A DNA stretch of 64,000 nucleotides from Campylobacterales bacterium (GTDB taxonomy: Bacteria > Campylobacterota > Campylobacteria > Campylobacterales > QNZT01). The stretch is taken from NCBI GenBank assembly GCA_027066435.1, contig JAMONX010000046.1:32895-96894 (forward strand), in the 5' to 3' direction. Of the stretch, positions 1 through 64,000 are shown piece after piece (positions within the stretch are counted from its first letter, which is position 1; every line of letters starts with the position of its first letter). The position numbers were made by a program, and so were the translations under genes. The notes beneath the pieces were generated by a model. The model did not search any database. It was not told the origin of the DNA and was given only the letters and a program-made list of their open reading frames with translations.

Positions 1-4
1 TGGG

Positions 5-1276
5 ATGAATTTTTATGATAAAGATTATAATCTTCTCTTTTCTAAATCAATTCCATTAGAAAATACCAAAAGTTATAAGAAATTTATTGTTTCTGGAACT
101 TCAAATCAGCAAACAACATATATTCAAGCTTGGATTTGGAGTAGTGCTGGTGAATCTAAAGGAGAAGTGATTTTGGATGAGTTAAAAATCGGTACAAACG
201 ATTGTTACGATTATGTTATACCATCATCACTACCACCAAAAGGGATTGCAATAGATAAAGCACCCCAATTTGTAGTAATAGGCTTTGATGACAATACAAA
301 ATCAGATGGCATAGAGTGGGCATTAGATATGTTCAGCAGCAAGAAAAATGCAGATGGCAGTGATGCAAGAGTAAGTTTTTATATGAATACAATAGGATTA
401 TATGAAGAGATAGAAGATAACACAAGTAAGCTACTAGATGCGATGATAGCACTTAAAAATAGTACTCATGAGATAGCAAACCATACCCGTAATCATCATA
501 GAGATTTAAATTATAGTAACCCCCAAAATATTACTCAACTAGATGCAGCACAATGGCACAATCGCATAAAAGATGTATCTGATAATTTGATTGATAAAGT
601 TGGTATTTTACAGAGTGATATTGTAGGATTTAGAGCACCATTTTTACTTTACAACCAACATATGTTAGAAGAACTACAATCTCAAAACTTTCTCTATGAT
701 TGCTCCATTGAAGAGGGATATGCTCCTGAATTTAACGGTACAAATTTTAGGTGGCCTTATCAACTCAATGAAGGTTCACCAGGTCACAGTGAAGGGTGGT
801 ATGGAAACCCAGAAAATAGTGAGTTTGTAAAACTTAATCCTGTTGAAGGATTATGGGAAATTCCAAACCATGTTTTTATGATACCAAAAGATAATGAGTG
901 CCAAAAATATGGCATAGAGATTGGATTATGGAGTAGAATATTGGAAAATGTACCATATTTGAGTGACTTTAAAATAACTGGGTTTGATTACAATCTTTGG
1001 AGTGTTGCAAAGCTAAATAAAGCCGAAGTACTTGGAATATTAAAATACAATCTTGATTTAAGACTTCAAGGAAATAGAGCACCATTTATGATTGGTGCTC
1101 ACACACAATACTATACAGATAGTTGGTCAGAAGCTAATGCACCAAATGCCACAACTACACAGATGAGAGAAGCCATTAGTGAATTTATTGACTATGCACT
1201 TAGTAAACCTGAAGTGAGAGTTCGTCCTGGAGTTGATATTGTCAATTGGTGTGCTAACCCAACACAAATAAATTAG
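5..1276 (+). CDS. Polysaccharide deacetylase (NodB/CE4-type) family protein, probably N-terminally truncated by the window edge
   Basis: The frame stays open to the window start. NodB-like motifs FVVIGFDDNT and NHTRNH (H-T-x-x-H). The first ~65 aa look like the end of a beta-sandwich binding module. Confidence 0.6.
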   Translation: MNFYDKDYNLLFSKSIPLENTKSYKKFIVSGTSNQQTTYIQAWIWSSAGESKGEVILDELKIGTNDCYDYVIPSSLPPKGIAIDKAPQFVVIGFDDNTKSDGIEWALDMFSSKKNADGSDARVSFYMNTIGLYEEIEDNTSKLLDAMIALKNSTHEIANHTRNHHRDLNYSNPQNITQLDAAQWHNRIKDVSDNLIDKVGILQSDIVGFRAPFLLYNQHMLEELQSQNFLYDCSIEEGYAPEFNGTNFRWPYQLNEGSPGHSEGWYGNPENSEFVKLNPVEGLWEIPNHVFMIPKDNECQKYGIEIGLWSRILENVPYLSDFKITGFDYNLWSVAKLNKAEVLGILKYNLDLRLQGNRAPFMIGAHTQYYTDSWSEANAPNATTTQMREAISEFIDYALSKPEVRVRPGVDIVNWCANPTQIN

Positions 1277-1284
1277 GAGTTTAT

Positions 1285-1689
1285 ATGAAAAGAACAATTT
1301 TACTTATGATTACATCCTTACTACTGATAGGATGTGGTTCAAATGAGACAAAAGATAGTGCAATAGACAAAACATCAAAAAAATATTTTGGAATGCTTTC
1401 AAATGCTACAGTAAATATATATGAACTAGGAGGAGCTAAAAAACTTCTATTTAGTGAAAAAACCTCAACGGGTAAAATGATGGATGATATAGGAAACTTC
1501 AATGACTACTCTAACTCATTTGACTCCAAAAAATTTTATCTATATGAAGTAAGTGGTGGAGAAAACTGGGATATAGACAAAGATGCAAAGCTAGATAAAA
1601 TCCCAACTACCAATGATAAATTTTATAGATCTATCTACAAAGGGAGTAGAAGTCATGTAGCCTGGTGGTCATCTACAACAACTTCTTAA
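1285..1689 (+). CDS. Hypothetical lipoprotein
   Basis: Signal peptide plus lipobox MKRTILLMITSLLLIG|CGSN. AGGAG lies 5 nt upstream of the ATG. Family not recognised. Confidence 0.5.
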   Translation: MKRTILLMITSLLLIGCGSNETKDSAIDKTSKKYFGMLSNATVNIYELGGAKKLLFSEKTSTGKMMDDIGNFNDYSNSFDSKKFYLYEVSGGENWDIDKDAKLDKIPTTNDKFYRSIYKGSRSHVAWWSSTTTS

Positions 1690-2527
1690 GCTCCCCAAGA
1701 AGTTCAATATAATTTTTCACAAAGCTATCATTTTTCAAACTACTAAAAAGTGAAACTTCAAAACTTCCTTTAACACTTTGTGAAAAGATATAAACTCTAT
1801 TTTTATCAAATATAACCCACATAGGAACTTTTAAATTCTCTTTAAATATTTTTAATTTTTCTAAAAAGTCATTTCTTAGATTTGATGTACCATTTTGGGA
1901 ATATAACAACCAATCATCATCAAGAGTTCCCACAAGTTTTAGTCCCATGTGAGGTGGGTTTAGATAATCCCCTGCTTCAAAAACTGGTGTTCTTGCAGTT
2001 TTTTGACCGATAAGATATTTTTGATTTACACGGGGAGTGAGTTCTAACTCTACAAATAGTCCTTTAAATCTTGTTGTACCGTGTCTACCCTCTTCTGTAT
2101 CTATCTTTGCACTCTCTAGTGTTACAAACCAAAAATGAAGAGTTTGATTTTTAACTTTTAAACTTACACAACCATCACTTTGACTCTCATCTAACTTGTG
2201 TGAAAAGAACTTTAAATCATTAAATTTATCTATATCAATTTTAAGATTGGGGGCATACTTATAATCTAAATCAACTTCTTTTAAAATTTTTGGGATCAGA
2301 AAAGTTTGGACTTCATTTTTGTATTTGGTATTTATAAAATAATAACTTCCAATAAGAACTATAAATGAAATAATAAGTGAGGGTATAAAATTTGAGCGAA
2401 ATTTTATAAAAAAAAGTATATTTACAGACAATACCACAAGAGCAATTATGCCAAACTTTTTAAGTTCAGCAACTCTTTGCATCTCAAGTGTATTTAAGAT
2501 GCTAAGTATCTCTTGTGAATTTTCCAT
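1673..2527 (-). CDS. Hypothetical membrane protein (two N-terminal TM helices plus a soluble domain)
   Basis: 284-aa ORF with hydrophobic segments IIALVVLSVNILFFI and LIISFIVLIGSYYFI. Reminiscent of DUF3137-type proteins, but I cannot verify that. Confidence 0.45.
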   Translation of the reverse strand: MENSQEILSILNTLEMQRVAELKKFGIIALVVLSVNILFFIKFRSNFIPSLIISFIVLIGSYYFINTKYKNEVQTFLIPKILKEVDLDYKYAPNLKIDIDKFNDLKFFSHKLDESQSDGCVSLKVKNQTLHFWFVTLESAKIDTEEGRHGTTRFKGLFVELELTPRVNQKYLIGQKTARTPVFEAGDYLNPPHMGLKLVGTLDDDWLLYSQNGTSNLRNDFLEKLKIFKENLKVPMWVIFDKNRVYIFSQSVKGSFEVSLFSSLKNDSFVKNYIELLGELKKLL

Positions 2528-2531
2528 AATT

Positions 2532-3737
2532 TTAGTGTAAATCCTCGTTTAGTTTTACCTCTCTTGTGCTTCTAAAAGCTTTTATAGAACCACTCACACT
2601 ATCTTGTCTAAAGTGAATACCGTTTAAACTTGCTAATACTCCAGCTTTAAAAACATCAGTATCTATGCTTTTCCAATCAGGATTTGCATCTTTGATTTTA
2701 TTAAACTCTTCAGTTGAAATCGTTACTTTTGTACCTTCTAAGATAGTCACTCCTGCATCTACAATGCATCCATCACCTAACGGAACACCTGTAACAGAGT
2801 TCGCTCCTAAAAGAGTGTTTTCTCCGATACTTATAGGATTTCCATCTGTGCCACTAAGCACTCCTAAAATTGAAGCTCCTCCACCAACATCACTACCACT
2901 CCCAACAATCGCTGATGAACTAATACGACCTTCAACCATAACAGGTCCTGTTGTTCCTGCATTGAAGTTTATATAACTAGCCCCTGGCATGACTGTTGTT
3001 CCGCTGTGAAGTTGAGCTCCCATTCTTACTTTACTTGACTCTAAAATTCTTGTATTGTCAGCTGGAATGATATGTTGTAAAAATCTAGGAAATTTATCAA
3101 CTGAGTTTATTTCTGGATACATTCCATCTAGTTTTAAAGATATCTCATTTTCTCTTAGCCAATCTAGCTCTATTGGCATATTACCACTCCAAGCAACATT
3201 TGCAAGTATTCCAAATGCACCGTTTAAGTTTACAGACCTTAAAGCTACCTTTGAGGTAGAGAGAGCATAAAGTTTTAGATAAACACTCTCAACACTCTTA
3301 GGAGCTTCATCTTCAAAAATAAAGACTACTTTATATGAAGTTTGATCAATCATCTCAGATGCAAAAAGTTCGTTTAGGTGCTTAATCACTTGTACATTTT
3401 TGTGTTCTTCACCCGTTGCCTCATCAAGATATGGAGAAAAAGCACTCATAGCATTTGCCACAAATTCATGTGAAATGGAAGCTACAAATTCACTTCCACT
3501 AAAATCCACATAAATCCCACTCTCTTTAAGAGCCGCTACAAAAACAGCAGCTGAACCAAAATTTTCATTCCAGTTGATAATAGGATAAGTAGCCTGTAGG
3601 ATTTTTTCTGTATTTTTTTGTCCTCTATCTACCCTAGCAATTCCAAAACCAATCGGCTCTTTATAATTTTTAATCTTTTTAGTCTCTTCAACTAAAGCCT
3701 TAAAATCATCACTACTTGATATCACCTGTATCGCCAT
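2532..3737 (-). CDS. dapD: 2,3,4,5-tetrahydropyridine-2,6-dicarboxylate N-succinyltransferase (long form)
   Basis: 401 aa. C-terminal hexapeptide-repeat beta-helix (GTTVMPGASYINFNAGTTGPVMVEGRISSSAIVGSGSDVGGGASILGVLSG). A long N-terminal domain as in epsilonproteobacterial DapD. AGGAG RBS inside the upstream gene's 3' end. Confidence 0.7.
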   Translation of the reverse strand: MAIQVISSSDDFKALVEETKKIKNYKEPIGFGIARVDRGQKNTEKILQATYPIINWNENFGSAAVFVAALKESGIYVDFSGSEFVASISHEFVANAMSAFSPYLDEATGEEHKNVQVIKHLNELFASEMIDQTSYKVVFIFEDEAPKSVESVYLKLYALSTSKVALRSVNLNGAFGILANVAWSGNMPIELDWLRENEISLKLDGMYPEINSVDKFPRFLQHIIPADNTRILESSKVRMGAQLHSGTTVMPGASYINFNAGTTGPVMVEGRISSSAIVGSGSDVGGGASILGVLSGTDGNPISIGENTLLGANSVTGVPLGDGCIVDAGVTILEGTKVTISTEEFNKIKDANPDWKSIDTDVFKAGVLASLNGIHFRQDSVSGSIKAFRSTREVKLNEDLH

Positions 3738-3739
3738 TT

Positions 3740-5203
3740 TTATCTCCTGTCACTTCTTGATTTGTTTGATCTTCCTCTTTGACCTCCACCGCCTTCACGG
3801 TTACTTCGCCCTCTTCCTCCTCGGTTGTTTCTACCTCGATTTCTTCCTCGGTTTCCACCTTTATCTCCGCCACCTTTTTCATATCTTTCAAAAAGTTTGC
3901 CAACCTCTGCTGTAGATTTTCCTATCTTATTTGAGCCTTTTATATCATTTGCTTTATATAACATAGATGCAAGTTTTAATGCTATATCTTCATCAACAAA
4001 ATCTTTTTTAAGTATTTCAACTAACTCTCGTGCAATATCGCTAATATCTTGAGTTTTTATATCTTCTATCAAAGTATCTTTATTTTTCATCTGAACATCT
4101 TGGATAGTTGGAATCACTTTTGACTCTAACTTACTTCCAACATCTTTTTGAATCTTTTTAAGAGAGTTAAACTCATGCGGAGTTACGATAGAGATAGCCA
4201 ATCCCTCTTTTCCAGCTCGACCAGTTCGTCCTATTCTGTGAACATAGCTCTCAGAATCAAACGGTATATGATAGTTAAAAACATGACTCACATCACTCAC
4301 ATCAAGACCTCTAGCTGCTACATCTGTTGCTATAAGAGTCTCTATACTTCCTCTTTTAAATGCTTTTATAACTTCTTCTCTTTGTCTTTGCTCCATATCT
4401 CCGTGAAGACCTTTTGCAATTTGTCCTCTTGAAACTAGAAAAGTTGAGAGTCTATCAACCTCTTTTTTAGTACGACAAAAGACTATACTTTTAGTTGGAT
4501 TTTTATAATCCATAAGACGAATTAAAGCATCATCCCTCTCCCTCTCATCAACAACATAGTAATACTGTTTAATATTTTCATTTGTTGAGTTTTTCTTTGT
4601 AATAGTTACAAACTCTGGACGATAAAGGATAGTTTTAGAAAGCTCTTTTATCGGTGGAGGCATAGTCGCTGAAAACATCAAAGTTTGTCTAGGTCCATCA
4701 AAATGCTTAAAAATCTCCTTTATATCATCTAAAAATCCCATATCAAGCATCTCATCTGCTTCATCTAAAACCACATATTTTGGTGATATTTTTATCTGCC
4801 CATTTGAAAGAAGATCTAAAAAACGACCAGGAGTAGCAACTATAACAGAAGCTTTTTCAATGTGTTTTATCTGCCTTGTATATGAACTTCCTCCATAAAC
4901 TGTAGCTGTGTTTATCCCTAAATACTTACCAAATCTAAATATCTCATCACTCACTTGTGTCGCTAACTCACGAGTAGGAACAATAACAACAGCCTCAACC
5001 CCACTCTTACAATCCATCAAGTTTAAAACTGGCAAACCAAATGCTGCCGTTTTTCCTGTACCAGTATGAGCTTGAGCTACTATATCTTTACCATCTAATA
5101 CGATAGGTATCGCCTCAGCCTGCACGGGGCTTGGCTCTTTAAAACCAGCATCTTTGATAGCTTTTGCTAACTGTGGTTTAAAATTAAAATCTTCAAAATT
5201 CAT
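3740..5203 (-). CDS. DEAD-box ATP-dependent RNA helicase with an RGG-rich C-terminal tail
   Basis: Q-motif region FKEPSPVQ, motif I AHTGTGKTAAF, motif II VLDEADEM, SAT, and HRIGRTGRAG. The last ~44 aa are Arg/Gly low-complexity. Confidence 0.9.
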   Translation of the reverse strand: MNFEDFNFKPQLAKAIKDAGFKEPSPVQAEAIPIVLDGKDIVAQAHTGTGKTAAFGLPVLNLMDCKSGVEAVVIVPTRELATQVSDEIFRFGKYLGINTATVYGGSSYTRQIKHIEKASVIVATPGRFLDLLSNGQIKISPKYVVLDEADEMLDMGFLDDIKEIFKHFDGPRQTLMFSATMPPPIKELSKTILYRPEFVTITKKNSTNENIKQYYYVVDERERDDALIRLMDYKNPTKSIVFCRTKKEVDRLSTFLVSRGQIAKGLHGDMEQRQREEVIKAFKRGSIETLIATDVAARGLDVSDVSHVFNYHIPFDSESYVHRIGRTGRAGKEGLAISIVTPHEFNSLKKIQKDVGSKLESKVIPTIQDVQMKNKDTLIEDIKTQDISDIARELVEILKKDFVDEDIALKLASMLYKANDIKGSNKIGKSTAEVGKLFERYEKGGGDKGGNRGRNRGRNNRGGRGRSNREGGGGQRGRSNKSRSDRR

Positions 5204-5323
5204 CTATTTTTTCTTTGTGTTAATATCATAAAAACCGTATTTATATAACCGACTATTATCATTAACTATTAAAAATTGTGAAATTTGTTGGTTATTAGGA
5301 GTCTTCATGTGTTTTTATATTAG

Positions 5324-5360
5324 CCAAAGTTAGCTTTTAATATACCTTTGGTGTTTTTTT
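5324..5360 (+). terminator. Weak terminator-like hairpin plus T7 run following an 8-codon mini-ORF
   Basis: CCAAAG (5324-5329) pairs with CTTTGG (5346-5351) around a 16-nt loop, followed by TGTTTTTTT (T7 at 5354-5360). The stem is only 6 bp. Confidence 0.25.
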
Positions 5361-5397
5361 ACTAATTTTTCATAAAAACTTTCTAAATATTAAACAT

Positions 5398-5432
5398 TGA
5401 CATGACTTTGACACAACTTATTGATAAAATTC
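5398..5432 (+). promoter_or_regulatory. Promoter module copy 1: tandem 11-bp TGACAYRACTT repeats plus an extended -10
   Basis: TGACATGACTT (5398-5408), TGACACAACTT (5409-5419), then TGATAAAAT (TG at 5422-23, -10 TAAAAT at 5425-5430). 29/35 identical to 8251-8285. AAGGAG and the ATG of the 5460 ORF lie downstream. Confidence 0.55.
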
Positions 5433-5459
5433 ATTTTATAAAAATTAAGGAGATTTAAA

Positions 5460-5654
5460 ATGAGATGGATAGAATCATTCAAATACGCTCTAAATAAACA
5501 AGATATACAAACTATAGGTCAACTTATAAATAACTTGCCTGAATTTAATAAAATTGAAGATATGAGAAGTGCTTATACTGTTATAGGTGAAGCAAAAAAG
5601 CAATTTGAAGATACTCAATTGTTAATTCAACAAAAAATGAATAGATTTCATTAA
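5460..5654 (+). CDS. Small hypothetical protein (64 aa)
   Basis: ORF with AAGGAG 7 nt upstream, placed directly behind promoter module copy 1. No recognisable family. Confidence 0.4.
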   Translation: MRWIESFKYALNKQDIQTIGQLINNLPEFNKIEDMRSAYTVIGEAKKQFEDTQLLIQQKMNRFH

Positions 5655-5771
5655 TTAGCTAATAAATTAAATTATCTTAATTTAATTTTAAAAACAAACA
5701 CTATTTTTATAGTTTTCTTAACTTGAATTGGCTATAATTATGAAGTATATTTAATTTAAAATAGGTATAAA

Positions 5772-6434
5772 ATGTATAATAATCTAAAAGATAAAACAAT
5801 TCTCTATATAGAAGATGATGAAGTTGTTTTAAAAAACATATCAAAACTTCTTGGGAACTATTTTGCAGGTATTCATACAGCTTGTGATGGAGAACAAGGG
5901 TACAAGCAGTTTGTTAACAAAGATGTTGATTTGCTCATTGTTGATATAGAGCTACCTAAAATAAATGGTATCGAATTAATTAAAAAAATCCGTAAACTTG
6001 ATGACAATATACCTATAGTCGTTATTTCAGCATATACAAAAACTGATTATTTACTAGAGTCAGTTGAATTAAAACTTGATAAATATATCGTCAAGCCATT
6101 TACCTCAAAAAAATTACATAAATTATTACAAAAATTAGATGAGAGTTTCTTGGGTGGTAACTCATTTAAATTGATAGAAGATATACAAATAGATAAAGAA
6201 TTTAGCACTATGAAAGTAGGTGGAGAGACTTTTACATTGACAAACAAAGAGCTTGAATTTTTAGAAACTTTATCTTTAAAGGGAAATGTAACTTATGATG
6301 ATATAGATATATTATGGGTAGATCATCCACCTTCTCCAGATGCTATAAGATCATTTATAAAATCACTTAGAAAAAAATTGCCTAAAGATCTACTTAAAAA
6401 TAGACAAAGCTTGGGCTATTTTATAGAAAAATAG
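5772..6434 (+). CDS. OmpR/PhoB-family response regulator (REC plus winged helix)
   Basis: Receiver motifs ILYIEDDEVV and DLLIVDIELPKINGIEL, with K in VKPF. C-terminal trans_reg_C-like LTNKELEFLETL...SLGYFIEK. TATAAT at 5733-5738, 33 nt upstream. Confidence 0.85.
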   Translation: MYNNLKDKTILYIEDDEVVLKNISKLLGNYFAGIHTACDGEQGYKQFVNKDVDLLIVDIELPKINGIELIKKIRKLDDNIPIVVISAYTKTDYLLESVELKLDKYIVKPFTSKKLHKLLQKLDESFLGGNSFKLIEDIQIDKEFSTMKVGGETFTLTNKELEFLETLSLKGNVTYDDIDILWVDHPPSPDAIRSFIKSLRKKLPKDLLKNRQSLGYFIEK

Positions 6435-6443
6435 TTTCTCATT

Positions 6444-8201
6444 ATGAAATACCAACTATCAAAAAGACGATTGATAATACTTATTGTATTATTTCCGCTC
6501 ACAGTTTTGTTGGTTTATGGTTTTATGACTTACCTTTTTTTATCATATATACAACAAGATGATATGGATAAAGAGGTCTTAAATTTTGAAAAAAGTTTTG
6601 TTGACATTGAAAAAGAGAGACTCAAAGAAAAAGTAAATTCCCTCACCCAATATATAAGCTATTATGATGAAAAAAGTAGCGATAAAATCAAAAAAGATAT
6701 AAGAAGTATTGTTAATGTAAGTGCCGATATTGTAAATAATATTTATAGAAAGTATAGAGGCAAACTAGAGTGGAAAGATATCCAAAAGATTATTTTAGCT
6801 GCTTTAAAAGATATAAAATATGCAGATAATTATGGTCACCTTTTTATCATAAATAAAAAAGGATATGCTTACCAACATTTTGATAAAAATCTTGAAAGAA
6901 AAGTAATTTTAGATATTGAAGATGATTATGGGAAAAAATTTGTAAGAGAATTTAATGAAGTTATAGCACAAGATGGATATGGTTTTGTAGGCTATAACTG
7001 GTATAAACCAAATAACTATACTAATAGTATGTATTATAAAATCTCATACATTAAAAAACTCAACTGTTACAATTGGTACATAGGAGCTGGTGCATATATA
7101 GATGAAATCCAAGAGTTTGCAAAACAAGATATTTTAAAGTACCTTAAATCAAATGCACTATTTACAGATGGTTACTTTTTTATCATTGATGGCAACGCAA
7201 ATCCCATCTTTTACCCCAAAAACAAAGAAAAACTTCCACTAAAGCAGTTTACAAAAATAGGTTCTCATGTAGATGGGGAAAATATGTATCATATTAACTA
7301 TATCAGCAACTATAATTGGTATCTTGTAGCGGCTAGAAGCCTAGAGCATATCGGTCAAGATATAGATAAAAAGAGAGAAAAAGATATAGGTAAAAGAGAG
7401 ATGAATATGCAAACAAATCTCCTGCTTTTAGGATTGGCTTGGTTGATATCAATGCTCTTATCACTATATCTCTCAACAATTATCTATAGACAAATAAGAG
7501 GTTATGAAAAACAGATAAACCAAAGCAATGATAAGATGATGTTTCAATCGAAACAAGCACTAATAGGTGAACTCTTTAGTATGATTGCACACCAATGGAG
7601 ACAACCTATAAATAAAATTGCATCTATCATTGCTCTTGTTAGATTTGAGTTAGAAAATGACAAAATTTCAAAAGAGGATTTAGATAAGAATTTTGAAGAA
7701 ATTGAAGATAGTATAGAGTTTATGAGTGAAACGATAGATGACTTTAGGACATTTTACAAACCCACAACTAGTACAAAACTTGTAAATTTGAAGACTCTAA
7801 TAACTAGATCTATCTTCTTTTTGAAAAACTCAATCCAAAAACATGATATAAAAGTTGTTACAGAGCTTGAAGATATAGAGATGGAATTATATCGCAATGA
7901 GTTTTTACAAGTTATGCTAAATCTTATTAAAAATGGAATAGATGCAATAGGCGATCAAGGTGTTCTTATCATAAAACTATATAAACACCAAGGAGACAAA
8001 GTCATCATCTCTGTTGAAAATAGTGGAAAGAGTATCGATAAAGATGTAATGAAAAAGATATTTGAACCATACTTCACCACAAAAGACGACTCTATGGGGC
8101 TAGGACTCTATATGACAAAGATAATTGTAGAAAAACATATGAAAGGGGAGATAGTAGTAGAACCTCTTAAAGATGGTACTATCTTCACAATAATATTATA
8201 A
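6444..8201 (+). CDS. Sensor histidine kinase with periplasmic Cache-type domain(s)
   Basis: N-terminal TM helix. Cache_2-like GHLFIINKKGYAYQH...GFVGYNWYKP...WYIGAGAYIDEI. A second TM helix. H-box IAHQWRQPIN. ATPase boxes NLIKNGIDA and DSMGLGLYMTK. Confidence 0.85.
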   Translation: MKYQLSKRRLIILIVLFPLTVLLVYGFMTYLFLSYIQQDDMDKEVLNFEKSFVDIEKERLKEKVNSLTQYISYYDEKSSDKIKKDIRSIVNVSADIVNNIYRKYRGKLEWKDIQKIILAALKDIKYADNYGHLFIINKKGYAYQHFDKNLERKVILDIEDDYGKKFVREFNEVIAQDGYGFVGYNWYKPNNYTNSMYYKISYIKKLNCYNWYIGAGAYIDEIQEFAKQDILKYLKSNALFTDGYFFIIDGNANPIFYPKNKEKLPLKQFTKIGSHVDGENMYHINYISNYNWYLVAARSLEHIGQDIDKKREKDIGKREMNMQTNLLLLGLAWLISMLLSLYLSTIIYRQIRGYEKQINQSNDKMMFQSKQALIGELFSMIAHQWRQPINKIASIIALVRFELENDKISKEDLDKNFEEIEDSIEFMSETIDDFRTFYKPTTSTKLVNLKTLITRSIFFLKNSIQKHDIKVVTELEDIEMELYRNEFLQVMLNLIKNGIDAIGDQGVLIIKLYKHQGDKVIISVENSGKSIDKDVMKKIFEPYFTTKDDSMGLGLYMTKIIVEKHMKGEIVVEPLKDGTIFTIIL

Positions 8202-8250
8202 CCTGGAATATTTTGAACTTTTTACTAAAAAAGTAAAAATACTTAACTAA

Positions 8251-8285
8251 TGACACAACTTTGACACAACCTATTGTTATACTTC
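8251..8285 (+). promoter_or_regulatory. Promoter module copy 2: tandem 11-bp TGACACAAC repeats plus an extended -10
   Basis: TGACACAACTT (8251-8261), TGACACAACCT (8262-8272), then TGTTATACT (TG at 8275-76, -10 TATACT at 8278-8283). Same register as copy 1. Confidence 0.55.
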
Positions 8286-8321
8286 TTACAGAATTAGAAA
8301 TATAACATAAAAGGAAGAGAT

Positions 8322-8441
8322 ATGAAGTTTATAAGCAAGAGGTTACAAAACATTGACGCACTTTTAGAGCAGCTAATAAATCTACTCATAACAAACAAGC
8401 AACCGCAAGCCGAGTTTGCAGTCGCTAGATGCAAGGTGTAG
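8322..8441 (+). CDS. Possible 39-aa small protein (MKFISKRLQNIDALLEQLINLLITNKQPQAEFAVARCKV)
   Basis: Not in the ORF track because it is too short. AAGGAAG lies 6 nt upstream. It sits behind promoter module copy 2, and its stop is 2 nt before the next ATG. Confidence 0.25.
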   Translation: MKFISKRLQNIDALLEQLINLLITNKQPQAEFAVARCKV

Positions 8442-8443
8442 AG

Positions 8444-8656
8444 ATGCAAGACCTTAAAAAAATATCAAGCAAAGATATAGCAGAGGCTGTAGGGAAAACG
8501 GCTCCAGCAATAAGCTACCTAAAAAAAAGAAATGCTAATGAGTTTTCACTACTAAAACTCGGTGTATTATGTACAAAGCTAAACTTAGACGATGAAGATC
8601 TTATGGCGATGCATACACTAAAACAAATCGGACTTAAAAATAGAATAGCTTGTTAA
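8444..8656 (+). CDS. Small helix-turn-helix protein (71 aa; the ORF track starts it at 8429)
   Basis: HTH-like SSKDIAEAVGKTAPAISYLKKRN. AGGTG lies 5 nt upstream of the ATG at 8444. Confidence 0.4.
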   Translation: MQDLKKISSKDIAEAVGKTAPAISYLKKRNANEFSLLKLGVLCTKLNLDDEDLMAMHTLKQIGLKNRIAC

Positions 8657-8670
8657 AAGCTTTCTATTTT
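8637..8670. terminator. AT-rich bidirectional stem-loop between convergent genes
   Basis: AAAATAGAATAGCTT / GTTAA / AAGCTTTCTATTTT gives 14 bp with one bulge. It is flanked by an A-run on the left and a T-run on the right. Confidence 0.45.
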
Positions 8671-8749
8671 AAGTCAAATATTAGTAGCTTATATTGTAAG
8701 GTGACTTCAACAAACTCCCTATAGTTTAGGAACAAAGTAGTATTTTTAT

Positions 8750-11053
8750 CTATTTCTCTAAAAGCACATCCTGTTTTTCATATACCAATCCTTCTTTTTT
8801 CCCCACATACTCCAACTCACCAACTATCTCATTTTTCTTCATCTCAATACCAGTTGGAACTCTCACACTATGAATCTGCACCGCCGTTTGTTTAAAGTTT
8901 GGTTCAAAAGATTTTGGGTCAAAAAGTGATTGAGTTAATCTGTTGATCAACTCGGTGTTAAAATGAAACGGTACAAAAACATCTCCTTCCCTAACTACTT
9001 GTGTCACTTTTACAGTTATATCTTCTACCTTGCCACGAGGAGAACTTATAGCAATCTTTTCGCCACTTTTTACTTTTAGTTTATCTGCATCCTTTGGATT
9101 TAACTCTATCCAAGCTTCAGGAGCTAAATTATCAAGAATAGCAATAGTTCCTGTCTTTGTTCTTGTGTGAAACTGTTCAACGGTTCTTCCTGTATTTAGA
9201 GTTAATGGAAACTTCTCACACAGAGACTCCTCCATCGGCTCCCAATCAGCACAGACAAATTTAGGCTTACCATCATCAGTAGAACAAGGCATATCTTTGC
9301 CGTAGAGTCTTTTTGTTCCATTTGGATTTTTTTCATTGCACGGCCATTGAATTCCGCCAAGTTTTTCTATTTTTTGATAACTCATAGAGCTATAATCACA
9401 CAATCTTCCATAACTCACTTTTTGCCACTCTTTAAATGCATCTAGTGGCTCTTCCCAATCTTTGAAAAGTAGTTCATTTACCCCTTCAAAATATTTTGAG
9501 AACTCCAAAACGATATGAAAATCACTCATACTTTTTCCTAGTGGTTCTACCGCTTTTTTAGCTCTATTGCATCTTCTCTCGCTATTTGTATAGACTCCCT
9601 CTTTTTCACTCCAAGTAGAAGCTGAAAAAACTATATCTGCAATCTTTGCAGTATCACTCATAAATGAATCTTGCACTACTAAAAGCTCCAACTTTTCAAA
9701 AGCAGCTCTTAGACGAGATTGGTCAGGATAACTTATTAGTGGATTTGTAGCTATAATCCAAAGTGCTTTTATCTCACCTTTTTCTATAGCTTCTATGATT
9801 TGCGGATATGAGTAACCTCTCTTTTTAGGGACTATCTCTACAGGCACATTTACAATACTTGCATACTCTTCTCTATCATAAGAGCTTGCAAAATTTCTAT
9901 ATCCTGGAATTGAGCTTGTAAATCCACTCTCTCTGCTTCCCATAGCATTGCACTGCCCTGTTAAGCTCATAGGAGAACTACCCTCTTTTCCAAGATTACC
10001 CGTCATCAATGCTAAATTACATATCGCTGATACAGTATCAGTTCCCAAAGCTGATTGATTAACACCCATAGTCCATGCACTCATAGCTTTTTCTGCTCCT
10101 GCATAGACTCTTGCTAATTCATAAAGCTCTTTAACTCCGATACCTGTGATATTTGATACCTCTGATGGAGGGTATTTTTGGATATGTTTTACAAACTCTC
10201 TATATCCAGATGCACTATCTCTCATAAACTCTTCATCAGCCCAGCCCTGCTCCCAGATAATATGGCACAATCCATTGATAAGTGCTAAATCACTTCTAGG
10301 CTTTAAAGGTACAAAGATATCAGCCATATTTGCTGTTTTTGAGTGCCTTGGATCTATAACGATTATAGTTGGTTTTTTACCTGTTATTTTTTTATTTTTT
10401 GCGATATGAAGTTTAAGAATTGGATGATTATCTGCTATATTTGCACCTATTAACATAATGACATCAGCATGTGAAAAGTCTTCATAACAACCAGGAGGTC
10501 CATCACTTCCAAAACTCTGCTTATACCCCATCACTGCACTTGCCATACAAAGTGTGGTATTTCCATCAAAATTATTTGTTTTTAAACCAAGTTGGACAAA
10601 TTTTCCAAGTACATAAAACTCCTCTGTTAAAAGTTGTCCAGTTGAGATGCAAGCAACAGAACCCGAGCCATAGACTTTTGCAACTTCTTTAAACTTATCA
10701 CTCACTTTTAAAAATGCTTCATCCCACTCAACCTCAACCAATTTACCATTTTTTCTAATTTGTGGTGACAAGGCTCTATTATCAGCTCTTACCATCTCAT
10801 ATTGACTTAAACCTTTTGGACAAAGTGTTCCTTTGCTTACTGGATGTGCAGGATCTCCTTTTGTATAAACAGGTTTACCATCTTTTACCCCGATATATAA
10901 ACCGCACCCTACCCCACAATAACCACAAGTTGAACGAACCCAACTATCTGGTTTTTTTGCTTTGGCAACTTTACCAAATATCTCATCATCAACTAACTCA
11001 TATTTTTCATTTTTGATGTCAAATCCCAAAAAATCTTTTATTTTTTTTATCAT
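8750..11053 (-). CDS. Molybdopterin oxidoreductase, cytoplasmic Nas/Nap-type nitrate reductase catalytic subunit (putative)
   Basis: N-terminal FeS motif CGYCGVGCG...x26...CPKG. Mo-ligand region GNTTLCMASAVMGYKQSFG (Cys, not Sec). No twin-arginine signal. ATGA overlap with the upstream FeS/anchor gene. Confidence 0.75.
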   Translation of the reverse strand: MIKKIKDFLGFDIKNEKYELVDDEIFGKVAKAKKPDSWVRSTCGYCGVGCGLYIGVKDGKPVYTKGDPAHPVSKGTLCPKGLSQYEMVRADNRALSPQIRKNGKLVEVEWDEAFLKVSDKFKEVAKVYGSGSVACISTGQLLTEEFYVLGKFVQLGLKTNNFDGNTTLCMASAVMGYKQSFGSDGPPGCYEDFSHADVIMLIGANIADNHPILKLHIAKNKKITGKKPTIIVIDPRHSKTANMADIFVPLKPRSDLALINGLCHIIWEQGWADEEFMRDSASGYREFVKHIQKYPPSEVSNITGIGVKELYELARVYAGAEKAMSAWTMGVNQSALGTDTVSAICNLALMTGNLGKEGSSPMSLTGQCNAMGSRESGFTSSIPGYRNFASSYDREEYASIVNVPVEIVPKKRGYSYPQIIEAIEKGEIKALWIIATNPLISYPDQSRLRAAFEKLELLVVQDSFMSDTAKIADIVFSASTWSEKEGVYTNSERRCNRAKKAVEPLGKSMSDFHIVLEFSKYFEGVNELLFKDWEEPLDAFKEWQKVSYGRLCDYSSMSYQKIEKLGGIQWPCNEKNPNGTKRLYGKDMPCSTDDGKPKFVCADWEPMEESLCEKFPLTLNTGRTVEQFHTRTKTGTIAILDNLAPEAWIELNPKDADKLKVKSGEKIAISSPRGKVEDITVKVTQVVREGDVFVPFHFNTELINRLTQSLFDPKSFEPNFKQTAVQIHSVRVPTGIEMKKNEIVGELEYVGKKEGLVYEKQDVLLEK

Positions 11054-12633
11054 CTTTGATTCCCCGCAAAAAAATTCCCAGCAAGTCCAAGTGGAACAAC
11101 TGTAACAAAAAATAGATATCGCCCTAAAAGTTCACTAACTAATGCTCCAAGAACACTAACTCCCAATAAAAATGAAGCTACTCCAAAAGAATCACTTGCT
11201 ATAAAAAGTATTGCAAATAGTGGTAACACCAACGCAAAAATTCCAAGTGAAAAGAGCCTAATATTTTTAAACTTTCCAAAATTCTCTTCTAAAAGTGTTT
11301 TAGTTCGGTTTAGTTGATAGTAGTTTTTATGTTCACTATCTAAATATTTATAAAAAATCATCTCATCATAGATCAAAAAGAGTTGATACATACCTAACAT
11401 CAGCGTTACTGACAAAATCACCATCACACTTTTATCACTATCACTTCCAAGCAAAATAAAGGCAAGGAGTAAAAAACCAACATAAAAAACACCAAAAAAT
11501 CTGTATGTGGTTGATTTTTTATCCCATGAAGGTCTTGCTTTTACTCTATAAATCATAGATTGGGCATATATACCATAAATCCCAGTAACAAGAACAGCTG
11601 CTTGAAGAAGTGTCATCAAAAAGTCACCTAATCCAAAGAGATAACCTAAAATAACAAAATTTAAACCAAGAGCATAAACTCCCAAAGCTAAAGCCTCACG
11701 AGAGAGCCAAGAGGTTTTTATATTTTTCATAGCTGTTATTGCTAAAAAAGGGCGTCCTAGATGCAAAGCTGAGAGTGGCAAACCAATAGCTGCGGGTAAA
11801 AAGACAAAAATTGCTAACCATATATTTGCAGATGCAAGATTGCCCCCAAAAAGAGTTAAAATCTGCCCTAAAAAGAGGGCTAAAAATCCCCCAACGGAAA
11901 CTTGAGTAAGAACTGTCATAAATACCAATGGCAACTCTTTATGAGCGGGTTTTAAGATATGTTCATCTGCTGGTTTCACATCTCCTTGAAATTTAGGAAG
12001 TGTATATCTAGTTGTTGGTTTTGTGATAGAGATATCTGGTAAATGTGGAGCAACACCTTGTGAAGCCATACCATTTTTAATCCACTCTTCTTTATTTACA
12101 ACCTCTATCTCAATAGCTCCTGCTGGACAAGCTTGTACACATGCTGGAGTTTGTCCATTCTCTAACTTTTCGTGACACATATGACACTTTGTTACAATGC
12201 CTCGATCTTGATTAAAAACAGGCACTTCATACGGACAATTCCAAGTGCAATATTGGCATCCGATACAAACATCATCATCATGATATACGATACCATTTTC
12301 AAATTTAATATAAGAGTTTGTCGGACACCCTTTTAGACACTCTGGATCAATGCAGTGGTTGCAACTCATAGAGTTAAATAGTTGTGAAACTTGTGGAAAC
12401 TCTCCCGCTTCCATCTCTCCTACTCTTCTCCATTTGATATCTGCTGGGTTATTGTTTTGCTCATTGCAAGCCACTTCACAGCAGTGACATCCCACACAAA
12501 CACTCATATCAAAATGAAACCGATACTGTTCACCCTCTTTTAACTCAGGTATATCTATCTGATAATTACCGCATTGCATCCCTGTATCTGCTTTGTAATT
12601 TATAAAACTTTCAAGTGGTGTGTTTTGGTTCAT
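11050..12633 (-). CDS. Fused 4x[4Fe-4S] ferredoxin (DmsB-like) and DmsC-like 8-TM membrane anchor
   Basis: Cys clusters CVGCHCCEVAC, CNHCIDPECLKGCP, CIGCQYCTWNCP and CHMC...CVQACPAGAI, followed by ~8 hydrophobic helices. The likely start is MNQNTPLES at 12633; the ORF track extends it to 12687. Confidence 0.75.
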   Translation of the reverse strand: MNQNTPLESFINYKADTGMQCGNYQIDIPELKEGEQYRFHFDMSVCVGCHCCEVACNEQNNNPADIKWRRVGEMEAGEFPQVSQLFNSMSCNHCIDPECLKGCPTNSYIKFENGIVYHDDDVCIGCQYCTWNCPYEVPVFNQDRGIVTKCHMCHEKLENGQTPACVQACPAGAIEIEVVNKEEWIKNGMASQGVAPHLPDISITKPTTRYTLPKFQGDVKPADEHILKPAHKELPLVFMTVLTQVSVGGFLALFLGQILTLFGGNLASANIWLAIFVFLPAAIGLPLSALHLGRPFLAITAMKNIKTSWLSREALALGVYALGLNFVILGYLFGLGDFLMTLLQAAVLVTGIYGIYAQSMIYRVKARPSWDKKSTTYRFFGVFYVGFLLLAFILLGSDSDKSVMVILSVTLMLGMYQLFLIYDEMIFYKYLDSEHKNYYQLNRTKTLLEENFGKFKNIRLFSLGIFALVLPLFAILFIASDSFGVASFLLGVSVLGALVSELLGRYLFFVTVVPLGLAGNFFAGNQR

Positions 12634-12730
12634 AGTCTCTTTTCTTTTTATATTAATTATATTACACATTATGGTACAATCATACATAATTGTTGGTCAA
12701 AAAGTAATCAAATGCTAAAGGTAAAGATTA

Positions 12731-14299
12731 ATGAAATATATAATAACTCTCTTTTTAATTTTAATAATTATTCTAACGGGCGGATATTACCTACTCTTTA
12801 CAGCTAGTGGAAATGATAAGATTACCCCCTATATCAATAACTATATCTCAAAAAAAATTCCAAAATATACAAAAGTAAGACTTAACAACTTTAGACTAAC
12901 ACCAACAAGAATTAATGCAAATATTACAATAAATGATAGCCTTAATGCAAAAATAATCGGCGATTTTGCACTAACAGGAAAAAAATTTGATTTAGATTAT
13001 CGCCTCTTTTCTAAGCGTTTTAAAGTAAAAAACTTTGTAATGCAAGATAAGCTTGACTTAATAGGAAAAATAAAAGGAGACATTGAACATATTTTTATAG
13101 AGGGATCGGGAAAAGCTATCAATTCAGATGTAAGTTATACCCTAGAAATTGACAAAAAGATTATAAAAGATATTCAAATTGATATAGAAAAAGGAAATTT
13201 AAAAAGTCTGTTGTTGCTTACTGGACAAAAACCTTTTGCATCTGGAGAGCTTGACCTTTATATAAATATGCCAAAACTTGACTCTAAAAATCCAATAGGC
13301 GATGCAAAATTGGTTTTACATCAAGGAACTATTAATAGCGATTTAATTTATAAAGAGTTTAATATTACTCTTCCTGATAACTTCACTTACCAAGCTAACT
13401 TAAAATCCAAACTAAAAAATAATTATGCAACACTTGATGGCGATATCAAAACAACCTTAGCGAATCTCTTTTTAAAGAATTCAAAAGTTTATTACAAAGA
13501 TAAAAAGCTTTTAACGGATTATCAACTTGTAGTTAAGGAGTTATCAAAACTAGAATCGTTAATTGGGAAGAAACTAAAAGGAGAACTGAATATTATCGGT
13601 AAGGCTATGTTTGATAAAACATTAATGCTAGCAGGTTATACAAAAAGTTTTGGTGGAAAGATAGATTTTACTTTAAAAGATTCAAAAGTAGATGCAACCC
13701 TCAAAGGTGTGCCTTTGACAAAAATCATGCATACACTTATCTATCCAGAAGTTTTTGAGAGTGCAGTTTTTGGAGATATAGAGTACAATTTTATCAGTAA
13801 AAGAGGTGAAATTAATGCAGAACTTGTAAATGCTAGATTTTTACCAAATAAAATAACAACCTCTTTAAAAGAGTATGCAAAAGTAGATTTAATAAAAGAG
13901 AAATACAACCAAACAACATTTACTGCAGATTTAGATGCTAATGAAGTTTTGTTTGACTTTAAAGCAAAAAGCGACAAGAGTTATATATCCATCTTGGATG
14001 CAAAATTTTTAAAATCTCAAAACAAAATTGACGCAAAATTTGATATCAACATTGATGAAAAAGATTTTTCAGGAACTATCAAAGGTGATATCTTAAAACC
14101 AAGAGTAAAACTAGATACTTCACAATACTTAAAAACAAAAATTATCAAAGAAGTAGATAAGTTTATCGATGAAAAGATAAGTGATAAAACAAAACAAAAA
14201 CTCCAAAAAGAGTTAGAAAAGATAGGTACGAGAGATTTAAATGTTTCAAAAAAGGCTGAAGAAGAGTTAAGAGGCTTGTTCAGAAATCTTTTCAATTAG
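12731..14299 (+). CDS. Hypothetical membrane-anchored, beta-rich 522-aa protein (possibly AsmA/TamB-like)
   Basis: One N-terminal TM helix (IITLFLILIIILTGGYYLLF), a long Lys/Asp-rich beta-type region, and a charged C-terminal helix. The family assignment is a guess. Confidence 0.35.
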   Translation: MKYIITLFLILIIILTGGYYLLFTASGNDKITPYINNYISKKIPKYTKVRLNNFRLTPTRINANITINDSLNAKIIGDFALTGKKFDLDYRLFSKRFKVKNFVMQDKLDLIGKIKGDIEHIFIEGSGKAINSDVSYTLEIDKKIIKDIQIDIEKGNLKSLLLLTGQKPFASGELDLYINMPKLDSKNPIGDAKLVLHQGTINSDLIYKEFNITLPDNFTYQANLKSKLKNNYATLDGDIKTTLANLFLKNSKVYYKDKKLLTDYQLVVKELSKLESLIGKKLKGELNIIGKAMFDKTLMLAGYTKSFGGKIDFTLKDSKVDATLKGVPLTKIMHTLIYPEVFESAVFGDIEYNFISKRGEINAELVNARFLPNKITTSLKEYAKVDLIKEKYNQTTFTADLDANEVLFDFKAKSDKSYISILDAKFLKSQNKIDAKFDINIDEKDFSGTIKGDILKPRVKLDTSQYLKTKIIKEVDKFIDEKISDKTKQKLQKELEKIGTRDLNVSKKAEEELRGLFRNLFN

Positions 14300-14325
14300 G
14301 CTTCTGTAAATGCTGCCTATTTTTT
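14297..14325 (+). terminator. Weak hairpin plus T6
   Basis: TAGGC (14297-14301) pairs with GCCTA (14315-14319), followed by TTTTTT. The stem is only 5 bp. Confidence 0.25.
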
Positions 14326-14402
14326 AATCAATAAATTGAATGATTTTTCATTTAAATCCATTATACTCTTGTCTATAAAAATAATTTAACACAGGAGAAT
14401 AG

Positions 14403-15686
14403 ATGGCAGGCATTAAAGATTTAAAAGGACAGGGGCATTGGCCCACCCTTTTAGCAGCGTTTTTATATTTTGATTTTAGTTTTATGGTTTGGGTAATTTT
14501 GGGACCTTTATCTACAGAGATTTCTGAGTCATTGAAACTAGCTCACAATTTTATTATGACACCAGATCAAAAAGCAACACTTCTTGCTATTCCAATTTTA
14601 GCTGGTGCAATTTTAAGAATTTTATTAGGATTTTTAGTTGATAAAATAGGGCCAAAGAAAACAGCACTTATGGCACAATCTATAGTAATAGCTGGTCTAT
14701 TTTATGCTTATTTTAAAGGTTCTTCTATTACTTATGATGAGCTATTAGTAGTTGCATTTTTATTAGGTTTTGCAGGGGCTTCATTTGCTGTGGCACTCCC
14801 ACAAACTGGGCAATGGTATCCACCAAAACTTCAAGGGATTGTTTTAGGAATTGCAGGGGCCGGAAATATCGGTGTTGTTATAGATTTTATATTTGCACCA
14901 AAAATTGCGGAGCTTTGGGGTTGGGAAAGTGTATTTTTGATAGGTGGTGTGCTATCTACTATTATTTTCATAGCCTACTGTTTTATGGCAAAAGATGCAC
15001 CACCAGAGGTTTATACACCAAGACCTAAAAAACTTAAAGATTACGGAAAACTTTTAAAAGACAAAGATACCTGGTGGTTTAGTCTTTTTTATGCTGTTAG
15101 TTTTGGTGGGTTTGTAGGATTTGCTGCATATATGAAAGTCTATTTGATGAATACTTATCAAGTAGATATGAGTGAGTTTGGAGAAAATGTAATAAACGAG
15201 CAAAATGTTAAAGTAGTTGCTGGTTATTTTGGAGCATTTTGTATCTTTGCAGGAGCAATTCTAAGACCATTTGGCGGAGCAATTGCTGATAAGATTGGTG
15301 GCATAAAATCACTCTATTTCTTCTATGGTATAGTTGCAATTCTAGCGGTAGTAACAGCTACAATCGAAATACCATTTTATTTAGCAATTTTTGTACTATT
15401 TTTAATAATGGCTAGTCTTGGTATGGCAAATGGTGCAGTTTTCCAACTAGTGCCACAAAGATTTGGTAAAGATATAGGTATCATGACAGGATTAATCGGA
15501 TGTGCTGGAGGACTTGGTGGATTTGCACTTATCAAAACTCTTGGTTGGAGTAAAGGTGCATTTGATGGATATACAGCAGGATTTTTAATATTTGCTTGCC
15601 TTGTATTGTTAGCAATTACAGGAATTTCTTTGGTAAAAACAAGATGGAGAACAACATGGGGTGCAAAAGCAGGTGGAATAATATAA
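14403..15686 (+). CDS. narK: MFS nitrate/nitrite porter (NNP family)
   Basis: 427 aa with ~12 TM helices. Two NNP nitrate-signature-like motifs, GIAGAGNIGVV and SLGMANGAVFQLVPQRF. AGGAG RBS. Confidence 0.85.
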   Translation: MAGIKDLKGQGHWPTLLAAFLYFDFSFMVWVILGPLSTEISESLKLAHNFIMTPDQKATLLAIPILAGAILRILLGFLVDKIGPKKTALMAQSIVIAGLFYAYFKGSSITYDELLVVAFLLGFAGASFAVALPQTGQWYPPKLQGIVLGIAGAGNIGVVIDFIFAPKIAELWGWESVFLIGGVLSTIIFIAYCFMAKDAPPEVYTPRPKKLKDYGKLLKDKDTWWFSLFYAVSFGGFVGFAAYMKVYLMNTYQVDMSEFGENVINEQNVKVVAGYFGAFCIFAGAILRPFGGAIADKIGGIKSLYFFYGIVAILAVVTATIEIPFYLAIFVLFLIMASLGMANGAVFQLVPQRFGKDIGIMTGLIGCAGGLGGFALIKTLGWSKGAFDGYTAGFLIFACLVLLAITGISLVKTRWRTTWGAKAGGII

Positions 15687-17315
15687 ATGGCAAATATTAA
15701 CCTATCTGGTTTTTCATTAGCAAAAGGGAAAGAACTTAAAGGCGATGATGCCTTTTTGTTCAAACAGATAGACAATCTTACAATCTCTGTTGTTTGTGAT
15801 GGAGTTGGAAGTGCAGAGCATGGAGCTGAAGCTGCTCAAAGAGTTTGTAATTTTTTGATAAACTCTCTTAAAAATCGCCCACTTTCGTGGAGCATCCAAA
15901 AATCTATTACCCACTTTATAAAAAACATCAATAAAATCCTCTATACCGAATCAATAGACTCTTATGAGAGAGAAGAGCTTATAACTACACTTACATTGGT
16001 GGTCATTGAAGGAGAACAACTCTATGGAGCGAATGTTGGAGATAGTAGAATATATTTACAAAGAGATGGAAAATTATCCCAACTTTCATCAGATCATAGT
16101 GCTGATGAAGAGGGATTAGATGGGGTCTTAACCCAAGCCATAGGTATAAGTGAAGATGTAGAACCTTATTATTTTGAAAATCTAATAGCACCCCATGATA
16201 AAATTTTAATGTGCAGTGACGGCTTATACACAATCTTAGACGACGATAAATTAAATGATGGAATCTCAGGAGGTGCTCACTATCTTATAAAAAAAGCTAG
16301 TAAATTGATGAATGATAATCTTCCTGATGATACAACGGCAGTTATTATTGATATAAAAGAGACAGATTTGTTCTGTTTGCTAAAACAAGCAAAAGTAGAT
16401 ATTCCTGAAAATCTAAAAGCTGGACAAAATATAGATGGCTATAAACTTATAAAACCTTTAGTACAAAATGAGAGAACTTGGCTTTGTGAAAATAATACGA
16501 TAGAGTATGTAATAAAGTTTGCTCCATATGAAGCACTTGAAGATGAACGCCTACTTGATTTGTTTGTAAAAGAGGCTTGGAATGCTAAAAGATTGAAAGC
16601 TGGATATTTTCCAAAATCTGTAATTCCAAGAAATAGAACTTCAAGATATTATATTATGCAGCTGGTAAAGGGTGATGAAGTAAAAAAATATATCAAAAAG
16701 AGATTATTATCAATTGATGAGGGTGTCTCTTTGGCAAAATTTTTATTGGAGATGAATCAATTTTTATTGAAGTATGATTTAGTTCACGGAGATATAAAAC
16801 CAGAAAATATCATTAGAGCTCAAAGGAAAGGTAAAACTTATTATAAAATGGTTGATTTTGGAAGTATTATCGAGATATTTTCGATAAATTCCAGAGCTGG
16901 CACTCCATCATATCTTGCTCCTGAGAGATTTAAGGGAGAAAATATAAATGAACAAAGTGAAATATTTTCTTTAGGTGTAACACTCTATGAAACACTTACT
17001 GGAAAACTTCCATATGGTGAGATAGAACCATTTCAAAATCCAACATTTAAGAAACCAAAAAATCCAACACTACACAATCCAAAAATCCCTAAATGGTTTG
17101 AGAGTGTAATTTTAAGAGCGATATCAGCTGATTCTTCATTTAGATATCAAAACTACTCTGAGATGCTATTTGAATTAGAAAATCCTAAAAAAGTAAAACC
17201 ATTTTTTGACAAGGATGCATCCCTGATTGAAAAAGAACCAGTCAAAGTATATAGAGCAGGTTTTATTATCATGCTGGTTATAAATATCTTTTTGTCATAT
17301 AAGTTATTTTTATAA
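15687..17315 (+). CDS. Bifunctional PP2C-type phosphatase / Ser-Thr protein kinase with a C-terminal TM anchor
   Basis: PP2C motifs VVCDGVGS, GANVGDSRIY, LMCSDGLY and DDTTAVIID. Kinase motifs VIKF (Lys), HGDIKPENI, VDFGS and GTPSYLAPE. Tail AGFIIMLVINIFLSYKLFL. Its ATG directly follows the narK TAA. Confidence 0.85.
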   Translation: MANINLSGFSLAKGKELKGDDAFLFKQIDNLTISVVCDGVGSAEHGAEAAQRVCNFLINSLKNRPLSWSIQKSITHFIKNINKILYTESIDSYEREELITTLTLVVIEGEQLYGANVGDSRIYLQRDGKLSQLSSDHSADEEGLDGVLTQAIGISEDVEPYYFENLIAPHDKILMCSDGLYTILDDDKLNDGISGGAHYLIKKASKLMNDNLPDDTTAVIIDIKETDLFCLLKQAKVDIPENLKAGQNIDGYKLIKPLVQNERTWLCENNTIEYVIKFAPYEALEDERLLDLFVKEAWNAKRLKAGYFPKSVIPRNRTSRYYIMQLVKGDEVKKYIKKRLLSIDEGVSLAKFLLEMNQFLLKYDLVHGDIKPENIIRAQRKGKTYYKMVDFGSIIEIFSINSRAGTPSYLAPERFKGENINEQSEIFSLGVTLYETLTGKLPYGEIEPFQNPTFKKPKNPTLHNPKIPKWFESVILRAISADSSFRYQNYSEMLFELENPKKVKPFFDKDASLIEKEPVKVYRAGFIIMLVINIFLSYKLFL

Positions 17316-17406
17316 TTTAAAATTATATAAAATAGAAATTTAAAGCTTCTTTTTAAGTTAATCATATATAATACCGTCACTAAAAATAAAGGGCGGTATT
17401 ATTTGA

Positions 17407-19167
17407 ATGGATTTTAAAACATTAAATAAATATACTAAAAACTTACGCCTTCTTTATATAGAAGATGATGAAGAGATTTGCAAACAAAGCGTAGAACTAC
17501 TAGAACTATTTTTTGAAGATGTCATCATCTGTTACAACGGAGAAGAAGCTCTTGAAACTTATAAATCTGACTTATATTTAACAAACAGACTATTTGATAT
17601 TATCATAACCGATATTCATATGCCTAAAATGGATGGAATAGAGTTAATTGAAAATGTTTTAAGATTAAATCCTAAACAAGCTATAACTGTTATCTCAGCA
17701 GATGGTGGTAACTCTTTTACACTACTTAAACTTATAAATTTAGGCATTAACAGTTTTTTACTAAAACCATTAAAAGAGAATCAATTAATAGATACTCTAT
17801 ATAAAGCCTCAAAGAATTTATATAATGAAAAAATTGCACTTCAATACAATCAAAAGATAACCACATCAAATCTAAGACTAGAACAAGAGATAAAAAGAAG
17901 AACAAAAAGACTAAAAGAACAACTCTATACAGATAACTTAACAGGATTAAAAAACCGAAGTGCCTTAGGAAGAGATATTGACAATAACTCTTACAATATG
18001 ATAGCTCTTATTGATATTGATCGTTTTCAATTTATAAATGATCTCTACGGTGCAAAAATAGGAAACCAAGTTATCAGAGAGTTTACAAGCTTCTTAAAGA
18101 AAAATGTAGATAAAACTCATTATAAACTTTATCGAACATCAGGGGATGAGTTTGCAATCTGCCATAAAGGAGAAGATGCTCTTCACTTTGAAAATTTTAT
18201 AATTAACCTTAGTAAAAGTGTTACAAATTTGCCTCTTTTTATTCAAAAACTAACTGATACAATATATCTAGATGCAACTATCGGTCTATCTTTTGAGAAA
18301 AAACAACTTTTAACAAATTGTGACATAGCTCTGCGTCATGCAAAGAAAAATAAAAAACCACTTATAATATATAGAGATGAAATAAATACTCTTAAAAATA
18401 TAAAAGATGCACTAGAGTGGAAATATAAAATTCGTCATGCATTAGAAAATGACAATATTATTCCCATTTTTCAACCAATTGTTGACAAAGAGGGAGAAAT
18501 TTTAAAGTATGAAGCCTTAATGAGACTAAAAGAGCATACAGTCGATGGTGAACAACTAGTCTCTCCTAGCTTTTTCTTAGAGACCGCAGTTTTAACAAAA
18601 CAATATCCAAAACTTTCACATACAATAATCAAAAAATCACTCCAACACTTAATAAAAAATGATATAACTTTATCAATAAATCTAACATACAGTGACTTTA
18701 TAGATGAACAAATCATAACACTTATCACTGATATATTAGACAAAGAAGAGATTGGTAATAGACTTATTTTTGAAATTGTTGAGAGTGAAGATATCAAAGA
18801 CTATGCTTTACTACAGAGCTTTATAGAAAAGTTTAGAAAATATGGTGTTAAAATTGCAATTGATGATTTTGGGAGTGGTTTTTCAAACTTTGGGAATATT
18901 ATACAAACTAAACCAGATTATCTAAAAATTGATGGTTCACTTATAAAAAATATTGATACAAGTAGCCATACACAAACTATGGTAAGAGCAATAATGCAAA
19001 TTGCAAATGAGTTAGATATAAAAATAATTGCCGAATTTGTACACTCAAAAGAGGTTTTTGAAGCACTACATAAATTTGATATAGATGAGTTTCAAGGTAA
19101 CTATTTTTATGAGCCTTCAACTGCATTAATAGAAAAAAAAGGTACAATAAAACTAAAAACAATCTAA
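17407..19167 (+). CDS. Response regulator with GGDEF and EAL domains (c-di-GMP turnover)
   Basis: REC (LLYIEDDEE, IIITDIHMPKMDG). GGDEF domain with SGDEF in place of GGDEF. EAL motifs YEALMRL, EIVESE, DDFGSGFSNF, KIDGS and QGNYF. Confidence 0.85.
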   Translation: MDFKTLNKYTKNLRLLYIEDDEEICKQSVELLELFFEDVIICYNGEEALETYKSDLYLTNRLFDIIITDIHMPKMDGIELIENVLRLNPKQAITVISADGGNSFTLLKLINLGINSFLLKPLKENQLIDTLYKASKNLYNEKIALQYNQKITTSNLRLEQEIKRRTKRLKEQLYTDNLTGLKNRSALGRDIDNNSYNMIALIDIDRFQFINDLYGAKIGNQVIREFTSFLKKNVDKTHYKLYRTSGDEFAICHKGEDALHFENFIINLSKSVTNLPLFIQKLTDTIYLDATIGLSFEKKQLLTNCDIALRHAKKNKKPLIIYRDEINTLKNIKDALEWKYKIRHALENDNIIPIFQPIVDKEGEILKYEALMRLKEHTVDGEQLVSPSFFLETAVLTKQYPKLSHTIIKKSLQHLIKNDITLSINLTYSDFIDEQIITLITDILDKEEIGNRLIFEIVESEDIKDYALLQSFIEKFRKYGVKIAIDDFGSGFSNFGNIIQTKPDYLKIDGSLIKNIDTSSHTQTMVRAIMQIANELDIKIIAEFVHSKEVFEALHKFDIDEFQGNYFYEPSTALIEKKGTIKLKTI

Positions 19168-22100
19168 TGAAAAAACTCTATATACTTGTACTATTACTTC
19201 TATCTCAACTCATCAATGCATCCCAACTAGAAAATGTTTCAATCCAACTTAAATGGAAGCACTCTTTCCAGTTTGCTGGTTATTATGCAGCCATTGAAAA
19301 AGGCTTTTACAAAGAAAAAGGACTTAATGTCACACTAAAAGAGATAGATATGAGTCGTGATTTTATACAAGATGTAGTAGATGGAAAGTCTCAATACGGT
19401 GTATCAGACAGCTCTTTGATAATACGCCGTCAAGAAAATGAACCTGTTGTATTAATATCACAAATTTTCCAGCACTCTCCACTCGTTTTAATTTCACATC
19501 GTGATTCAAATATTACCACCCCTTATGAGATGAGCAATAAAAAAATCATGTATTCACTTAATAATAGCGGTGGCACTCCCTTTAATGCACTCTTTTTAAA
19601 TTCTATAGGCACATATAAAAATCTTAACATAACAGAATTTACAAACTATCAAGATTTTATAGATAAGAAAGTTGATGTTACTTCAGCTTACTCAACTTCA
19701 CAACCATACATGCTAAAAAAACAAGGTATAGACATAAATATAATCGACCCTAAAAGTTATGGTATAGATTTTTACGGAGATAATTTCTTTACAACTGAGA
19801 AAGAGCTTCAAAATCATCCCAAAAGAGTGGAAAAAATGAGACAAGCTACACTAAAGGGCTGGGAATATGCACTCTCCAACCAAAAAGAGATAATAGATAT
19901 AATAATTCAAAAATATGCATCTAAGAGCGATAAAGATTTACTCTCTTTTGAAGCAAGAGGTATATATCAGATGGTTATACCTGACTTAACAAAGATTGGC
20001 ACTATTAATAAAGATAAATATGAAAAAGTTATAAAAACTTATCATAAACTAGGATTAGTAAAAAAATTAAAAATAGATGAGGGCTTCTTTTATCAGAAAA
20101 AGTTACAAAAAGTTCTTTTAACAAATGAAGAAAAAAGTTGGATAAAAGAGCATCCCATTGTAATTGTTGGAGGAGGACCAGACTGGGCACCTTTTGATTT
20201 TGTGAATAAAAAAGGTAAATACAATGGAATTTCGAATGATTATTTAAATCTTTTAAGTAAATATACAAATCTAAAATTTAAAGTAGTTGTTGATAAATGG
20301 AGCAATAATCTTCAAAAAATGAAAGATGGCAAAATTGATCTTTTACATGCAATTTACTATACAGATAAACGCTCAACATATATGAACTATACAAAGCCCT
20401 ACTTTGAGATGCTTGATTACTTTTTTATCCGAGATGATTTAAATGTAGAAACAATTGAAGATTTAAATGGAAAGAGAGTTGCAGTTCCTAGAGAATATGC
20501 ACATGAAGATATCCTTAAAAAGGAGTTTCCTAAGATTAAAATTATCACTGTTGAAACTTTTTCACAATCTATAGATGCCGTTTTAGAAAATAAAGCAGAT
20601 ATATTATTTAATACTTATGCATCTCTCTCTTATGTTCTCAAAAGAGAAGGTATAAATACAATTATCCCATTTAAATCCTATCGAGGACATGGCATGATGA
20701 GACTGCATATGAGTACGAATCAAAATAACCTCATACTTGCACAAATCATAGATAAAGCTCTTATTGCAATCACAGATAATGAGAAAAAAGAGATTTATGA
20801 TAGATGGATTGGTAAAAATATTCAAAATACTCAAAAGCTTATTAATTTAACAAACAAAGAGAAAGAATGGATTAAAGAAAATCACAATATTACATTTGCT
20901 GGTGATCCTGACTGGATGCCATTTGAATCTTTTGACGAACAGGGCAATTATAAAGGAATTGTTGCTGATTATTTAAAAGAGGTAGAAAACAGGGTTGCTT
21001 TATCCTTTAAACCTATAACTGTAAAAAGCTGGCGGGAGACACTAAAAATTGCACAAGATGAAAATGTTGATGTAATTTCTGGAGATATTGATAATATCAT
21101 TTTAGCAAAAAAATATGAACCAATTACTCCATATTTTGAAACACCAATTGTAATTGTTACAAATAGCAAACACTCATTTATCAATGATTTAGAAGATATC
21201 AAAGATAAAAAAATAGCTATTATCAATGATTATGGCTATACAAATAGGTTAAAATCAAGTTATAAAAATATCAACTTTATAAAAATACCCAATATTCAAG
21301 AAGCATTTGACAAACTTCTATTTGAAAATATAGATGCACTTTTACTCTCTATGCCTGCAGCTTCATATTTGATTAAAACAAGGGGATTAGACTCTTTAAA
21401 GATTTCTGGAAAAACTGTAGTATCTATGCATCCTACTCTCTTTGTACATAAAGATAAAGCTTTACTTCATAGTATAATTGAAAAAACAATGGCTGGAATT
21501 GGAAATAGTAGAAATAGAGAAATTTTAGGAAAATGGCAAAAGATTGAATTTGCAAAGAGGGTAGATTATACTTTAATATACCAACTACTTGGTATTTTTT
21601 TACTTTTTATCTTAGGTGCACTTTACTGGAATAGAAAACTTAAAGCTGAAGTTATAAAAAGAGAAGAGAGTGAGATGCAGATAAGAACACTTATGGATAT
21701 TATCCCTCTCAATATTCTTGTTACCACTTATGGAGGGAAAATACTCCTAGCAAATCCTCAAACTCTTAAATATCATCAAATCCCAAAAGAGGATATAAAA
21801 AACTATAATATTTTGGATTTTTATTCAAATCCAAAAGAGCGAGAAGTTGTATTAAGTGAATTGAAAAAAAATGGAAGTGTAAAACAGAAAATTGTAAAGT
21901 TTAAGAGCTCAAATAGTAAAACTCATGATTTGATGATATCACTCCTGCCCATTACTTATCATAAACAAAATGCGCTACTTGCTCTTGGAGTTGATTTAAC
22001 AGATAGACTTAAAATGGAAAAAGAGCTATCACTTGCTAAAGAGAGTGCAGAAAAAGCAAATTTAGCTAAAAGTGAATTTTTAGCAAATATGTCTCACGAA

Positions 22101-23504
22101 ATACGAACACCAATGAACTCGGTTATCGGATTTACTGAACTTTTATCTAAACTTATAAAAGATCCTATCCAAAAAGATTATCTTGATTCTATTCATAGGG
22201 GTGGTCAATCACTTCTTGCTATCATAAATGATATTCTCGACCTTTCAAAGATTGAAGCTGGCAAAATGGAAATTACTTTGGAGAGTGTAGATATAAAACA
22301 GTTGATATATGAGATGGAATCAATTTTTAGTGTAAAACTTATACAAAAAAATTTGATTTTTGAAGTAGATATTGATGAATCTATTCCTAAATACTTACTT
22401 CTTGATAACACTAGAGTTAGACAAATTCTTTTTAATGTCATAGGTAATGCTATCAAATTTACTAATAATGGGAAAATAAAACTTTCAATTAAAAAAACTT
22501 ATATTGACAATAAAAACAGCAAAGTAAATTTAATTTTAATCATTGAAGATAGTGGCATTGGAATCAAAGAAGAAAACCTTGAGTATATATTTGATTCGTT
22601 TGAACAACAACAAGGGCAAAATCATAAATATGGAGGAACAGGACTAGGACTTGCAATCTGCAAAAAACTCTTATCCATTATGAATGGGAAGATAAGTGTA
22701 GAAAGTAAATTTGGCGAAGGTTCAAAATTTACAATTTTTTTAGAAAAAATCTCAGTTAGTTCTGTAGAAAACATTATAGATAAAGCTAAAAATATAACAA
22801 AAGAGTTAAAATTCAAACCCTCTATTGTCCTTATAGTAGACGATATAACAGATAATAGAAAATTAGTCCACTCCGCACTTAAACCTTATGGTCTTACTAT
22901 CATTGAAGCAGTTAATGGAAAAGATGCATTAGAAAAACTAAAAAACATTAAAGTTGATCTTATTTTTATGGATATCAAAATGCCTATTATGGATGGATAT
23001 GAAGCAACTCAAATCATAAAAAATGACCCCCAACTAAAAAAAATTCCCATAATAGCTCTTACAGCTTCAGTGATGGGAAAAGATATGGAAAAAATCATAA
23101 ATTATAAATTTGATGGATATTTACGAAAACCTGTTGGAATTGATAAGTTAGTAGAAGAGATGGCTAGATTTTTACCACACCAATCACTAGAGATAAAAGA
23201 AGATAATGGGATGCAAATAAGTCAAAATGGATATAAATATCTTGAATCTGTAATAGAAACATTAGAGAAGAAATTTCTTATAACATGGGAAAAAATTAAA
23301 GATAAAGGTGATTTTGAACCAATAGAAAATTTTGCTAATGAACTTAAGAGTTTGATTGAAAACAAAGGTATTTATTTACTTGAAGGGTTTGCAAAAGAGC
23401 TAAAACTAAGCTGTGAAAGTTTTGATATAGAACAAATTGATTTTCTAATGAATAACTTTCCAAATGTTATAAAAAAATTAAAAAAGATGTTAAAAAATGA
23501 GTAA
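19167..23504 (+). CDS. Hybrid sensor histidine kinase (1445 aa): three periplasmic solute-binding domains, TM, PAS, HisKA, HATPase, REC, Hpt-like tail
   Basis: Signal peptide. NMT1/SsuA-like domain (SIQLKWKHSFQFAGYYAA). Two SBP_bac_3-like repeats (LTNEEKSWIKEHPIVIVGGGPDWAPFDF and LTNKEKEWIKENHNITFAGDPDWMPFES). TM helix LIYQLLGIFLLFILGALYW. H-box LANMSHEIRTPMN. G-box GGTGLGLAICKKL. REC IVLIVDD...LIFMDIKMPIMDG. Confidence 0.85.
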   Translation: MKKLYILVLLLLSQLINASQLENVSIQLKWKHSFQFAGYYAAIEKGFYKEKGLNVTLKEIDMSRDFIQDVVDGKSQYGVSDSSLIIRRQENEPVVLISQIFQHSPLVLISHRDSNITTPYEMSNKKIMYSLNNSGGTPFNALFLNSIGTYKNLNITEFTNYQDFIDKKVDVTSAYSTSQPYMLKKQGIDINIIDPKSYGIDFYGDNFFTTEKELQNHPKRVEKMRQATLKGWEYALSNQKEIIDIIIQKYASKSDKDLLSFEARGIYQMVIPDLTKIGTINKDKYEKVIKTYHKLGLVKKLKIDEGFFYQKKLQKVLLTNEEKSWIKEHPIVIVGGGPDWAPFDFVNKKGKYNGISNDYLNLLSKYTNLKFKVVVDKWSNNLQKMKDGKIDLLHAIYYTDKRSTYMNYTKPYFEMLDYFFIRDDLNVETIEDLNGKRVAVPREYAHEDILKKEFPKIKIITVETFSQSIDAVLENKADILFNTYASLSYVLKREGINTIIPFKSYRGHGMMRLHMSTNQNNLILAQIIDKALIAITDNEKKEIYDRWIGKNIQNTQKLINLTNKEKEWIKENHNITFAGDPDWMPFESFDEQGNYKGIVADYLKEVENRVALSFKPITVKSWRETLKIAQDENVDVISGDIDNIILAKKYEPITPYFETPIVIVTNSKHSFINDLEDIKDKKIAIINDYGYTNRLKSSYKNINFIKIPNIQEAFDKLLFENIDALLLSMPAASYLIKTRGLDSLKISGKTVVSMHPTLFVHKDKALLHSIIEKTMAGIGNSRNREILGKWQKIEFAKRVDYTLIYQLLGIFLLFILGALYWNRKLKAEVIKREESEMQIRTLMDIIPLNILVTTYGGKILLANPQTLKYHQIPKEDIKNYNILDFYSNPKEREVVLSELKKNGSVKQKIVKFKSSNSKTHDLMISLLPITYHKQNALLALGVDLTDRLKMEKELSLAKESAEKANLAKSEFLANMSHEIRTPMNSVIGFTELLSKLIKDPIQKDYLDSIHRGGQSLLAIINDILDLSKIEAGKMEITLESVDIKQLIYEMESIFSVKLIQKNLIFEVDIDESIPKYLLLDNTRVRQILFNVIGNAIKFTNNGKIKLSIKKTYIDNKNSKVNLILIIEDSGIGIKEENLEYIFDSFEQQQGQNHKYGGTGLGLAICKKLLSIMNGKISVESKFGEGSKFTIFLEKISVSSVENIIDKAKNITKELKFKPSIVLIVDDITDNRKLVHSALKPYGLTIIEAVNGKDALEKLKNIKVDLIFMDIKMPIMDGYEATQIIKNDPQLKKIPIIALTASVMGKDMEKIINYKFDGYLRKPVGIDKLVEEMARFLPHQSLEIKEDNGMQISQNGYKYLESVIETLEKKFLITWEKIKDKGDFEPIENFANELKSLIENKGIYLLEGFAKELKLSCESFDIEQIDFLMNNFPNVIKKLKKMLKNE

Positions 23505-23892
23505 TATATTAATTGTAGATGATATGCCTAAAAATATCCAAATGGCAATGAATATGCTAAAGGGAGAGGGGCATCATATGTTTTATGCCAAAAATGCTAA
23601 AATGGGTTTAAATATAGTAAAAGAGCAAAAAATCGATATAATTCTTTTAGATATTATGATGCCACAGATGGATGGTTATCAAATGTGTAAAATTTTGAAA
23701 AGTGATAAAAATACAAAAGATATACCTGTAATATTTTTATCAGGAAAAGATTCAAGTGAAGATATACAAAAAGCATATGAAGCTGGTGGAGTAGATTATA
23801 TCACTAAGCCTTTTATCGATATTGAACTCAAAACAAAAGTTTCAATTCAAACAGAATTAGTTAGACTAAGAAAGGAATTTATGTGCGCCTAA
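23497..23892 (+). CDS. Single-domain CheY-like response regulator
   Basis: ILIVDDMPKN, IILLDIMMPQMDG and DYITKPF. It overlaps the hybrid kinase gene by 8 nt. Confidence 0.85.
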   Translation: MSNILIVDDMPKNIQMAMNMLKGEGHHMFYAKNAKMGLNIVKEQKIDIILLDIMMPQMDGYQMCKILKSDKNTKDIPVIFLSGKDSSEDIQKAYEAGGVDYITKPFIDIELKTKVSIQTELVRLRKEFMCA

Positions 23893-25115
23893 AAAACAGA
23901 AGTGCCAAGATACTGCTCATAGATGATAATCCAAAAAATTTACAAGTTGCTATGGGTATTTTAAATAAAGAGGGATACAACCTAATCTACGCACAAGATG
24001 GTAAAAAAGGGCTAGAGTTAGCACAAAAAGGAGATTTTAATCTAATTCTATTAGATATTGTGATGATGGGAATGGATGGATATAGTGTTTGTCAAGAGCT
24101 AAAAAGCAATATAAAAACTAAAGAGATTCCTATAATATTTTTAACAGTAAAAGATGAAGAACAAGATATCGTAAAAGGTTTTGAATATGGCGGAGTTGAT
24201 TATATCACTAAACCTTTTTATTCGGAAGTACTTCTTAGAAAAGTAAAGACACATATAAATCTCTCAAAAACAACTAAAGAATTAAAGCATCTAAATGAAA
24301 ACTTGGCAAGAACTGTCGAAGAACAGGTTGAAAAAATTCGCCTTAAAGAGCAAATTCTTTTTCAACAATCTAAAATGGCAGCAATGGGAGAGATGATAGC
24401 AAATATCGCTCACCAGTGGAGACAACCTCTAAGTGCTATATCTACCACGGCTATTGGACTTAAAATCAAACTCCAAACTGAACACTTTAATCTTTCAAAC
24501 CAAGAAGGAGTTGAGAAGTGTATTGAAGATGCAAATAAAAAGCTTGATGATATTGAAGAGTATATAGGAATACTATCTGATACAATTGATGATTTTAGAA
24601 ACTTTTTTAAGCCACAAAAAAATGTTGAAAGTTTTGATATAGATACGGTTGTTCAAAAAAGCATAAAACTTCTTGAAGCAAATTTCAAAGATAGTCATAT
24701 AAGATTTATAAATGATACAAAAAATATAGAAATAGTTGGCTTTGAAAATGAACTAGCACAAGTTTTAATAAATATACTAAATAATGCAAGAGATGCATTA
24801 ATAGAACAAGATGATTTAGCTGAGAAACTGATTTTTATATCTACAAAGAAGAGTGGTGACTTTTTAATAATTAGCATAAAAGATAGTGCTGGTGGTATAA
24901 AAGAGGAGTTACTAGATAAGATTTACGAACCTTACTTTACTACAAAACATCAATCAATTGGAACTGGAATAGGACTTTATATGAGTCAAGAAATTATAAA
25001 AAAACATATGCATGGTACAATAGAAACAAAGAATGTCAAATACACATACGATAAAAAATATTATTTTGGTGCTGAATTTACAATTAAAATTCCACTAAAA
25101 ATTAAAGGTATTTAA
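23883..25115 (+). CDS. REC-histidine kinase fusion (GTG start)
   Basis: The receiver is ~50% identical by eye to the preceding regulator (ILLIDDNPKN, LILLDIVMMGMDG, DYITKPF). H-box IAHQWRQPLS. ATPase boxes NILNNARDA and GTGIGLYMSQ. Confidence 0.8.
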   Translation: MRLKNRSAKILLIDDNPKNLQVAMGILNKEGYNLIYAQDGKKGLELAQKGDFNLILLDIVMMGMDGYSVCQELKSNIKTKEIPIIFLTVKDEEQDIVKGFEYGGVDYITKPFYSEVLLRKVKTHINLSKTTKELKHLNENLARTVEEQVEKIRLKEQILFQQSKMAAMGEMIANIAHQWRQPLSAISTTAIGLKIKLQTEHFNLSNQEGVEKCIEDANKKLDDIEEYIGILSDTIDDFRNFFKPQKNVESFDIDTVVQKSIKLLEANFKDSHIRFINDTKNIEIVGFENELAQVLINILNNARDALIEQDDLAEKLIFISTKKSGDFLIISIKDSAGGIKEELLDKIYEPYFTTKHQSIGTGIGLYMSQEIIKKHMHGTIETKNVKYTYDKKYYFGAEFTIKIPLKIKGI

Positions 25116-25543
25116 TGAAAATATATATAGCAACAGACCACGCCGCATTTTGCATAAAAGAAGATGTTAAAAAGATACTTGAAGAGTTGGGAAATGAAGT
25201 TGTAGATTTAGGTCCATTTAACGATGAAAGAGTAGATTATCCAGATTTTGCACATAAACTCTGCAATGAAGTTTTAAAAGACTCAACCTCACAAGGCATA
25301 CTAATCTGTGGCACAGGAATAGGAATGAGTCTATCTGCAAATAAACATATCGGTATCCGTGCAGCTTTATGCCATGACGCTTATACTGCACAAATGGCAA
25401 GAGAGCATAATGATGCCAATGTCTTATGTTTTGGACAAAGAGTTGTGGGTTTAGGCACAATTGAGTCTATATGCACTTCATGGTGTAAAAGTAGCTTTCT
25501 TGGCGGAAGACACGCTATACGAGTAAATAAAATAGAGCTTTAA
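25115..25543 (+). CDS. rpiB: Ribose-5-phosphate isomerase B
   Basis: 142 aa with the LacAB_rpiB signature GILICGTGIGMSLSANKHIGIRAALCHD. Confidence 0.9.
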   Translation: MKIYIATDHAAFCIKEDVKKILEELGNEVVDLGPFNDERVDYPDFAHKLCNEVLKDSTSQGILICGTGIGMSLSANKHIGIRAALCHDAYTAQMAREHNDANVLCFGQRVVGLGTIESICTSWCKSSFLGGRHAIRVNKIEL

Positions 25544-25545
25544 TT

Positions 25546-25878
25546 ATGTTTGGCGAGTGGATTATATATACTGCACTAATTTTTACGATTATATATCTTA
25601 TAATTATGTTAAATTATAATAAAGCACTCTACAAAAGAGAACAAAATGCTAATATAATAAAAAAAGTTAATATTGACGACTCTAAACTTATGATTAGAAA
25701 ATATAGAGTACAACTCCAACGAGCAATTGGAAATATAGATATACTCACTGAAGAGTTAAATAAAGTAAGAAATGATATAAAAACATTAAGAGCAAGAAAT
25801 TCACAAAATAAACTAGAAAATGATCATTTAACGCAAAAAATAAAAGAGTTAGAAGAGCGAATCGAAGCTTTGATATAA
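25546..25878 (+). CDS. Hypothetical membrane-anchored coiled-coil protein
   Basis: N-terminal TM helix IIYTALIFTIIYLIIML, then a heptad-like charged helix (LTEELNKVRNDIKTLRARN...IKELEERIEAL). Confidence 0.45.
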   Translation: MFGEWIIYTALIFTIIYLIIMLNYNKALYKREQNANIIKKVNIDDSKLMIRKYRVQLQRAIGNIDILTEELNKVRNDIKTLRARNSQNKLENDHLTQKIKELEERIEALI

Positions 25879-25891
25879 GAAAGGTATAACA

Positions 25892-25975
25892 ATGGGAATA
25901 GAGAGTGTAGGTTTTGTAGTATTTGGAGTGGTTATGGCTCTTTTTTTAGCACTAAAATTTACAATGTTTAAGTAA
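25892..25975 (+). CDS. Possible 27-aa single-TM micro-protein (MGIESVGFVVFGVVMALFLALKFTMFK)
   Basis: Short ORF not in the track. It sits in an otherwise unexplained 114-nt gap, with AAAGG upstream. Purely sequence-based. Confidence 0.2.
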   Translation: MGIESVGFVVFGVVMALFLALKFTMFK

Positions 25976-25992
25976 AATAGAAAGGAGTATAA

Positions 25993-26547
25993 ATGAAAGA
26001 GTTAAATAACACTGATAGAGAGTATCTTTTAAGCACGATTAGGGATATACCTGATTTTCCAAAACCAGGAATTAATTTTAAAGATATCACAACACTTTTA
26101 AAAGATAAAAAAGCATTTGGTTTTTTAATGAACCATTTAGAGGAGAGATATAAATCATATAATCTTGATTTTATTGCTGGAATTGACAGCAGAGGTTTTA
26201 TATTTGGTGCTCCTTTGGCTGATAGACTTGGAATTGGGTTTGTTCCGATTCGAAAACATGGGAAACTTCCATATACGACTATCGGAGAAAAATATGCATT
26301 AGAGTATGGATTTGATGAGATAGAGGTACATATAGATGCATTTAAATGCGAAAAAGCAAAAGCAAAAGTTTTGATGATTGATGACCTCATAGCGACAGGA
26401 GGTACTGCATTTGCAGCGGCAAACCTTATAAATCAAGCAGGAGCCGAGTGTGTTGAAGCTTGTTTTTTGATAAATCTCATTTTTTTACAAGGTGATGTTA
26501 AAATAAAAGAGAGAACAACTGTTTACTCTGTTTTGGAGATTGATTAG
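25993..26547 (+). CDS. apt: Adenine phosphoribosyltransferase
   Basis: PRPP-binding motif [14 protein letters not shown], plus FKDITTLL and DSRGFIFG. Confidence 0.9.
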
Positions 26548-27752
26548 TGTATATTCCAAAACCTTCACGATTTGATCCAGATGCAAATGGGCATTTTGGT
26601 ATATTTGGCGGACGATATGTACCTGAAACTTTGATGCCAACACTCTTAGAACTTGATGAAAATTATAAAAAAATTCGTTTTGATAAAGATTTTTGGTCTG
26701 AAGTTGATTACTATTATAAACAGTATGTTGGTCGCCCTAACCCACTCTATTTTGCTAAAAATATTTCAGATGAGATAGGTGCAAAAGTCTATCTAAAAAG
26801 AGAAGATTTAAACCACACTGGAGCTCATAAGATAAACCACACTGTAGCACAAGCACTATTAGCAAAAAAACTTGGCAAAAAAAAGGTAATAGCAGAAACT
26901 GGAGCTGGACAACACGGAGTAGCAACCGCAACAGTCGCTGCACTATTTGGATTGGAGTGCGAAATATTTATGGGTGAAAAAGATGTTAAGAGGCAAGAGC
27001 TTAATGTTTTTAGAATGAAACTTTTAGGAGCAAAAGTCCACTCTGTAACTAGTGGAAGTAAAACTTTAAAAGATGCCATGAATGACGCAATCCGCCACTG
27101 GGTAACAAATGCTAGAGATACCTACTACATCATAGGAACAGTAGCAGGACCGCATCCCTATCCTATGATGATAAGAGATATACAATCTATCATAGGATAT
27201 GAAGCAAGAAAACAGATTTTAGAGATAGAGGAAAAATTGCCAGATTTTGTCATTGCTTGTATCGGTGGAGGAAGTAATGCTTTAGGAATCTTTAACCATT
27301 TTTTAGAAGATGATGAAACTACTTGTATAGGAATTGAGGCTGGAGGACTTGGACTTGATAGCAAACACGGAGCTAGTTTAGCCAAGGGTTCTCCTGGAGT
27401 TTTACACGGTCAAATGAGTTATCTTTTACAAGACAAAGATGGTCAAGTCCTTGAAGCCCACTCTATCTCAGCTGGTCTTGATTATCCTGGAATTGGTCCA
27501 GAACATGCCTATCTAAAAGAGTTAGGAGTAGCTTATTATGAATCCATTACAGACGATGAAGCACTTGAAGCTTTTGTATGGCTCTCAAAATCAGAGGGAA
27601 TTATACCAGCATTTGAAAGCTCTCATGCTATCGCCTATCTTAAAAAAATAGCAAAAGATGAGATAAAAGATAAACTAATCATCATAAATCTCTCAGGAAG
27701 AGGTGATAAAGATATGATACAGGCAAAAGAGCTTTTAGATTTTGACAAATAA
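26547..27752 (+). CDS. trpB: Tryptophan synthase beta chain (GTG start)
   Basis: [20 protein letters not shown]-lysine region [11 protein letters not shown], and GGGSNALG. No trpA is adjacent. Confidence 0.9.
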
Positions 27753-27775
27753 AAATAAAATATATAGGGAAAATA

Positions 27776-29245
27776 GTGAAATTTTTAGTAAGTGAAAAAA
27801 AAGTAGATGATATAGAAGCTGATTGTGAATTTATAATCGTTGTAGATGAAAAAAAAGAGCATAAATGGATAAAAGATAGAGAAGATTTAGAGACTTTATC
27901 ATTTAAAGGAAAAAGCGAAGAGGTAGTATTTTTACCACACCAACATAGAGTTTATGTAGGTGCTGATTCACTCGATAGAGATGAGATACGAATAGCCCTC
28001 TCTTGTGCTATAAATGTAGTTAAAAAGACAAAATACAAATCTATAAAAATAGGCTCATACACCCAAGATTGTCCAGCTACAAATACAAAAGCAATAGTTG
28101 AAGGCATAAAGCTTGGAAGTTACACATTTGACAGATACAAAAGTGAAAAAGAGGGCTCTAATGTAAAAAGCATCACTCTATCAACTGAAGATTACAGTGA
28201 CAAAGAAGTTAAAATTGAATCTTCTCAATATGCAGTAAAAGAGGCTATTATAATCTCAGATGCAACAAATAATGCAAAAGAGATGGTAAACACAGTCCCA
28301 GATGACATGACACCAGAGCATATGGCAAAAAAAGCACAAGAGCTTGCAAGGGAGCTTGAAGATGTGGAGTGTTTTATAGGTAATGAAAAGTTTTTAAAAG
28401 AGCAAAAGATGGGTGCATTTTTGGCAGTGAGTCGCTCAAGTGTACATAAACCTAGATTTATCCACTTAACTTACAAACCAAAAGATGCAAAAGAGAGATT
28501 TGTATTTGTTGGTAAAGGTTTGACATATGATAGTGGAGGATTAAGCTTAAAACCAAGTGAACATATGGTTAGCATGAAAGCAGACAAAGGTGGAGGAGCA
28601 GCTGTAATATCAATCTTAAAAGCAGCAGCTGAACTTAAACTCCCTTTTGAAGTACATGCGATTATCGGAGCTTGTGAAAATATGATAGGCGAAAATGCCT
28701 TTAAACCTGATGATGTATTACTCGCAAAAAATGGCAAAACTATAGAAGTAAGAAATACTGATGCTGAAGGAAGACTTGTTTTGGCTGATTGTCTATGTTT
28801 CGCACAAGAATTAAAACCTGACTATCTTGTTGATATCGCCACACTAACAGGTGCTTGTGTAGTTGCAGTTGGCGAATATACAACGGGAATCATGGGTCAT
28901 AGTAGCAGCTTAAAACATCAGCTTATGAATGCAGCTTCAAAAAGTGGCGAACTTGTAGGAACACTTCCATTTAATAGATATCTAAAAAAATCAATAAAAA
29001 GTCAAGTTGCAGATATGGCAAATATCAGCTCAACAAGATATGGAGGAGCGATAACAGCAGCCTTATTTTTAGATAATTTTATAGAAGAAGAGTACAAAGA
29101 TAAGTGGCTTCATCTGGATATCGCAGGACCTGCATATGTAGCAAAAGATTGGGGATACAATCAAGCAGGAGCAAGTGGTGCTGGTGTAAGATTGTGTCTG
29201 TATTGGTTAAAAACCATATCAAATTCTCATAAAAAGGAGGCATAA
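27776..29245 (+). CDS. pepA: Leucyl aminopeptidase (M17)
   Basis: VGKGLTYDSGGLSLKP and the M17 signature NTDAEGRLVLAD. Confidence 0.9.
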   Translation: MKFLVSEKKVDDIEADCEFIIVVDEKKEHKWIKDREDLETLSFKGKSEEVVFLPHQHRVYVGADSLDRDEIRIALSCAINVVKKTKYKSIKIGSYTQDCPATNTKAIVEGIKLGSYTFDRYKSEKEGSNVKSITLSTEDYSDKEVKIESSQYAVKEAIIISDATNNAKEMVNTVPDDMTPEHMAKKAQELARELEDVECFIGNEKFLKEQKMGAFLAVSRSSVHKPRFIHLTYKPKDAKERFVFVGKGLTYDSGGLSLKPSEHMVSMKADKGGGAAVISILKAAAELKLPFEVHAIIGACENMIGENAFKPDDVLLAKNGKTIEVRNTDAEGRLVLADCLCFAQELKPDYLVDIATLTGACVVAVGEYTTGIMGHSSSLKHQLMNAASKSGELVGTLPFNRYLKKSIKSQVADMANISSTRYGGAITAALFLDNFIEEEYKDKWLHLDIAGPAYVAKDWGYNQAGASGAGVRLCLYWLKTISNSHKKEA

Positions 29246-30346
29246 ATGGGTCTAAGTGTCGGAATAGTAGGTCTTCCAAATGTTGGAAAATCAACCACTT
29301 TTAATGCTCTTACAAAAGCACAAAATGCACAGTCGGAAAATTATCCATTTTGTACAATTGAACCAAACAAAGCAGTAGTTCCAGTACCTGATTTTAGGCT
29401 AAAAGAGTTAGCAGAAATTGTAAGTCCAGAGAAGATTCAAAACTCAACTATTGATTTTGTTGATATCGCTGGTCTTGTAAAAGGTGCAAGTCGTGGCGAG
29501 GGACTTGGAAATAAATTTTTATCAAATATAAGAGATGTTGAAGTAATACTTCATATGGTTCGCTGTTTTGATGATGGAAATATAACTCATGTTGAAGGAG
29601 ATATAAATCCACTTCGAGATATCGAAATCATAGAAGGAGAGCTTATATTTTCCGATATGGAACAACTTGATAGAAAGATAGAGAAACTAACTCGTGATGC
29701 AAAGATGCAAAAGGATGCAAAAAGTAAACTAGAACTTGCAAAGGAACTAAGAGAGCATTTAGATGAGATAAAACCTGTTGCAACATTTACAAAAAAAGAT
29801 GATGAGATATTTATAGAACTTGACCGTGAACTTAGGTTTTTATCAAACAAAGAAATAATCTATGGTGCAAATACAGATGAAGATGGTCTTTTAGAGGATA
29901 ATAATTATGTAAAAATTCTACAAGAGTATGCAAAAGAGAGTGGTTTTGAAGTCATCAAACTCTGTGCAAAGATAGAAGAGGAACTTATCGGTCTTGAAGA
30001 TGATGAAGCTAACGAATTTTTAGAAGAACTTGGCATAAAAGAGTCAGGCTTAGAGCAAATCATAAAAAGTGCATATACAAAATTAGGACTAATATCATAT
30101 TTTACAGCAGGAGTCAAAGAGGTAAGATCTTGGACAATTAAAAAAGGATGGACTGCACCAAAATCAGCTTCTGTAATCCACAATGACTTTGAAAAAGGAT
30201 TTATAAGAGCTGAAGTTATCTCTTATGATGATTTTATAAAATTCAAAGGTGATCAAGGTTCAAAAGATGCTGGCAAGATGAGATTAGAAGGAAAAGAGTA
30301 TATCGTACAAGATGGTGATGTTATGCATTTTAGATTTAATGTGTAA
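29246..30346 (+). CDS. ychF: Ribosome-binding ATPase YchF
   Basis: P-loop GIVGLPNVGKSTTFNALT, DIAGLVKGAS, and a C-terminal TGS-like end DGDVMHFRFNV. Confidence 0.95.
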   Translation: MGLSVGIVGLPNVGKSTTFNALTKAQNAQSENYPFCTIEPNKAVVPVPDFRLKELAEIVSPEKIQNSTIDFVDIAGLVKGASRGEGLGNKFLSNIRDVEVILHMVRCFDDGNITHVEGDINPLRDIEIIEGELIFSDMEQLDRKIEKLTRDAKMQKDAKSKLELAKELREHLDEIKPVATFTKKDDEIFIELDRELRFLSNKEIIYGANTDEDGLLEDNNYVKILQEYAKESGFEVIKLCAKIEEELIGLEDDEANEFLEELGIKESGLEQIIKSAYTKLGLISYFTAGVKEVRSWTIKKGWTAPKSASVIHNDFEKGFIRAEVISYDDFIKFKGDQGSKDAGKMRLEGKEYIVQDGDVMHFRFNV

Positions 30347-30435
30347 CATTTAGCAAAAGTTTTTTATAAAAGTGCCGATTTGGTTTATAAGTTAAATTAA
30401 AAATTAGAATTTTTTAGTTTAATAAATAAACTATT

Positions 30436-32349
30436 ATGGGGATTTTGATGAAAAAAGGGATGATTTCAAATATTGCAGCAAGTGCAATATTAGCGGGGAC
30501 ATTTGTATTAAGTGGTTGTGGAAGTAGTAAAAATAGTCCAACAGTAGTAGATGATACACCAGAAACTTATGGTGTGAGTGGTAGTGCTTCATATGTAGGT
30601 GATATTTTTGAAGGAGATGTAAAAGTATATGATGCAAGTGGAAACGAGTTAAGAACAGTTGCCTTAGATGCAAATGGTGACTACTCTATAAGTGGATTAA
30701 ATACTAAACCTTCATATGTTAAATTACAATCTGGAGCAAAAGGTAAAGGTAATGATGGAATTGCAGGAAATGATGATGATAATAGGATAACACTTGCCCT
30801 CTCTTCAGATGTATCTAACTCAACAGCTAATCTTAGTCTTTCAAGCTATTTAAATAAAGAGTATAATTTAAATGTACCTAGTCCACTTTCAATAGCACAA
30901 AAAGATTATCTACTAAATATACAAGAAACACTTGTTTACTTAGATATACCATACAATGATGCTTTTAAATATGCAGGAGGTGCATTAACAACTCCAGTAA
31001 GTACATCTGCTTATAGTGTTTTAAGCACAGGAACAAGTACTTCTTTACTATTAAGCCAAGAGCTTAGAGATATTTTAGGAAGTGATAAGGTAACCTTACT
31101 TCAAGAAGTATCAGAGATGCTTACAACTCTCACATCTGACTATACAGGAACTGCAAATGAACAAAAGATTGCACATAATGCTATAAAAGTTGTAATGAGT
31201 GCGGTAAAAGAGTTAGCATCAGATGGCTTTAATAGTGATGATAAAGAAGCACTTGAAGCAATAACAGCTACTGATAATATAAATACTACAAAAGATTGGG
31301 TAGCTAATAATATAGATAAAGAAGTAAATCTCTATACACAAGGTGTAAAGATGGCTAAAACAGCAACTGCTGATCCATCTACACCTCCAATTGCAGCAAA
31401 TGATGAGCCCACTATAATCGTAACTTGTGCAGATTTAGATATGAGTGGTTCTGCTGCTGTGGTGTGTGGACCACAAGAAGATAATTTCCAATTTTCTGCT
31501 GATTTTGGAGAGTTGCAACCAAGAGATAATGATATAAACACTCCAGATGGTGGTCTTTTACTATATATGGCTAGTTCAGACTTAGGTGATGTTACACCAG
31601 AAGTTGCACAAAGTGGTTATGGTGAAGGTAGGATTGAGCATACTTGGATAGAAAAAAAGTATCTCCGTTTAAATACCGCAGCGAAAGCTCTTAATACTGA
31701 TGCAAAGTTTGAGTTGATAAAAGATTATATTGAGCCACTGTTTTCGATAAAAGGTCATATCTTTGAAAATGATAATAATAAATTTAATCTAGAGGAAGGT
31801 CAAACAAGAACATTTGTAGCAACTATGGTTCTTCACTTTACAAATAACCAAGCTGAATCAACGCCAAATAAAGAGTATATGAGTGCCACAATCCAAATGG
31901 ATGTAACAAAAACAAATGATAAATACTACTTTGAAACACCAGCAGATAGTAAAGTATTGTTAACTGCAAAAAAGCTAGATGATTCAACTGGAGTTATGAT
32001 AGTTACAGAAAATGGTGATTTAGCTGCTGGAACAATTGGAGATGAGTTTTCATTTAATCCTGGAAAATACTTTGATAGACTCATAGCTGATGGAGATAGT
32101 GCTGGGGTTGCAGATGCGGCTAAAGAGATATTAGTAAAAAACACTACTCAAGAAGGTCCAATTAAAATACACTTTACTCTACATGAGAAACTACCAAATG
32201 GAACTTTTGATAAATCATTTATCAGGAATCCTGGAACTTTTGAACCAGCTAACTTTGCTTTAAATCTAGGGGGAAGTTCAAATCCATATGTTGATGCATT
32301 TGATAATGGAGCTGTTCAGGCAATAAAATTTAAATTAATCTTAGAATAA
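30436..32349 (+). CDS. Large lipoprotein of unknown function (paralogue A, 637 aa)
   Basis: Lipobox FVLSG|CGSS; the probable true start is MKKGMIS at 30448. A CarboxypepD_reg-like beta segment (GDVKVYDASGNELRTVALDANGDYSISGL). The C-terminal ~300 aa are homologous to the 32380..33681 product. Confidence 0.6.
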   Translation: MGILMKKGMISNIAASAILAGTFVLSGCGSSKNSPTVVDDTPETYGVSGSASYVGDIFEGDVKVYDASGNELRTVALDANGDYSISGLNTKPSYVKLQSGAKGKGNDGIAGNDDDNRITLALSSDVSNSTANLSLSSYLNKEYNLNVPSPLSIAQKDYLLNIQETLVYLDIPYNDAFKYAGGALTTPVSTSAYSVLSTGTSTSLLLSQELRDILGSDKVTLLQEVSEMLTTLTSDYTGTANEQKIAHNAIKVVMSAVKELASDGFNSDDKEALEAITATDNINTTKDWVANNIDKEVNLYTQGVKMAKTATADPSTPPIAANDEPTIIVTCADLDMSGSAAVVCGPQEDNFQFSADFGELQPRDNDINTPDGGLLLYMASSDLGDVTPEVAQSGYGEGRIEHTWIEKKYLRLNTAAKALNTDAKFELIKDYIEPLFSIKGHIFENDNNKFNLEEGQTRTFVATMVLHFTNNQAESTPNKEYMSATIQMDVTKTNDKYYFETPADSKVLLTAKKLDDSTGVMIVTENGDLAAGTIGDEFSFNPGKYFDRLIADGDSAGVADAAKEILVKNTTQEGPIKIHFTLHEKLPNGTFDKSFIRNPGTFEPANFALNLGGSSNPYVDAFDNGAVQAIKFKLILE

Positions 32350-32355
32350 GTAGAT

Positions 32356-32380
32356 AACCTAAGCCAAGAAGGCTTAGGTT
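32356..32380. terminator. Bidirectional hairpin between the convergent lipoprotein genes
   Basis: AACCTAAGCC / AAGAA / GGCTTAGGTT is a perfect 10-bp stem with a 5-nt loop. No strong U-run on either side. Confidence 0.55.
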
Positions 32381-33681
32381 TAGTTAGATAGTTTATTGTA
32401 AACTCCACCAGGATATACAATGTTAAATTTAATTGCTTGGTTTGTATTTCCATTAGTAAGTGAATAAGCTGGAGCATGAGAACCTGTCATATCTAAACCA
32501 AACAAAGTAGCATTTAACTCTGCAGGATTTCTCACAAAACTTCTCTCAAATGAACCGTTTTTCATTTCGTGAAGTGTTCCATAGATTTTTACAGGCCAAG
32601 GATTAGTAAAGTTTTCTACCAAAATCTCTTTTGCATAATCTGCAACACCGATACTTTCACCTTTTTCAATCAATTTATCAAAATACTTTGCCATGTTGAT
32701 AGAGAAAGCACTATTTACATAACCTTGACTAGGATGCAATATACTATTTATAGATAAATTTGATGTTTCAACCTGTACACCTAATTGTCCCACTTTTTTA
32801 GCACGCAAAACAATTGGAGTATTTGCTGGTGAAGAGAACCTAAGTTTACTGCTATTTCCATCAACCCTCTCTACATCTAACTCAAATGATACTGTCAAAT
32901 ATTCTAAATTTGTTGTATCTGTTTTAAATTGTTCTAAAAGATCTAATTCTCCAACCCCTCTTGTAAAATGCATAACATATGTAGCTAAAAATTTTCCAGC
33001 TTCTCTGTTATTATTTAAAGGAGTAGAATTATTGCCGTCATCAAAATATGGATTATTTTCAGGCTCTGCTGCCATACACTGAATATTGCAAACATTTGCA
33101 AGATATGTTCGCATATACTCATATCGTTGATTTACACTATCAGTTTTTGCTGTATCTGATAAAACAATATAATTTGTCGGAATATAAACTTCATGAATAC
33201 GATTTTCTTGTGGGTTGCCCTCTAGTGGTGTATCAAATACTGTACCATTATATGCTGTTAAAGCATCAAAAAGTAGCACACCGCCATCTGGAGTAGATGC
33301 ATCATTATCTAAATCACCCAACCCTGTAATAGCACCGCCCAATGATCCAAAATCTGATTGAAAGACATAAGTAATTCCCTCTTTTGGACCACAAACCACA
33401 GGAGAACCCGTTGTCTTGTCTGCACACTCATTTAACTCAGAATGAACAACAGATGTACGCGTATTATCTCCACGGCTAACTGTTGTAGCCGAACCTGCTG
33501 GAACACTAACTGTAGTTCCATTAGCTGTCACTACTTTTATACTTGAATCATCTTGTGTATCTCCGCCAAGTCCTCCAAGACCAGCACCACTATTATCAAT
33601 AGGTGGCTCTACACTATTATTACACCCTCCTAATATTAATGTACCTGCCAATACAATACTGATTAATACTCTTTTTTTCAT
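32380..33681 (-). CDS. Lipoprotein of unknown function (paralogue B, 433 aa)
   Basis: Lipobox LILGG|CNNS and a Gly-rich linker. It shares blocks with paralogue A: VVCGP, TPDGG, ATxVxHFT, KYFDxLIxxGxSxGVADxAKEILV, SFxRNP and QAIKF. Confidence 0.6.
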   Translation of the reverse strand: MKKRVLISIVLAGTLILGGCNNSVEPPIDNSGAGLGGLGGDTQDDSSIKVVTANGTTVSVPAGSATTVSRGDNTRTSVVHSELNECADKTTGSPVVCGPKEGITYVFQSDFGSLGGAITGLGDLDNDASTPDGGVLLFDALTAYNGTVFDTPLEGNPQENRIHEVYIPTNYIVLSDTAKTDSVNQRYEYMRTYLANVCNIQCMAAEPENNPYFDDGNNSTPLNNNREAGKFLATYVMHFTRGVGELDLLEQFKTDTTNLEYLTVSFELDVERVDGNSSKLRFSSPANTPIVLRAKKVGQLGVQVETSNLSINSILHPSQGYVNSAFSINMAKYFDKLIEKGESIGVADYAKEILVENFTNPWPVKIYGTLHEMKNGSFERSFVRNPAELNATLFGLDMTGSHAPAYSLTNGNTNQAIKFNIVYPGGVYNKLSN

Positions 33682-34028
33682 TTAATTCCCTTTGTAAGCA
33701 TTATTTTAAAAGTATCATATCTAGTTAAGTTTAATTTTAGTTTAAATAATAATATCTCTTTTTACCTATTGTAACCTTAAGAACTATTTTCTTTAATTAA
33801 TGCTTAAATTATTAGTAAACATACTATATTTTACTATAAAACAATTAAATATATTTAATTATTTAAATTAATTTATTATTTTACTGAAAATAAATTTTCT
33901 TTAATTTTTTTCTTGTTTTCTTGTCTATTCTTTTCAATATGTTACTTTTCTGGACATATAAAGTATTAAACTATAAAATCATATACTAATAATTCAATAT
34001 CTTAAACTATCAAGGATACCATTTACCT

Positions 34029-36881
34029 ATGAAATTACAATTACACTTGTTTATGATTTTTTTTATTACAACAACACTATATGGAATTACTGGAGCTCAA
34101 ATACAACAAGCAAAAGAGATGTTATCGAAAAATCCATCGCTTTTAAACACTCCTCAAGCCAAACAAGCAATAAAGCAACACAAAGGAGAAGGAACTTTAA
34201 TTGATGCTGCACAAAAAAGTGAACCGATAGCTGATAATGTTATTGAGTCTGATGGCAAAGAGACTTCAGAAAATGAGACATCAGATGAAGACAGTAAAAA
34301 GATACTCCAAAAACATATAGATACTTATGGAACTCTTAGACTAAATCCACAACGATATCTTTCAAATGATGAAGAACTTATGCGAATTAAATCAGTACAC
34401 AAAGGAAGAAGCCGAAAAAAGCTTCAAAGATTTTCAAAAGAGTTTTTCAGGAATAAAAATAAAATATCTAAAAAAAATGTCAATGTTCCTTCAAGTTATA
34501 TTATAAACCGTGGAGATACTGTTAGATTTTGGGTTTATGGAGCTACAAATCAAAAACACACTCTAAAGGTTAATAACCAAGGAAATATAAATATACCAGA
34601 AATTGGACCAGTTAAAGTAGCCGGAGAAAAATATGATGAAGTAAAAGAGCTATTGACAAACTATCTTTCAAGTTCTTATAAAAATAGTGAAGTTGTTGTT
34701 GATTTAAACTCGTTTTCTACAGTACAGATAACTCTTACAGGTTTTGTCAATGCTCCAGGAATTTTTAATACAAGTTCGGTCTCAAGTGTCAAAGATATTC
34801 TTATAGAGGCAAATGGCGTTTCAAATGTAGGATCAGTACGAAACATTCAAGTAAAACGAGCTGGTCAAACAATTGCAACAGTTGATTATTATCATCTTTT
34901 AAGTATAGGATCAGATCAAGGGGATGTTGTACTTCAGCCAAATGACACAATTCATGTACCAAGAGCTTATGGTCTTATATGGCTAGAAGGAGCCGTTAAC
35001 AAAGAGGCAATATTTGAAATAGAAGCAGGAGAACCACTCTCTAAAATATTGCAACTTGCAGGTGGTGTAAAAACTGAGGCAGATGGACTTAATATCCACA
35101 TAAAAAGATATGCCAACAACAAACAGATTAAATATCATAAAATTACACTAAGAGAAGCTAGCCGTTTTATACTAAAAGATGGAGATGAAATATATGTAGG
35201 CAAGATGGGATCAACAAATGAGAGATATATAGAAATAATCGGAAATGTTGTAACAGAAGGAAAGAGAGAACTTAATTCAAACTCCATAAAATTATCTAAG
35301 TTATTAAAAAGAGAAATTAGGGGCGGTAAACTAAACAGTTTCTTTTTAGAAAATACTAAATTAGATTATGCTGTTGTTAAAAGAGTAGATGATGACCTTA
35401 CTCCGCAAATGATAAGTATAAATCTAAGCAATATTTTAGATAAAACTGAAGATTTTACTCTTTTAAACAAAGATATCCTATACATATACAATCATCTTGA
35501 TATTGGGCTAAATCAATTTGTTACGATTACTCAAGCTTTTACAGAACAAGAGTTAAAACAAGCCAAAAAGACAACTTTATTAATGAAAGAGGGAAAACAC
35601 CTCTATACAAAAGGCATGACTCTAAAAGATCTTATATATGCAGCAGGCATAAAAGGCTCATTTGACACAAATAGAGTTAAGATAATCAATTATGATGTAA
35701 AACATAATAAAGCTGATGTAAAAATTATTAACTACGATAAAAACCCAAATTATATGCTCAAACCTTTTGATGCAGTTTATCTATTTGATTTTTTTGAAAC
35801 AAATCCAACAAAAGTGGCACATATAGTAGGTGAAGTTGTCAAACCTGGAAAATATGAAGTAGCCGAAGCTATGACTTTGAAAAAATTTATCGAAAGTGCC
35901 GGAGGGTTAAATGAAAGAGCTTATCCAAAAACTTGTGAAATCATCAGATATTATGTAGAAAATGGAGAGAGACAAAAAAAGATTTTTAATGTAGATCTTA
36001 AAGATATAGGAACATTTCTTATTCAAGCACATGATGAAATCAATATAAAACGAATTCCAAACTGGCACGAGAGAAAATCTATAACCTTAAAAGGAGAAGT
36101 AAAATTTCCAGGAACTTATATCATACATAGTGGAGAAAAACTCTCTTCAGTGATTCAAAGAGCAGGTGGCTATACAAATGACGCTTTTTTATATGGTGCA
36201 ATCTTTACAAGAGCTGAAATAGCAATGCTTCAAAAAAAGAGCTTAAGAGTTGAGCTTTCAAAACTTAAAGAGCAAGTGATATATGCAAGTCTTAGAGCTT
36301 CTGGAAGCAAATCTGTAAGCTCTATCAATATTAATGAAAGCATAAAAGCGGTGGAATCACTCATAAATGAGGCAGAAGAATTAACACCGATTGGAAGAAT
36401 CGCAATAAATTTAGGTTATAATGAAAATGCCTTGTGTTCTGGATATGGAGCTATTGGCAGTGCACATGTAAGTGGCAATCTTAAAGGTACTCCTAGTGAT
36501 TTAACACTCAAAGATAAAGATACACTCTATATTCCAGCGTTTAACGATACTGTTGTTGTAAGTGGAGAAGTTATGAACCCAATGGCTTCAATTTACTTAG
36601 GTGACAATATTAGCAATTATATTTCTAAAAGCGGTGGTTTAACAGAAATCGCAGATACAGATCATATCTATGTAATGCATGCTAATGGTGAAGCACAAAA
36701 AGCAAGTATGGGAAGTTACCTCTTTAGCTCAAATAAAGTTAATGTGAAAAAAGGTGATATAATCATCGTACCTAAAAAACTTATGTTTCAAAGAGGTATA
36801 GATGTAGTGGGCGAAGTGGCTGATATTTTTTATAAATTGACACTTACTGTTGCTGCCATGCGAACAGTCGGTGCATTATAA
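34029..36881 (+). CDS. Outer-membrane polysaccharide export (OPX/Wza-family) protein, 950 aa, multi-SLBB
   Basis: Signal peptide. Poly_export-like INRGDTVRFWVYG...VNNQGNINIPEIGPVKVAGEKYDEV. About seven SLBB-like repeats (e.g. VAHIVGEVVKPGKYEVAEAMTLKKFIESAGG). Hydrophobic C-terminal helix. Confidence 0.8.
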   Translation: MKLQLHLFMIFFITTTLYGITGAQIQQAKEMLSKNPSLLNTPQAKQAIKQHKGEGTLIDAAQKSEPIADNVIESDGKETSENETSDEDSKKILQKHIDTYGTLRLNPQRYLSNDEELMRIKSVHKGRSRKKLQRFSKEFFRNKNKISKKNVNVPSSYIINRGDTVRFWVYGATNQKHTLKVNNQGNINIPEIGPVKVAGEKYDEVKELLTNYLSSSYKNSEVVVDLNSFSTVQITLTGFVNAPGIFNTSSVSSVKDILIEANGVSNVGSVRNIQVKRAGQTIATVDYYHLLSIGSDQGDVVLQPNDTIHVPRAYGLIWLEGAVNKEAIFEIEAGEPLSKILQLAGGVKTEADGLNIHIKRYANNKQIKYHKITLREASRFILKDGDEIYVGKMGSTNERYIEIIGNVVTEGKRELNSNSIKLSKLLKREIRGGKLNSFFLENTKLDYAVVKRVDDDLTPQMISINLSNILDKTEDFTLLNKDILYIYNHLDIGLNQFVTITQAFTEQELKQAKKTTLLMKEGKHLYTKGMTLKDLIYAAGIKGSFDTNRVKIINYDVKHNKADVKIINYDKNPNYMLKPFDAVYLFDFFETNPTKVAHIVGEVVKPGKYEVAEAMTLKKFIESAGGLNERAYPKTCEIIRYYVENGERQKKIFNVDLKDIGTFLIQAHDEINIKRIPNWHERKSITLKGEVKFPGTYIIHSGEKLSSVIQRAGGYTNDAFLYGAIFTRAEIAMLQKKSLRVELSKLKEQVIYASLRASGSKSVSSININESIKAVESLINEAEELTPIGRIAINLGYNENALCSGYGAIGSAHVSGNLKGTPSDLTLKDKDTLYIPAFNDTVVVSGEVMNPMASIYLGDNISNYISKSGGLTEIADTDHIYVMHANGEAQKASMGSYLFSSNKVNVKKGDIIIVPKKLMFQRGIDVVGEVADIFYKLTLTVAAMRTVGAL

Positions 36882-37837
36882 TGAGAGATAATTTACAAAT
36901 GCAAGATAGAGGACATTACATAGAAGAAGATGAAATTGATTTGAGAGAGCTCTTTAGCACTATCTGGCAAAATAAATTTACAATTGCCATAATATCTCTC
37001 TTAATTACTTCATTTGCTCTTCTTTATGCTTTGAAAATACCAAATATTTATACCTCTTCTACTATACTTGTCCCAAAGGACAATGATAAGCCAAGTGTAG
37101 GTGCAGGTGCAGCTGCAATGGCTGCAATGGCTGGTATAAATTTAGGTGGTGGGGGTGGTATGGATATCTCTGGGCTTTTTAAGAACTTACTTGGTAATTA
37201 TTCTTTTAATAAATATATTATTGAAAAATATAATATTGACCAAATGCTTAAACTTGAAAATATAGAGAAAAACTTTGTATTTGCGGCCAACAAAAGAGAA
37301 GTTTATGATCTTTTTAACTCTTCTTCCAACAAAGGAGAAAAAGACAAAGAAGAACTCATCTATAATACCTATATGAGTCTCAAAGGTATTTTATCGATAT
37401 CAACAGATAAAGAATCTGGGGCAATAACACTCAGTGCAAAACTTGAAGATCGTTTTATGACAAAAAAATTAGTGGATATCTATCTCGTAGAGATGAGTGA
37501 CTATGTAAAAAAGCTGGATTTAAAAGAGTTGGATGAACAAGTATTATATTATGAGAGTGAACTACAAAGTGCTAAGAACCTTGATTTAAAGTTTAATATT
37601 AGCGAACTACTTTCAGCACTGGTTAAAAAGAAAGTCCTTTCACAAGCTGGAGAGTTTTATATGGTAAAACAACTTACAAAGCCACAAGTTGCGTATATTA
37701 AGGATAAAGCAGGACCTAAAAGAGCTTTGATTATAATAGTTGCTTTTATCACTTCTATCATTCTTGGTATCTTTTTTGTATTTTTTAAAGAGTTTATAAA
37801 AGGTTCAAAGGAGAGAGAAAGTGAACTATCATTTTAA
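36881..37837 (+). CDS. Wzz-type polysaccharide co-polymerase / chain-length determinant (PCP) protein
   Basis: Wzz N-terminal pattern EIDLRELFSTIWQNKFTIAIISLLITSFALLYAL. A coiled periplasmic region and a C-terminal TM helix LIIIVAFITSIILGIFFVFF. TAATG overlap with the OPX gene. Confidence 0.7.
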   Translation: MRDNLQMQDRGHYIEEDEIDLRELFSTIWQNKFTIAIISLLITSFALLYALKIPNIYTSSTILVPKDNDKPSVGAGAAAMAAMAGINLGGGGGMDISGLFKNLLGNYSFNKYIIEKYNIDQMLKLENIEKNFVFAANKREVYDLFNSSSNKGEKDKEELIYNTYMSLKGILSISTDKESGAITLSAKLEDRFMTKKLVDIYLVEMSDYVKKLDLKELDEQVLYYESELQSAKNLDLKFNISELLSALVKKKVLSQAGEFYMVKQLTKPQVAYIKDKAGPKRALIIIVAFITSIILGIFFVFFKEFIKGSKERESELSF

Positions 37838-37851
37838 ATTAAGGTGTTTTC

Positions 37852-48576: not shown

Positions 48577-49602
48577 TTAAGCCTTTGCATCTAGTTTCAA
48601 CATATAATCTACAATACCTTTTGCACCATTTGGACTGATTAACTCTCCAAGTCCACTACTTAAAGTTTTTATATCACAATCAAAAATTTGATTCAAATCA
48701 TAACTACTTAAATCTTTTTGATTTACAACAAATGACAATTTTTTTTTAACCAAATACTCAGCATTAAAAAACTGATGATTTCCAGCAGCATATGGATATG
48801 GAACATAAAGAGCGGGGAGTTTTGAAGCTGTAAGTTCCCAAAGTGTTCCTGCTCCTGCTCTGCAAATTGCGAAGTCTGCTTCTTTTATCTTTTTTGGCAG
48901 GTTTGAAGAAAATGCAAAAAGGTCACAATCTATTTTTTCATTTTTGTAAAATTCTATTAATTTTTTCTCATCTTTTTTTCCACATTGGTGGATGATTTTG
49001 ATGTTTTTCTCTTTTAAGATAGGTGCGATTTTTATAGCAAATTCATTGATGGCATTTGCTCCTTGTGAGCCGCCTAAGAATATGATGGTTTTGATTTCTT
49101 CTCTTACTCTTGCAATTTTGAAAAATATCTCTCTAACTGGATAATCACAAACAGGAGAACTCTCTAAATATGATGAAAATATAACTTCTGATTTATTTAA
49201 TAAAAGCTTGTTTAATCTTCCTAAAACTGCATTTTGTTCATGGATGAAAAGTTTTTTTCTAAATATCACAGATGCAAATGAGGCTGGGGCTGATGAGTAA
49301 CCACCCACTGAAAAAACTGCATCTATCTTATGAGTTTTGAAAATATCACGACATTTAAAAGTGGCATTTAAAATTTTAAAAAGTGCGATGAACTTTCCTA
49401 GATATTTTTGGTTTACAACGCCTGAAGTTTCAAAAAAATATTTTTCACTAAAACCTTCATCATCTTTAAACCACTCTTTATCTTGTCCATAAGTTGAGCC
49501 TATGAAAATTGGTTTTATATCTCTTTTGTTTAGCTCCTCTTTAATAGATTTTGCGATGCTAAGATGTCCGCCTGTTCCGCCACCTGTAATTGCAATATTC
49601 AT
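48577..49602 (-). CDS. murG: UDP-N-acetylglucosamine--N-acetylmuramyl-(pentapeptide) pyrophosphoryl-undecaprenol GlcNAc transferase
   Basis: N-terminal ITGGGTGGHL, GGSQGA, and the GT28 C-terminal region. Adjacent to ftsW. Confidence 0.9.
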   Translation of the reverse strand: MNIAITGGGTGGHLSIAKSIKEELNKRDIKPIFIGSTYGQDKEWFKDDEGFSEKYFFETSGVVNQKYLGKFIALFKILNATFKCRDIFKTHKIDAVFSVGGYSSAPASFASVIFRKKLFIHEQNAVLGRLNKLLLNKSEVIFSSYLESSPVCDYPVREIFFKIARVREEIKTIIFLGGSQGANAINEFAIKIAPILKEKNIKIIHQCGKKDEKKLIEFYKNEKIDCDLFAFSSNLPKKIKEADFAICRAGAGTLWELTASKLPALYVPYPYAAGNHQFFNAEYLVKKKLSFVVNQKDLSSYDLNQIFDCDIKTLSSGLGELISPNGAKGIVDYMLKLDAKA

Positions 49603-50762
49603 CAGTATCTAACCTTTTTACTTATCATCAAAACCATTCCAATAGCGATAGAGTGAGCCAAAAGAGAGCTTCCTCCATAACTTAAAAATGGGACTGCTAT
49701 CCCTTTTATAGGGGTAATTCCCGTAATTCCATAGCTATTTATAAAAAGCGATGTTCCTATCAAAAGTACAACTCCAAGGGCAAAAAGTGAGTGGGTTTTA
49801 TTGTCGCATCTATTGGCTATTTTTAAAATTCTAAAGATAAGTATAAAAAAGAGAGAAACTACAAAAAATATCCCAACCAAACCCAACTCTTCAGCAATTC
49901 CAGCCAATACAAAATCAGTATGTACCTCAGTAAGATAACCTAGTTTTATAGTTCCATCACCTAACCCTTGTCCCAAAAAACCACCATTTTTGATGGCATA
50001 AAATGAGTTTGATATCTGATAAGGAGCTTCACTAACATCAACTCGAAGCCTATCTGAGATACTTTCTGGTAAAAATGAAAGTATAAAGTTTTGTGTATTA
50101 CTCCACCAAGAAATTACCCTTGCAACTCTGTGTTCACTTCCAACTATCGCTATGATAAAAACTGTAGTGGCTCCTAACATCGAAAACATAAAAAGCCTAG
50201 TACTAGCTCCTGCCATAAATGCCATAACAGCTAACGAAGTACCCAAAACTATCACTTGTCCAATATCATTTTGCATGATAGCGATGAGATATACTACTAC
50301 ACCAAAAGCCATAACATATGGCAAAAATATCAAAAATTCATCTCTTAGTCTCACAACTCCTGGTTCAATCTTCCTAGAAAAACTCCAAGCCAGAAAGAAG
50401 ATAAAACCAACTTTAAAAAACTCCACAGGAGCTAGAGAACTCATAGGTAGTTTTATCCACCTTTTAGCTCCTCCAACTTCAACGACATAACTTGGAGGTA
50501 AAAAGTGCATAATTGTCATAAGAGCTAGAAAAATAAAAAATATAGAAAATCCAAGGATATTAAAATGTTTATCAGGGTTTAGTCTGGAAATCACCCAAAT
50601 AACAAAAATGGAAAGCATACCGACTGTAAATTGTCTTGTAAAAAAGAATAGATCACTATATTCATATTTTTGCACTATAAAAGCTGAAAGTGAGAGTGAA
50701 AATACAATTCCTACTACGATAAGAGTTACTGTAACAAAAAATATAGTTTTATCAGTAGCCAA
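49602..50762 (-). CDS. ftsW: SEDS-family peptidoglycan glycosyltransferase FtsW
   Basis: 10-TM SEDS pattern (TDFVLAGIAEELG, PFLSYGGSS). 1-nt overlap with murG. Confidence 0.8.
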   Translation of the reverse strand: MATDKTIFFVTVTLIVVGIVFSLSLSAFIVQKYEYSDLFFFTRQFTVGMLSIFVIWVISRLNPDKHFNILGFSIFFIFLALMTIMHFLPPSYVVEVGGAKRWIKLPMSSLAPVEFFKVGFIFFLAWSFSRKIEPGVVRLRDEFLIFLPYVMAFGVVVYLIAIMQNDIGQVIVLGTSLAVMAFMAGASTRLFMFSMLGATTVFIIAIVGSEHRVARVISWWSNTQNFILSFLPESISDRLRVDVSEAPYQISNSFYAIKNGGFLGQGLGDGTIKLGYLTEVHTDFVLAGIAEELGLVGIFFVVSLFFILIFRILKIANRCDNKTHSLFALGVVLLIGTSLFINSYGITGITPIKGIAVPFLSYGGSSLLAHSIAIGMVLMISKKVRY

Positions 50763-50860
50763 ATAAAAACCTCAAAATATAATATTGTTGCATACTACAA
50801 AAAGTTTGATTAATATGAAATTTTAGATATAATTATTTAAATAATTTAATTATTTGTTTA

Positions 50861-50876
50861 TGGCATATTATGTGCT
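50861..50876 (+). promoter_or_regulatory. Candidate sigma54 (-24/-12) promoter for flgB-flgC-fliE
   Basis: TGGCAT-ATTAT-GTGCT. GG (50862-63) and GC (50874-75) are separated by 10 nt as in TGGCAC-N5-TTGCW. It lies ~30 nt upstream of the flgB TTG start. Confidence 0.45.
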
Positions 50877-50907
50877 ACTCAATTTATAAAAAAACTTAGG
50901 ACTACTC

Positions 50908-51333
50908 TTGAAGACAACTATGTCAGCTGAAATTGTTGAAAAAGCATTAGATTTTCGCTCTCTTAGACAAAAATTGATTGCTGGAAATTTAGCAAATGTT
51001 GATACACCCTATTATAGAGCTAGAGATGTAAGTTTTGAGAATTATTTAGCAAAAGAGGCAGATAAGCTTGAAAATAAAAAATTACCAATACTTGAGATTG
51101 CAAAAACGAATCCATTACATATGAGTTCTAAGGCATCAAATTCAAGCTTAGATGCAGAGATATTTTTTAGAGGTACGCATCCTACTAGAAATGATGGGAA
51201 CAATGTAGATTTAGATATCGAAACAACAGAGATGAGTAAAAATACAATGATGTATGATGCATTAATAAGTGCAAAAAAGAAAAATACTATGATATTTAAA
51301 AGTGTTATAGAAGCTTCAAGCAAAGTACAATAG
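50908..51333 (+). CDS. flgB: Flagellar basal-body rod protein FlgB (TTG start)
   Basis: N-terminal rod motif RQKLIAGNLANVDTPYYRARD. AGGA lies 7 nt upstream of the TTG. Confidence 0.9.
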   Translation: MKTTMSAEIVEKALDFRSLRQKLIAGNLANVDTPYYRARDVSFENYLAKEADKLENKKLPILEIAKTNPLHMSSKASNSSLDAEIFFRGTHPTRNDGNNVDLDIETTEMSKNTMMYDALISAKKKNTMIFKSVIEASSKVQ

Positions 51334-51342
51334 GAGAGATAG

Positions 51343-51837
51343 ATGGCATTTTTAAGTGGATTTGATATAAGTGGTTATGGACTCTCAGCCCAAAGATTTA
51401 GGATCAATCTCATAAGTTCAAATATTGCAAATGCAAACACAACAAGAACAGATGAGGGTGGGCCATATAGAAGAAGAGAGGCTGTTTTTAAAGCTGTTGA
51501 TTTTCAAGAACTTTTAAATAAAAACTTAAAAGAGTTAAATAATTATACAAGAGATGAAAACCCGATAGATGATCCAAATGCAACACAATTTGCTAAACCA
51601 TCTCTTATGGGTGTTGTAGTTGATAAAGTTATTCGTGATGATAGTCCATTTAAATTACGATTTGACCCAGCTCATCCAGATGCAGATGCAAATGGGTATA
51701 TTTCACTTCCAAATGTTAATCCCGTCATAGAAATGGCCGATTTAATAGAAGCGACAAGAGCATATCAAGCAAATGTAGCTGCATACCAGAGTTCAAAATC
51801 TATGGCTCAAAGTGCAGTTGAAATGCTCAAAGGTTAA
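51343..51837 (+). CDS. flgC: Flagellar basal-body rod protein FlgC
   Basis: SGYGLSAQRFRINLISSNIANANTTRT and the C-terminal EMADLIEATRAYQANV. Confidence 0.9.
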   Translation: MAFLSGFDISGYGLSAQRFRINLISSNIANANTTRTDEGGPYRRREAVFKAVDFQELLNKNLKELNNYTRDENPIDDPNATQFAKPSLMGVVVDKVIRDDSPFKLRFDPAHPDADANGYISLPNVNPVIEMADLIEATRAYQANVAAYQSSKSMAQSAVEMLKG

Positions 51838-51847
51838 GGAATAAAGA

Positions 51848-52144
51848 ATGATAAAAACAGTTGATTCACTCTCACCTATATCACTTCAAAACGATATAGT
51901 AAATAACCAACAATCAGGTGGTGGTAGTGATTTTTTTCAAATTTTGCAAGATTCACTAAATGAGGTAAATGATAAGCAGATAAAAAGTGATAAAGCTTTA
52001 AGCGATATCGCAACTGGAAGAGTAAAAGATTTACATAGTGCTGCGATTACAATTGATAAAGCAGAAATCAGTATGAAAGTGATGTTAGAGGTTAGAAATA
52101 AAGCACTCAACGCTTATAAAGAGATACTTAAAACTCCAATTTAA
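51848..52144 (+). CDS. fliE: Flagellar hook-basal body complex protein FliE
   Basis: 98 aa. FFQILQDSLNEVNDKQ and the C-terminal VRNKALNAYKEIL. Confidence 0.85.
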   Translation: MIKTVDSLSPISLQNDIVNNQQSGGGSDFFQILQDSLNEVNDKQIKSDKALSDIATGRVKDLHSAAITIDKAEISMKVMLEVRNKALNAYKEILKTPI

Positions 52145-52202
52145 TATTGGAGTTTATTGATAAGATATCAATAGTTTAACTCTATATTGATTATAATCGG
52201 GA

Positions 52203-53960
52203 ATGAACCAATCCGAAAGCAAAAAATTTAAAATTGCATTTATATTTTTTATAGTGTGTATACTATTTCTCATACTTTTTGGCACTTTTATAAATATAAT
52301 AACAAAAGATAAATCTCTCCCCAATCTCATAAGAGCTGAAAAAGATATCTCACTAAGAGGTGGTATATATAGTAGAGATAATTTTACAATAAGTGCAAGT
52401 TCTAAACTCTATTGTGCAGAAGTTAATACTAAAAATATAGATCCTAATAAATTTGAACTATTTGTTAAACTTTTTTCCATTTTTAGCAAAATGGATGAGT
52501 ATGAAGTAAGAGAAAAACTCCAATCAAACTTTGGTGTTGTAAAACTCACATATACACTAGACTCTAAATCAGCTCGCTATGTTAAGCAATTAAGAGCCAA
52601 TCTTAACAAACTTGGAGTATTTAAACGCTATGTTGACCCTATCACGGGTAACTCTTTTCTGCATGGATTATCTATCACTGAAAGTGGTGAATATCGCCAA
52701 TTTCAAACTAAAGATACTCTCTCTCCAGTTTTGGGTTTTATGCATAAAGATGAAAGAGGAAACTATCGTACAGTCAAAGGGAAGTATGGTCTTGAAAAGT
52801 TTTATGATAGAGCATTAAGCGGAATTCAAAGTACTAAAATAGTTGGTAGAAAAGATGTACATAACAATATAATTTTAGATAAAAATAGTGAAGTAAAGAC
52901 TAGAATAGATGGATTAGATGTCATCACTAGCATCTCATTAAAAACTCAAAAAAGCATTGAAGAGATGCTTGATACTCAAAAAGAAAGAACTGGTGCTAAA
53001 GAGATTATAGCTTCAGTTATGGATAGCAAAACTGGGGAAATTATAGCCATTGCAAGTTCAAGACGATACAATCCTTCAAATATCACAAATATAGAGAGTA
53101 CAACAATTTCAGCAACTCGTTATATATTTGAACCTGGATCTGTTATAAAACCCATAGTATTTTCACTTTTACTACAAGAGAGAAAAATTCATCCAAATGA
53201 TATAATAAATACAGAAAAAGGAAGATACAGACTTGGAAAGAAAATAATCACTGATGAACATAGATATGACTACTTAAGTGCTGAAAACATCATAGTATAC
53301 TCTAGCAATATAGGAATGGCAAAGATTGCACAAAATCTTGATGAAATCGACTTTTTTCAGGGGTTAAGAAAGTTTGGATTCTCAAGAAAAAGTGGTATCG
53401 ATATATCTGATGAACTTAGCGGTTCCATCCCAAATATCCACCAAATCAAAAATAGTATCTATAAAGCAACTGCATCTTATGGGTATGGAATGAAAGCAAA
53501 CTTTTTTCAACTCCTATGTGCTTACAATGTCTTTAATAATAATGGAGAATGGATAAAACCAAGCATAGGCTCTTACTTTAGAAATGCTAATGGGAAAACA
53601 GAAAAAATCGAGCATAAAAAGAGTAAAAAAGTCATAAGTGATGATGTTGCTTATGTTATGAATCATATTTTACGAAAAGTAGTTAAAGAGGGTACAGGAA
53701 AGGGAGCTTATAGAAAAGATCTTAGAATTGGTGGGAAAACTGGGACAGCTCATATCTCAGTAAAAGGTGTATATGCAGATATCTATAATAGTTCATTTTT
53801 TGGATTTGCCAACGATATAAAAAATAGATTTACGATTGGAGTTACAGTTATAGAACCGACTCCTGGAGGGTCTATGCATTTTGGCTCACAAAGTGCACTA
53901 CCTGTATTTAAAGATATTGTAGATATTTTGGTGGAGCAAAAGATGCTCACACCATTTTAA
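52203..53960 (+). CDS. Class B penicillin-binding protein (FtsI/PBP2-type transpeptidase)
   Basis: N-terminal TM helix. Transpeptidase motifs SVIKP (SxxK), SSN and KTGTA. Its position after fliE matches my recollection of Helicobacter ftsI. Confidence 0.85.
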   Translation: MNQSESKKFKIAFIFFIVCILFLILFGTFINIITKDKSLPNLIRAEKDISLRGGIYSRDNFTISASSKLYCAEVNTKNIDPNKFELFVKLFSIFSKMDEYEVREKLQSNFGVVKLTYTLDSKSARYVKQLRANLNKLGVFKRYVDPITGNSFLHGLSITESGEYRQFQTKDTLSPVLGFMHKDERGNYRTVKGKYGLEKFYDRALSGIQSTKIVGRKDVHNNIILDKNSEVKTRIDGLDVITSISLKTQKSIEEMLDTQKERTGAKEIIASVMDSKTGEIIAIASSRRYNPSNITNIESTTISATRYIFEPGSVIKPIVFSLLLQERKIHPNDIINTEKGRYRLGKKIITDEHRYDYLSAENIIVYSSNIGMAKIAQNLDEIDFFQGLRKFGFSRKSGIDISDELSGSIPNIHQIKNSIYKATASYGYGMKANFFQLLCAYNVFNNNGEWIKPSIGSYFRNANGKTEKIEHKKSKKVISDDVAYVMNHILRKVVKEGTGKGAYRKDLRIGGKTGTAHISVKGVYADIYNSSFFGFANDIKNRFTIGVTVIEPTPGGSMHFGSQSALPVFKDIVDILVEQKMLTPF

Positions 53961-53963
53961 ATT

Positions 53964-54506
53964 TTAATACAATCCGTATCTGTTATCAGCTCTCTTATAT
54001 AGAACTCTTGTTTTATCATCTTTATCATTGAAGATAAAAAACTGCATATTACTCTGTTTTAACATATCTAATGCCTCTTCGATATCTAACGGCTTATAAA
54101 GTTCTAACTCCATTGGAACAATTTCATCAATTTCACTATCACTCTCATACTCATTATCTGTATCTGGTATATTTAAATTTGCAAATTCACTTACCTTTAC
54201 AGCTTTGTGCTCTGTAACCTTGTCATGGTGTCGTCTTAACACTTTTTGTGCTCTATCTATAGCTAAATCAACCGCTGCATAAACATCTTTATCTTTTTGC
54301 TTGATTACAACAGTATTTTTTTGTGGTAAATTTATCGCAAACTCTACAGAAAAACCTTTTTTGCCATTCTTCTCATCTGCACTCACAACTGCTCTTACAG
54401 AGATGATGTCCAAATTATACTTTGTCAAAGACTCAATCGCTGAGTTCATATGTGCTTTCATAGATTCGGTTAACTCAATTTGTCTACCAACTAAACTTAT
54501 ATTCAT
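53964..54506 (-). CDS. hpf: Ribosome hibernation-promoting factor (long HPF)
   Basis: N-terminal RaiA/HPF fold (MNISLVGRQIELTESMKAHM...), an acidic linker and a C-terminal dimerisation domain (FIFNDKDDKTRVLYKRADNRYGL). Confidence 0.85.
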   Translation of the reverse strand: MNISLVGRQIELTESMKAHMNSAIESLTKYNLDIISVRAVVSADEKNGKKGFSVEFAINLPQKNTVVIKQKDKDVYAAVDLAIDRAQKVLRRHHDKVTEHKAVKVSEFANLNIPDTDNEYESDSEIDEIVPMELELYKPLDIEEALDMLKQSNMQFFIFNDKDDKTRVLYKRADNRYGLY

Positions 54507-54580
54507 GATTTTTCCTTAAATAATATATTCATAGTAATATTACAATAATTTGTTTATATCCCTTATTAAATTAAAATCCA

Positions 54581-55018
54581 TTAAGGTTTTTGTATAGTTC
54601 TTCTATGTACTCTGATGGGTTCTGTTATACCAGGTGCAACTACATTTACAACTACATCTATGATAGCAGTAAGATTTGATTCTGGTGTAGTGATATTGTT
54701 ATCTAAAATACTACCAGCACAATTTGGAATAGAGGTTCCTATATACCATATTGTTAAATTAGCTTCATGCGTTGGATTAGCCTCAGGGTATCCAATATCG
54801 ATATTTTGGATGCAATTATTACTATTATTATGCCCAGATATGGCAAGAAGTGCATATTCTGTTGCACTTCTTGCTAATAGTTCTGACTGCTCTTTTAAAT
54901 AAACATCTACAGTTGTTTTTACAGAAGAGCTAGACAATGACATCATAAGTGTCATCAAAGTCGCCACGGTTATCATCACTACAATTGCGGTTATTAAACC
55001 AAATCCTTTTCTTGTCAA
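54581..55018 (-). CDS. Pseudopilin-like protein (145 aa) with a non-canonical prepilin N-terminus (Thr at +5)
   Basis: MTRKG|FGLITAIVVMITVATLM. Three D/E-X-N-X-S/T sequons (EANLT, DNNIT, ESNLT). 4-nt overlap with the upstream gene. Confidence 0.65.
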   Translation of the reverse strand: MTRKGFGLITAIVVMITVATLMTLMMSLSSSSVKTTVDVYLKEQSELLARSATEYALLAISGHNNSNNCIQNIDIGYPEANPTHEANLTIWYIGTSIPNCAGSILDNNITTPESNLTAIIDVVVNVVAPGITEPIRVHRRTIQKP

Positions 55019-55959
55019 AATATAGCCTTCTCTTTACAAAATCCAATAGGAGTTCCAGTCCTATTTCCATCTTGTATACATAATTTAATACTTATTATAT
55101 TTCCCGTTTGTGTAAATCTAAATGTACTAACATGTTCAGCTAAAAGTACAGAAATTGTATTTGCATCATCAAATCTCTCATTATGCCAAGGCTGATAATT
55201 ATAACGAAGAGTTAAATTAAAATCATCTGGTCTAACAGAAGGTTCTGGCACAATTGCATAAGCACTCCAAGCTAGATAATACTGTTCATAAACTATTTTT
55301 TCTAAACCTGCTATAGTTGCCTCTTCAAAGGCTAATATATTATTTGAAAATCTACTCACACGATATGTATCATTATGCTCATTGATTGTTGGATGAAGAC
55401 CAAGTGATCTAACTGTTGCTGAATGTTCTTGTTTTTTAAAGATAAGAGCAGGGTAATCATTTGTAGGATCTGACATGTTTACATCACCATTTGATAGAGC
55501 CATTATAGTTCGTTCAGCAAACAAGAGCGTGGAACCAGGTGTTGAGACATGAGTTCGGTTTGAATCACGGACATCAACAAACCCACTCCAACCTGGACTA
55601 AAAGCACCTGCACCAATAGTATTATTAAACTCTCCTAAAAAACTTTCATTGTCATACCCTATCCACTCAAGCATATCAAAAGTGTTATTTTGATCTGAAG
55701 AGAGTTTTTTAAAAGTTCCAGTAGCTGTGGAGTCTTTTGCAATTACTGTAGATTTTATACGATATTGTAGTCTCTTTGCAATTTGATCAAGAGTGAGTTC
55801 AGTTTTTTGCTGTAATTCACTTACAATTTGTGAACGAATATATCCTTGATACATCTTAGAGATTATATCAGTACTTATCATAGCAACAACACCAAGAATT
55901 ACAATAACCATTACTAATTCAATCATAGTAAACGCTGCTCTTTTTTCCATTTGTTTCAC
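55015..55959 (-). CDS. Pseudopilin / minor-pilin-like protein (314 aa), prepilin-type N-terminal methylation domain
   Basis: KRAA|FTMIELVMVIVILGVVA. Seven D/E-X-N-X-S/T sequons. Confidence 0.75.
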   Translation of the reverse strand: MKQMEKRAAFTMIELVMVIVILGVVAMISTDIISKMYQGYIRSQIVSELQQKTELTLDQIAKRLQYRIKSTVIAKDSTATGTFKKLSSDQNNTFDMLEWIGYDNESFLGEFNNTIGAGAFSPGWSGFVDVRDSNRTHVSTPGSTLLFAERTIMALSNGDVNMSDPTNDYPALIFKKQEHSATVRSLGLHPTINEHNDTYRVSRFSNNILAFEEATIAGLEKIVYEQYYLAWSAYAIVPEPSVRPDDFNLTLRYNYQPWHNERFDDANTISVLLAEHVSTFRFTQTGNIISIKLCIQDGNRTGTPIGFCKEKAIF

Positions 55960-55974
55960 TAATATCTCCTCTAC

Positions 55975-56688
55975 TTAATATGGCAGTGAAAATAGAGTAG
56001 ATTGACCAATATTACTAGAAAATGCTCTCAATGTAAATGGAGTGACACCAGCACTTTGGACATTCATCTCTATCATCTTTATATTTGTACTTAAATTAAC
56101 ATTTGTTATACTAGCAGAACTACTAACATTAAAATCAAAATTTACTCTTTGCCTTGAGTAATTTGTATCATCACTGACATAAGAGACATTTGTTGTAATA
56201 TTGAAATCTCTAATATAATCAAACCCTGTTGAATTATTAACAGCCAGCATCTGCGTGATATTTCCATCAAAACCACTTATATTTGTTTTATTTACTTCAG
56301 ATCCAAGAGCTAATGGACGAATAGGTCCTACGGGATTATTAAGTGTTACTGCGTGGAATCTACGCCTTGTATCAATAGGAAGATGTCCTATACGCCTATT
56401 TTCAACAATTGTACGATTCAATTCAAGATCCCCATTAATAACATCAAGAACTTTTAGCCTAGTCTCAGCACCAGCTACTCCCTCTTCAATAGTAGAACAT
56501 GCATCCCACTGATAAGAGAGGATATTCCCCATTTTTGTTCGAGTTGCCAAAATAGACTCTTGCATTATTGAAACTGAATCATTATTTGTACTTTGACTTA
56601 GCATAAGTGGTATTGTCATAAGCGATATAGCAATAATAACAATAGCTAAAACAAGCTCTATAAGACTAAATGCCGCTCTTTTTATCAT
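55975..56688 (-). CDS. Pseudopilin / minor-pilin-like protein (237 aa), prepilin-type N-terminal methylation domain
   Basis: MIKRAA|FSLIELVLAIVIIAISL. Six D/E-X-N-X-S/T sequons. Confidence 0.75.
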   Translation of the reverse strand: MIKRAAFSLIELVLAIVIIAISLMTIPLMLSQSTNNDSVSIMQESILATRTKMGNILSYQWDACSTIEEGVAGAETRLKVLDVINGDLELNRTIVENRRIGHLPIDTRRRFHAVTLNNPVGPIRPLALGSEVNKTNISGFDGNITQMLAVNNSTGFDYIRDFNITTNVSYVSDDTNYSRQRVNFDFNVSSSASITNVNLSTNIKMIEMNVQSAGVTPFTLRAFSSNIGQSTLFSLPY

Positions 56689-56784
56689 CTATATCACTCC
56701 ATGTCATACACTTTAATTACAAGTAATATCGACATGGATAGAAAAAAATGAATAGTTTGAAATTATTTATTTTAGATATTCCCT

Positions 56785-57990
56785 TTACTCATTCCTAAGA
56801 GTTTGAAGAACATCTATATCGGTAGCTTTTTTAGAAGGATAAAATGAAGAGGCTAAAACTATCAAAACAGCACCGACTAAAATAGAGATAAAATCACCAG
56901 TTGCTAAATCAAGTGGAAGTTTACTAGTACCATATACATCAGCAGGAAGAGTAACAATATCAAAACGACCAAGTAAAAAGATACCAAAAAGCCCTAAAAA
57001 TGTACCAAATACTATCCCAGCACCTCCAATAACAGAACCTAAAAGAAAAAATGCTTTTTTAATTTCATCTTTTGTAGCACCTAATGATAAAAGCAAAGCT
57101 ATCTCTCTTCGTCTGTTCATTACAGTCATCAAAAGTGAACTTATGATATTTAAAGATGCAACCAAGATAATAAGCATAAGAACAATAAAAAGAGCTTTTT
57201 TCTCCATCTCCATAGCTGCAAAAAGATTTCCATTTTGTTGCCACCAACCAACTGCAACTAAATCACTAGGAAGATACTCTCTTATCTTTTCAATCTCTTT
57301 AATTGGATCAGCTGAGTAAACATGAAGCCCATGGTATTTATTGTCTTTAATTTTTAACACTTTTGATAGTGCTTCTATAGTTGTATAGATATAAGCATGG
57401 TCATAAGCTTGCATCCCAGATCTAAAACTTCCTTTATAGACAAATCGTTTCATTGTTGGTATGAGAGAGAAACCACCTGGTTGTGGTTGAGTAAAGACAA
57501 GTGTAACTCTTGTGCCATCAAATAATCCAAAATTTTCAGCAATTCCCTGCCCTGCTATCATCTCAAATCCACTTATATTTATATCTTTTACTGCATCTTT
57601 AATGATACTATTGATTTTTACCTCATCATCAAAGTTTACACCATAAAGCACAGCACCCTCCATAGTATCTCCCTGTTTTATGATAACTTGAGAATTGAGA
57701 TATGGACTAAATTCAAGATGTGGAAATTTATCCCTAAGTGCTTGTACACCATACATATCAATGACCTGATCACCTCTTGGTAAGATAGTTATTGGATAAC
57801 TCATAGTAGAGATTTTACTTTTAAACTCTTTACTTGTTCCATTCATAATAGCCATAGCAATTATAAGAACCATCAGACCAATAGAGACTCCCAAAAATGC
57901 CAATATTGCACTGATAGTGATAAACGGCTGACTTCTATCAAACCGTAGATACTTTTTTACAAGATAAGGTACTAAAGTTTTTGATTTCAC
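56785..57990 (-). CDS. Lipoprotein-releasing system permease (LolC/E family, FtsX-like)
   Basis: 401 aa. One N-terminal TM helix, a periplasmic MacB-PCD-like domain, and three C-terminal TM helices of FtsX type. Overlaps secA by 4 nt. Confidence 0.75.
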
Positions 57991-60647
57991 TTAGCTAGAA
58001 GTCCCTTTTTGGGTCCACTTTTACCACAGCAATTTTTATACTTTTTACCACTTCCACACGGACATGGATTATTTCTTGGGATCTTTTTCTCTATAACATG
58101 CTCTTTTTCGCTTGGCTGCAAAACGCTATCTCGTTCCATCTTGATATCTTTTGTAGAGTCTTCAAGTTCAGCCATCATCTTAGCCATAGCCTCTTCTCGC
58201 TCTTTCTCTTGTGACTCATCACGAAGTTGTACAAGTTGAAGTGTTTTAGTACTTTCAAATTTAATTCTGCTTATCAAATCCATAAACATTTCATAACTCT
58301 CTTTTTTATACTCTGTCAAAGGATCTTTTTGGTTATACCCTCTAAGTCCGATACCAGTTTTTAAAACATCCATCTGATACAAGTGGTCTCTCCAACTATT
58401 ATCTACAACTTGTAAATATACAATTTTCTCAATTTCACTTTTTTTCTTTTCATCTAAAACTGACATTTTCTTAATATATAAATTTGAAAGTATAGTTTCT
58501 AACTCTTTTGCTAGGGCATCTGCTTCAAGATTTTTAAATTGATTTTCTTCAAACTCTATAAGGATTTCTTCTCTTAGTATTGCTAAGAGCTTTTCTATAT
58601 CATACTCTTCTTCAGGAATACCCTCATAAATCTCACAACGATTAAGTAAATCAATAACATAAGCCGTTCTATTTTCAGCAACCTTTCCGCTGATATCATA
58701 CTCTGCATCTAGTAGTTCATTTCTATATCGATAAATTACTTTTCTCTGCTCATTTGCTACATCATCATACTCTAAAATATTTTTTCTTGACTCATAATGC
58801 AAGTTTTCAACTTTTTTCTGAGCACCTTCAACAGCTCTTGTCACCATTCTTGACTCTATATGCTCACCCTCTTCAATTCCCAGTCGCTCCATGATAGATT
58901 TAATTTTATCACTTCCAAAAATTCTAAGAAGATTATCTTCGAGACTAAGGTAAAACTGACTCTTTCCAGGATCTCCTTGACGACCAGACCTACCTCTTAA
59001 TTGATTATCAATCCGTCTTGATTCATGCCTCTCTGTTCCTATGATACAAAGTCCACCAAGCTCTTTTATCTCATCAGTTAGCTTGATATCAACACCCCGT
59101 CCAGCCATATTGGTAGCAACTGTAATAGCACCTTTCTTACCCGCATCTAAGATAATTTTTGCTTCACTTTCGTGATGTTTTGCATTTAAAACAGTATGAG
59201 GAATTTTTGCTTTTTTCATCAAGTCGTGTAAAAGTTCACTCTTCTCAATAGATGCAGTACCAACAAGCACAGGTTGTCCTTTTTTATGAAGCTCTTTTAT
59301 CGTCTCTATAACTGCATTAAACTTTTCTCTCTCACTTTTATATATAAGATCATTTAAATCTTCTCTCTCAATTGGAACATTTGTAGGTATTGAGATAACT
59401 GACAAATTATAAATTTGCTCAAATTCAGTGGCTTCAGTTTGTGCAGTACCTGTCATTCCTGCAAGTTTTTTATACATACGAAAATAGTTTTGAAAGGTAA
59501 TATCAGCAAGTGTTTGAGACTCTTCTTGAATTTCAACTCTCTCTTTTGCCTCTAACGCTTGATGAAGCCCTTCTGAAAATCTTCTACCTTCTGAAAGTCT
59601 TCCTGTAAACTCATCAACTATAACAACTTGTCCATCATTTACAACATAGTCAACATCCTTTTCAAATATATTTCTAGCTTTTAATGCTTGATCTAAATGG
59701 TGGCTTAAAGACGCATTCTCAAGACTATAAAGGTTATCAACTCCAAACGCTTTTTCTGCTTTTTCAACACCACTTTCGGTCATAATAACTGTTCTATTTT
59801 TTTCATCAACAACAAAATCACCACTCTCTTGGTCAATTTCACCTTTTTCATCTTTTTTAGTTGCCCTCTTCATTAAAGATGCTACTTCATCCGCTTTTTC
59901 ATAGTTATCCAATGTCCTATTTGTAGGTCCAGAAATGATAAGAGGAGTTCTAGCTTCATCAATCAAGATAGAATCGACCTCATCAACTATGACAAAGTTA
60001 TGCTCACGCTGTGCTTTTTCAGATAAGGCATACTTCATATTGTCTCTTAGGTAATCAAAGCCAAACTCGTTGTTAGTACCATATGTTATATCAGCATCAT
60101 ATTTTGATTTTCTTTCTTGATCATCGTGAATATCATTTGTAATAACTCCTATGGTATACCCTAGAAAATTATATATCCGTCCTGTATCTTCTGCATCTCT
60201 AGTTGCTAAATAATCATTTACAGTTACAAGATGTACACCTTTACCCAGCATAGCATTTAAAACTATAGGGAGAGTTGCCACTAGGGTTTTACCCTCTCCT
60301 GTTTTCATTTCAGCAATCTTGCCATCATGCAAAACTAATCCACCAACCATTTGTACATCATAATGTCTAAGTCCTGTAGTTCGTTTACTAACTTCTCTTG
60401 TAATTGCAAATGAATCTATCAAAACATCATCTAAACTTTTTTCCTCTTTTTGTACTTGCTCTTTGAGGAGATTAAACTCCTCTTTTAACTGTTCATCACT
60501 CATCTCTTCAAAATGTGGCTCTCTAGCATTTATAAGTTTGACCGTTTTAAGATAGTTTTTAACAATTTTGTCATTTTTGGTACCGAATATTTTATTCACG
60601 ACTGAGGTTAGCATCAACCTAATCCTTTGATTTAATTTGTTATTCAT
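57987..60647 (-). CDS. secA: Preprotein translocase ATPase SecA
   Basis: DEAD-motor motifs [10 protein letters not shown] and [21 protein letters not shown]-terminal zinc finger [14 protein letters not shown]. Confidence 0.95.
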
Positions 60648-60708
60648 TTTAACAAAATATTAATTTTAATTTGCTAAAGTGTAATAATTCAACATTAAAG
60701 GAGAATAT

Positions 60709-61233
60709 TTGAAAAAATTTTTATTATCTACAACCTTAATAGGTGTTTCTTTACTAAGTGCAAATATAGAAAACCTATACTCTTTGGAGTCAGGTTTTAA
60801 ACAAAGTATCACAAATGAGCAAAACTCTCGCATCACATATAGCGGAAAGATGTATGCAACAAAACAAAATAATCAAGCATTGTGGGAATATAACAGTCCA
60901 ATTGAGAAAAAAATTTACTATAAAGATGGAAACATAGTTATAATTGAGCCTGAACTTGAACAAGCCATCTTTGCAAAACTTAGTAAAGTCCCAAATATAT
61001 TACAACTTTTATCAAGTGCAAAGAAAATCTCTGACAATCAATTTGTTACAAATTTCAACAATATCAAATACACAATAACAGTAAGTGATGATAAGATAGA
61101 GAGCGTCTCATATATAGACGAAATACACAACAAAGTTATCATAGAGTTTAATAATCAAACAATAAATAGACAAATAGACAAAAAAAGATTTGTCTACTCA
61201 ATACCTAAAGATTACGATATTTTAAAACAATAA
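60709..61233 (+). CDS. lolA: Outer-membrane lipoprotein carrier LolA-like protein (TTG start)
   Basis: 174 aa with a signal peptide. LolA-like FKQSITN...YSGKMYATKQNNQALWEYNSP...DGNIVIIEPELEQ. Divergent from secA-lolC. Confidence 0.6.
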   Translation: MKKFLLSTTLIGVSLLSANIENLYSLESGFKQSITNEQNSRITYSGKMYATKQNNQALWEYNSPIEKKIYYKDGNIVIIEPELEQAIFAKLSKVPNILQLLSSAKKISDNQFVTNFNNIKYTITVSDDKIESVSYIDEIHNKVIIEFNNQTINRQIDKKRFVYSIPKDYDILKQ

Positions 61234-61254
61234 GAAGAGTATTTGCTCTTCTTA
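61231..61254. terminator. Bidirectional hairpin spanning both stop codons of convergent genes
   Basis: TAAGAAGAG / TATTTG / CTCTTCTTA is a perfect 9-bp stem with a 6-nt loop. Confidence 0.55.
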
Positions 61255-61836
61255 CCCTCTTCTCCAAGTTCTTACAGGACCGACATCTACATGTATAAAA
61301 TTAGAATTTGGATAGTAGCCTACACCACCACGACCAAGACCAACTGCAACATCTTTTAATTTTCTCAATCTTACTCCAGGGACATATATATCAACCGCTT
61401 TACCTTGCATATGATAGCTATCTTTTGCAACACCTCTCATACTCTTTCTAAGTGCTTCATTTGTATGTTTGCTTCTATACCCTGAAATAACATTAAACTT
61501 TTTATCAAGTCCGATATGAAGATTTATATCGTACAAAAGGTTGATAAGATCTACATCTATTCTAGTTATCTCATGTGCTCTATAATCTATAAAAGCCTTA
61601 TTGACTTCAAATAGACCTCTAAGTTTATAGCAATCTTTTTCGAAAAAAGATGCATTGTATGTTTTGTTTTGATGGATATTGTGCAATTTAAGCGTTTTGA
61701 CATCTGAACTACTCGCAAATAGTTCATTTTGTGCAACGATAGCTCCACCAGTAATAATTGCTGTTTTCTTTAAAAAACTTCTTCTAGAAATATGAATACT
61801 CTTTGCGTCTGTAATTATATCTTGACTCAAAAACAC
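61252..61836 (-). CDS. Tat-exported DUF882/peptidase M15A protein (YcbK/MepK-like murein endopeptidase)
   Basis: Twin-arginine signal SRRSFLKKTAIITGG. Metal motifs SYHMQGKAVD and FIHVD. Confidence 0.8.
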   Translation of the reverse strand: MFLSQDIITDAKSIHISRRSFLKKTAIITGGAIVAQNELFASSSDVKTLKLHNIHQNKTYNASFFEKDCYKLRGLFEVNKAFIDYRAHEITRIDVDLINLLYDINLHIGLDKKFNVISGYRSKHTNEALRKSMRGVAKDSYHMQGKAVDIYVPGVRLRKLKDVAVGLGRGGVGYYPNSNFIHVDVGPVRTWRRG

Positions 61837-61915
61837 TCCTTGTTTTTATAAAATATAGACTTTTAAAGGAGGAAGTTTACCAGAGAAAAGTAAATAAGTC
61901 AATTAACAAGTAAAT

Positions 61916-63631
61916 CTATTTATTCTTTTGAAGCAATTTATAATGTATTTTATCATATCCATAAATATCTTTACTAAAGACAACACCACCGTTTTCATCG
62001 ACATATGCAGTATAGTATCTAACATAAACTGGTATCTTTTTATTTAGAGAAATAGAATAGTTTTCGCCACTATCTAATTTTAATTTTATTGATTCATATG
62101 AACTCTCTAAATAATCTTTTGAGACAAATTTTAGAAGTTTTTGAGGATTATGAAGCCTTATGCATCCATGACTATATGCACGAACCGATTTTTTAAATAG
62201 ATTTTTTGTAGGTGTGTCATGCATATAGACCGCATAATTGTTAGGAAACATAAACTTTACATTTCCAAGAGGGTTACTACTACCTGGGTCTTTAACTATA
62301 TTAAATGGAATTTTACTCTCTTTATCATAATCAAACCAATCAATATCAAATGAATCAACCATCTTTCGCTTTCTATTCCATCCATCATAAATTTTGTAAT
62401 TTCTATCTTCAAGATAGTATGGGTCATCTTGAATCTTTTCTAAAAGTTCTTTTGCAACGATAGAATTTGGAACACTCCAAGTAGGGTTTAAAACTATATA
62501 GGTCATATAAGATTTAAAAATTGGTGTTGGATTTTTCTTCTTTCCTACAATCACACGAGAATCTAATAGAAGCTTGTTACCATCCATAAAACGCATCTTA
62601 AATTCAGGAATATTTATAATAAAGCGGACATATGATAGATCAGAACCTTCCCAACGCGATCGTTCAAGATTTAATTTAATCATCTTAAGACGCTTTTTTA
62701 TTGGTATATTTAACTCTTTTTGAGTTGTTGAATTTAAGATGCCAGAGGGCCAAATACCTACTCGCTTTTGGAATTTTTTTAATGCTATTTTTAATTTATT
62801 ATCAAATTTATTATTTGTTTCATCAAAAGAACCTAAATCACCACTCTGGTTTAATCTTTGTCTTAACTCTATAACTCTACTAGATACTGAACCGACTTTT
62901 AAATTTTTTCCAGATTTTATCTTTTGAAATCCGCCTTGTTCTTGAACACTTTTATATCTTAAATAGGCATTTTTTAGATTATTGTAAATAACATTCTCAG
63001 ATGCATTTGCATAAATTCCTGCAACAAAATCTCCGTCTATCATTAACTCTTGAAGCAATTTAAAATAATCAACTTTTTGTGGTTTTGCCTCCCAGCGATA
63101 ATCAATATCTTCTTCATCATGAATTTTATAAAGTATATTTTTAAACGAGGTGTAGTCAATTTGACTTTGAGTGAGATCTTTTACAAGTGTAAAAAATGCA
63201 TCACTTAAAAGAATATCCATTTTAGTTGAAGCTAAATTATAGTCCCTATCATCAAAAAGCATACTATTGCTCATCTTCTTAAACAGAAACTCTATCTCAT
63301 CTAAGTGATATCTATTTTGATTTAAACCTTCATTTTCTGATAATCTAATCGATTCTATCATATTAGATATATTCTGATTTAAATTTCCATCTTCTTCAAA
63401 CCAATAGAGTTTACTTTCGTTATTTTTATACAACTCTTTAACATTTTTTGTAGATTTCAAGTGTTTAACTTCATAAATCCCATAACTCTGCTCTGCTAAC
63501 ATACCATTTAAATAACTTTTTTTAACACTATCACTCTTTTGAAGATTCCCTAGAGATTTAGTCCAGTCTGCAGAAAGTGACATCTGTAAAAATAGTAGAG
63601 TAGATAAAAAAAAGGTACAGAGTTTATGCAT
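61916..63631 (-). CDS. L,D-transpeptidase (YcbB/LdtD-like) with a peptidoglycan-binding domain
   Basis: Signal peptide. PG_binding_1-like LRQRLNQSGDL...LKKFQKRVGIWPSGILN. YkuD active site YSHGCIRLHNP. Confidence 0.85.
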   Translation of the reverse strand: MHKLCTFFLSTLLFLQMSLSADWTKSLGNLQKSDSVKKSYLNGMLAEQSYGIYEVKHLKSTKNVKELYKNNESKLYWFEEDGNLNQNISNMIESIRLSENEGLNQNRYHLDEIEFLFKKMSNSMLFDDRDYNLASTKMDILLSDAFFTLVKDLTQSQIDYTSFKNILYKIHDEEDIDYRWEAKPQKVDYFKLLQELMIDGDFVAGIYANASENVIYNNLKNAYLRYKSVQEQGGFQKIKSGKNLKVGSVSSRVIELRQRLNQSGDLGSFDETNNKFDNKLKIALKKFQKRVGIWPSGILNSTTQKELNIPIKKRLKMIKLNLERSRWEGSDLSYVRFIINIPEFKMRFMDGNKLLLDSRVIVGKKKNPTPIFKSYMTYIVLNPTWSVPNSIVAKELLEKIQDDPYYLEDRNYKIYDGWNRKRKMVDSFDIDWFDYDKESKIPFNIVKDPGSSNPLGNVKFMFPNNYAVYMHDTPTKNLFKKSVRAYSHGCIRLHNPQKLLKFVSKDYLESSYESIKLKLDSGENYSISLNKKIPVYVRYYTAYVDENGGVVFSKDIYGYDKIHYKLLQKNK

Positions 63632-63700
63632 AGTTTATTTGCCAATTTAATTTGAGTTAGATTATATTAAATTAATTTTTATAAAAATATGCTGAATTTT

Positions 63701-64000
63701 TTATCTGCATCTACTTAGTGCCAATCCTTCTCTAACTCCATCATCAACAACCAAAACCTCATCAAATCCAAAAATTTCCACAATCTCTTTAAACATGAGT
63801 ACTCCAGCGATTATCAAATCATCTCTTCTGACTCCAACCCATCTTACTCTCTCACTCTCTGATAGTAACAGAAGTTTTTCCAAAGCATCTTCTATATCTC
63901 TTAGTGACAAAATTGTTCCGTTTACTTTTTTATAGTCATAATTTTCATAATCCATACCTTGTAAAAATGCAGCAACTGTTGTAGGGGTTCCTGCTGTTGC
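63701..64000 (-). CDS. Ppx/GppA-family phosphatase, C-terminal part (the gene continues beyond the window)
   Basis: The frame is open to the window end. The translation ...ATAGTPTTVAAFLQGMDYENYD...DDLIIAGVLMF...VVDDGVREGLAL fits the second actin-like domain of Ppx/GppA. Confidence 0.6.
   Translation of the reverse strand, partial: ATAGTPTTVAAFLQGMDYENYDYKKVNGTILSLRDIEDALEKLLLLSESERVRWVGVRRDDLIIAGVLMFKEIVEIFGFDEVLVVDDGVREGLALSRCR

Follow-up and report, generated by a model that had tools for sequence, protein, structure and literature searches.

Predicted direct-repeat operator-promoters on either side of an OmpR/PhoB-type two-component system in an uncultivated Campylobacterales bacterium

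Two 35-bp modules that bracket the genes of an OmpR/PhoB-type response regulator and its Cache-domain sensor kinase are probably operator-promoters of a regulon controlled by this adjacent two-component system. We favour this operator reading, which derives from sequence comparison, because the module follows the regulator-kinase pair across approximately 15 lineages, keeps a fixed distance to its -10 box and occurs at several promoters per genome. The same comparison leads us to infer that binding of the regulator would activate these promoters rather than repress them. The features discussed lie in a single window (the whole 64 kb stretch of Campylobacterales DNA that was analysed) and are collected in Table 1.

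Table 1. Features in and around the two modules, with positions counted from the first base of the window.
Feature	Position	Strand	Remarks
Upstream operator (predicted)	5398..5419	+	head-to-tail 11-bp units TGACATGACTT + TGACACAACTT
Extended -10 box TGATAAAAT, orf64 promoter	5422..5430	+	offset as in 27 related sites
orf64, 64 aa, predicted helical	5460..5654	+	Shine-Dalgarno conserved
All-A/T 11-bp hairpin 3′ of orf64	5664..5688	+	-6.4 kcal/mol, z -1.1
Regulator-kinase operon promoter	5730..5738	+	TATAAT 5733-5738, G two bases 5′, without repeat
OmpR/PhoB-family response regulator	5772..6434	+	receiver domain and divergent winged helix
Sensor histidine kinase	6444..8201	+	periplasmic dCache_2, HisKA, HATPase_c
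Downstream operator (predicted)	8251..8272	+	head-to-tail 11-bp units TGACACAACTT + TGACACAACCT
Extended -10 box TGTTATACT, orf39-HTH70 promoter	8275..8283	+	offset as in related sites
orf39, 39 aa, translationally coupled to next gene	8322..8441	+	related peptides in relatives
HTH70, 70 aa, four helices	8444..8656	+	weak HTH profile and fold matches
Hairpin and UUUU over HTH70 stop codon	8640..8671	+	81 nt, -15.8 kcal/mol, z -2.0

The upstream module, TGACATGACTTTGACACAACTTATTGATAAAATTC, occupies positions 5398-5432 and the downstream module, TGACACAACTTTGACACAACCTATTGTTATACTTC, positions 8251-8285. They are identical at 29 of 35 bases, with mismatches at module positions 6, 7, 21, 27, 30 and 32, and similarity between the two copies ends at the module edges. 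Each consists of two 11-bp direct repeats (TGACAYRACTT), a gap of 5 nt and an extended -10 box; the hexamers (TAAAAT, 5425-5430; TATACT, 8278-8283) share one offset, module positions 28-33 as in 27 related sites, and both have TG two bases 5′. A search of both strands of the window for the pattern TGACAYRACTTTGACACAAC, allowing three mismatches, returned these two modules only, while shuffled sequences gave a mean of 0.02 matches and none of 100 gave two or more. The weight matrix derived from the 27 related sites scored the modules at 48 and 41 bits (shuffled-sequence peak 10 bits) and detected no further site, reaching at most 8 bits anywhere else in the window. Matches to TGACA-N6-TGACA with one mismatch were at chance level in the window, where Rfam also gave zero matches. 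Transcripts are predicted to start near 5437 (orf64) and near 8290 (orf39-HTH70), which would place the repeats at -39 to -18, overlapping the -35 region. There is no -35 hexamer at 16-18 nt, and the TTGACA strings in the modules are 11 and 22 nt away from the -10. Each module is followed by a Shine-Dalgarno sequence and a small open reading frame (AAGGAG and ATG 5460, 64 aa; AAGGAAG and ATG 8322, 39 aa). An earlier reading made from the DNA letters (the sequence-only reading) had described the paired 35-mers, their internal layout and the small genes behind them, and all of this was borne out. The window, L003 and L005 have the string ATATTTAACTnAT both in the regulator 5′ UTR and 5′ of the downstream operator; because L098, L103 and L138 do not share it, it was dropped as a part of the module.

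Comparison with related genomes ties the module to the two-component system. Fifteen independent orthologous loci (the window, L003, L005, L007, L009, L012, L013, L014, L016, L018, L098, L103, L110, L138 and L204), with unrelated flanking genes, have it directly 3′ of the kinase stop codon, and it stays with the system though the gene that it drives changes: an OmpA-like lipoprotein in L013, a metallophosphatase in L016 and a secreted protein of 214-221 aa in L098 and L103. Both observations count in favour of the operator reading, as does an operator variant, TGmCAyACTTTTGmCAy, shared by four sites in the clade of L013, L014 and L016 (approximately 55% regulator identity). A motif scan of 185,579 genomes, in which the source organism was represented by its relatives, yielded 15 sites in 11 Campylobacterales MAGs, with up to three per genome; three MAGs carry two or three sites on separate contigs, and L103 has two. 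TAnnnT stands at the fixed offset in all 15 of these sites versus 11 of 99 in other taxa, and the repeat-to--10 distance is also invariant in the 27 aligned sites, which argues that RNA polymerase is contacted stereospecifically. Across 439 kb surrounding 80 relatives of the Cache kinase, the motif was found at the orthologous loci only. The number of repeat units rises to four in L202 and, in Clostridia, to three in L096. All Campylobacterales instances are in sense orientation, 50-70 nt 5′ of the start of a gene or RNA, and further sites in relatives lead to secreted proteins, a TRAP binding protein and sRNA-like transcripts, with no Rfam match at these non-coding targets. The sequence-only reading had predicted a compact regulon whose outputs are tiny proteins. 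The compactness is doubtful, given that related genomes have two or three sites, on separate contigs; the prediction of tiny products fits the window (orf64, orf39 and HTH70). The bracketing layout is real and recurs in L204 and probably in L202, though not outside a subclade.

The module is also found beyond this order. Seven loci in Clostridia carry this repeat with the -10 at an identical offset, just 5′ of OmpR-family regulator-kinase operons (or of a regulator remnant), and these instances were counted as independent support for the operator reading. The recognition helix of the window regulator is DAIRSFIKSLRKKL versus RTLDSHIQRLRKKL in the Clostridia regulators; with differing helices the shared specificity is unaccounted for, which was counted against the operator reading.

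The regulator has a clear receiver domain (Response_reg, E 4.1e-25), in which E14, D15, D58 and K108 are invariant in the alignment; the acidic pocket, the phospho-acceptor Asp and the conserved Lys are therefore present. Its C-terminus covers positions 1-76 of the 77 in the Trans_reg_C profile at 21 bits, below the 26.2-bit Pfam cut-off, and this sub-cut-off score was counted against the operator reading. Many orthologues carry PF00486, and residues 10-218 align to DrrD, PrrA, MtrA and BasR in full-length phmmer matches; judged by these similarities, the winged helix is likely a divergent member of Trans_reg_C. The other receiver proteins encoded in the window lack DNA-binding domains. The kinase carries its Cache domain (dCache_2, E 5.5e-51) between two transmembrane segments, and this region weakly matches the monocarboxylate sensor MctS. 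The HATPase_c domain is well supported (E 1.7e-16), HisKA falls slightly under its cut-off at 23.7 bits, and the H-box SMIAHQWRQP is invariant. That a nearby OmpR-type regulator and a Cache kinase lie between the two copies had been recognised beforehand, and these searches agree.

In the mechanism that we propose, the dCache_2 kinase would sense a periplasmic ligand and phosphorylate the regulator, which would bind as a head-to-tail dimer to the two 11-bp repeats (a 7-bp core, TGACACA, plus a 4-bp spacer). The bound repeats, at about -39 to -18 and nine bases 5′ of the extended -10 box, would hold the dimer at a pho-box-like position over the -35, where it would recruit sigma-70 RNA polymerase. 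The outputs in the window would be two short transcripts, one for orf64 and the other for orf39 and HTH70. Binding of the OmpR-type regulator to direct repeats that stand in for the -35 was the central proposal of the sequence-only reading, and comparison between genomes argues strongly for this prediction. The same regulator at the same sites might instead repress, its binding at -39 to -18 blocking extended -10 promoters that are otherwise constitutive. In Campylobacterota a -35 is generally dispensable and extended -10 promoters may need no activator, so that occupancy of this region could repress; moreover, both promoters have good TGnTAnAnT boxes and the operator overlaps the polymerase footprint. 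We nevertheless consider repression unlikely. The invariant distance in 27 sites, and once more in Clostridia, fits face-specific activation and is not needed for simple occlusion, the geometry is that of pho-box promoters, which are activated, and the target -10 is often TATACT not TATAAT, and hence mildly sub-optimal.

The sequence-only reading had also called the system autoregulated, a prediction that is not supported as worded. The regulator-kinase operon has a promoter of its own, an extended -10 approximately 40 nt 5′ of the regulator ATG that is kept in L003, L005, L007, L009, L098, L103 and L138, and the repeat is absent from this promoter in the window and in all of those orthologues. 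The upstream module leads to orf64, from where it is 312 nt to the regulator gene; orf64 intervenes, and feedback via this module would need read-through past a weak hairpin. The A/T hairpin in question is a weak terminator at best, and a terminator scan between orf64 and the regulator gene made no call. Transcription running on from the orf64 promoter may feed back positively on the operon, but the model does not require this. A layout for direct autoregulation is found among the orthologues only in the distant L016, and also in the Clostridia analogues.

The downstream module is followed by two small genes, the orf39 stop (8441) lying two bases 5′ of the HTH70 ATG (8444). Peptides related to orf39 are found at this position in L003 (37 aa, with a 4-nt overlap with the next gene), the second copy of L005, L009 and L161; hydrophobic peptides replace it in L138, L154 and L103, and it is missing in the first copy of L005, L007, L110 and L018. 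HTH70 scores 21.6 bits against HTH_26 (cut-off 22), and has orthologues of 55-69% identity; in a set of 1.84 billion proteins its family has no more than 30 cluster representatives. Its confident AlphaFold model (pLDDT 89.8) returned best Foldseek matches with E>1, nearly all of them helix-turn-helix DNA-binding proteins, mostly of the XRE/C-protein and LacI types, and HTH70 is probably a divergent XRE/Cro-type helix-turn-helix protein. The hairpin over its stop codon is the likely terminator of the orf39-HTH70 operon, and a convergent gene (8750-11053) lies 3′.

Given this resemblance to DNA-binding proteins, HTH70 itself might bind the repeats, controlling its own gene and orf64, with the two-component system a mere neighbour. 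We kept this possibility in play because HTH70 is nearly always among the targets itself: the module stands 5′ of HTH70 genes in every lineage seen, including L154, where it is far from the system. We judge it very unlikely all the same. Dimers of the XRE type normally read inverted repeats, not units arranged head-to-tail with an 11-bp period; in L012, L013, L014 and L016 the module 3′ of the kinase drives other genes at a locus without HTH70, and the Clostridia loci have the operator 5′ of OmpR-family regulators, again without HTH70.

The chance that these are simply ordinary promoters, in which TTGACA forms the -35 box or an alternative sigma factor is used and the likeness between the modules is that of promoter consensus, is very slight. 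TTGACA is indeed the sigma-70 -35 consensus, and promoter-like matches of 9/12 occur at 5402-5430 and 8250-8277, although the second pairs with TATTGT, not with the proposed -10. A gap of 16 nt from CAACTT to the -10, as in the modules, resembles ECF-type promoter spacing and was likewise counted in favour. However, the TTGACA strings are not spaced 16-18 nt from the -10, promoter-like matches in the region are not above those in shuffles (22 versus 24.7), the regulator's own promoter and others are without the repeat, and conservation spans both 11-bp units in tandem, including bases outside any -35 hexamer. Promoters of the sigma-28 (TAAA-N15-CGAT), sigma-54 (GG-N10-GC) and plain -35 types were rejected on spacing; the -10 box is of the usual extended sigma-70 type. 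It is scarcely credible that the modules are a dispersed repeat, a mobile element or a recent local duplication devoid of regulatory meaning: the 20-mer is indeed spread over many phyla and forms tandem arrays in Bacteroidales MAGs, but the similarity of the window copies stops at the 35-bp edges, each copy is like the one at the corresponding position in other genomes (TGACATGACTT, the first unit of the upstream module, is also that of L200), neither terminal repeats nor transposase genes were found, and the Campylobacterales instances, all in sense and 5′ of genes or RNAs, speak against the dispersed repeat family that the sequence-only reading had named as fatal to its promoters.

Under the operator reading, the upstream module would drive orf64, a short paralogue of an 82-85-aa gene located 3′ of flaG-fliD-fliS in relatives. 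It shares 63% identity with the 83-aa form and lacks the last approximately 19 residues. The module stands 5′ of all six independent copies of such short genes, which counts in favour of the operator reading; they adjoin the two-component system in the window, L202 and L204, adjoin the flagellar operon in L198 and L200, and lie elsewhere in L203. Searches placed orf64 and its 83-aa paralogue in zero Pfam or NCBIfam families, a profile search gave 45 clusters with informative names in none, and a two-helix model had no fold match in the PDB. In Helicobacter pylori the gene after fliS is FliT/HP0754 (PMC2864241). The longer paralogue of orf64 occupies the corresponding flaG-fliD-fliS-X slot and is likewise predicted to be small and all-helical, but orf64 would be driven by a two-component promoter, not a flagellar one. 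An identity with FliT was rejected for both forms, as only the post-fliS position is shared, with no sequence, Pfam, NCBIfam or fold similarity. A more speculative scheme, which we think improbable, would make the Cache two-component system a signal-to-motility switch: orf64 would compete with or mimic the 83-aa form in flagellar export or assembly, HTH70 and the CUCCUU sRNAs of relatives would extend the response, and two OmpR-family lineages from two phyla, unlike in their recognition helices, would read the same 20-bp operator.

The action of OmpR/PhoB-family proteins on direct repeats that replace the -35 is textbook knowledge, so this work adds an instance, not a concept; what is new is the particular system in uncultivated Campylobacterales. 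PhoB activation at the pho box is of class II and depends on region 4 of sigma-70. The E. coli pho box has two 11-bp direct repeats, forming an 18-bp box approximately 9-10 bp 5′ of the -10, replaces the -35 and is bound by PhoB (Makino 1988 and 1993, cited in PMC4415409). The window modules are alike in their class II-type layout, with repeats of 7-bp core and 4-bp spacer at the place of the -35 and a gene for an OmpR/PhoB-family regulator adjacent. Their core, however, is TGACACA versus CTGTCAT in the pho box (PMC4415409), the shared TGTCA being in opposite orientation on the same strand. Furthermore, a Cache sensor takes the place of PhoR as the kinase, the recognition helices are unalike and the targets are not phosphate-uptake genes; the regulator is not PhoB itself, because it scores 60 bits against the NCBIfam PhoB cut-off of 296 bits. 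OmpR/PhoB regulators bind 7-bp direct repeats with a 4-bp spacer as tandem dimers, extra units adding affinity, and the Mycobacterium tuberculosis PhoP site (TCACAGC-N4-TCACAGC) has a strict 4-bp spacer and is bound better with three or four units (PMC4832192). CACAnC is common to the PhoP core and ACACAAC of the window, and three or four units also occur in L096 and L202, but the phylum, sensor and regulon are others, and this is a resemblance of sequence that implies no homology of the sites.

Closer to hand, the OmpR-type systems DccRS and PhosSR of Campylobacter jejuni have direct-repeat operators before few genes, mostly for envelope or secreted proteins; their motifs (WTTCAC-N6-TTCACW; GTTTCN4-5GTTTC) are others, their kinases are not known to carry dCache_2, and HTH70 and orf64 are not known to be among their targets. 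In Sulfurimonas hydrogeniphila, the OmpR-family regulator of SulRS binds two direct repeats in adjacent promoters (PMC12936845). SulRS is also an OmpR-family two-component system of Campylobacterota with direct repeats near its own genes, but the domain list of SulS is without Cache, the motif is TTTAYATTTAKKAGWTACAMTTA (TTACA repeats) and the targets are sox clusters (PMC12936845). A literature search on the motif strings returned only unrelated primer matches.

An unstudied two-component system of Sulfurospirillaceae-like MAGs gains from this work a predicted operator (two copies of TGACAYAACTT, 5 nt and an extended -10), together with a predicted mode of activation and an initial list of regulon members. 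This list comprises the HTH70 family (approximately 30 clusters), the short paralogue of the post-fliS gene, secreted and envelope proteins, a TRAP binding protein and sRNA-like transcripts, and the regulon would be predictable from MAG sequence.

The sequence-only reading had proposed that a 35-bp module, present twice around an OmpR/PhoB-type two-component system, is an operator-promoter of the regulator with tiny proteins as outputs. Both 35-mers are borne out, with six mismatches between them, and the core claim appears right: the module keeps an invariant repeat-to--10 spacing, lies directly 3' of the kinase gene at 15 loci and is predicted to drive the small genes orf64, orf39 and HTH70. 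Each copy comprises two head-to-tail 11-bp units, five bases and TG-n-TAnAnT, and the -10 hexamers lie at an equal offset from the repeats. The degenerate 20-mer TGACAYRACTTTGACACAAC has only these two matches in the 64 kb (both strands, up to three mismatches) against 0.02 expected, and a 33-column weight matrix from 27 related sites scores them at 48 and 41 bits and finds no further site of 8 bits or more in the window. The regulator (receiver/winged-helix) and dCache_2 histidine kinase are positioned between the copies; none of the window's other receiver proteins (a REC-GGDEF-EAL protein, a hybrid kinase, a single REC and a REC-kinase) has a DNA-binding domain. These form a signalling cluster, in which the hybrid kinase (1445 aa) carries NMT1 and SBP_bac_3 periplasmic domains. 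The HTH70 stop codon is overlapped by a hairpin and U-run, with a convergent gene beyond. The region's most G+C-rich hairpin (11 pairs), within orf39, is called by the scan as a minus-strand terminator, and no counterpart was seen in the corresponding sequence of the orthologous locus L003.

Coordinates of features in the window and in comparison loci from other genomes or MAGs (L-numbers; coordinates within each locus)
Feature	Source	Position	Remark
Upstream module copy	window	5398-5432	-10 hexamer 5425-5430
orf64	window	5460-5654	64 aa; downstream of first copy, good Shine-Dalgarno
Regulator promoter	window	5733-5738	TATAAT, without repeat
ATATTTAACTnAT element	window	5745-5771; 8236-8250	
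ATATTTAACTnAT element	L003	5975-6000; 8470-8490	
Regulator gene	window	5772-6434	
Kinase gene	window	6444-8201	
Downstream module copy	window	8251-8285	-10 hexamer 8278-8283
orf39	window	8322-8441	39 aa; downstream of second copy, good Shine-Dalgarno
G+C-rich hairpin	window	8398-8426	just 5' of HTH70 ribosome-binding site
HTH70	window	ATG 8444	70 aa; orf39 ends two bases upstream
Signalling cluster	window	17407-25115	
Second orf39-like/HTH70 pair	L005	8757-9110	
Repeat-bearing regulator promoter	L016	556-596	-10 hexamer 583-588; regulator ATG 594
Secreted metallophosphatase	L016	3082 onwards	3' of module
Clostridia sites	L096, L112, L114, L124, L187, L197, L143	3995-4012(-); 3514-3531; 1464-1481; 4124-4141(-); L187, L197 ~102-119; 6228-6245	
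TGACACAACTT arrays	L101, L122, L139, L149	3411-3446; 4020-4059; ~7967-8000; 2356-2395	
RGIG4549 sites	L095, L145, L157	~1291; ~1776; ~1642	motif-strand coordinates
Non-coding transcripts	L115, L150, L194, L117	~1813-1965; ~4612-4760; ~4207-4355; ~222-290	motif-strand orientation
PsiE homologue	L194	4529-4996	motif-strand coordinates

In the regulator the receiver domain is clear, D58 and K108 being invariant in the alignment, and Trans_reg_C matches over its full length but below threshold; the protein also has full-length matches to DrrD, PrrA, MtrA and BasR and reaches no NCBIfam cut-off. The kinase combines dCache_2, HisKA and HATPase_c domains, and its Cache region weakly resembles the monocarboxylate sensor MctS. 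HTH70 is confidently modelled as four helices (pLDDT 89.8), with weak structural matches only, nearly all to helix-turn-helix DNA-binding proteins, and in a set of 1.84 billion proteins its family has just 30 cluster representatives.

The source of the window is an uncultivated Campylobacterales bacterium (32% G+C), the nearest named relatives of its proteins being in Sulfurospirillum and Sulfurospirillaceae MAGs. Four orthologous pairs (regulator identity 83% in L003, 79% in L005, 72% in L007 and 68% in L009) lie in wholly unlike surroundings (genes for glycogen metabolism, ribosomal protein L9/HslUV, nos and secA), and in all four the window's repeat, gap and -10 box follow within 25-90 nt of the kinase stop and are themselves followed by an HTH70 orthologue. 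At L005 a second orf39-like (34 aa) and HTH70 pair lies after the first HTH70 gene without the canonical repeat, as though the output cassette had been duplicated in tandem. Scanning metagenomes with the kinase alignment added five loci at about 50% kinase identity, which keep the module directly 3' of the kinase; the driven gene is changed in four of them, to an OmpA-like lipoprotein (L013), a secreted metallophosphatase (L016) or other exported proteins (L012 and L014), the fifth being L018. With L098, L103, L110, L138 and L204 included, 15 independent loci have this arrangement. Four more distant loci (L011, L017, L020 and L021; 44-50% kinase identity) are without a module after the kinase, and a matrix scan of 439 kb around 80 Cache-kinase relatives found the motif at orthologous loci only. 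The clade of L013, L014 and L016 (about 55% regulator identity) has its own operator variant, TGmCAyACTTTTGmCAy, at four sites.

We also scanned one genome per species (185,579 species, the source genome not being among the representatives) with ACAYRACTTTGACACAAS, obtaining 107 stretches against about 140 expected by chance (an estimate, at 33 bits of information). Campylobacterales MAGs account for 15 of the 107, in 11 genomes, and TAnnnT stands at the fixed offset in 15/15 Campylobacterales sites versus 11/99 in other taxa. Among the non-Campylobacterales matches, seven Clostridia loci (MAGs of Lachnospiraceae and Oscillospiraceae) are informative: the same repeat, here as ACAYAACTTTGACACAA, and a -10 box at equal offset lie 50-120 nt 5' of an OmpR-family regulator gene (a truncated remnant in L143), followed by a kinase. 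By its gene order this would be the classical autoregulated arrangement, and it indicates that the repeat in this position can serve elsewhere as an OmpR-family operator, lending independent support to the operator reading. The recognition helices differ, however (RTLDSHIQRLRKKL in the Clostridia regulators versus DAIRSFIKSLRKKL in the window's). Elsewhere, TGACACAACTT units stand in tandem, three or four to an array, in MAGs of Bacteroidales and Paludibacteraceae; TTTCrGTGGTTTGGGC comes after the array in L122 and L149, and in L101 and L139 the available sequence stops at or shortly past it. Eleven Shewanella genomes (L094, L116, L129, L134, L155, L160, L165, L177, L180, L191 and L195) share AGACATAACTTTGACACAAGyCyAaATAATTGAC, presumably one orthologous locus unconnected with the window's system. 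The Clostridia MAG RGIG4549 has three exact TTGACACAACTTTGACACAACTTTT sites; two of them are alike in their flanks (AATAATTTATAyTAT on the 5' side, CAAAACTTTGAGTTTTTGGCTTA on the 3' side), suggesting a regulon or repeated element in that genome.

Placing the -10 hexamer at -12 to -7 puts the repeats at -39 to -18. Nine bases separate the 18-bp core box from the -10, which essentially matches pho-box geometry, and the TTGACA strings lie 11 and 22 nt from the -10, so neither is usable as a -35. OmpR/PhoB regulators bind as tandem dimers to direct 7-bp motifs with a 4-bp spacer, extra units increasing affinity (PMC4832192). A regulator so placed would contact RNA polymerase face-specifically and activate transcription, and the invariant repeat-to--10 spacing argues for this: it holds at 27 sites and in two phyla, and simple occlusion would need no such constancy, so that activation is favoured. 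Repression from these sites nevertheless remains the main rival, given that extended -10 promoters of this phylum may be active unaided. That HTH70 itself binds the repeats is unlikely, since they are direct rather than inverted, some module loci lack HTH70 and the Clostridia operator occurs without it. The spacing or contexts speak against a mobile element and against a plain -35, a sigma-28 or a sigma-54 promoter.

Autoregulation, as originally proposed, is unproven for the window. A separate extended -10 box without the repeat stands about 40 nt 5' of the regulator ATG in all orthologues, as it does in the window; what the upstream copy marks is a conserved target rather than the promoter of the regulator gene. 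Since orf64 and the regulator gene are separated only by an all-A/T hairpin (-6.4 kcal/mol, z -1.1), read-through feedback may occur. The arrangement in L016 implies direct autoregulation: its second, repeat-bearing promoter lies so near the regulator ATG (5 nt beyond the -10 hexamer) that the regulator-kinase mRNA would be leaderless in that lineage. The regulator 5' UTR also carries, directly before the Shine-Dalgarno, ATATTTAACTnAT, conserved across all orthologues; it recurs directly upstream of the downstream operator in the window, L003 (17 nt identical) and L005, a recurrence not shared in L098, L103 and L138.

The orf64 family is small and unnamed (45 clusters), with two forms. The long form (82-85 aa) lies directly 3' of flaG-fliD-fliS in L198 and L200, the slot occupied in H. 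pylori by HP0754, annotated fliT (PMC2864241); an 83-aa paralogue was modelled as a two-helix hairpin, and a structure search with it gave no match. The short form, of 64-69 aa, is missing the final ~19 residues, and its genes are preceded by the repeat and -10 module in 6/6 independent cases: the window, L198 and L200 (directly after the long form), L202 (four repeat units), L203 (an unrelated context) and L204. L204 has the window's order (module, orf64, regulator, kinase, module, small ORF, HTH70), and L202 probably has the full layout as well; the bracketing is thus real but restricted to a subclade.

The regulon's supposed compactness is unproven or too narrow a description, relatives having up to three sites per genome: three Campylobacterales genomes have two or three each on different contigs, and L103 has two within one locus. 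All Campylobacterales sites lie 50-70 nt 5' of a start codon or structured non-coding transcript. As targets these sites have HTH70, in some cases behind a small leader ORF, a secreted family of 214-221 aa that weakly matches DUF4412, a TRAP binding protein of DctP type (E 5e-99), a PKD lipoprotein and, in L115, L150 and L194, an RNA of ~150 nt. This RNA has AUAAGCUUA...UGAGCUUAU as its 5' hairpin, compensatory changes in a long closing stem, CUCCUUAAAAA as a conserved stretch (CUCCUU) and a terminator/U-run. L117 has a different hairpin transcript with CUCCUU in the loop. None of the four matches Rfam, and they may be small RNAs under two-component control that bear an anti-Shine-Dalgarno-like motif. 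A homologue of PsiE (phosphate-starvation-inducible) lies downstream of the L194 module and a metallophosphatase adjoins the orf64 copy in L203; with that of L016, these neighbours hint faintly at phosphate or nucleotides as a theme.

By analogy, the system would work like PhoB at a pho box, from which it differs in sensor, core sequence, orientation and targets. The regulator is not PhoB itself, its NCBIfam PhoB score being far under the cut-off. The unit structure of M. tuberculosis PhoP sites resembles the window repeats, and a literature text search for the motif gave nothing relevant. A precedent from the same phylum is SulRS of Sulfurimonas, whose motif and targets are different (PMC12936845). 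The system gains somewhat in interest from a target that is paralogous to a flagellar-locus gene, the rarity of the HTH70 family, its sRNA-like targets and an operator that appears to be shared across phyla.

What the first reader, a model, noticed from the sequence alone, without database searches (positions are those of the whole stretch)
8750..12687. Tat-less Nas/Nap-type molybdoenzyme coupled to a fused DmsB-DmsC protein
The 767-aa catalytic subunit has the N-terminal C-x2-C-x3-C-x26-C cluster. It also has the Mo-ligand region TTLCMASAVMGYKQSFG, which matches the CMASA-type cysteine ligand of Nap/Nas nitrate reductases rather than the Sec/Cys-His of formate dehydrogenases. It has no twin-arginine signal. 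Its gene overlaps (ATGA) an upstream gene that encodes a four-cluster ferredoxin fused to an ~8-TM DmsC-like quinol anchor, which also lacks a Tat signal. Known assimilatory nitrate reductases take electrons from ferredoxin, flavodoxin or NAD(P)H. Known DmsBC-type modules serve periplasm-facing enzymes. A cytoplasm-facing, quinol-linked Nas-type enzyme near narK would be an unusual electron-entry route for nitrate reduction. No nitrite reductase is present in the window.
Basis: partly seen in the sequence, partly recalled or inferred. Interest (0 to 1): 0.6.

Follow-up and report, generated by a model that had tools for sequence, protein, structure and literature searches.

The report
Membrane-anchored, quinol-fed assimilatory nitrate reductase
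Two overlapping genes encode a nitrate reductase of the assimilatory type that, instead of using a soluble electron donor, appears to be bolted to the inner face of the membrane through a fused iron-sulfur/quinol-binding protein; this wiring turns out to be widespread in several bacterial phyla, and I found no description of it in the literature I could search.

Summary
Window 8750-11053(-) encodes a Tat-less Mo-bisPGD enzyme with the Nap/Nas signatures (Cys-Met ligand, L-T-G-Q) and not the formate dehydrogenase ones. Its start overlaps (ATGA) the stop of a 527-aa protein, which is a 16-Cys four-cluster ferredoxin fused to an 8-TM DmsC/PsrC-like anchor. The positive-inside bias (17 vs 1 K+R) puts the FeS domain and the conserved quinol-site His/Glu on the cytoplasmic side, inverted relative to E. 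coli DmsC.

The pair is not a local oddity. At least 436 species genomes carry the fusion, and the best 80 are all Campylobacterota. A 40-51% identical version occurs in Acidobacteriota and Dormibacteraeota. In all three phyla it sits in operons with an assimilatory nitrite reductase (NirA or NirBD), NarK and often sirohaem genes. An NJ tree places the catalytic subunit inside the Cys-Met nitrate-reductase clade (bootstrap 99), sister to stand-alone Nas-like enzymes.

Best reading: a cytoplasm-facing menaquinol:nitrate oxidoreductase for nitrate assimilation. The quinol link is inferred, not shown.

- SoeABC is a known cytoplasm-facing precedent for this kind of anchor.
- The Cys spacing is x27, not x26.
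- The fusion probably starts at 12633, not 12687.

Verdict: a new variant of known kinds, of fairly high interest.

The parts
8750..11053 (-). Catalytic subunit: 767-aa Tat-less Mo-bisPGD enzyme of the Nap/Nas (Cys-Met) type
   Evidence: Pfam domains. NJ tree places it in the Cys-Met clade, bootstrap 99. More than 120 homologues at 70-84% identity in Campylobacterota.
10937..11053 (-). N-terminal 39-residue extension (MIKKIKDFLGFDIKNEKYELVDD...). It has no twin-arginine and no hydrophobic core. It is shared with the Acidobacteria-type relative P0241 and is absent from stand-alone sister enzymes. It is a candidate contact with the FeS domain (inference).
10820..10927 (-). FS0 [4Fe-4S] motif C43-x2-C46-x3-C50-x27-C78
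10508..10558 (-). Mo-ligand segment TTLCMASAVMGYKQSFG (Cys169-Met170)
   Evidence: Aligns with LCMASAV of D. desulfuricans NapA. FDH structures have (Sec/Cys)-His at this position.
9950..9964 (-). L-T-G-Q-C motif. It carries Thr where formate dehydrogenases have the catalytic Arg (RGQ).
11050..11053 (-). ATGA stop/start overlap that couples the two genes translationally
11050..12633 (-). Fused electron-transfer/anchor protein, 527 aa from the likely start at 12633 (the ORF extends to 12687)
   Evidence: AF2 model pLDDT 86.6; its two halves match PsrB (TMt 0.75) and PsrC/ActC.
12127..12498 (-). Four-cluster ferredoxin domain with 16 invariant Cys (four [4Fe-4S] clusters)
11089..11928 (-). Eight-TM DmsC/PsrC-like domain. 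K+R counts are 17 on loops 2-3, 4-5 and 6-7, against 1 on the other loops, which indicates an N-in topology.
11692..11769 (-). Putative quinol site: LHLGRP His291 and WLSRE Glu313. They align with His65 and Glu87 of E. coli DmsC and are invariant in 92/92 family members.
   Evidence: Role of the DmsC residues as described in PMC8076601.
14403..15686 (+). NarK-family nitrate/nitrite MFS transporter
   Evidence: Its homologue was found in 48 of the 82 related loci.
15687..17315 (+). PP2C phosphatase / Ser-Thr kinase fusion that travels with narK. Probable regulator of uptake (inference).

Best explanation
The two genes encode a membrane-bound, cytoplasm-facing nitrate reductase that works in nitrate assimilation and takes its electrons from the (mena)quinol pool.

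Proposed path:
1. NarK brings nitrate in.
2. Menaquinol is oxidised at a site formed by the first four helices of the DmsC/PsrC-like domain (His291, Glu313), on the cytoplasmic face.
3. Two electrons pass along the four [4Fe-4S] clusters of the fused N-terminal domain to FS0 and then to the Mo-bisPGD centre (Cys169 ligand) of the 767-aa subunit.
4. That subunit reduces nitrate to nitrite in the cytoplasm.
5. Nitrite then goes to a sirohaem nitrite reductase. In relatives this is NirA or NirBD in the same operon. In this genome it must be encoded outside the window.

Quinol oxidation and nitrate reduction are on the same (N) side, so the reaction should be electroneutral. It would spend quinol rather than NAD(P)H or low-potential ferredoxin. 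That is economical for sulfur- and hydrogen-oxidising autotrophs, which must make those carriers by reverse electron flow.

Shown: gene structure, cofactor motifs, lack of an export signal, topology bias, phylogenetic placement, operon partners.
Inferred: the substrate, the quinol donor, complex formation, the energetics.
For: - Nap/Nas signatures and not FDH ones.
- NJ placement inside the Cys-Met clade, bootstrap 99. The anchored family plus P0241 has bootstrap 100. It is sister (99) to stand-alone Nas-like enzymes that sit beside MFS transporter and Mo-cofactor genes.
- No Tat motif in 240 homologues.
- 16 invariant Cys.
- PF04976 DmsC match, and PsrB/PsrC fold matches for the two halves.
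- His65/Glu87 equivalents invariant in 92/92. Mutation of His65 in DmsC blocks quinol oxidation according to PMC8076601.
- K+R bias of 17 vs 1 in the window protein, conserved in both phylum-level branches. It is opposite to E. coli DmsC, for which I counted about 4 vs 8 by eye on the sequence printed.
- The catalytic gene follows the fusion gene on the same strand in 45/59 loci. Of 45 loci with at least 2.5 kb on both sides, 29 also hold nirA.
- The gene order is fus-cat-nirB-nirD-MFS in Dormibacteraeota, flanked by sirohaem genes, and nirB-nirD-fus-cat-MFS in Acidobacteria.
- No NasB-like diaphorase or flavodoxin/ferredoxin gene was listed in the three operons whose genes came with Pfam tables.
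Against: - No biochemical or genetic data exist for any member that I could find.
- The window itself has no nitrite reductase, so an assimilatory role here rests on relatives.
- 14 of 59 loci have the fusion gene without the catalytic gene downstream, so the pairing is not obligatory at the gene-order level.
- The catalytic subunit passes no curated NCBIfam cutoff (NasC 498 < 1100).
- I could not read model coordinates, so the position of the FeS domain relative to the His/Glu loop was not checked in 3D.
- Arcobacteraceae carry a second, stand-alone NarB-like enzyme in the same cluster, so the division of labour there is unclear.
Confidence: 0.6

Rival explanations
1. The enzyme is a nitrate reductase, but it serves dissimilation or redox balancing (a cytoplasmic electron sink, a functional analogue of NarGHI) rather than assimilation. 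NarK would act as a nitrate/nitrite antiporter.
For: The window has narK but no nitrite reductase. The architecture (catalytic subunit + four-cluster protein + quinol anchor) is that of respiratory enzymes.
Against: - Quinol oxidation on the N side gives no redox loop, so little energy would be conserved (inference from the topology).
- In three phyla the genes are in operons with assimilatory NirA/NirBD and sirohaem genes.
- From my own knowledge, not tested here: Campylobacterota generally respire nitrate with periplasmic Nap.
Confidence: 0.12
2. The membrane domain is only a tether. Electrons reach the four-cluster domain from a soluble cytoplasmic donor (ferredoxin or flavodoxin), as in NarB, and not from quinol.
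For: Known Nas enzymes use ferredoxin, flavodoxin or NAD(P)H (general knowledge; PMC7331816). Polyferredoxin-like domains can accept electrons from soluble partners.
Against: - The His and Glu that align with the DmsC quinol-site residues are invariant in 92/92 sequences across phyla at about 40% overall identity. So are the LHLGRP and SWLSRE motifs around them.
- An eight-helix NrfD-fold domain is an expensive tether.
- Stand-alone sister enzymes do without both the FeS domain and the anchor.
Confidence: 0.13
3. The fused FeS/anchor protein is a shared quinol dehydrogenase that also (or mainly) feeds the sirohaem nitrite reductase NirA in Campylobacterota. The whole nitrate-to-ammonium route would then be quinol-driven. 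This reading is not exclusive of the best explanation.
For: - nirA lies directly upstream on the same strand in 36 of 64 loci. In one locus (L084) it ends 2 nt before the fusion gene starts.
- Five of the 14 loci without a downstream catalytic gene keep nirA directly upstream of the fusion gene; four of them are among the 45 loci with 2.5 kb on both sides.
- Sulfurovum-type NirA carries a roughly 110-aa extra C-terminal segment that could be a docking element.
Against: - In Acidobacteria and Dormibacteraeota the partner is NirBD, which has its own NAD(P)H/FAD input.
- The window has the pair without any NirA.
- Sirohaem NirA normally needs a low-potential donor. Menaquinol is a much weaker reductant than ferredoxin, although the nitrite/ammonium couple itself is positive (general knowledge).
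Confidence: 0.2
4. It is a formate dehydrogenase, or a formate:quinone oxidoreductase working in the oxidative direction. Some automatic names and the top NCBIfam hit suggest this.
For: TIGR01591 Fdh-alpha is the best NCBIfam hit (574 bits). The three best PDB sequence matches are FDHs. JGI labels some fusion homologues 'formate dehydrogenase iron-sulfur subunit'.
Against: - The score is below the TIGR01591 cutoff (666). The same model also tops the list for each of the ten Cys-Met/T-G-Q representatives scanned, including a proteobacterial-length NasA-like one, so the ranking is uninformative.
- The FDH-defining (Sec/Cys)-His and the Arg of RGQ are replaced by Cys-Met and Thr in all 120 family members.
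- The tree excludes it from the Cys-His clade.
- The operon partners are nitrogen-assimilation genes.
Confidence: 0.03

Closest known systems
Soluble assimilatory nitrate reductases (cyanobacterial NarB, B. subtilis NasC, proteobacterial NasA/NasC)
   Same: - Cytoplasmic, no Tat signal.
- FS0 four-Cys motif, Cys-Met Mo ligand segment, L/I-T-G-Q motif.
- Clusters with them and with NapA in the tree.
- Encoded next to NarK and NirA/NirBD.
   Different: - No NAD(P)H diaphorase, ferredoxin or flavodoxin partner, and no C-terminal 2Fe-2S extension.
- Instead the gene is translationally coupled to a four-cluster protein fused to a quinol anchor.
- It has N- and C-terminal extensions of about 39 aa each.
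- It passes no curated Nas HMM cutoff.
- Wells et al. 2020 state that no member of the FDH/Nas/Aio/Nap clade is associated with the canonical four-cluster or anchor subunits (PMC7331816).
DmsABC / PsrABC-type complex iron-sulfur molybdoenzymes
   Same: - Three-module logic: Mo-bisPGD subunit with FS0, a 16-Cys four-cluster protein, and a haem-free 8-TM NrfD/DmsC-fold quinol anchor.
- The DmsC His65 and Glu87 equivalents are conserved.
- The model halves match PsrB and PsrC.
   Different: - The B and C modules are one polypeptide.
- No Tat signal, and the membrane orientation is inverted.
- The catalytic subunit comes from the Nap/Nas clade, not the DmsA/PsrA clades.
SoeABC sulfite:quinone oxidoreductase
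   Same: It is the one described complex of this type whose peripheral subunits face the cytoplasm, and its anchor SoeC is inferred to be inverted. SoeC also has His65 and Glu87 (PMC8076601).
   Different: - Different catalytic clade and substrate (sulfite oxidation, quinone reduction).
- Separate SoeB and SoeC subunits.
NarGHI respiratory nitrate reductase
   Same: Cytoplasm-facing, membrane-bound, quinol-dependent nitrate reduction, with NarK supplying nitrate.
   Different: - NarG uses an Asp ligand and is only remotely related (narG model 27.7 bits).
- NarI is a dihaem b anchor that oxidises quinol at the P side and so builds proton-motive force (general knowledge). Here the predicted quinol site is on the N side.
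Bacillus subtilis ForCE, a non-canonical menaquinone-linked cytoplasmic formate dehydrogenase (PMC8808070; only the title and the start of the abstract were seen)
   Same: A cytoplasmic enzyme of the same broad FdhF/Nas clade that is reported to be linked to menaquinone rather than to a soluble carrier.
   Different: It is a formate dehydrogenase. I did not read that paper's body, so I make no further comparison.

Membership tests
Nap/Nas-type nitrate reductase catalytic subunits | N-terminal four-Cys FS0 motif | tested here: met
   C43, C46, C50, C78
Nap/Nas-type nitrate reductase catalytic subunits | Cys Mo ligand followed by Met (LCMASAV), and Thr in the (L/I)TGQ motif | tested here: met
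   Aligned with D. desulfuricans NapA and E. coli NapA. 119 of 120 family members keep C-M.
Nap/Nas-type nitrate reductase catalytic subunits | Phylogenetic placement with nitrate reductases rather than formate dehydrogenases | tested here: met
   NJ tree, 147 taxa, 653 columns, 100 bootstraps. It lies inside a 94-member Cys-Met clade that includes E. coli NapA (bootstrap 99). E. coli FdhF and the Cys-His sequences fall outside it. This is a distance tree only; no ML tree was made.
Nap/Nas-type nitrate reductase catalytic subunits | Score above a curated family cutoff (NasC NF047855, NasA_Halo NF041323, NapA TIGR01706) | tested here: not met
   498 < 1100; 475 < 1000; 409 < 930. The nearest neighbours also pass none, so these models are narrow.
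Nap/Nas-type nitrate reductase catalytic subunits | Nitrate-reducing activity | not testable with these tools
   Needs an enzyme assay.
Assimilatory (Nas) systems | Cytoplasmic location (no Tat signal) | tested here: met
   No RR in the first 60 residues of 120 homologues.
Assimilatory (Nas) systems | Gene cluster with an assimilatory nitrite reductase and a nitrate transporter | tested here: met
   Met in relatives from three phyla. In the window only narK is present; nirA is absent.
Assimilatory (Nas) systems | NAD(P)H-, ferredoxin- or flavodoxin-type electron donor module | tested here: not met
   No such gene is listed in the operons whose genes came with Pfam tables. A four-cluster/DmsC fusion takes that place.
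Complex iron-sulfur molybdoenzymes (DmsABC/PsrABC type) | Four-cluster protein with four Cys groups | tested here: met
   16 invariant Cys. Best PDB matches are PsrB (NrfC) and FdnH.
Complex iron-sulfur molybdoenzymes (DmsABC/PsrABC type) | Haem-free 8-TM NrfD/DmsC-type anchor with quinol-site residues | tested here: met
   PF04976, 81 bits. Profile alignment to E. coli DmsC, 41.6 bits, with His65 and Glu87 matched. PsrC/ActC fold.
Complex iron-sulfur molybdoenzymes (DmsABC/PsrABC type) | Tat-dependent export and periplasmic orientation of the A and B subunits | tested here: not met
   No Tat motif. The K+R bias is inverted.
Complex iron-sulfur molybdoenzymes (DmsABC/PsrABC type) | Separate B and C polypeptides | tested here: not met
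   A single 527-aa protein, and about 510-aa proteins in other phyla.
SoeABC | Cytoplasm-facing peripheral subunits with an inverted anchor | tested here: met
   definition from PMC8076601.
SoeABC | SoeA-type (Psr/Sre-related) catalytic subunit | tested here: not met
   The best curated matches are the FDH/Nas/Nap models; the PhsA model scores only 185 bits. No direct comparison with SoeA was possible.
Formate dehydrogenase alpha (FdhF/TIGR01591) | (Sec/Cys)-His ligand pair, the Arg of RGQ, and a score above the cutoff | tested here: not met
   C-M, LTGQ, and 574 < 666 bits.

The most novel reading that the evidence does not exclude
This is a third class of assimilatory nitrate reductase, dependent on quinol and bound to the membrane. 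It is built from a Nas-type catalytic subunit and a fused, membrane-inverted PsrB/PsrC-like module. It is widespread in Campylobacterota, Acidobacteriota and Dormibacteraeota, yet it is annotated only generically. In vent and sediment Campylobacterota the same module may also feed NirA. Nitrate assimilation would then cost quinol rather than NAD(P)H or ferredoxin. Such a link would change the energy budgets assumed for these autotrophs and the reading of 'nasA' and 'dmsC' hits in metagenomes.
Probability: 0.5. Interest if true: 0.75.

Novelty: new variant of a known kind. Interest (0 to 1): 0.62.

Why it matters
Textbook and review accounts give bacterial assimilatory nitrate reductases only soluble donors (NAD(P)H, ferredoxin, flavodoxin). 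Recent phylogenomic surveys of the DMSO-reductase superfamily state that the FDH/Nas/Nap clade never pairs with the four-cluster and anchor subunits (PMC7331816).

If this complex works as its sequence suggests:
- It adds a quinol-fed entry route for nitrate assimilation.
- It gives a second example, after SoeABC, of an NrfD/DmsC-type anchor working upside-down.
- It explains how sulfur- and hydrogen-oxidising Campylobacterota, abundant soil Acidobacteriota and Dormibacteraeota can reduce nitrate for growth without spending low-potential reductant.

It also matters for annotation. The anchor gene is currently labelled DMSO reductase, polysulfide reductase or formate dehydrogenase subunit. That labelling has possibly already led to a sulfur-cycle reading of a nitrate-reductase operon (PMC9938260).

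The prediction is directly testable in cultured Poseidonibacter and Hydrogenimonas species, which carry the genes.

Tried and rejected
- **NCBIfam ranking.** It put Fdh-alpha first. I rejected it as a classifier because the same model tops the list for each of the ten Cys-Met/T-G-Q representatives scanned, and none of them passes a cutoff.
- **First AlphaFold run.** With 29 close homologues it gave an unusable FeS domain (pLDDT < 50). A 146-sequence alignment spanning two branches fixed this (pLDDT 86.6, pTM 0.87).
- **3D geometry.** Model coordinates are not exposed, so I could not measure on which face the FeS domain docks.
- **Nitrite reductase in the window.** I looked for a nirA remnant downstream of the catalytic gene, where the closest relatives have nirA. 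There is none.
- **Orphan fusion genes.** I asked whether fusion genes without a neighbouring catalytic gene are a separate paralogue. They are not: they are 80-94% identical (12 of the 14 at 87% or more) to fusions from catalytic-gene-linked or short loci.
- **Literature.**
  - 'membrane-bound assimilatory nitrate reductase' gave 0 papers.
  - DmsC + assimilatory nitrate + fusion gave 2 papers; the one I opened was irrelevant.
  - The NrfD-family review lists no Nas-type complex.
  - The S. denitrificans genome paper (the PMC id I recalled for it, PMC2258580) is not held.
- **Not tested.**
  - Soe reference sequences were not obtainable, so the SoeB/SoeC relationship is untested.
  - The genome scan patterns (CE[VA]ACNE[QL], GIVTKC[HD]M) fit the Campylobacterota branch, so the figure of 436 species is a lower bound and probably misses the Acidobacteria-type branch.

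Full report
**What is in the window**

Two ORFs on the minus strand, 8750-11053 (767 aa) and 11050-12687, overlap by the four bases ATGA...CAA AGA TGA / ATG ATA AAA.

The downstream protein has the three Pfam domains of a Mo-bisPGD enzyme.
- Its FS0 cysteines are C43, C46, C50 and C78. The spacing is Cx2Cx3Cx27C, not x26.
- It contains TTLCMASAVMGYKQSFG at residues 166-182.

The upstream protein combines a Fer4_11 four-cluster domain (DmsB-like TIGR02951, 152 bits) with PF04976 DmsC (81 bits).
- Its homologues are 524-531 aa long and align from Met19. A purine-rich stretch lies just upstream of that ATG. The true start is therefore probably 12633, giving 527 aa.
- Sixteen cysteines in four groups are invariant.

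The window is about 32% G+C. The closest relatives of both proteins are from uncultured Campylobacterales (83-84% identity).

**Is the catalytic subunit a nitrate reductase or a formate dehydrogenase?**

Profile scores are ambiguous. The best NCBIfam hit is Fdh-alpha (574 bits, cutoff 666), followed by NasC (498), haloarchaeal NasA (475) and NapA (409). No cutoff is passed. The three best PDB sequence matches are formate dehydrogenases, with D. desulfuricans NapA close behind (436-414 bits).

Residue-level evidence is not ambiguous.
- The three best-matching FDH structures carry (Sec/Cys)-His at the ligand position and L-R-G-Q at the catalytic arginine. E. coli FdhF carries Sec-His and V-R-G-Q.
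- The window protein carries Cys-Met and L-T-G-Q. So do D. desulfuricans NapA (LCMASAV, SLTGQPNA) and E. coli NapA.
- Of 120 family members, 119 have C-M and all have (I/L/F)-T-G-Q-C.

I searched 1.84 billion cluster representatives. The 28 nearest representatives all lack the FDH signature, and most carry Cys-Met with T-G-Q; a few have variants of it. The first Cys-His/Arg sequence appears only at about rank 30.

I built a neighbour-joining tree from 147 sequences and 653 columns, with 100 bootstraps.
- The window protein groups with its Campylobacterota relatives and P0241 (51% identity): bootstrap 100.
- This group is sister to stand-alone enzymes of about 695-930 aa with C-M/T-G-Q: bootstrap 99.
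- All of these lie inside a 94-member clade of Cys-Met (or close variant), T-G-Q-type sequences that contains E. coli NapA: bootstrap 99.
- E. coli FdhF and the Cys-His sequences fall outside.

This is a distance tree without characterised Nas references. I could not obtain any. The same Fdh-alpha model also ranks first for all ten of the non-FDH-signature neighbours I scanned, so that ranking carries no weight.

**Which side of the membrane?**

Neither protein has a twin-arginine motif. I found none in the N-termini of 120 catalytic and 120 fusion homologues. The conserved 39-residue N-terminal extension of the catalytic subunit has no hydrophobic core. Its counterpart in P0241 (MSLRRRLGFDTRQEDYAY...) is clearly homologous and is not a signal peptide.

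The fusion has eight hydrophobic segments.
- The loops after TM2, TM4 and TM6 hold 4, 6 and 7 Lys+Arg.
- The other four loops hold 0, 0, 1 and 0.
- This bias is conserved: 18.4 vs 1.1 in 41 Campylobacterota sequences, and 12.6 vs 0.6 in 51 Acidobacteria-type sequences.

By the positive-inside rule the N-terminus of TM1, and hence the FeS domain, is cytoplasmic.

E. coli DmsC aligns helix for helix with this domain (profile score 41.6 bits). From its sequence I count the opposite bias, roughly 8 K+R on the odd loops and 4 on the even ones. The count is by eye, on the sequence printed. It agrees with the periplasmic N-terminus known for DmsC (general knowledge). The anchor is therefore inverted as a unit, with the FeS domain still on the N-terminal side of TM1.

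A 146-sequence AlphaFold model is confident (pLDDT 86.6, pTM 0.87). Its two halves match PsrB (TMt 0.75, 31% identity) and PsrC/ActC (TMt 0.63 / 0.48) of solved complexes. I could not read coordinates to check the docking face.

**Is there a quinol site?**

In the profile alignment, DmsC His65 (MLHLGSP) and Glu87 (SALSNE) fall on His291 (ALHLGRP) and Glu313 (SWLSRE) of the fusion. Both residues are invariant in 92 of 92 sequences spanning about 40% overall identity. The review of NrfD-like subunits lists His65 and Glu87 among the quinol-site residues of DmsC and SoeC. It reports that replacing His65 blocks quinol oxidation (PMC8076601). This is the basis for the quinol link. It is an inference.

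**How general is it, and what travels with it?**

A pattern scan of one genome per GTDB species found 436 genomes with a relative of the fusion. The best 80 are all Campylobacterota: Sulfurovum, Nitratifractor, Hydrogenimonas, Arcobacteraceae and Sulfurospirillum-labelled MAGs. The figures below come from tblastn of the window proteins and a Poseidonibacter NirA against 82 loci.
- The catalytic gene follows the fusion gene on the same strand in 45 of 59 loci with at least 2.5 kb downstream.
- A NirA-type sirohaem nitrite reductase lies directly upstream on the same strand in 36 of 64 loci, directly after the catalytic gene in 7, and somewhere in the locus in 48 of 82.
- narK was found in 48 loci and a PP2C-kinase fusion in 38.
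- Of 45 loci with 2.5 kb on both sides, 29 have both the catalytic gene and nirA, 8 have the catalytic gene only, 4 have nirA only and 4 have neither.
- The fusions without a neighbouring catalytic gene are 80-94% identical (12 of the 14 at 87% or more) to fusions from catalytic-gene-linked or short loci. They are therefore not a separate paralogue.

The family reaches beyond this phylum.
- P0241 lies on a 5.8-Mb contig in the order GAF-ANTAR regulator, NirB-NirD fusion, Fer4_11+DmsC fusion, catalytic subunit (start overlapping), MFS.
- Its fusion partner has about 510-aa relatives labelled Bryobacterales, Terriglobia, Acidobacteria and Ca. Dormibacteraeota.
- In a Dormibacteraeota genome the order is fusion, catalytic subunit, nirB, nirD, MFS. 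A divergently transcribed sirohaem synthase gene lies upstream, and HEM4 and a second sirohaem synthase gene lie downstream.
- In an Acidobacteria genome the order is HEM4, nirB, nirD, fusion, catalytic subunit, MFS.

Two stand-alone sister enzymes sit beside a MobA-like gene, one of them also beside an MFS transporter and moa genes. Neither has a neighbouring FeS or anchor gene. The anchored form therefore looks derived within Nas-like enzymes. It is marked by the N-terminal extension.

**The window compared with its relatives**

The window has narK (14403-15686) and the PP2C-kinase gene (15687-17315) on the other strand. They are separated from the pair by a 522-aa ORF of unknown function.

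It has no nitrite reductase. No NIR_SIR or NirB domain appears in any of the ORFs I scanned, which cover everything large enough to encode one. There is no tblastn hit at E<=1. In the closest relatives nirA follows the catalytic gene (L003, L004, L010, L017, L018). In the window that position holds only small ORFs. The nitrite reductase of this organism must be elsewhere, or nitrite is exported.

**Mechanism**

I take the complex to be a cytoplasm-facing menaquinol:nitrate oxidoreductase.
1. Quinol is oxidised at the His291/Glu313 site on the N side.
2. Electrons pass through four [4Fe-4S] clusters to FS0 and Mo.
3. Nitrate brought in by NarK is reduced to nitrite.

Both half-reactions are on one side, so no redox loop arises, unlike in NarGHI. 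The benefit would be to spare NAD(P)H or ferredoxin. From general knowledge, the MK/MKH2 couple (about -74 mV) can easily drive nitrate reduction (about +420 mV).

I put 0.6 on this whole statement. I put about 0.8 on 'nitrate reductase used for assimilation' and about 0.65 on 'quinol is the donor'.

Rivals:
- A dissimilatory or redox-balancing role (0.12).
- A mere tether with a soluble donor (0.13).
- A formate dehydrogenase (0.03).
- The non-exclusive idea that the module also feeds NirA in Campylobacterota (0.2). This is suggested by the tight nirA-fusion linkage and by a roughly 110-aa extra C-terminal segment on Sulfurovum-type NirA.

**Comparison with what is known**

The parts are familiar. 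The combination and the orientation are not.
- Reviews and superfamily phylogenies treat Nas enzymes as soluble. They state that the FDH/Nas/Aio/Nap clade is not associated with the four-cluster and anchor subunits (PMC7331816; PMC10100899).
- The catalogue of NrfD-like complexes lists no Nas-type member (PMC8076601).
- That review does describe SoeABC as facing the N side with an inverted SoeC.
- A Thiovulum genome paper mentions a three-gene operon of narB, ttrB and nrfD, and reads the nrfD as polysulfide reductase (PMC9938260). That operon may be an unfused relative that was misread.
- Full-text searches for a membrane-bound or quinol-dependent assimilatory nitrate reductase found nothing relevant. 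The library lacks most subscription journals, so prior mention elsewhere cannot be excluded.

**Verdict**

I class it as a new variant of known kinds: a Nas-type enzyme wired as an inverted, fused CISM. It is conserved across at least three phyla and uncharacterised in the literature I could search. Interest: 0.62.

Noticed in passing
window 15687-17315 (+): A PP2C phosphatase / Ser-Thr protein kinase fusion starts at the base after the narK stop. A homologue accompanies narK in most related loci (found in 38 loci, against 48 with narK). This suggests phospho-regulation of nitrate uptake.
   Followed up: partly
window 19167-25115 (+): A 1445-aa hybrid sensor kinase carries NMT1 and SBP_bac_3 solute-binding-type domains ahead of its kinase core, followed by a response regulator and a REC-HATPase protein. 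An NMT1_2 protein sits beside narK in Arcobacteraceae loci, so this may be a nitrate/nitrite-related sensor.
   Followed up: no
window 12731-14299 (+): A 522-aa ORF with an N-terminal hydrophobic segment lies between the reductase genes and narK. It has no Pfam or NCBIfam hit and no homologue in the 82 related loci.
   Followed up: partly
window 8202-8749: Where the closest relatives have nirA after the catalytic gene, the window has only about 550 bp with small ORFs. No nirA remnant is detectable.
   Followed up: yes
L084:1-2052; L035:7776-9716; L062:7997-9988: Sulfurovum-type NirA proteins carry a roughly 110-residue Cys-free C-terminal extension. In L084 the gene ends 2 nt before the fusion gene starts. 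Poseidonibacter NirA (L002:6800-8395) lacks the extension.
   Followed up: partly
L002:4684-6675 (also L031, L038, L082): Arcobacteraceae clusters hold a second, stand-alone 663-aa NarB-like enzyme (CMSSAV, SLTGQPNAMGGRE) between the kinase gene and nirA, in addition to the anchored pair. That makes two nitrate-reductase-type enzymes in one cluster.
   Followed up: partly
L015, L028, L030, L041, L070 and nine other loci: The fusion gene occurs without a catalytic gene within 2.7-10 kb downstream. Five of these 14 loci keep nirA directly upstream. The proteins are 80-94% identical to those of catalytic-gene-linked or short loci, so the operon has been split rather than the protein re-purposed.
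   Followed up: yes
L087:6802-8004: The fusion gene of the Acidobacteria-type locus is called at 400 aa, whereas its relatives are about 510 aa. The start codon is probably mis-called in the public record.
   Followed up: no
window 17407-19167 (+) and 5772-8201 (+): A REC-GGDEF-EAL protein lies downstream of the kinase gene. An OmpR-type response regulator plus a dCache histidine kinase lie convergent to the catalytic gene. Any link to nitrate control is unknown.
   Followed up: no

Follow-up and report, generated by a model that had tools for sequence, protein, structure and literature searches.

A tail-anchored PP2C phosphatase/Hanks-type kinase encoded beside nitrate/nitrite transporters: a conserved gene pair and candidate phospho-switch from Campylobacterota

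Rapid post-translational regulation of the uptake of nitrate and nitrite is well understood in plants, yeasts and cyanobacteria. In plants, residue T101 of NRT1.1 is the target of CIPK23 and residue S501 of NRT2.1 that of the PP2C enzyme CEPH, while in yeast Ynt1 is paired with Npr1; NRT2 and Ynt1 are, like the bacterial NarK proteins, members of the NNP family. Transporter-level control of nitrogen uptake in bacteria is represented by GlnK, which plugs AmtB, and by PII, which acts on the cyanobacterial NrtABCD system and whose phosphorylated form is dephosphorylated by tPphA. For most other bacteria we know of no mechanism for fast post-translational control of nitrate/nitrite uptake. In Pseudomonas sp. 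UW4 the nas cluster has the order nasST-nasA-ppkB-nasDEC-cobA, and the role of the Ser/Thr kinase beside nasA is a matter of speculation by analogy with plants and yeast (PMC3596284); PA1782 of P. aeruginosa figures in the 2021 and 2024 literature as a predicted kinase only. Homologues of the protein described here carry the NCBI/PGAP name "bifunctional protein-serine/threonine kinase/phosphatase". Full-text literature searches found no functional study of this family and yielded solely the genome paper that mentions nasA-ppkB and compilations of predicted kinases.

The window, meaning the whole stretch of DNA that was analyzed, comprises 64,000 nucleotides of a member of the Campylobacterota. 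The source DNA has a GC content of 32%. The gene pair under study and the features of its second product are located as follows:

14403..15686, + strand: narK-type transporter gene, 427 aa (ORF list, Pfam, NCBIfam, PDB alignment)
15671..15676, + strand: AGGTGG, a Shine-Dalgarno-like hexamer inside the 3' end of narK, lying 10 nt ahead of the fusion gene's ATG (read directly)
15687..17315, + strand: fusion gene, 542 aa, encoding a tail-anchored bifunctional PP2C phosphatase/Hanks-type Ser/Thr kinase (Pfam PP2C_2, PP2C, Pkinase)
15687..16352, + strand: PP2C (PPM) phosphatase domain, residues about 1-222 (invariant residues, Foldseek)
16419..17186, + strand: protein kinase domain, residues about 245-500, with an HGD non-RD loop and no glycine-rich loop
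17238..17312, + strand: C-terminal transmembrane tail anchor, residues 518-542, the sole hydrophobic segment of the protein

The junction between the two genes reads ...GGAATAATATAAATGGCA, the ATG of the fusion gene following the TAA stop of narK directly (spacer 0 nt), and the + strand holds no terminator-like site between them. The TAAATG junction, together with the internal Shine-Dalgarno-like site, is consistent with co-transcription and coupled translation. The stop-start abutment is peculiar to the window pair, the spacer being 7-235 nt at other loci. An earlier sequence-only reading had described this junction between narK and an ORF of 542 aa, a complete set of PP2C motifs (DGVGS, GDSR, DG, DDTT), Hanks-type kinase motifs with a non-RD HGD loop and no obvious glycine-rich loop, and a C-terminal transmembrane tail; every one of these features was confirmed at its place, the tail by hydropathy and by an AlphaFold2 helix.

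The upstream product matches Pfam MFS_1 over residues 17-375 (1.9e-43) and has about 12 hydrophobic stretches, as an MFS fold with 12 membrane helices should. Its top NCBIfam match, by far the best, is TIGR00886 (NarK family) with 252.1 bits, below the cutoff of 311.7, which a long-clade NarK partner from Catenovulum clears (342.7); its PDB matches are E. coli NarK and NarU only (1e-16). Two conserved substrate-site arginines characterise the NNP family, as do glycine-rich signatures in helix 5 and helix 11. Both arginines and the signatures are present in the window protein: R72 (GAILR) aligns with GALLR and R288 (ILRPFGG) with ARSAGG of E. coli NarK, whose substrate-site arginines we take to be R89 (helix 2) and R305 (helix 8), while AGAGNIG at 151-157 aligns with GLGNMG and CAGGLGG lies at 367-373. 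Orthologues adjoining the fusion gene in Campylobacterota are 74-81% identical, and the short NarK clade to which they belong appears in RefSeq as "nitrate/nitrite transporter" or "MFS transporter". The window NarK is placed in a short "clade A" of NNP type. Its predicted role in nitrate/nitrite transport is supported by context only: the window encodes a Nas-like molybdenum enzyme, and orthologues have NirA or NirBD as neighbours.

The phosphatase half of the fusion protein is covered by Pfam PP2C_2 over residues 16-185, with DGVGS at 38-42, GDSR at 118-121, SDG at 177-179 and DDTT at 214-217. In a full-length alignment of 47 sequences (46 homologues, 24-82% identical to the window protein), D21, D38-G39, G118-D119, R121, D136, D178-G179 and D214 are invariant, and these include all metal ligands (D21, D38, D119, D178 and D214). 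The domain was modelled by AlphaFold2 with pLDDT mostly 84-94 over residues 1-222, and Foldseek matched it to PppA, tPphA, PstP and Stp1 (E 1e-15 to 1e-16, target TM-score 0.75-0.87). It has the PPM motifs and, as modelled, the beta-sandwich fold of PP2C enzymes, and would act as a Mn/Mg-dependent phospho-Ser/Thr phosphatase.

The kinase half matches Pfam Pkinase over 316-447 (4.4e-22) and PK_Tyr_Ser-Thr over 293-486, carries VIKF at 275-278, HGDIKPEN at 367-374, DFG at 390-392 and APE at 411-413, and resembles PknB and Stk1 in fold (Foldseek TM-score 0.72-0.82). The catalytic core is complete (VAIK Lys, helix-C Glu, HxD Asp, Asn, DFG, APE and the subdomain XI Arg), and K277, E296, H367, D369, N374, D390, T406, P412-E413 and R486 are invariant in the 47 sequences; on these residues the kinase does not appear to be dead. 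The GxGxxG glycine-rich loop is absent from the window kinase (DGYKLIKPLVQNERTW) and from all 356 family members inspected (0/356), although the beta1-beta2 hairpin is still modelled by AlphaFold2; because this loop is missing, ATP binding would be atypical and the kinase activity is a putative one. With its HGD catalytic loop the window kinase is not of the RD type. HGD or HAD is found in 118/118 campylobacterotal members, HQD in 116/116 sequences of the gammaproteobacterial set and HRD in 30 of 54 representatives, so that the family is mixed, RD and non-RD.

The tail segment 518-542 reaches a KD19 value of 2.08, compared with at most 1.02 elsewhere in the protein, and was modelled as a single helix (518-541). 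A hydrophobic tail is present in 349 of 356 family members and in 13 of 13 rows of alignment A1. The overall model has a mean pLDDT of 87.2 and a pTM of 0.59, the arrangement of the domains relative to each other being uncertain. No recognisable sensor domain was found by Pfam or in the AlphaFold2 model, and no NCBIfam model reached its cutoff; identity as a MAD6/PglW defence-system kinase or a lanthionine synthetase was rejected, since these NCBIfam matches fall far below cutoff.

The window protein adds a member to a family that is annotated but still uncharacterised, and fits its layout: a PP2C domain, a kinase domain and a single membrane helix at the C-terminus, all within about 540-600 aa. 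Proteins with the PGAP name from Sulfurovum sp. NBC37-1 and Sulfurovum sp. are 63-64% identical to it, and proteobacterial homologues 23-28% over 90-99% of its length. One search at E <= 1e-40 returned more than 7,000 clusters at 90% identity, and 218 representatives of 50% identity clusters were obtained at E <= 1e-30. Its members occur in Campylobacterota and in three proteobacterial classes (Alpha, Beta, Gamma), on chromosomes as well as mobile plasmids. Cultured hosts of the module include Sulfurovum sp. NBC37-1, Thiomicrorhabdus sediminis, Azospirillum lipoferum 4B and Methylobacterium nodulans ORS 2060, and the transporter and fusion genes are also carried together by Acinetobacter johnsonii plasmids. 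A contig scan with the window protein alone retrieved only campylobacterotal relatives and three generic Ignavibacteria kinases. About 8 of 80 loci from a metagenome scan were true family members, as its query was a generic kinase catalytic-loop pattern, and a homology search aimed at Pseudomonas PA1782 returned Porticoccaceae and Cycloclasticus instead, with no Pseudomonas sequence.

Homology to the fusion protein alone led to 39 informative loci, which belong to Campylobacterota and to the alpha, beta and gamma classes of Proteobacteria. A nitrate/nitrite transporter (NarK or FNT) was located immediately upstream on the same strand in 29 of them, and nitrogen transport or assimilation genes surrounded the fusion gene in 38. 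NarK directly precedes it at 9 of 14 campylobacterotal loci, and NarK or FNT at 20 of 25 proteobacterial or metagenomic ones. The upstream partner belongs to one of two NarK clades (the short clade A or a long clade of about 490 aa) or to the unrelated FNT family. One gene intervenes at two loci (NirA in L006, a hybrid histidine kinase in L115), another transporter holds the upstream slot in L013 (ABC) and L027 (amino-acid-type APC permease), a divergent NarK or Amt gene lies next door in L018, L023 and L034, and L003 has no transporter nearby. Counting the ABC system, the partners represent three unrelated folds (two NNP clades, FNT and ABC). Nearby reductases differ (a Mo enzyme with FeS-DmsC, NirA, or NirBD with NasA) or are missing, which leaves the transporter as the constant partner, and small plasmids hold FNT, the fusion gene and cynS only, with no regulator. 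The survey of co-occurrence that the sequence-only reading had called for therefore finds the pair conserved. Of the two findings that would have spoken against that reading, an unconserved pair and a catalytically dead kinase, neither was made. That reading had proposed either nitrate uptake or the adjacent reductase as the point of control; constant adjacency speaks for the transporter, and the varying or missing reductases speak against the alternative. Its mention of a Ser/Thr-kinase gene beside an NNP transporter in a Pseudomonas nas locus, with no mechanism attached, is borne out by strain UW4 (PMC3596284).

Upstream of the pair, on the opposite strand, the window encodes a probable nitrate reductase and its partner:

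8750..11053, - strand: Nas/Fdh-like molybdopterin oxidoreductase, 767 aa (Pfam Molybdop_Fe4S4, Molybdopterin, Molydop_binding)
11050..12687, - strand: fused 4Fe-4S (DmsB-like) protein and DmsC-like membrane anchor, 545 aa (Pfam Fer4_11 and DmsC), partner of the Mo enzyme

None of the NCBIfam models that match the Mo enzyme (Fdh-alpha, NasC, NasA) reaches its cutoff, and the N-terminus of the enzyme lacks the RR motif of a twin-arginine signal; it is probably a cytoplasmic nitrate reductase. The enzyme recurs near NarK and the fusion gene in L010, L014, L037 and L118. The FeS-DmsC protein accompanies the module, with 62-75% identity, in L004, L006, L007, L010, L012, L013 and L014, and is also found in Sulfurovum sp. 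NBC37-1. Directly downstream of the pair in the window are genes for an RR-GGDEF-EAL protein and a hybrid histidine kinase of 1445 aa. The window contains no nar genes, NirA, NirB, FNT or cynS, and no PII gene beside the module. A respiratory NarK feeding NarGHI was rejected, as nar genes are absent from the window and the context is that of a cytoplasmic Nas-like enzyme.

Both transporter families linked to the fusion gene possess a conserved threonine in a basic C-terminal tail near the membrane. In NarK the segment concerned is:

15642..15662, + strand: codons of RWRTTWG, the C-terminal juxtamembrane motif of NarK, residues 414-420 (T417, T418), a putative phospho-acceptor

RWRTTWG is identical in 16 of 16 clade-A NarKs from fusion-gene loci in two phyla (13 from Campylobacterota plus those of Methylocystis, Azospirillum and Skermanella). 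Among clade-A NarKs from nas clusters that lack the fusion gene, a small and phylogenetically clumped set of seven for which "unlinked" refers to the nas cluster and not to the rest of the genome, the first threonine is absent in 7/7 and the second is retained in 4/7; part of the motif may hence be structural. FNT partners display the tail motif TH[VY][RK]T, with the tail threonine in nine of ten linked FNTs and Glu in the tenth, in a region outside the alignable part of solved FNT structures. From these alignments the threonines of RWRTTWG and TH[VY][RK]T are candidate phosphosites. No single site fits all partners, because the long NarK clade lacks the RWRTTWG tail; T205 in the central-loop YTPRP sequence was dropped, being not conserved among orthologues. 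A joint diversification of enzyme and transporter type is borne out only in part. Two Azospirillum fusion-protein paralogues are only 34% identical to each other, yet each shares 61-63% identity with a protein that comes from a different genus and has a transporter of the same type as its partner. Bootstrap support for the alphaproteobacterial clade linked to NarK-A is 98/100, and the FNT-linked and NarK-B-linked subfamilies are not robustly separated (33 and 17 of 100).

The most likely explanation, which we hold with moderate confidence, is a reversible kinase/phosphatase phospho-switch acting on the partner transporter. We infer the transporter as substrate, and with it the modified residue, the direction of the effect and the input signal, on the following scheme. 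The two genes would form a conserved module of a nitrogen-anion transporter and a dedicated regulator in the same membrane, the single C-terminal helix holding the regulator at the inner membrane face with both catalytic domains in the cytoplasm. The kinase domain would phosphorylate a cytoplasmic segment of the transporter, for which T417/T418 of NarK and the threonine of TH[VY][RK]T in FNT partners are the best candidates, and the PP2C domain would take this phosphate off again. The balance between the two would set the amount of active nitrate/nitrite uptake, and would probably respond either to the nitrogen status of the cell or to the conformation of the transporter itself. More tentatively, the PP2C-kinase may be a membrane-tethered regulatory subunit that has been recruited by nitrogen-anion transporters from at least three unrelated classes (the two NarK clades, FNT channels and an ABC importer), toggling a C-terminal-tail threonine with the transporter as sensor (a "transceptor" switch).

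A protein with no sensor domain needs an input, and its constant neighbour is the transporter, which would also suit a relay in which the transporter is the sensor and not the substrate, and the enzyme phosphorylates another target such as a nitrate/nitrite reductase, a PII-type protein, a nas antiterminator or two-component regulator, or a c-di-GMP enzyme. The regulatory genes directly downstream in the window, the hybrid HK/RR gene that separates NarK from the fusion gene in Sulfurovum NBC37-1, the EAL or GGDEF genes of L005, L024, L031 and L033, the cyanobacterial PII phosphatase tPphA among the closest PP2C structures, and the control of nitrate assimilation by c-di-GMP in P. putida (PMC10783516) all point that way. 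We nevertheless regard such a relay as rather unlikely: no one candidate target gene is conserved across loci, many loci lack a regulator altogether, as on the small FNT, fusion gene and cynS plasmids, and the conserved tail threonine of linked transporters would be left unexplained.

Still less probable is that the phosphatase serves chiefly to reverse autophosphorylation of the kinase domain to which it is fused, or that the kinase is a regulatory pseudo-kinase; in either case the protein would not truly work in both directions on one substrate. The absence of the glycine-rich loop throughout (0/356), the non-RD loops (HGD or HQD) of most subfamilies and the uncertain inter-domain arrangement (pTM 0.59) would agree with this, but the invariance of K277, E296, D369, N374 and D390 is unexpected for a pseudo-kinase, and a built-in reset phosphatase is less needed, because non-RD kinases usually require no activation-loop phosphorylation. 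We consider it highly improbable that the adjacency lacks functional meaning, the kinase-phosphatase gene being a mere companion of transporter genes or a regulator of some unrelated process. L003 without a transporter and L027 with its APC permease would fit such an association; against it stand the same gene order in four bacterial classes, with two unrelated transporter families, on chromosomes and plasmids, and the frequencies of immediate adjacency (29/39) and nitrogen context (38/39), the chance of a specific family lying upstream being well under 1% by rough estimate.

The transporters with which the family is associated supply the assimilation of nitrate, nitrite and possibly cyanate. 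If the phospho-switch on the transporter is real, it would be a simple two-gene system in which opposing activities in one protein set transporter activity, and models of how bacteria take up nitrogen in soils, oceans and vents would gain a further level of regulation. With the transporter as sensor as well, it would be the first case of a bacterial nutrient transporter under a Hanks-type phospho-switch, and could explain at the molecular level why ammonium rapidly inhibits nitrate uptake in bacteria other than cyanobacteria, as has long been observed. Concrete residues are offered by T417/T418 of NarK, the FNT tail threonine and the catalytic K277, D369, D38 and D214.

Compared with known systems, the window pair shares with Pseudomonas ppkB/PA1782 a kinase gene directly downstream of an NNP transporter gene, a likeness that rests on kinase and position; the gene content differs, the window having a Mo enzyme with an FeS-DmsC anchor and no NirBD. 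The PGAP family shows the same architecture and clear homology, its name describing domains only. The Gram-positive systems Stk1/Stp1, PknB/PstP and PrkC/PrpC likewise oppose a kinase to a PP2C and provide the best sequence and structure matches for both window domains, but as two separate proteins instead of one polypeptide. The kinases of these pairs further possess a glycine-rich loop and a catalytic loop of the RD type, carry their PASTA sensor outside the cell, beyond a membrane helix in mid-protein, and have cell-wall and division targets, whereas the window kinase has neither loop type and the protein ends at its membrane helix with no outside domain. Scores of the fusion protein against the NCBIfam models of these Gram-positive proteins are far below cutoff (117 against 230; 109 against 450), and the match to NF033483 (Stk1/PknB PASTA; 108.6 bits, cutoff 450) covers the kinase core only, so that it falls outside that family. 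Plant and fungal nitrate transporters appear alike in principle, with Ser/Thr phosphorylation that for NRT2.1 occurs at a C-terminal site and is reversed by a PP2C; these systems are, however, eukaryotic, use separate soluble enzymes not encoded beside the transporter, and give no sign of common descent of the regulatory link. GlnK-AmtB and PII-NrtABCD follow the same logic of fast post-translational shut-off of nitrogen uptake, tPphA is among the best PP2C matches, and one family member adjoins an Amt gene, but those systems work through binding of a PII protein and not through a Hanks kinase. Finally, AceK and HPrK/P combine opposing activities on one substrate in one protein as a ratio-type switch, as proposed for the window protein, but unlike it they are soluble, of unrelated folds and built around a single shared active site.

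The transporter and the kinase-phosphatase are encoded by two directly adjoining genes, preceded by divergently oriented reductase genes:

8750-12687, minus strand: Nas/Fdh-like molybdoenzyme and fused FeS-DmsC membrane protein, divergently upstream of the transporter gene
14403-15686, plus strand: ORF for the NarK-type transporter, 427 aa
15687-17315, plus strand: ORF for the PP2C-kinase fusion protein, 542 aa

Both ORFs of the pair and their TAAATG junction, as described in the sequence-only reading, were confirmed: the narK TAA stop abuts the ATG of the fusion gene with 0 nt between them, an AGGTGG hexamer is located inside the end of narK, 10 nt ahead of this ATG, and no terminator-like site was found on the plus strand of the junction. 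The window has a G+C content of 32%, and the closest relatives of both proteins on genome contigs belong to Campylobacterales, Sulfurospirillum, Sulfurimonas and Sulfurovum. Between narK and the reductase genes is a 522-aa ORF (12731-14299, plus strand) with one N-terminal hydrophobic segment; it has no Pfam or NCBIfam match, and none of the related loci yielded a homologue at E <= 1e-10. Directly 3' of the fusion gene (17407-23504, plus strand) are an RR-GGDEF-EAL gene and a gene for a hybrid histidine kinase of 1445 aa, whose periplasmic domains are of the NMT1-like and SBP_bac_3 types.

The transporter matches Pfam MFS_1 (1.9e-43); its top curated match, TIGR00886 (NarK family), scores 252 bits, under the cutoff of 311.7, and E. 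coli NarK and NarU are its only matches among solved structures (1e-16). Alignment to these two proteins shows that the nitrate-site arginine segments (R72, R288) and the glycine-rich AGAGNIG are kept. Sequence comparison places the transporter in a short NarK clade (about 400-430 aa), which also includes alphaproteobacterial and Paenibacillus nas-cluster transporters annotated as 'nitrate/nitrite transporter', and the surrounding genes fit nitrate assimilation. The molybdoenzyme has no twin-arginine signal, and its fused partner combines a DmsB-like 4Fe-4S domain and a DmsC-like membrane anchor in one protein. No curated model attains its cutoff for this pair, which is also found beside NarK and the fusion gene in other loci compared with the window (L010, L014, L037, L115 and L118), its hosts being Campylobacterota and sulfur oxidisers among the Gammaproteobacteria; the pair resembles a membrane-anchored cytoplasmic assimilatory nitrate reductase, possibly quinol-linked. 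A NirA-type nitrite reductase is additionally present in orthologous loci; no nitrite reductase gene was found within the 64-kb window.

Homologues of the fusion protein, named 'bifunctional protein-serine/threonine kinase/phosphatase' by NCBI, comprise 218 representatives of 50%-identity clusters at E <= 1e-30 and, in one search, 7,168 clusters (90% identity) at E <= 1e-40. Loci were gathered solely through homology to the fusion protein, from genome contigs, annotated plasmids and chromids, metagenome contigs, and contigs encoding selected homologues; 39 had sufficient upstream sequence to be informative. The survey of co-occurrence with NNP transporters proposed in the sequence-only reading found the pair conserved, with a NarK or formate/nitrite transporter (FNT) gene immediately upstream on the same strand in 29 of the 39 loci (10 short NarK, 8 long NarK and 11 FNT), at a spacing of 0 nt (the window) up to about 235 nt. 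One gene intervenes in L006 (NirA) and L115 (hybrid histidine kinase), the upstream position is held by an ABC importer in L013 and an APC permease in L027, a divergent NarK or Amt gene adjoins the fusion gene in L018, L023 and L034, and nas genes are 2-7 kb away in L005 and L019. Only L003, from a Campylobacterales genome, has no nitrogen context; there an arginine-kinase-like ATP:guanido phosphotransferase (L003:352-1524) is located upstream of the fusion gene instead of a transporter. Genes for c-di-GMP or two-component signalling occur near the module in L005, L012, L024, L031, L033 and L115. The constant partner of the fusion gene is the transporter, since the neighbouring reductases differ (molybdoenzyme plus FeS-DmsC, NirA, or NirBD plus NasA) or are missing. 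Regulation had been suggested of either nitrate uptake or the adjacent reductase. This suggestion is supported in part, since the association is strong and implicates the transporter rather than the reductase.

The hosts of the fusion gene are Campylobacterota and Alpha-, Beta- and Gammaproteobacteria, and some carriers are small mobilisable plasmids with little beyond FNT, fusion gene and cyanase. An FNT/kinase-phosphatase/cynS cluster (L021, L029, L026+L126, L038) was found on such plasmids of Acinetobacter, Psychrobacter and Sulfitobacter and on one metagenome contig. The best solved relative of this FNT clade is the Chlamydomonas LCIA channel, and its clustering with cynS suggests cyanate or nitrite as possible substrates. 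In a neighbour-joining tree of 37 family members, the proteins cluster mostly by partner type rather than taxonomy; two Azospirillum paralogues, for instance, share 34% identity with each other, but each has a counterpart in a different genus, linked to the same type of partner, at 61-63% identity. The robust clades are only the Campylobacterota (100/100) and the alphaproteobacterial proteins linked to short-clade NarK (98/100); the FNT-linked and long-NarK-linked groups are weakly supported (33 and 17 of 100).

The fusion protein is comprised of a PP2C domain (16-185) and a protein kinase domain (about 293-486) according to Pfam, with all the PP2C and kinase motifs quoted in the sequence-only reading in place. 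Across 47 aligned homologues (24-82% identical to the window protein), the PP2C metal ligands D21, D38-G39, G118-D119, D178-G179 and D214 and the kinase core K277, E296, H367, D369, N374, D390, P412-E413 and R486 are invariant. An AlphaFold2 model built on this alignment (mean pLDDT 87.2, pTM 0.59) displays three parts: residues 1-223 form a PP2C sandwich, 252-500 a two-lobed kinase and 518-541 a single terminal helix. Foldseek matched the sandwich to the bacterial PP2Cs PppA, tPphA, PstP and Stp1 (target TM-score 0.75-0.87) and the kinase to PknB and Stk1 (TM-score 0.72-0.82), and found no solved chain spanning both domains. The protein differs from textbook Hanks kinases in three features: the GxGxxG loop is absent from it and from all 356 family members; Campylobacterota have a non-RD catalytic loop (HGD or HAD in 118/118 members), other lineages having HQD or HRD; and the membrane helix, present in 349/356 members, is at the extreme C-terminus with no extracellular part. 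Both enzymatic domains are thus predicted to be held by a short tether at the cytoplasmic side of the membrane, and no sensor domain could be recognised.

A K-x-RWRTTWG juxtamembrane C-terminal tail is found in 16/16 short-clade NarKs of fusion-gene loci (13 from Campylobacterota, plus Methylocystis, Azospirillum and Skermanella), its threonines being T417 and T418 in the window protein. Seven equally distant short NarKs (42-49% identity to the window protein), from nas clusters in which no fusion gene is encoded within 6-8 kb, served as control; their tails read RWRATW (two), GWRSRWG, WKKTW, WKRTW, RRWMAK and RRWRADF, with the first Thr in 0/7 and the second in 4/7. In nas clusters of Sphingomonas, Acetobacter and Blastomonas without the fusion gene, a porin/alginate-export-like outer-membrane protein gene directly follows the short NarK (L119:7249-8454, L120:7249-8904, L123:9182-10387). 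Of ten FNTs whose genes immediately precede the fusion gene, nine have a common TH[VY][RK]T-x-P-K-R C-terminal tail, which lies beyond the end of alignments to solved structures; the L023 FNT, of another clade, lacks TH[VY][RK]T. The tenth (L038:3951-4751) ends in THFRE, Glu replacing the conserved Thr, a phosphomimetic swap of the kind sometimes seen at real phosphosites. Long NarKs (about 490 aa; L022, L028, L032, L037, L040, L116, L117 and L118) carry about 60 inserted residues, with two extra hydrophobic stretches, between helices 6 and 7. They lack an RWRTTWG-type tail, and a conserved Ser/Thr-rich KGSTYFKPK...MEVTS falls within this insertion, after helix 6. MFS and FNT C-termini are cytoplasmic, and this topology matches that of a tail-anchored enzyme.

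The conserved adjacency, intact catalytic sites, membrane tethering and conserved tail threonines best support a two-gene module: the kinase domain would phosphorylate the partner transporter, most plausibly on its C-terminal tail, and the PP2C domain would reverse this, which would gate nitrogen-anion uptake. In such a phospho-switch, the transporter as substrate, the modified residue, whether uptake goes up or down and what triggers the change are all inferred. The main alternative is that the transporter acts as a sensor and the enzyme modifies some other protein; the RR-GGDEF-EAL and hybrid kinase genes directly downstream in the window and a hybrid kinase gene within the Sulfurovum NBC37-1 cluster speak for it, but no single nearby signalling gene is shared by the loci. 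The invariant catalytic residues argue against reading the fusion protein as a pseudo-kinase or a purely self-resetting enzyme, and the kinase is predicted from them not to be catalytically dead, a possibility raised in the sequence-only reading; chance adjacency of the two genes is for practical purposes excluded.

In Pseudomonas sp. UW4 a Ser/Thr kinase gene directly follows nasA (nasST-nasA-ppkB-nasDEC-cobA), linked only by speculation to the kinases of plant and yeast transporters (PMC3596284), and P. aeruginosa PA1782 is still listed as a predicted kinase (PMC8560001, PMC11197903). The UW4 cluster bears out the statement in the sequence-only reading that Ser/Thr-kinase genes adjoin NNP transporter genes in some nas loci, for example in Pseudomonas. 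Compared by gene position and kinase annotation, the Pseudomonas protein is a possible counterpart of the window fusion. Literature searches found no functional study of the fusion family, which is already annotated and previously noticed but uncharacterised, the window protein being a further member. New here are the breadth of the transporter association, unrelated FNT channels included, the topology with a tail anchor, the loss of the glycine-rich loop throughout the family and the specific candidate phosphosites. The domains are similar to those of Stk1/Stp1 and PknB/PstP, but the fusion fails their family models and has no PASTA repeats. Nearest in function to the module are plant NRT1.1 with CIPK23, NRT2.1 S501 with the PP2C CEPH, yeast Ynt1 with Npr1, bacterial GlnK with AmtB, and PII control of cyanobacterial nitrate transport.
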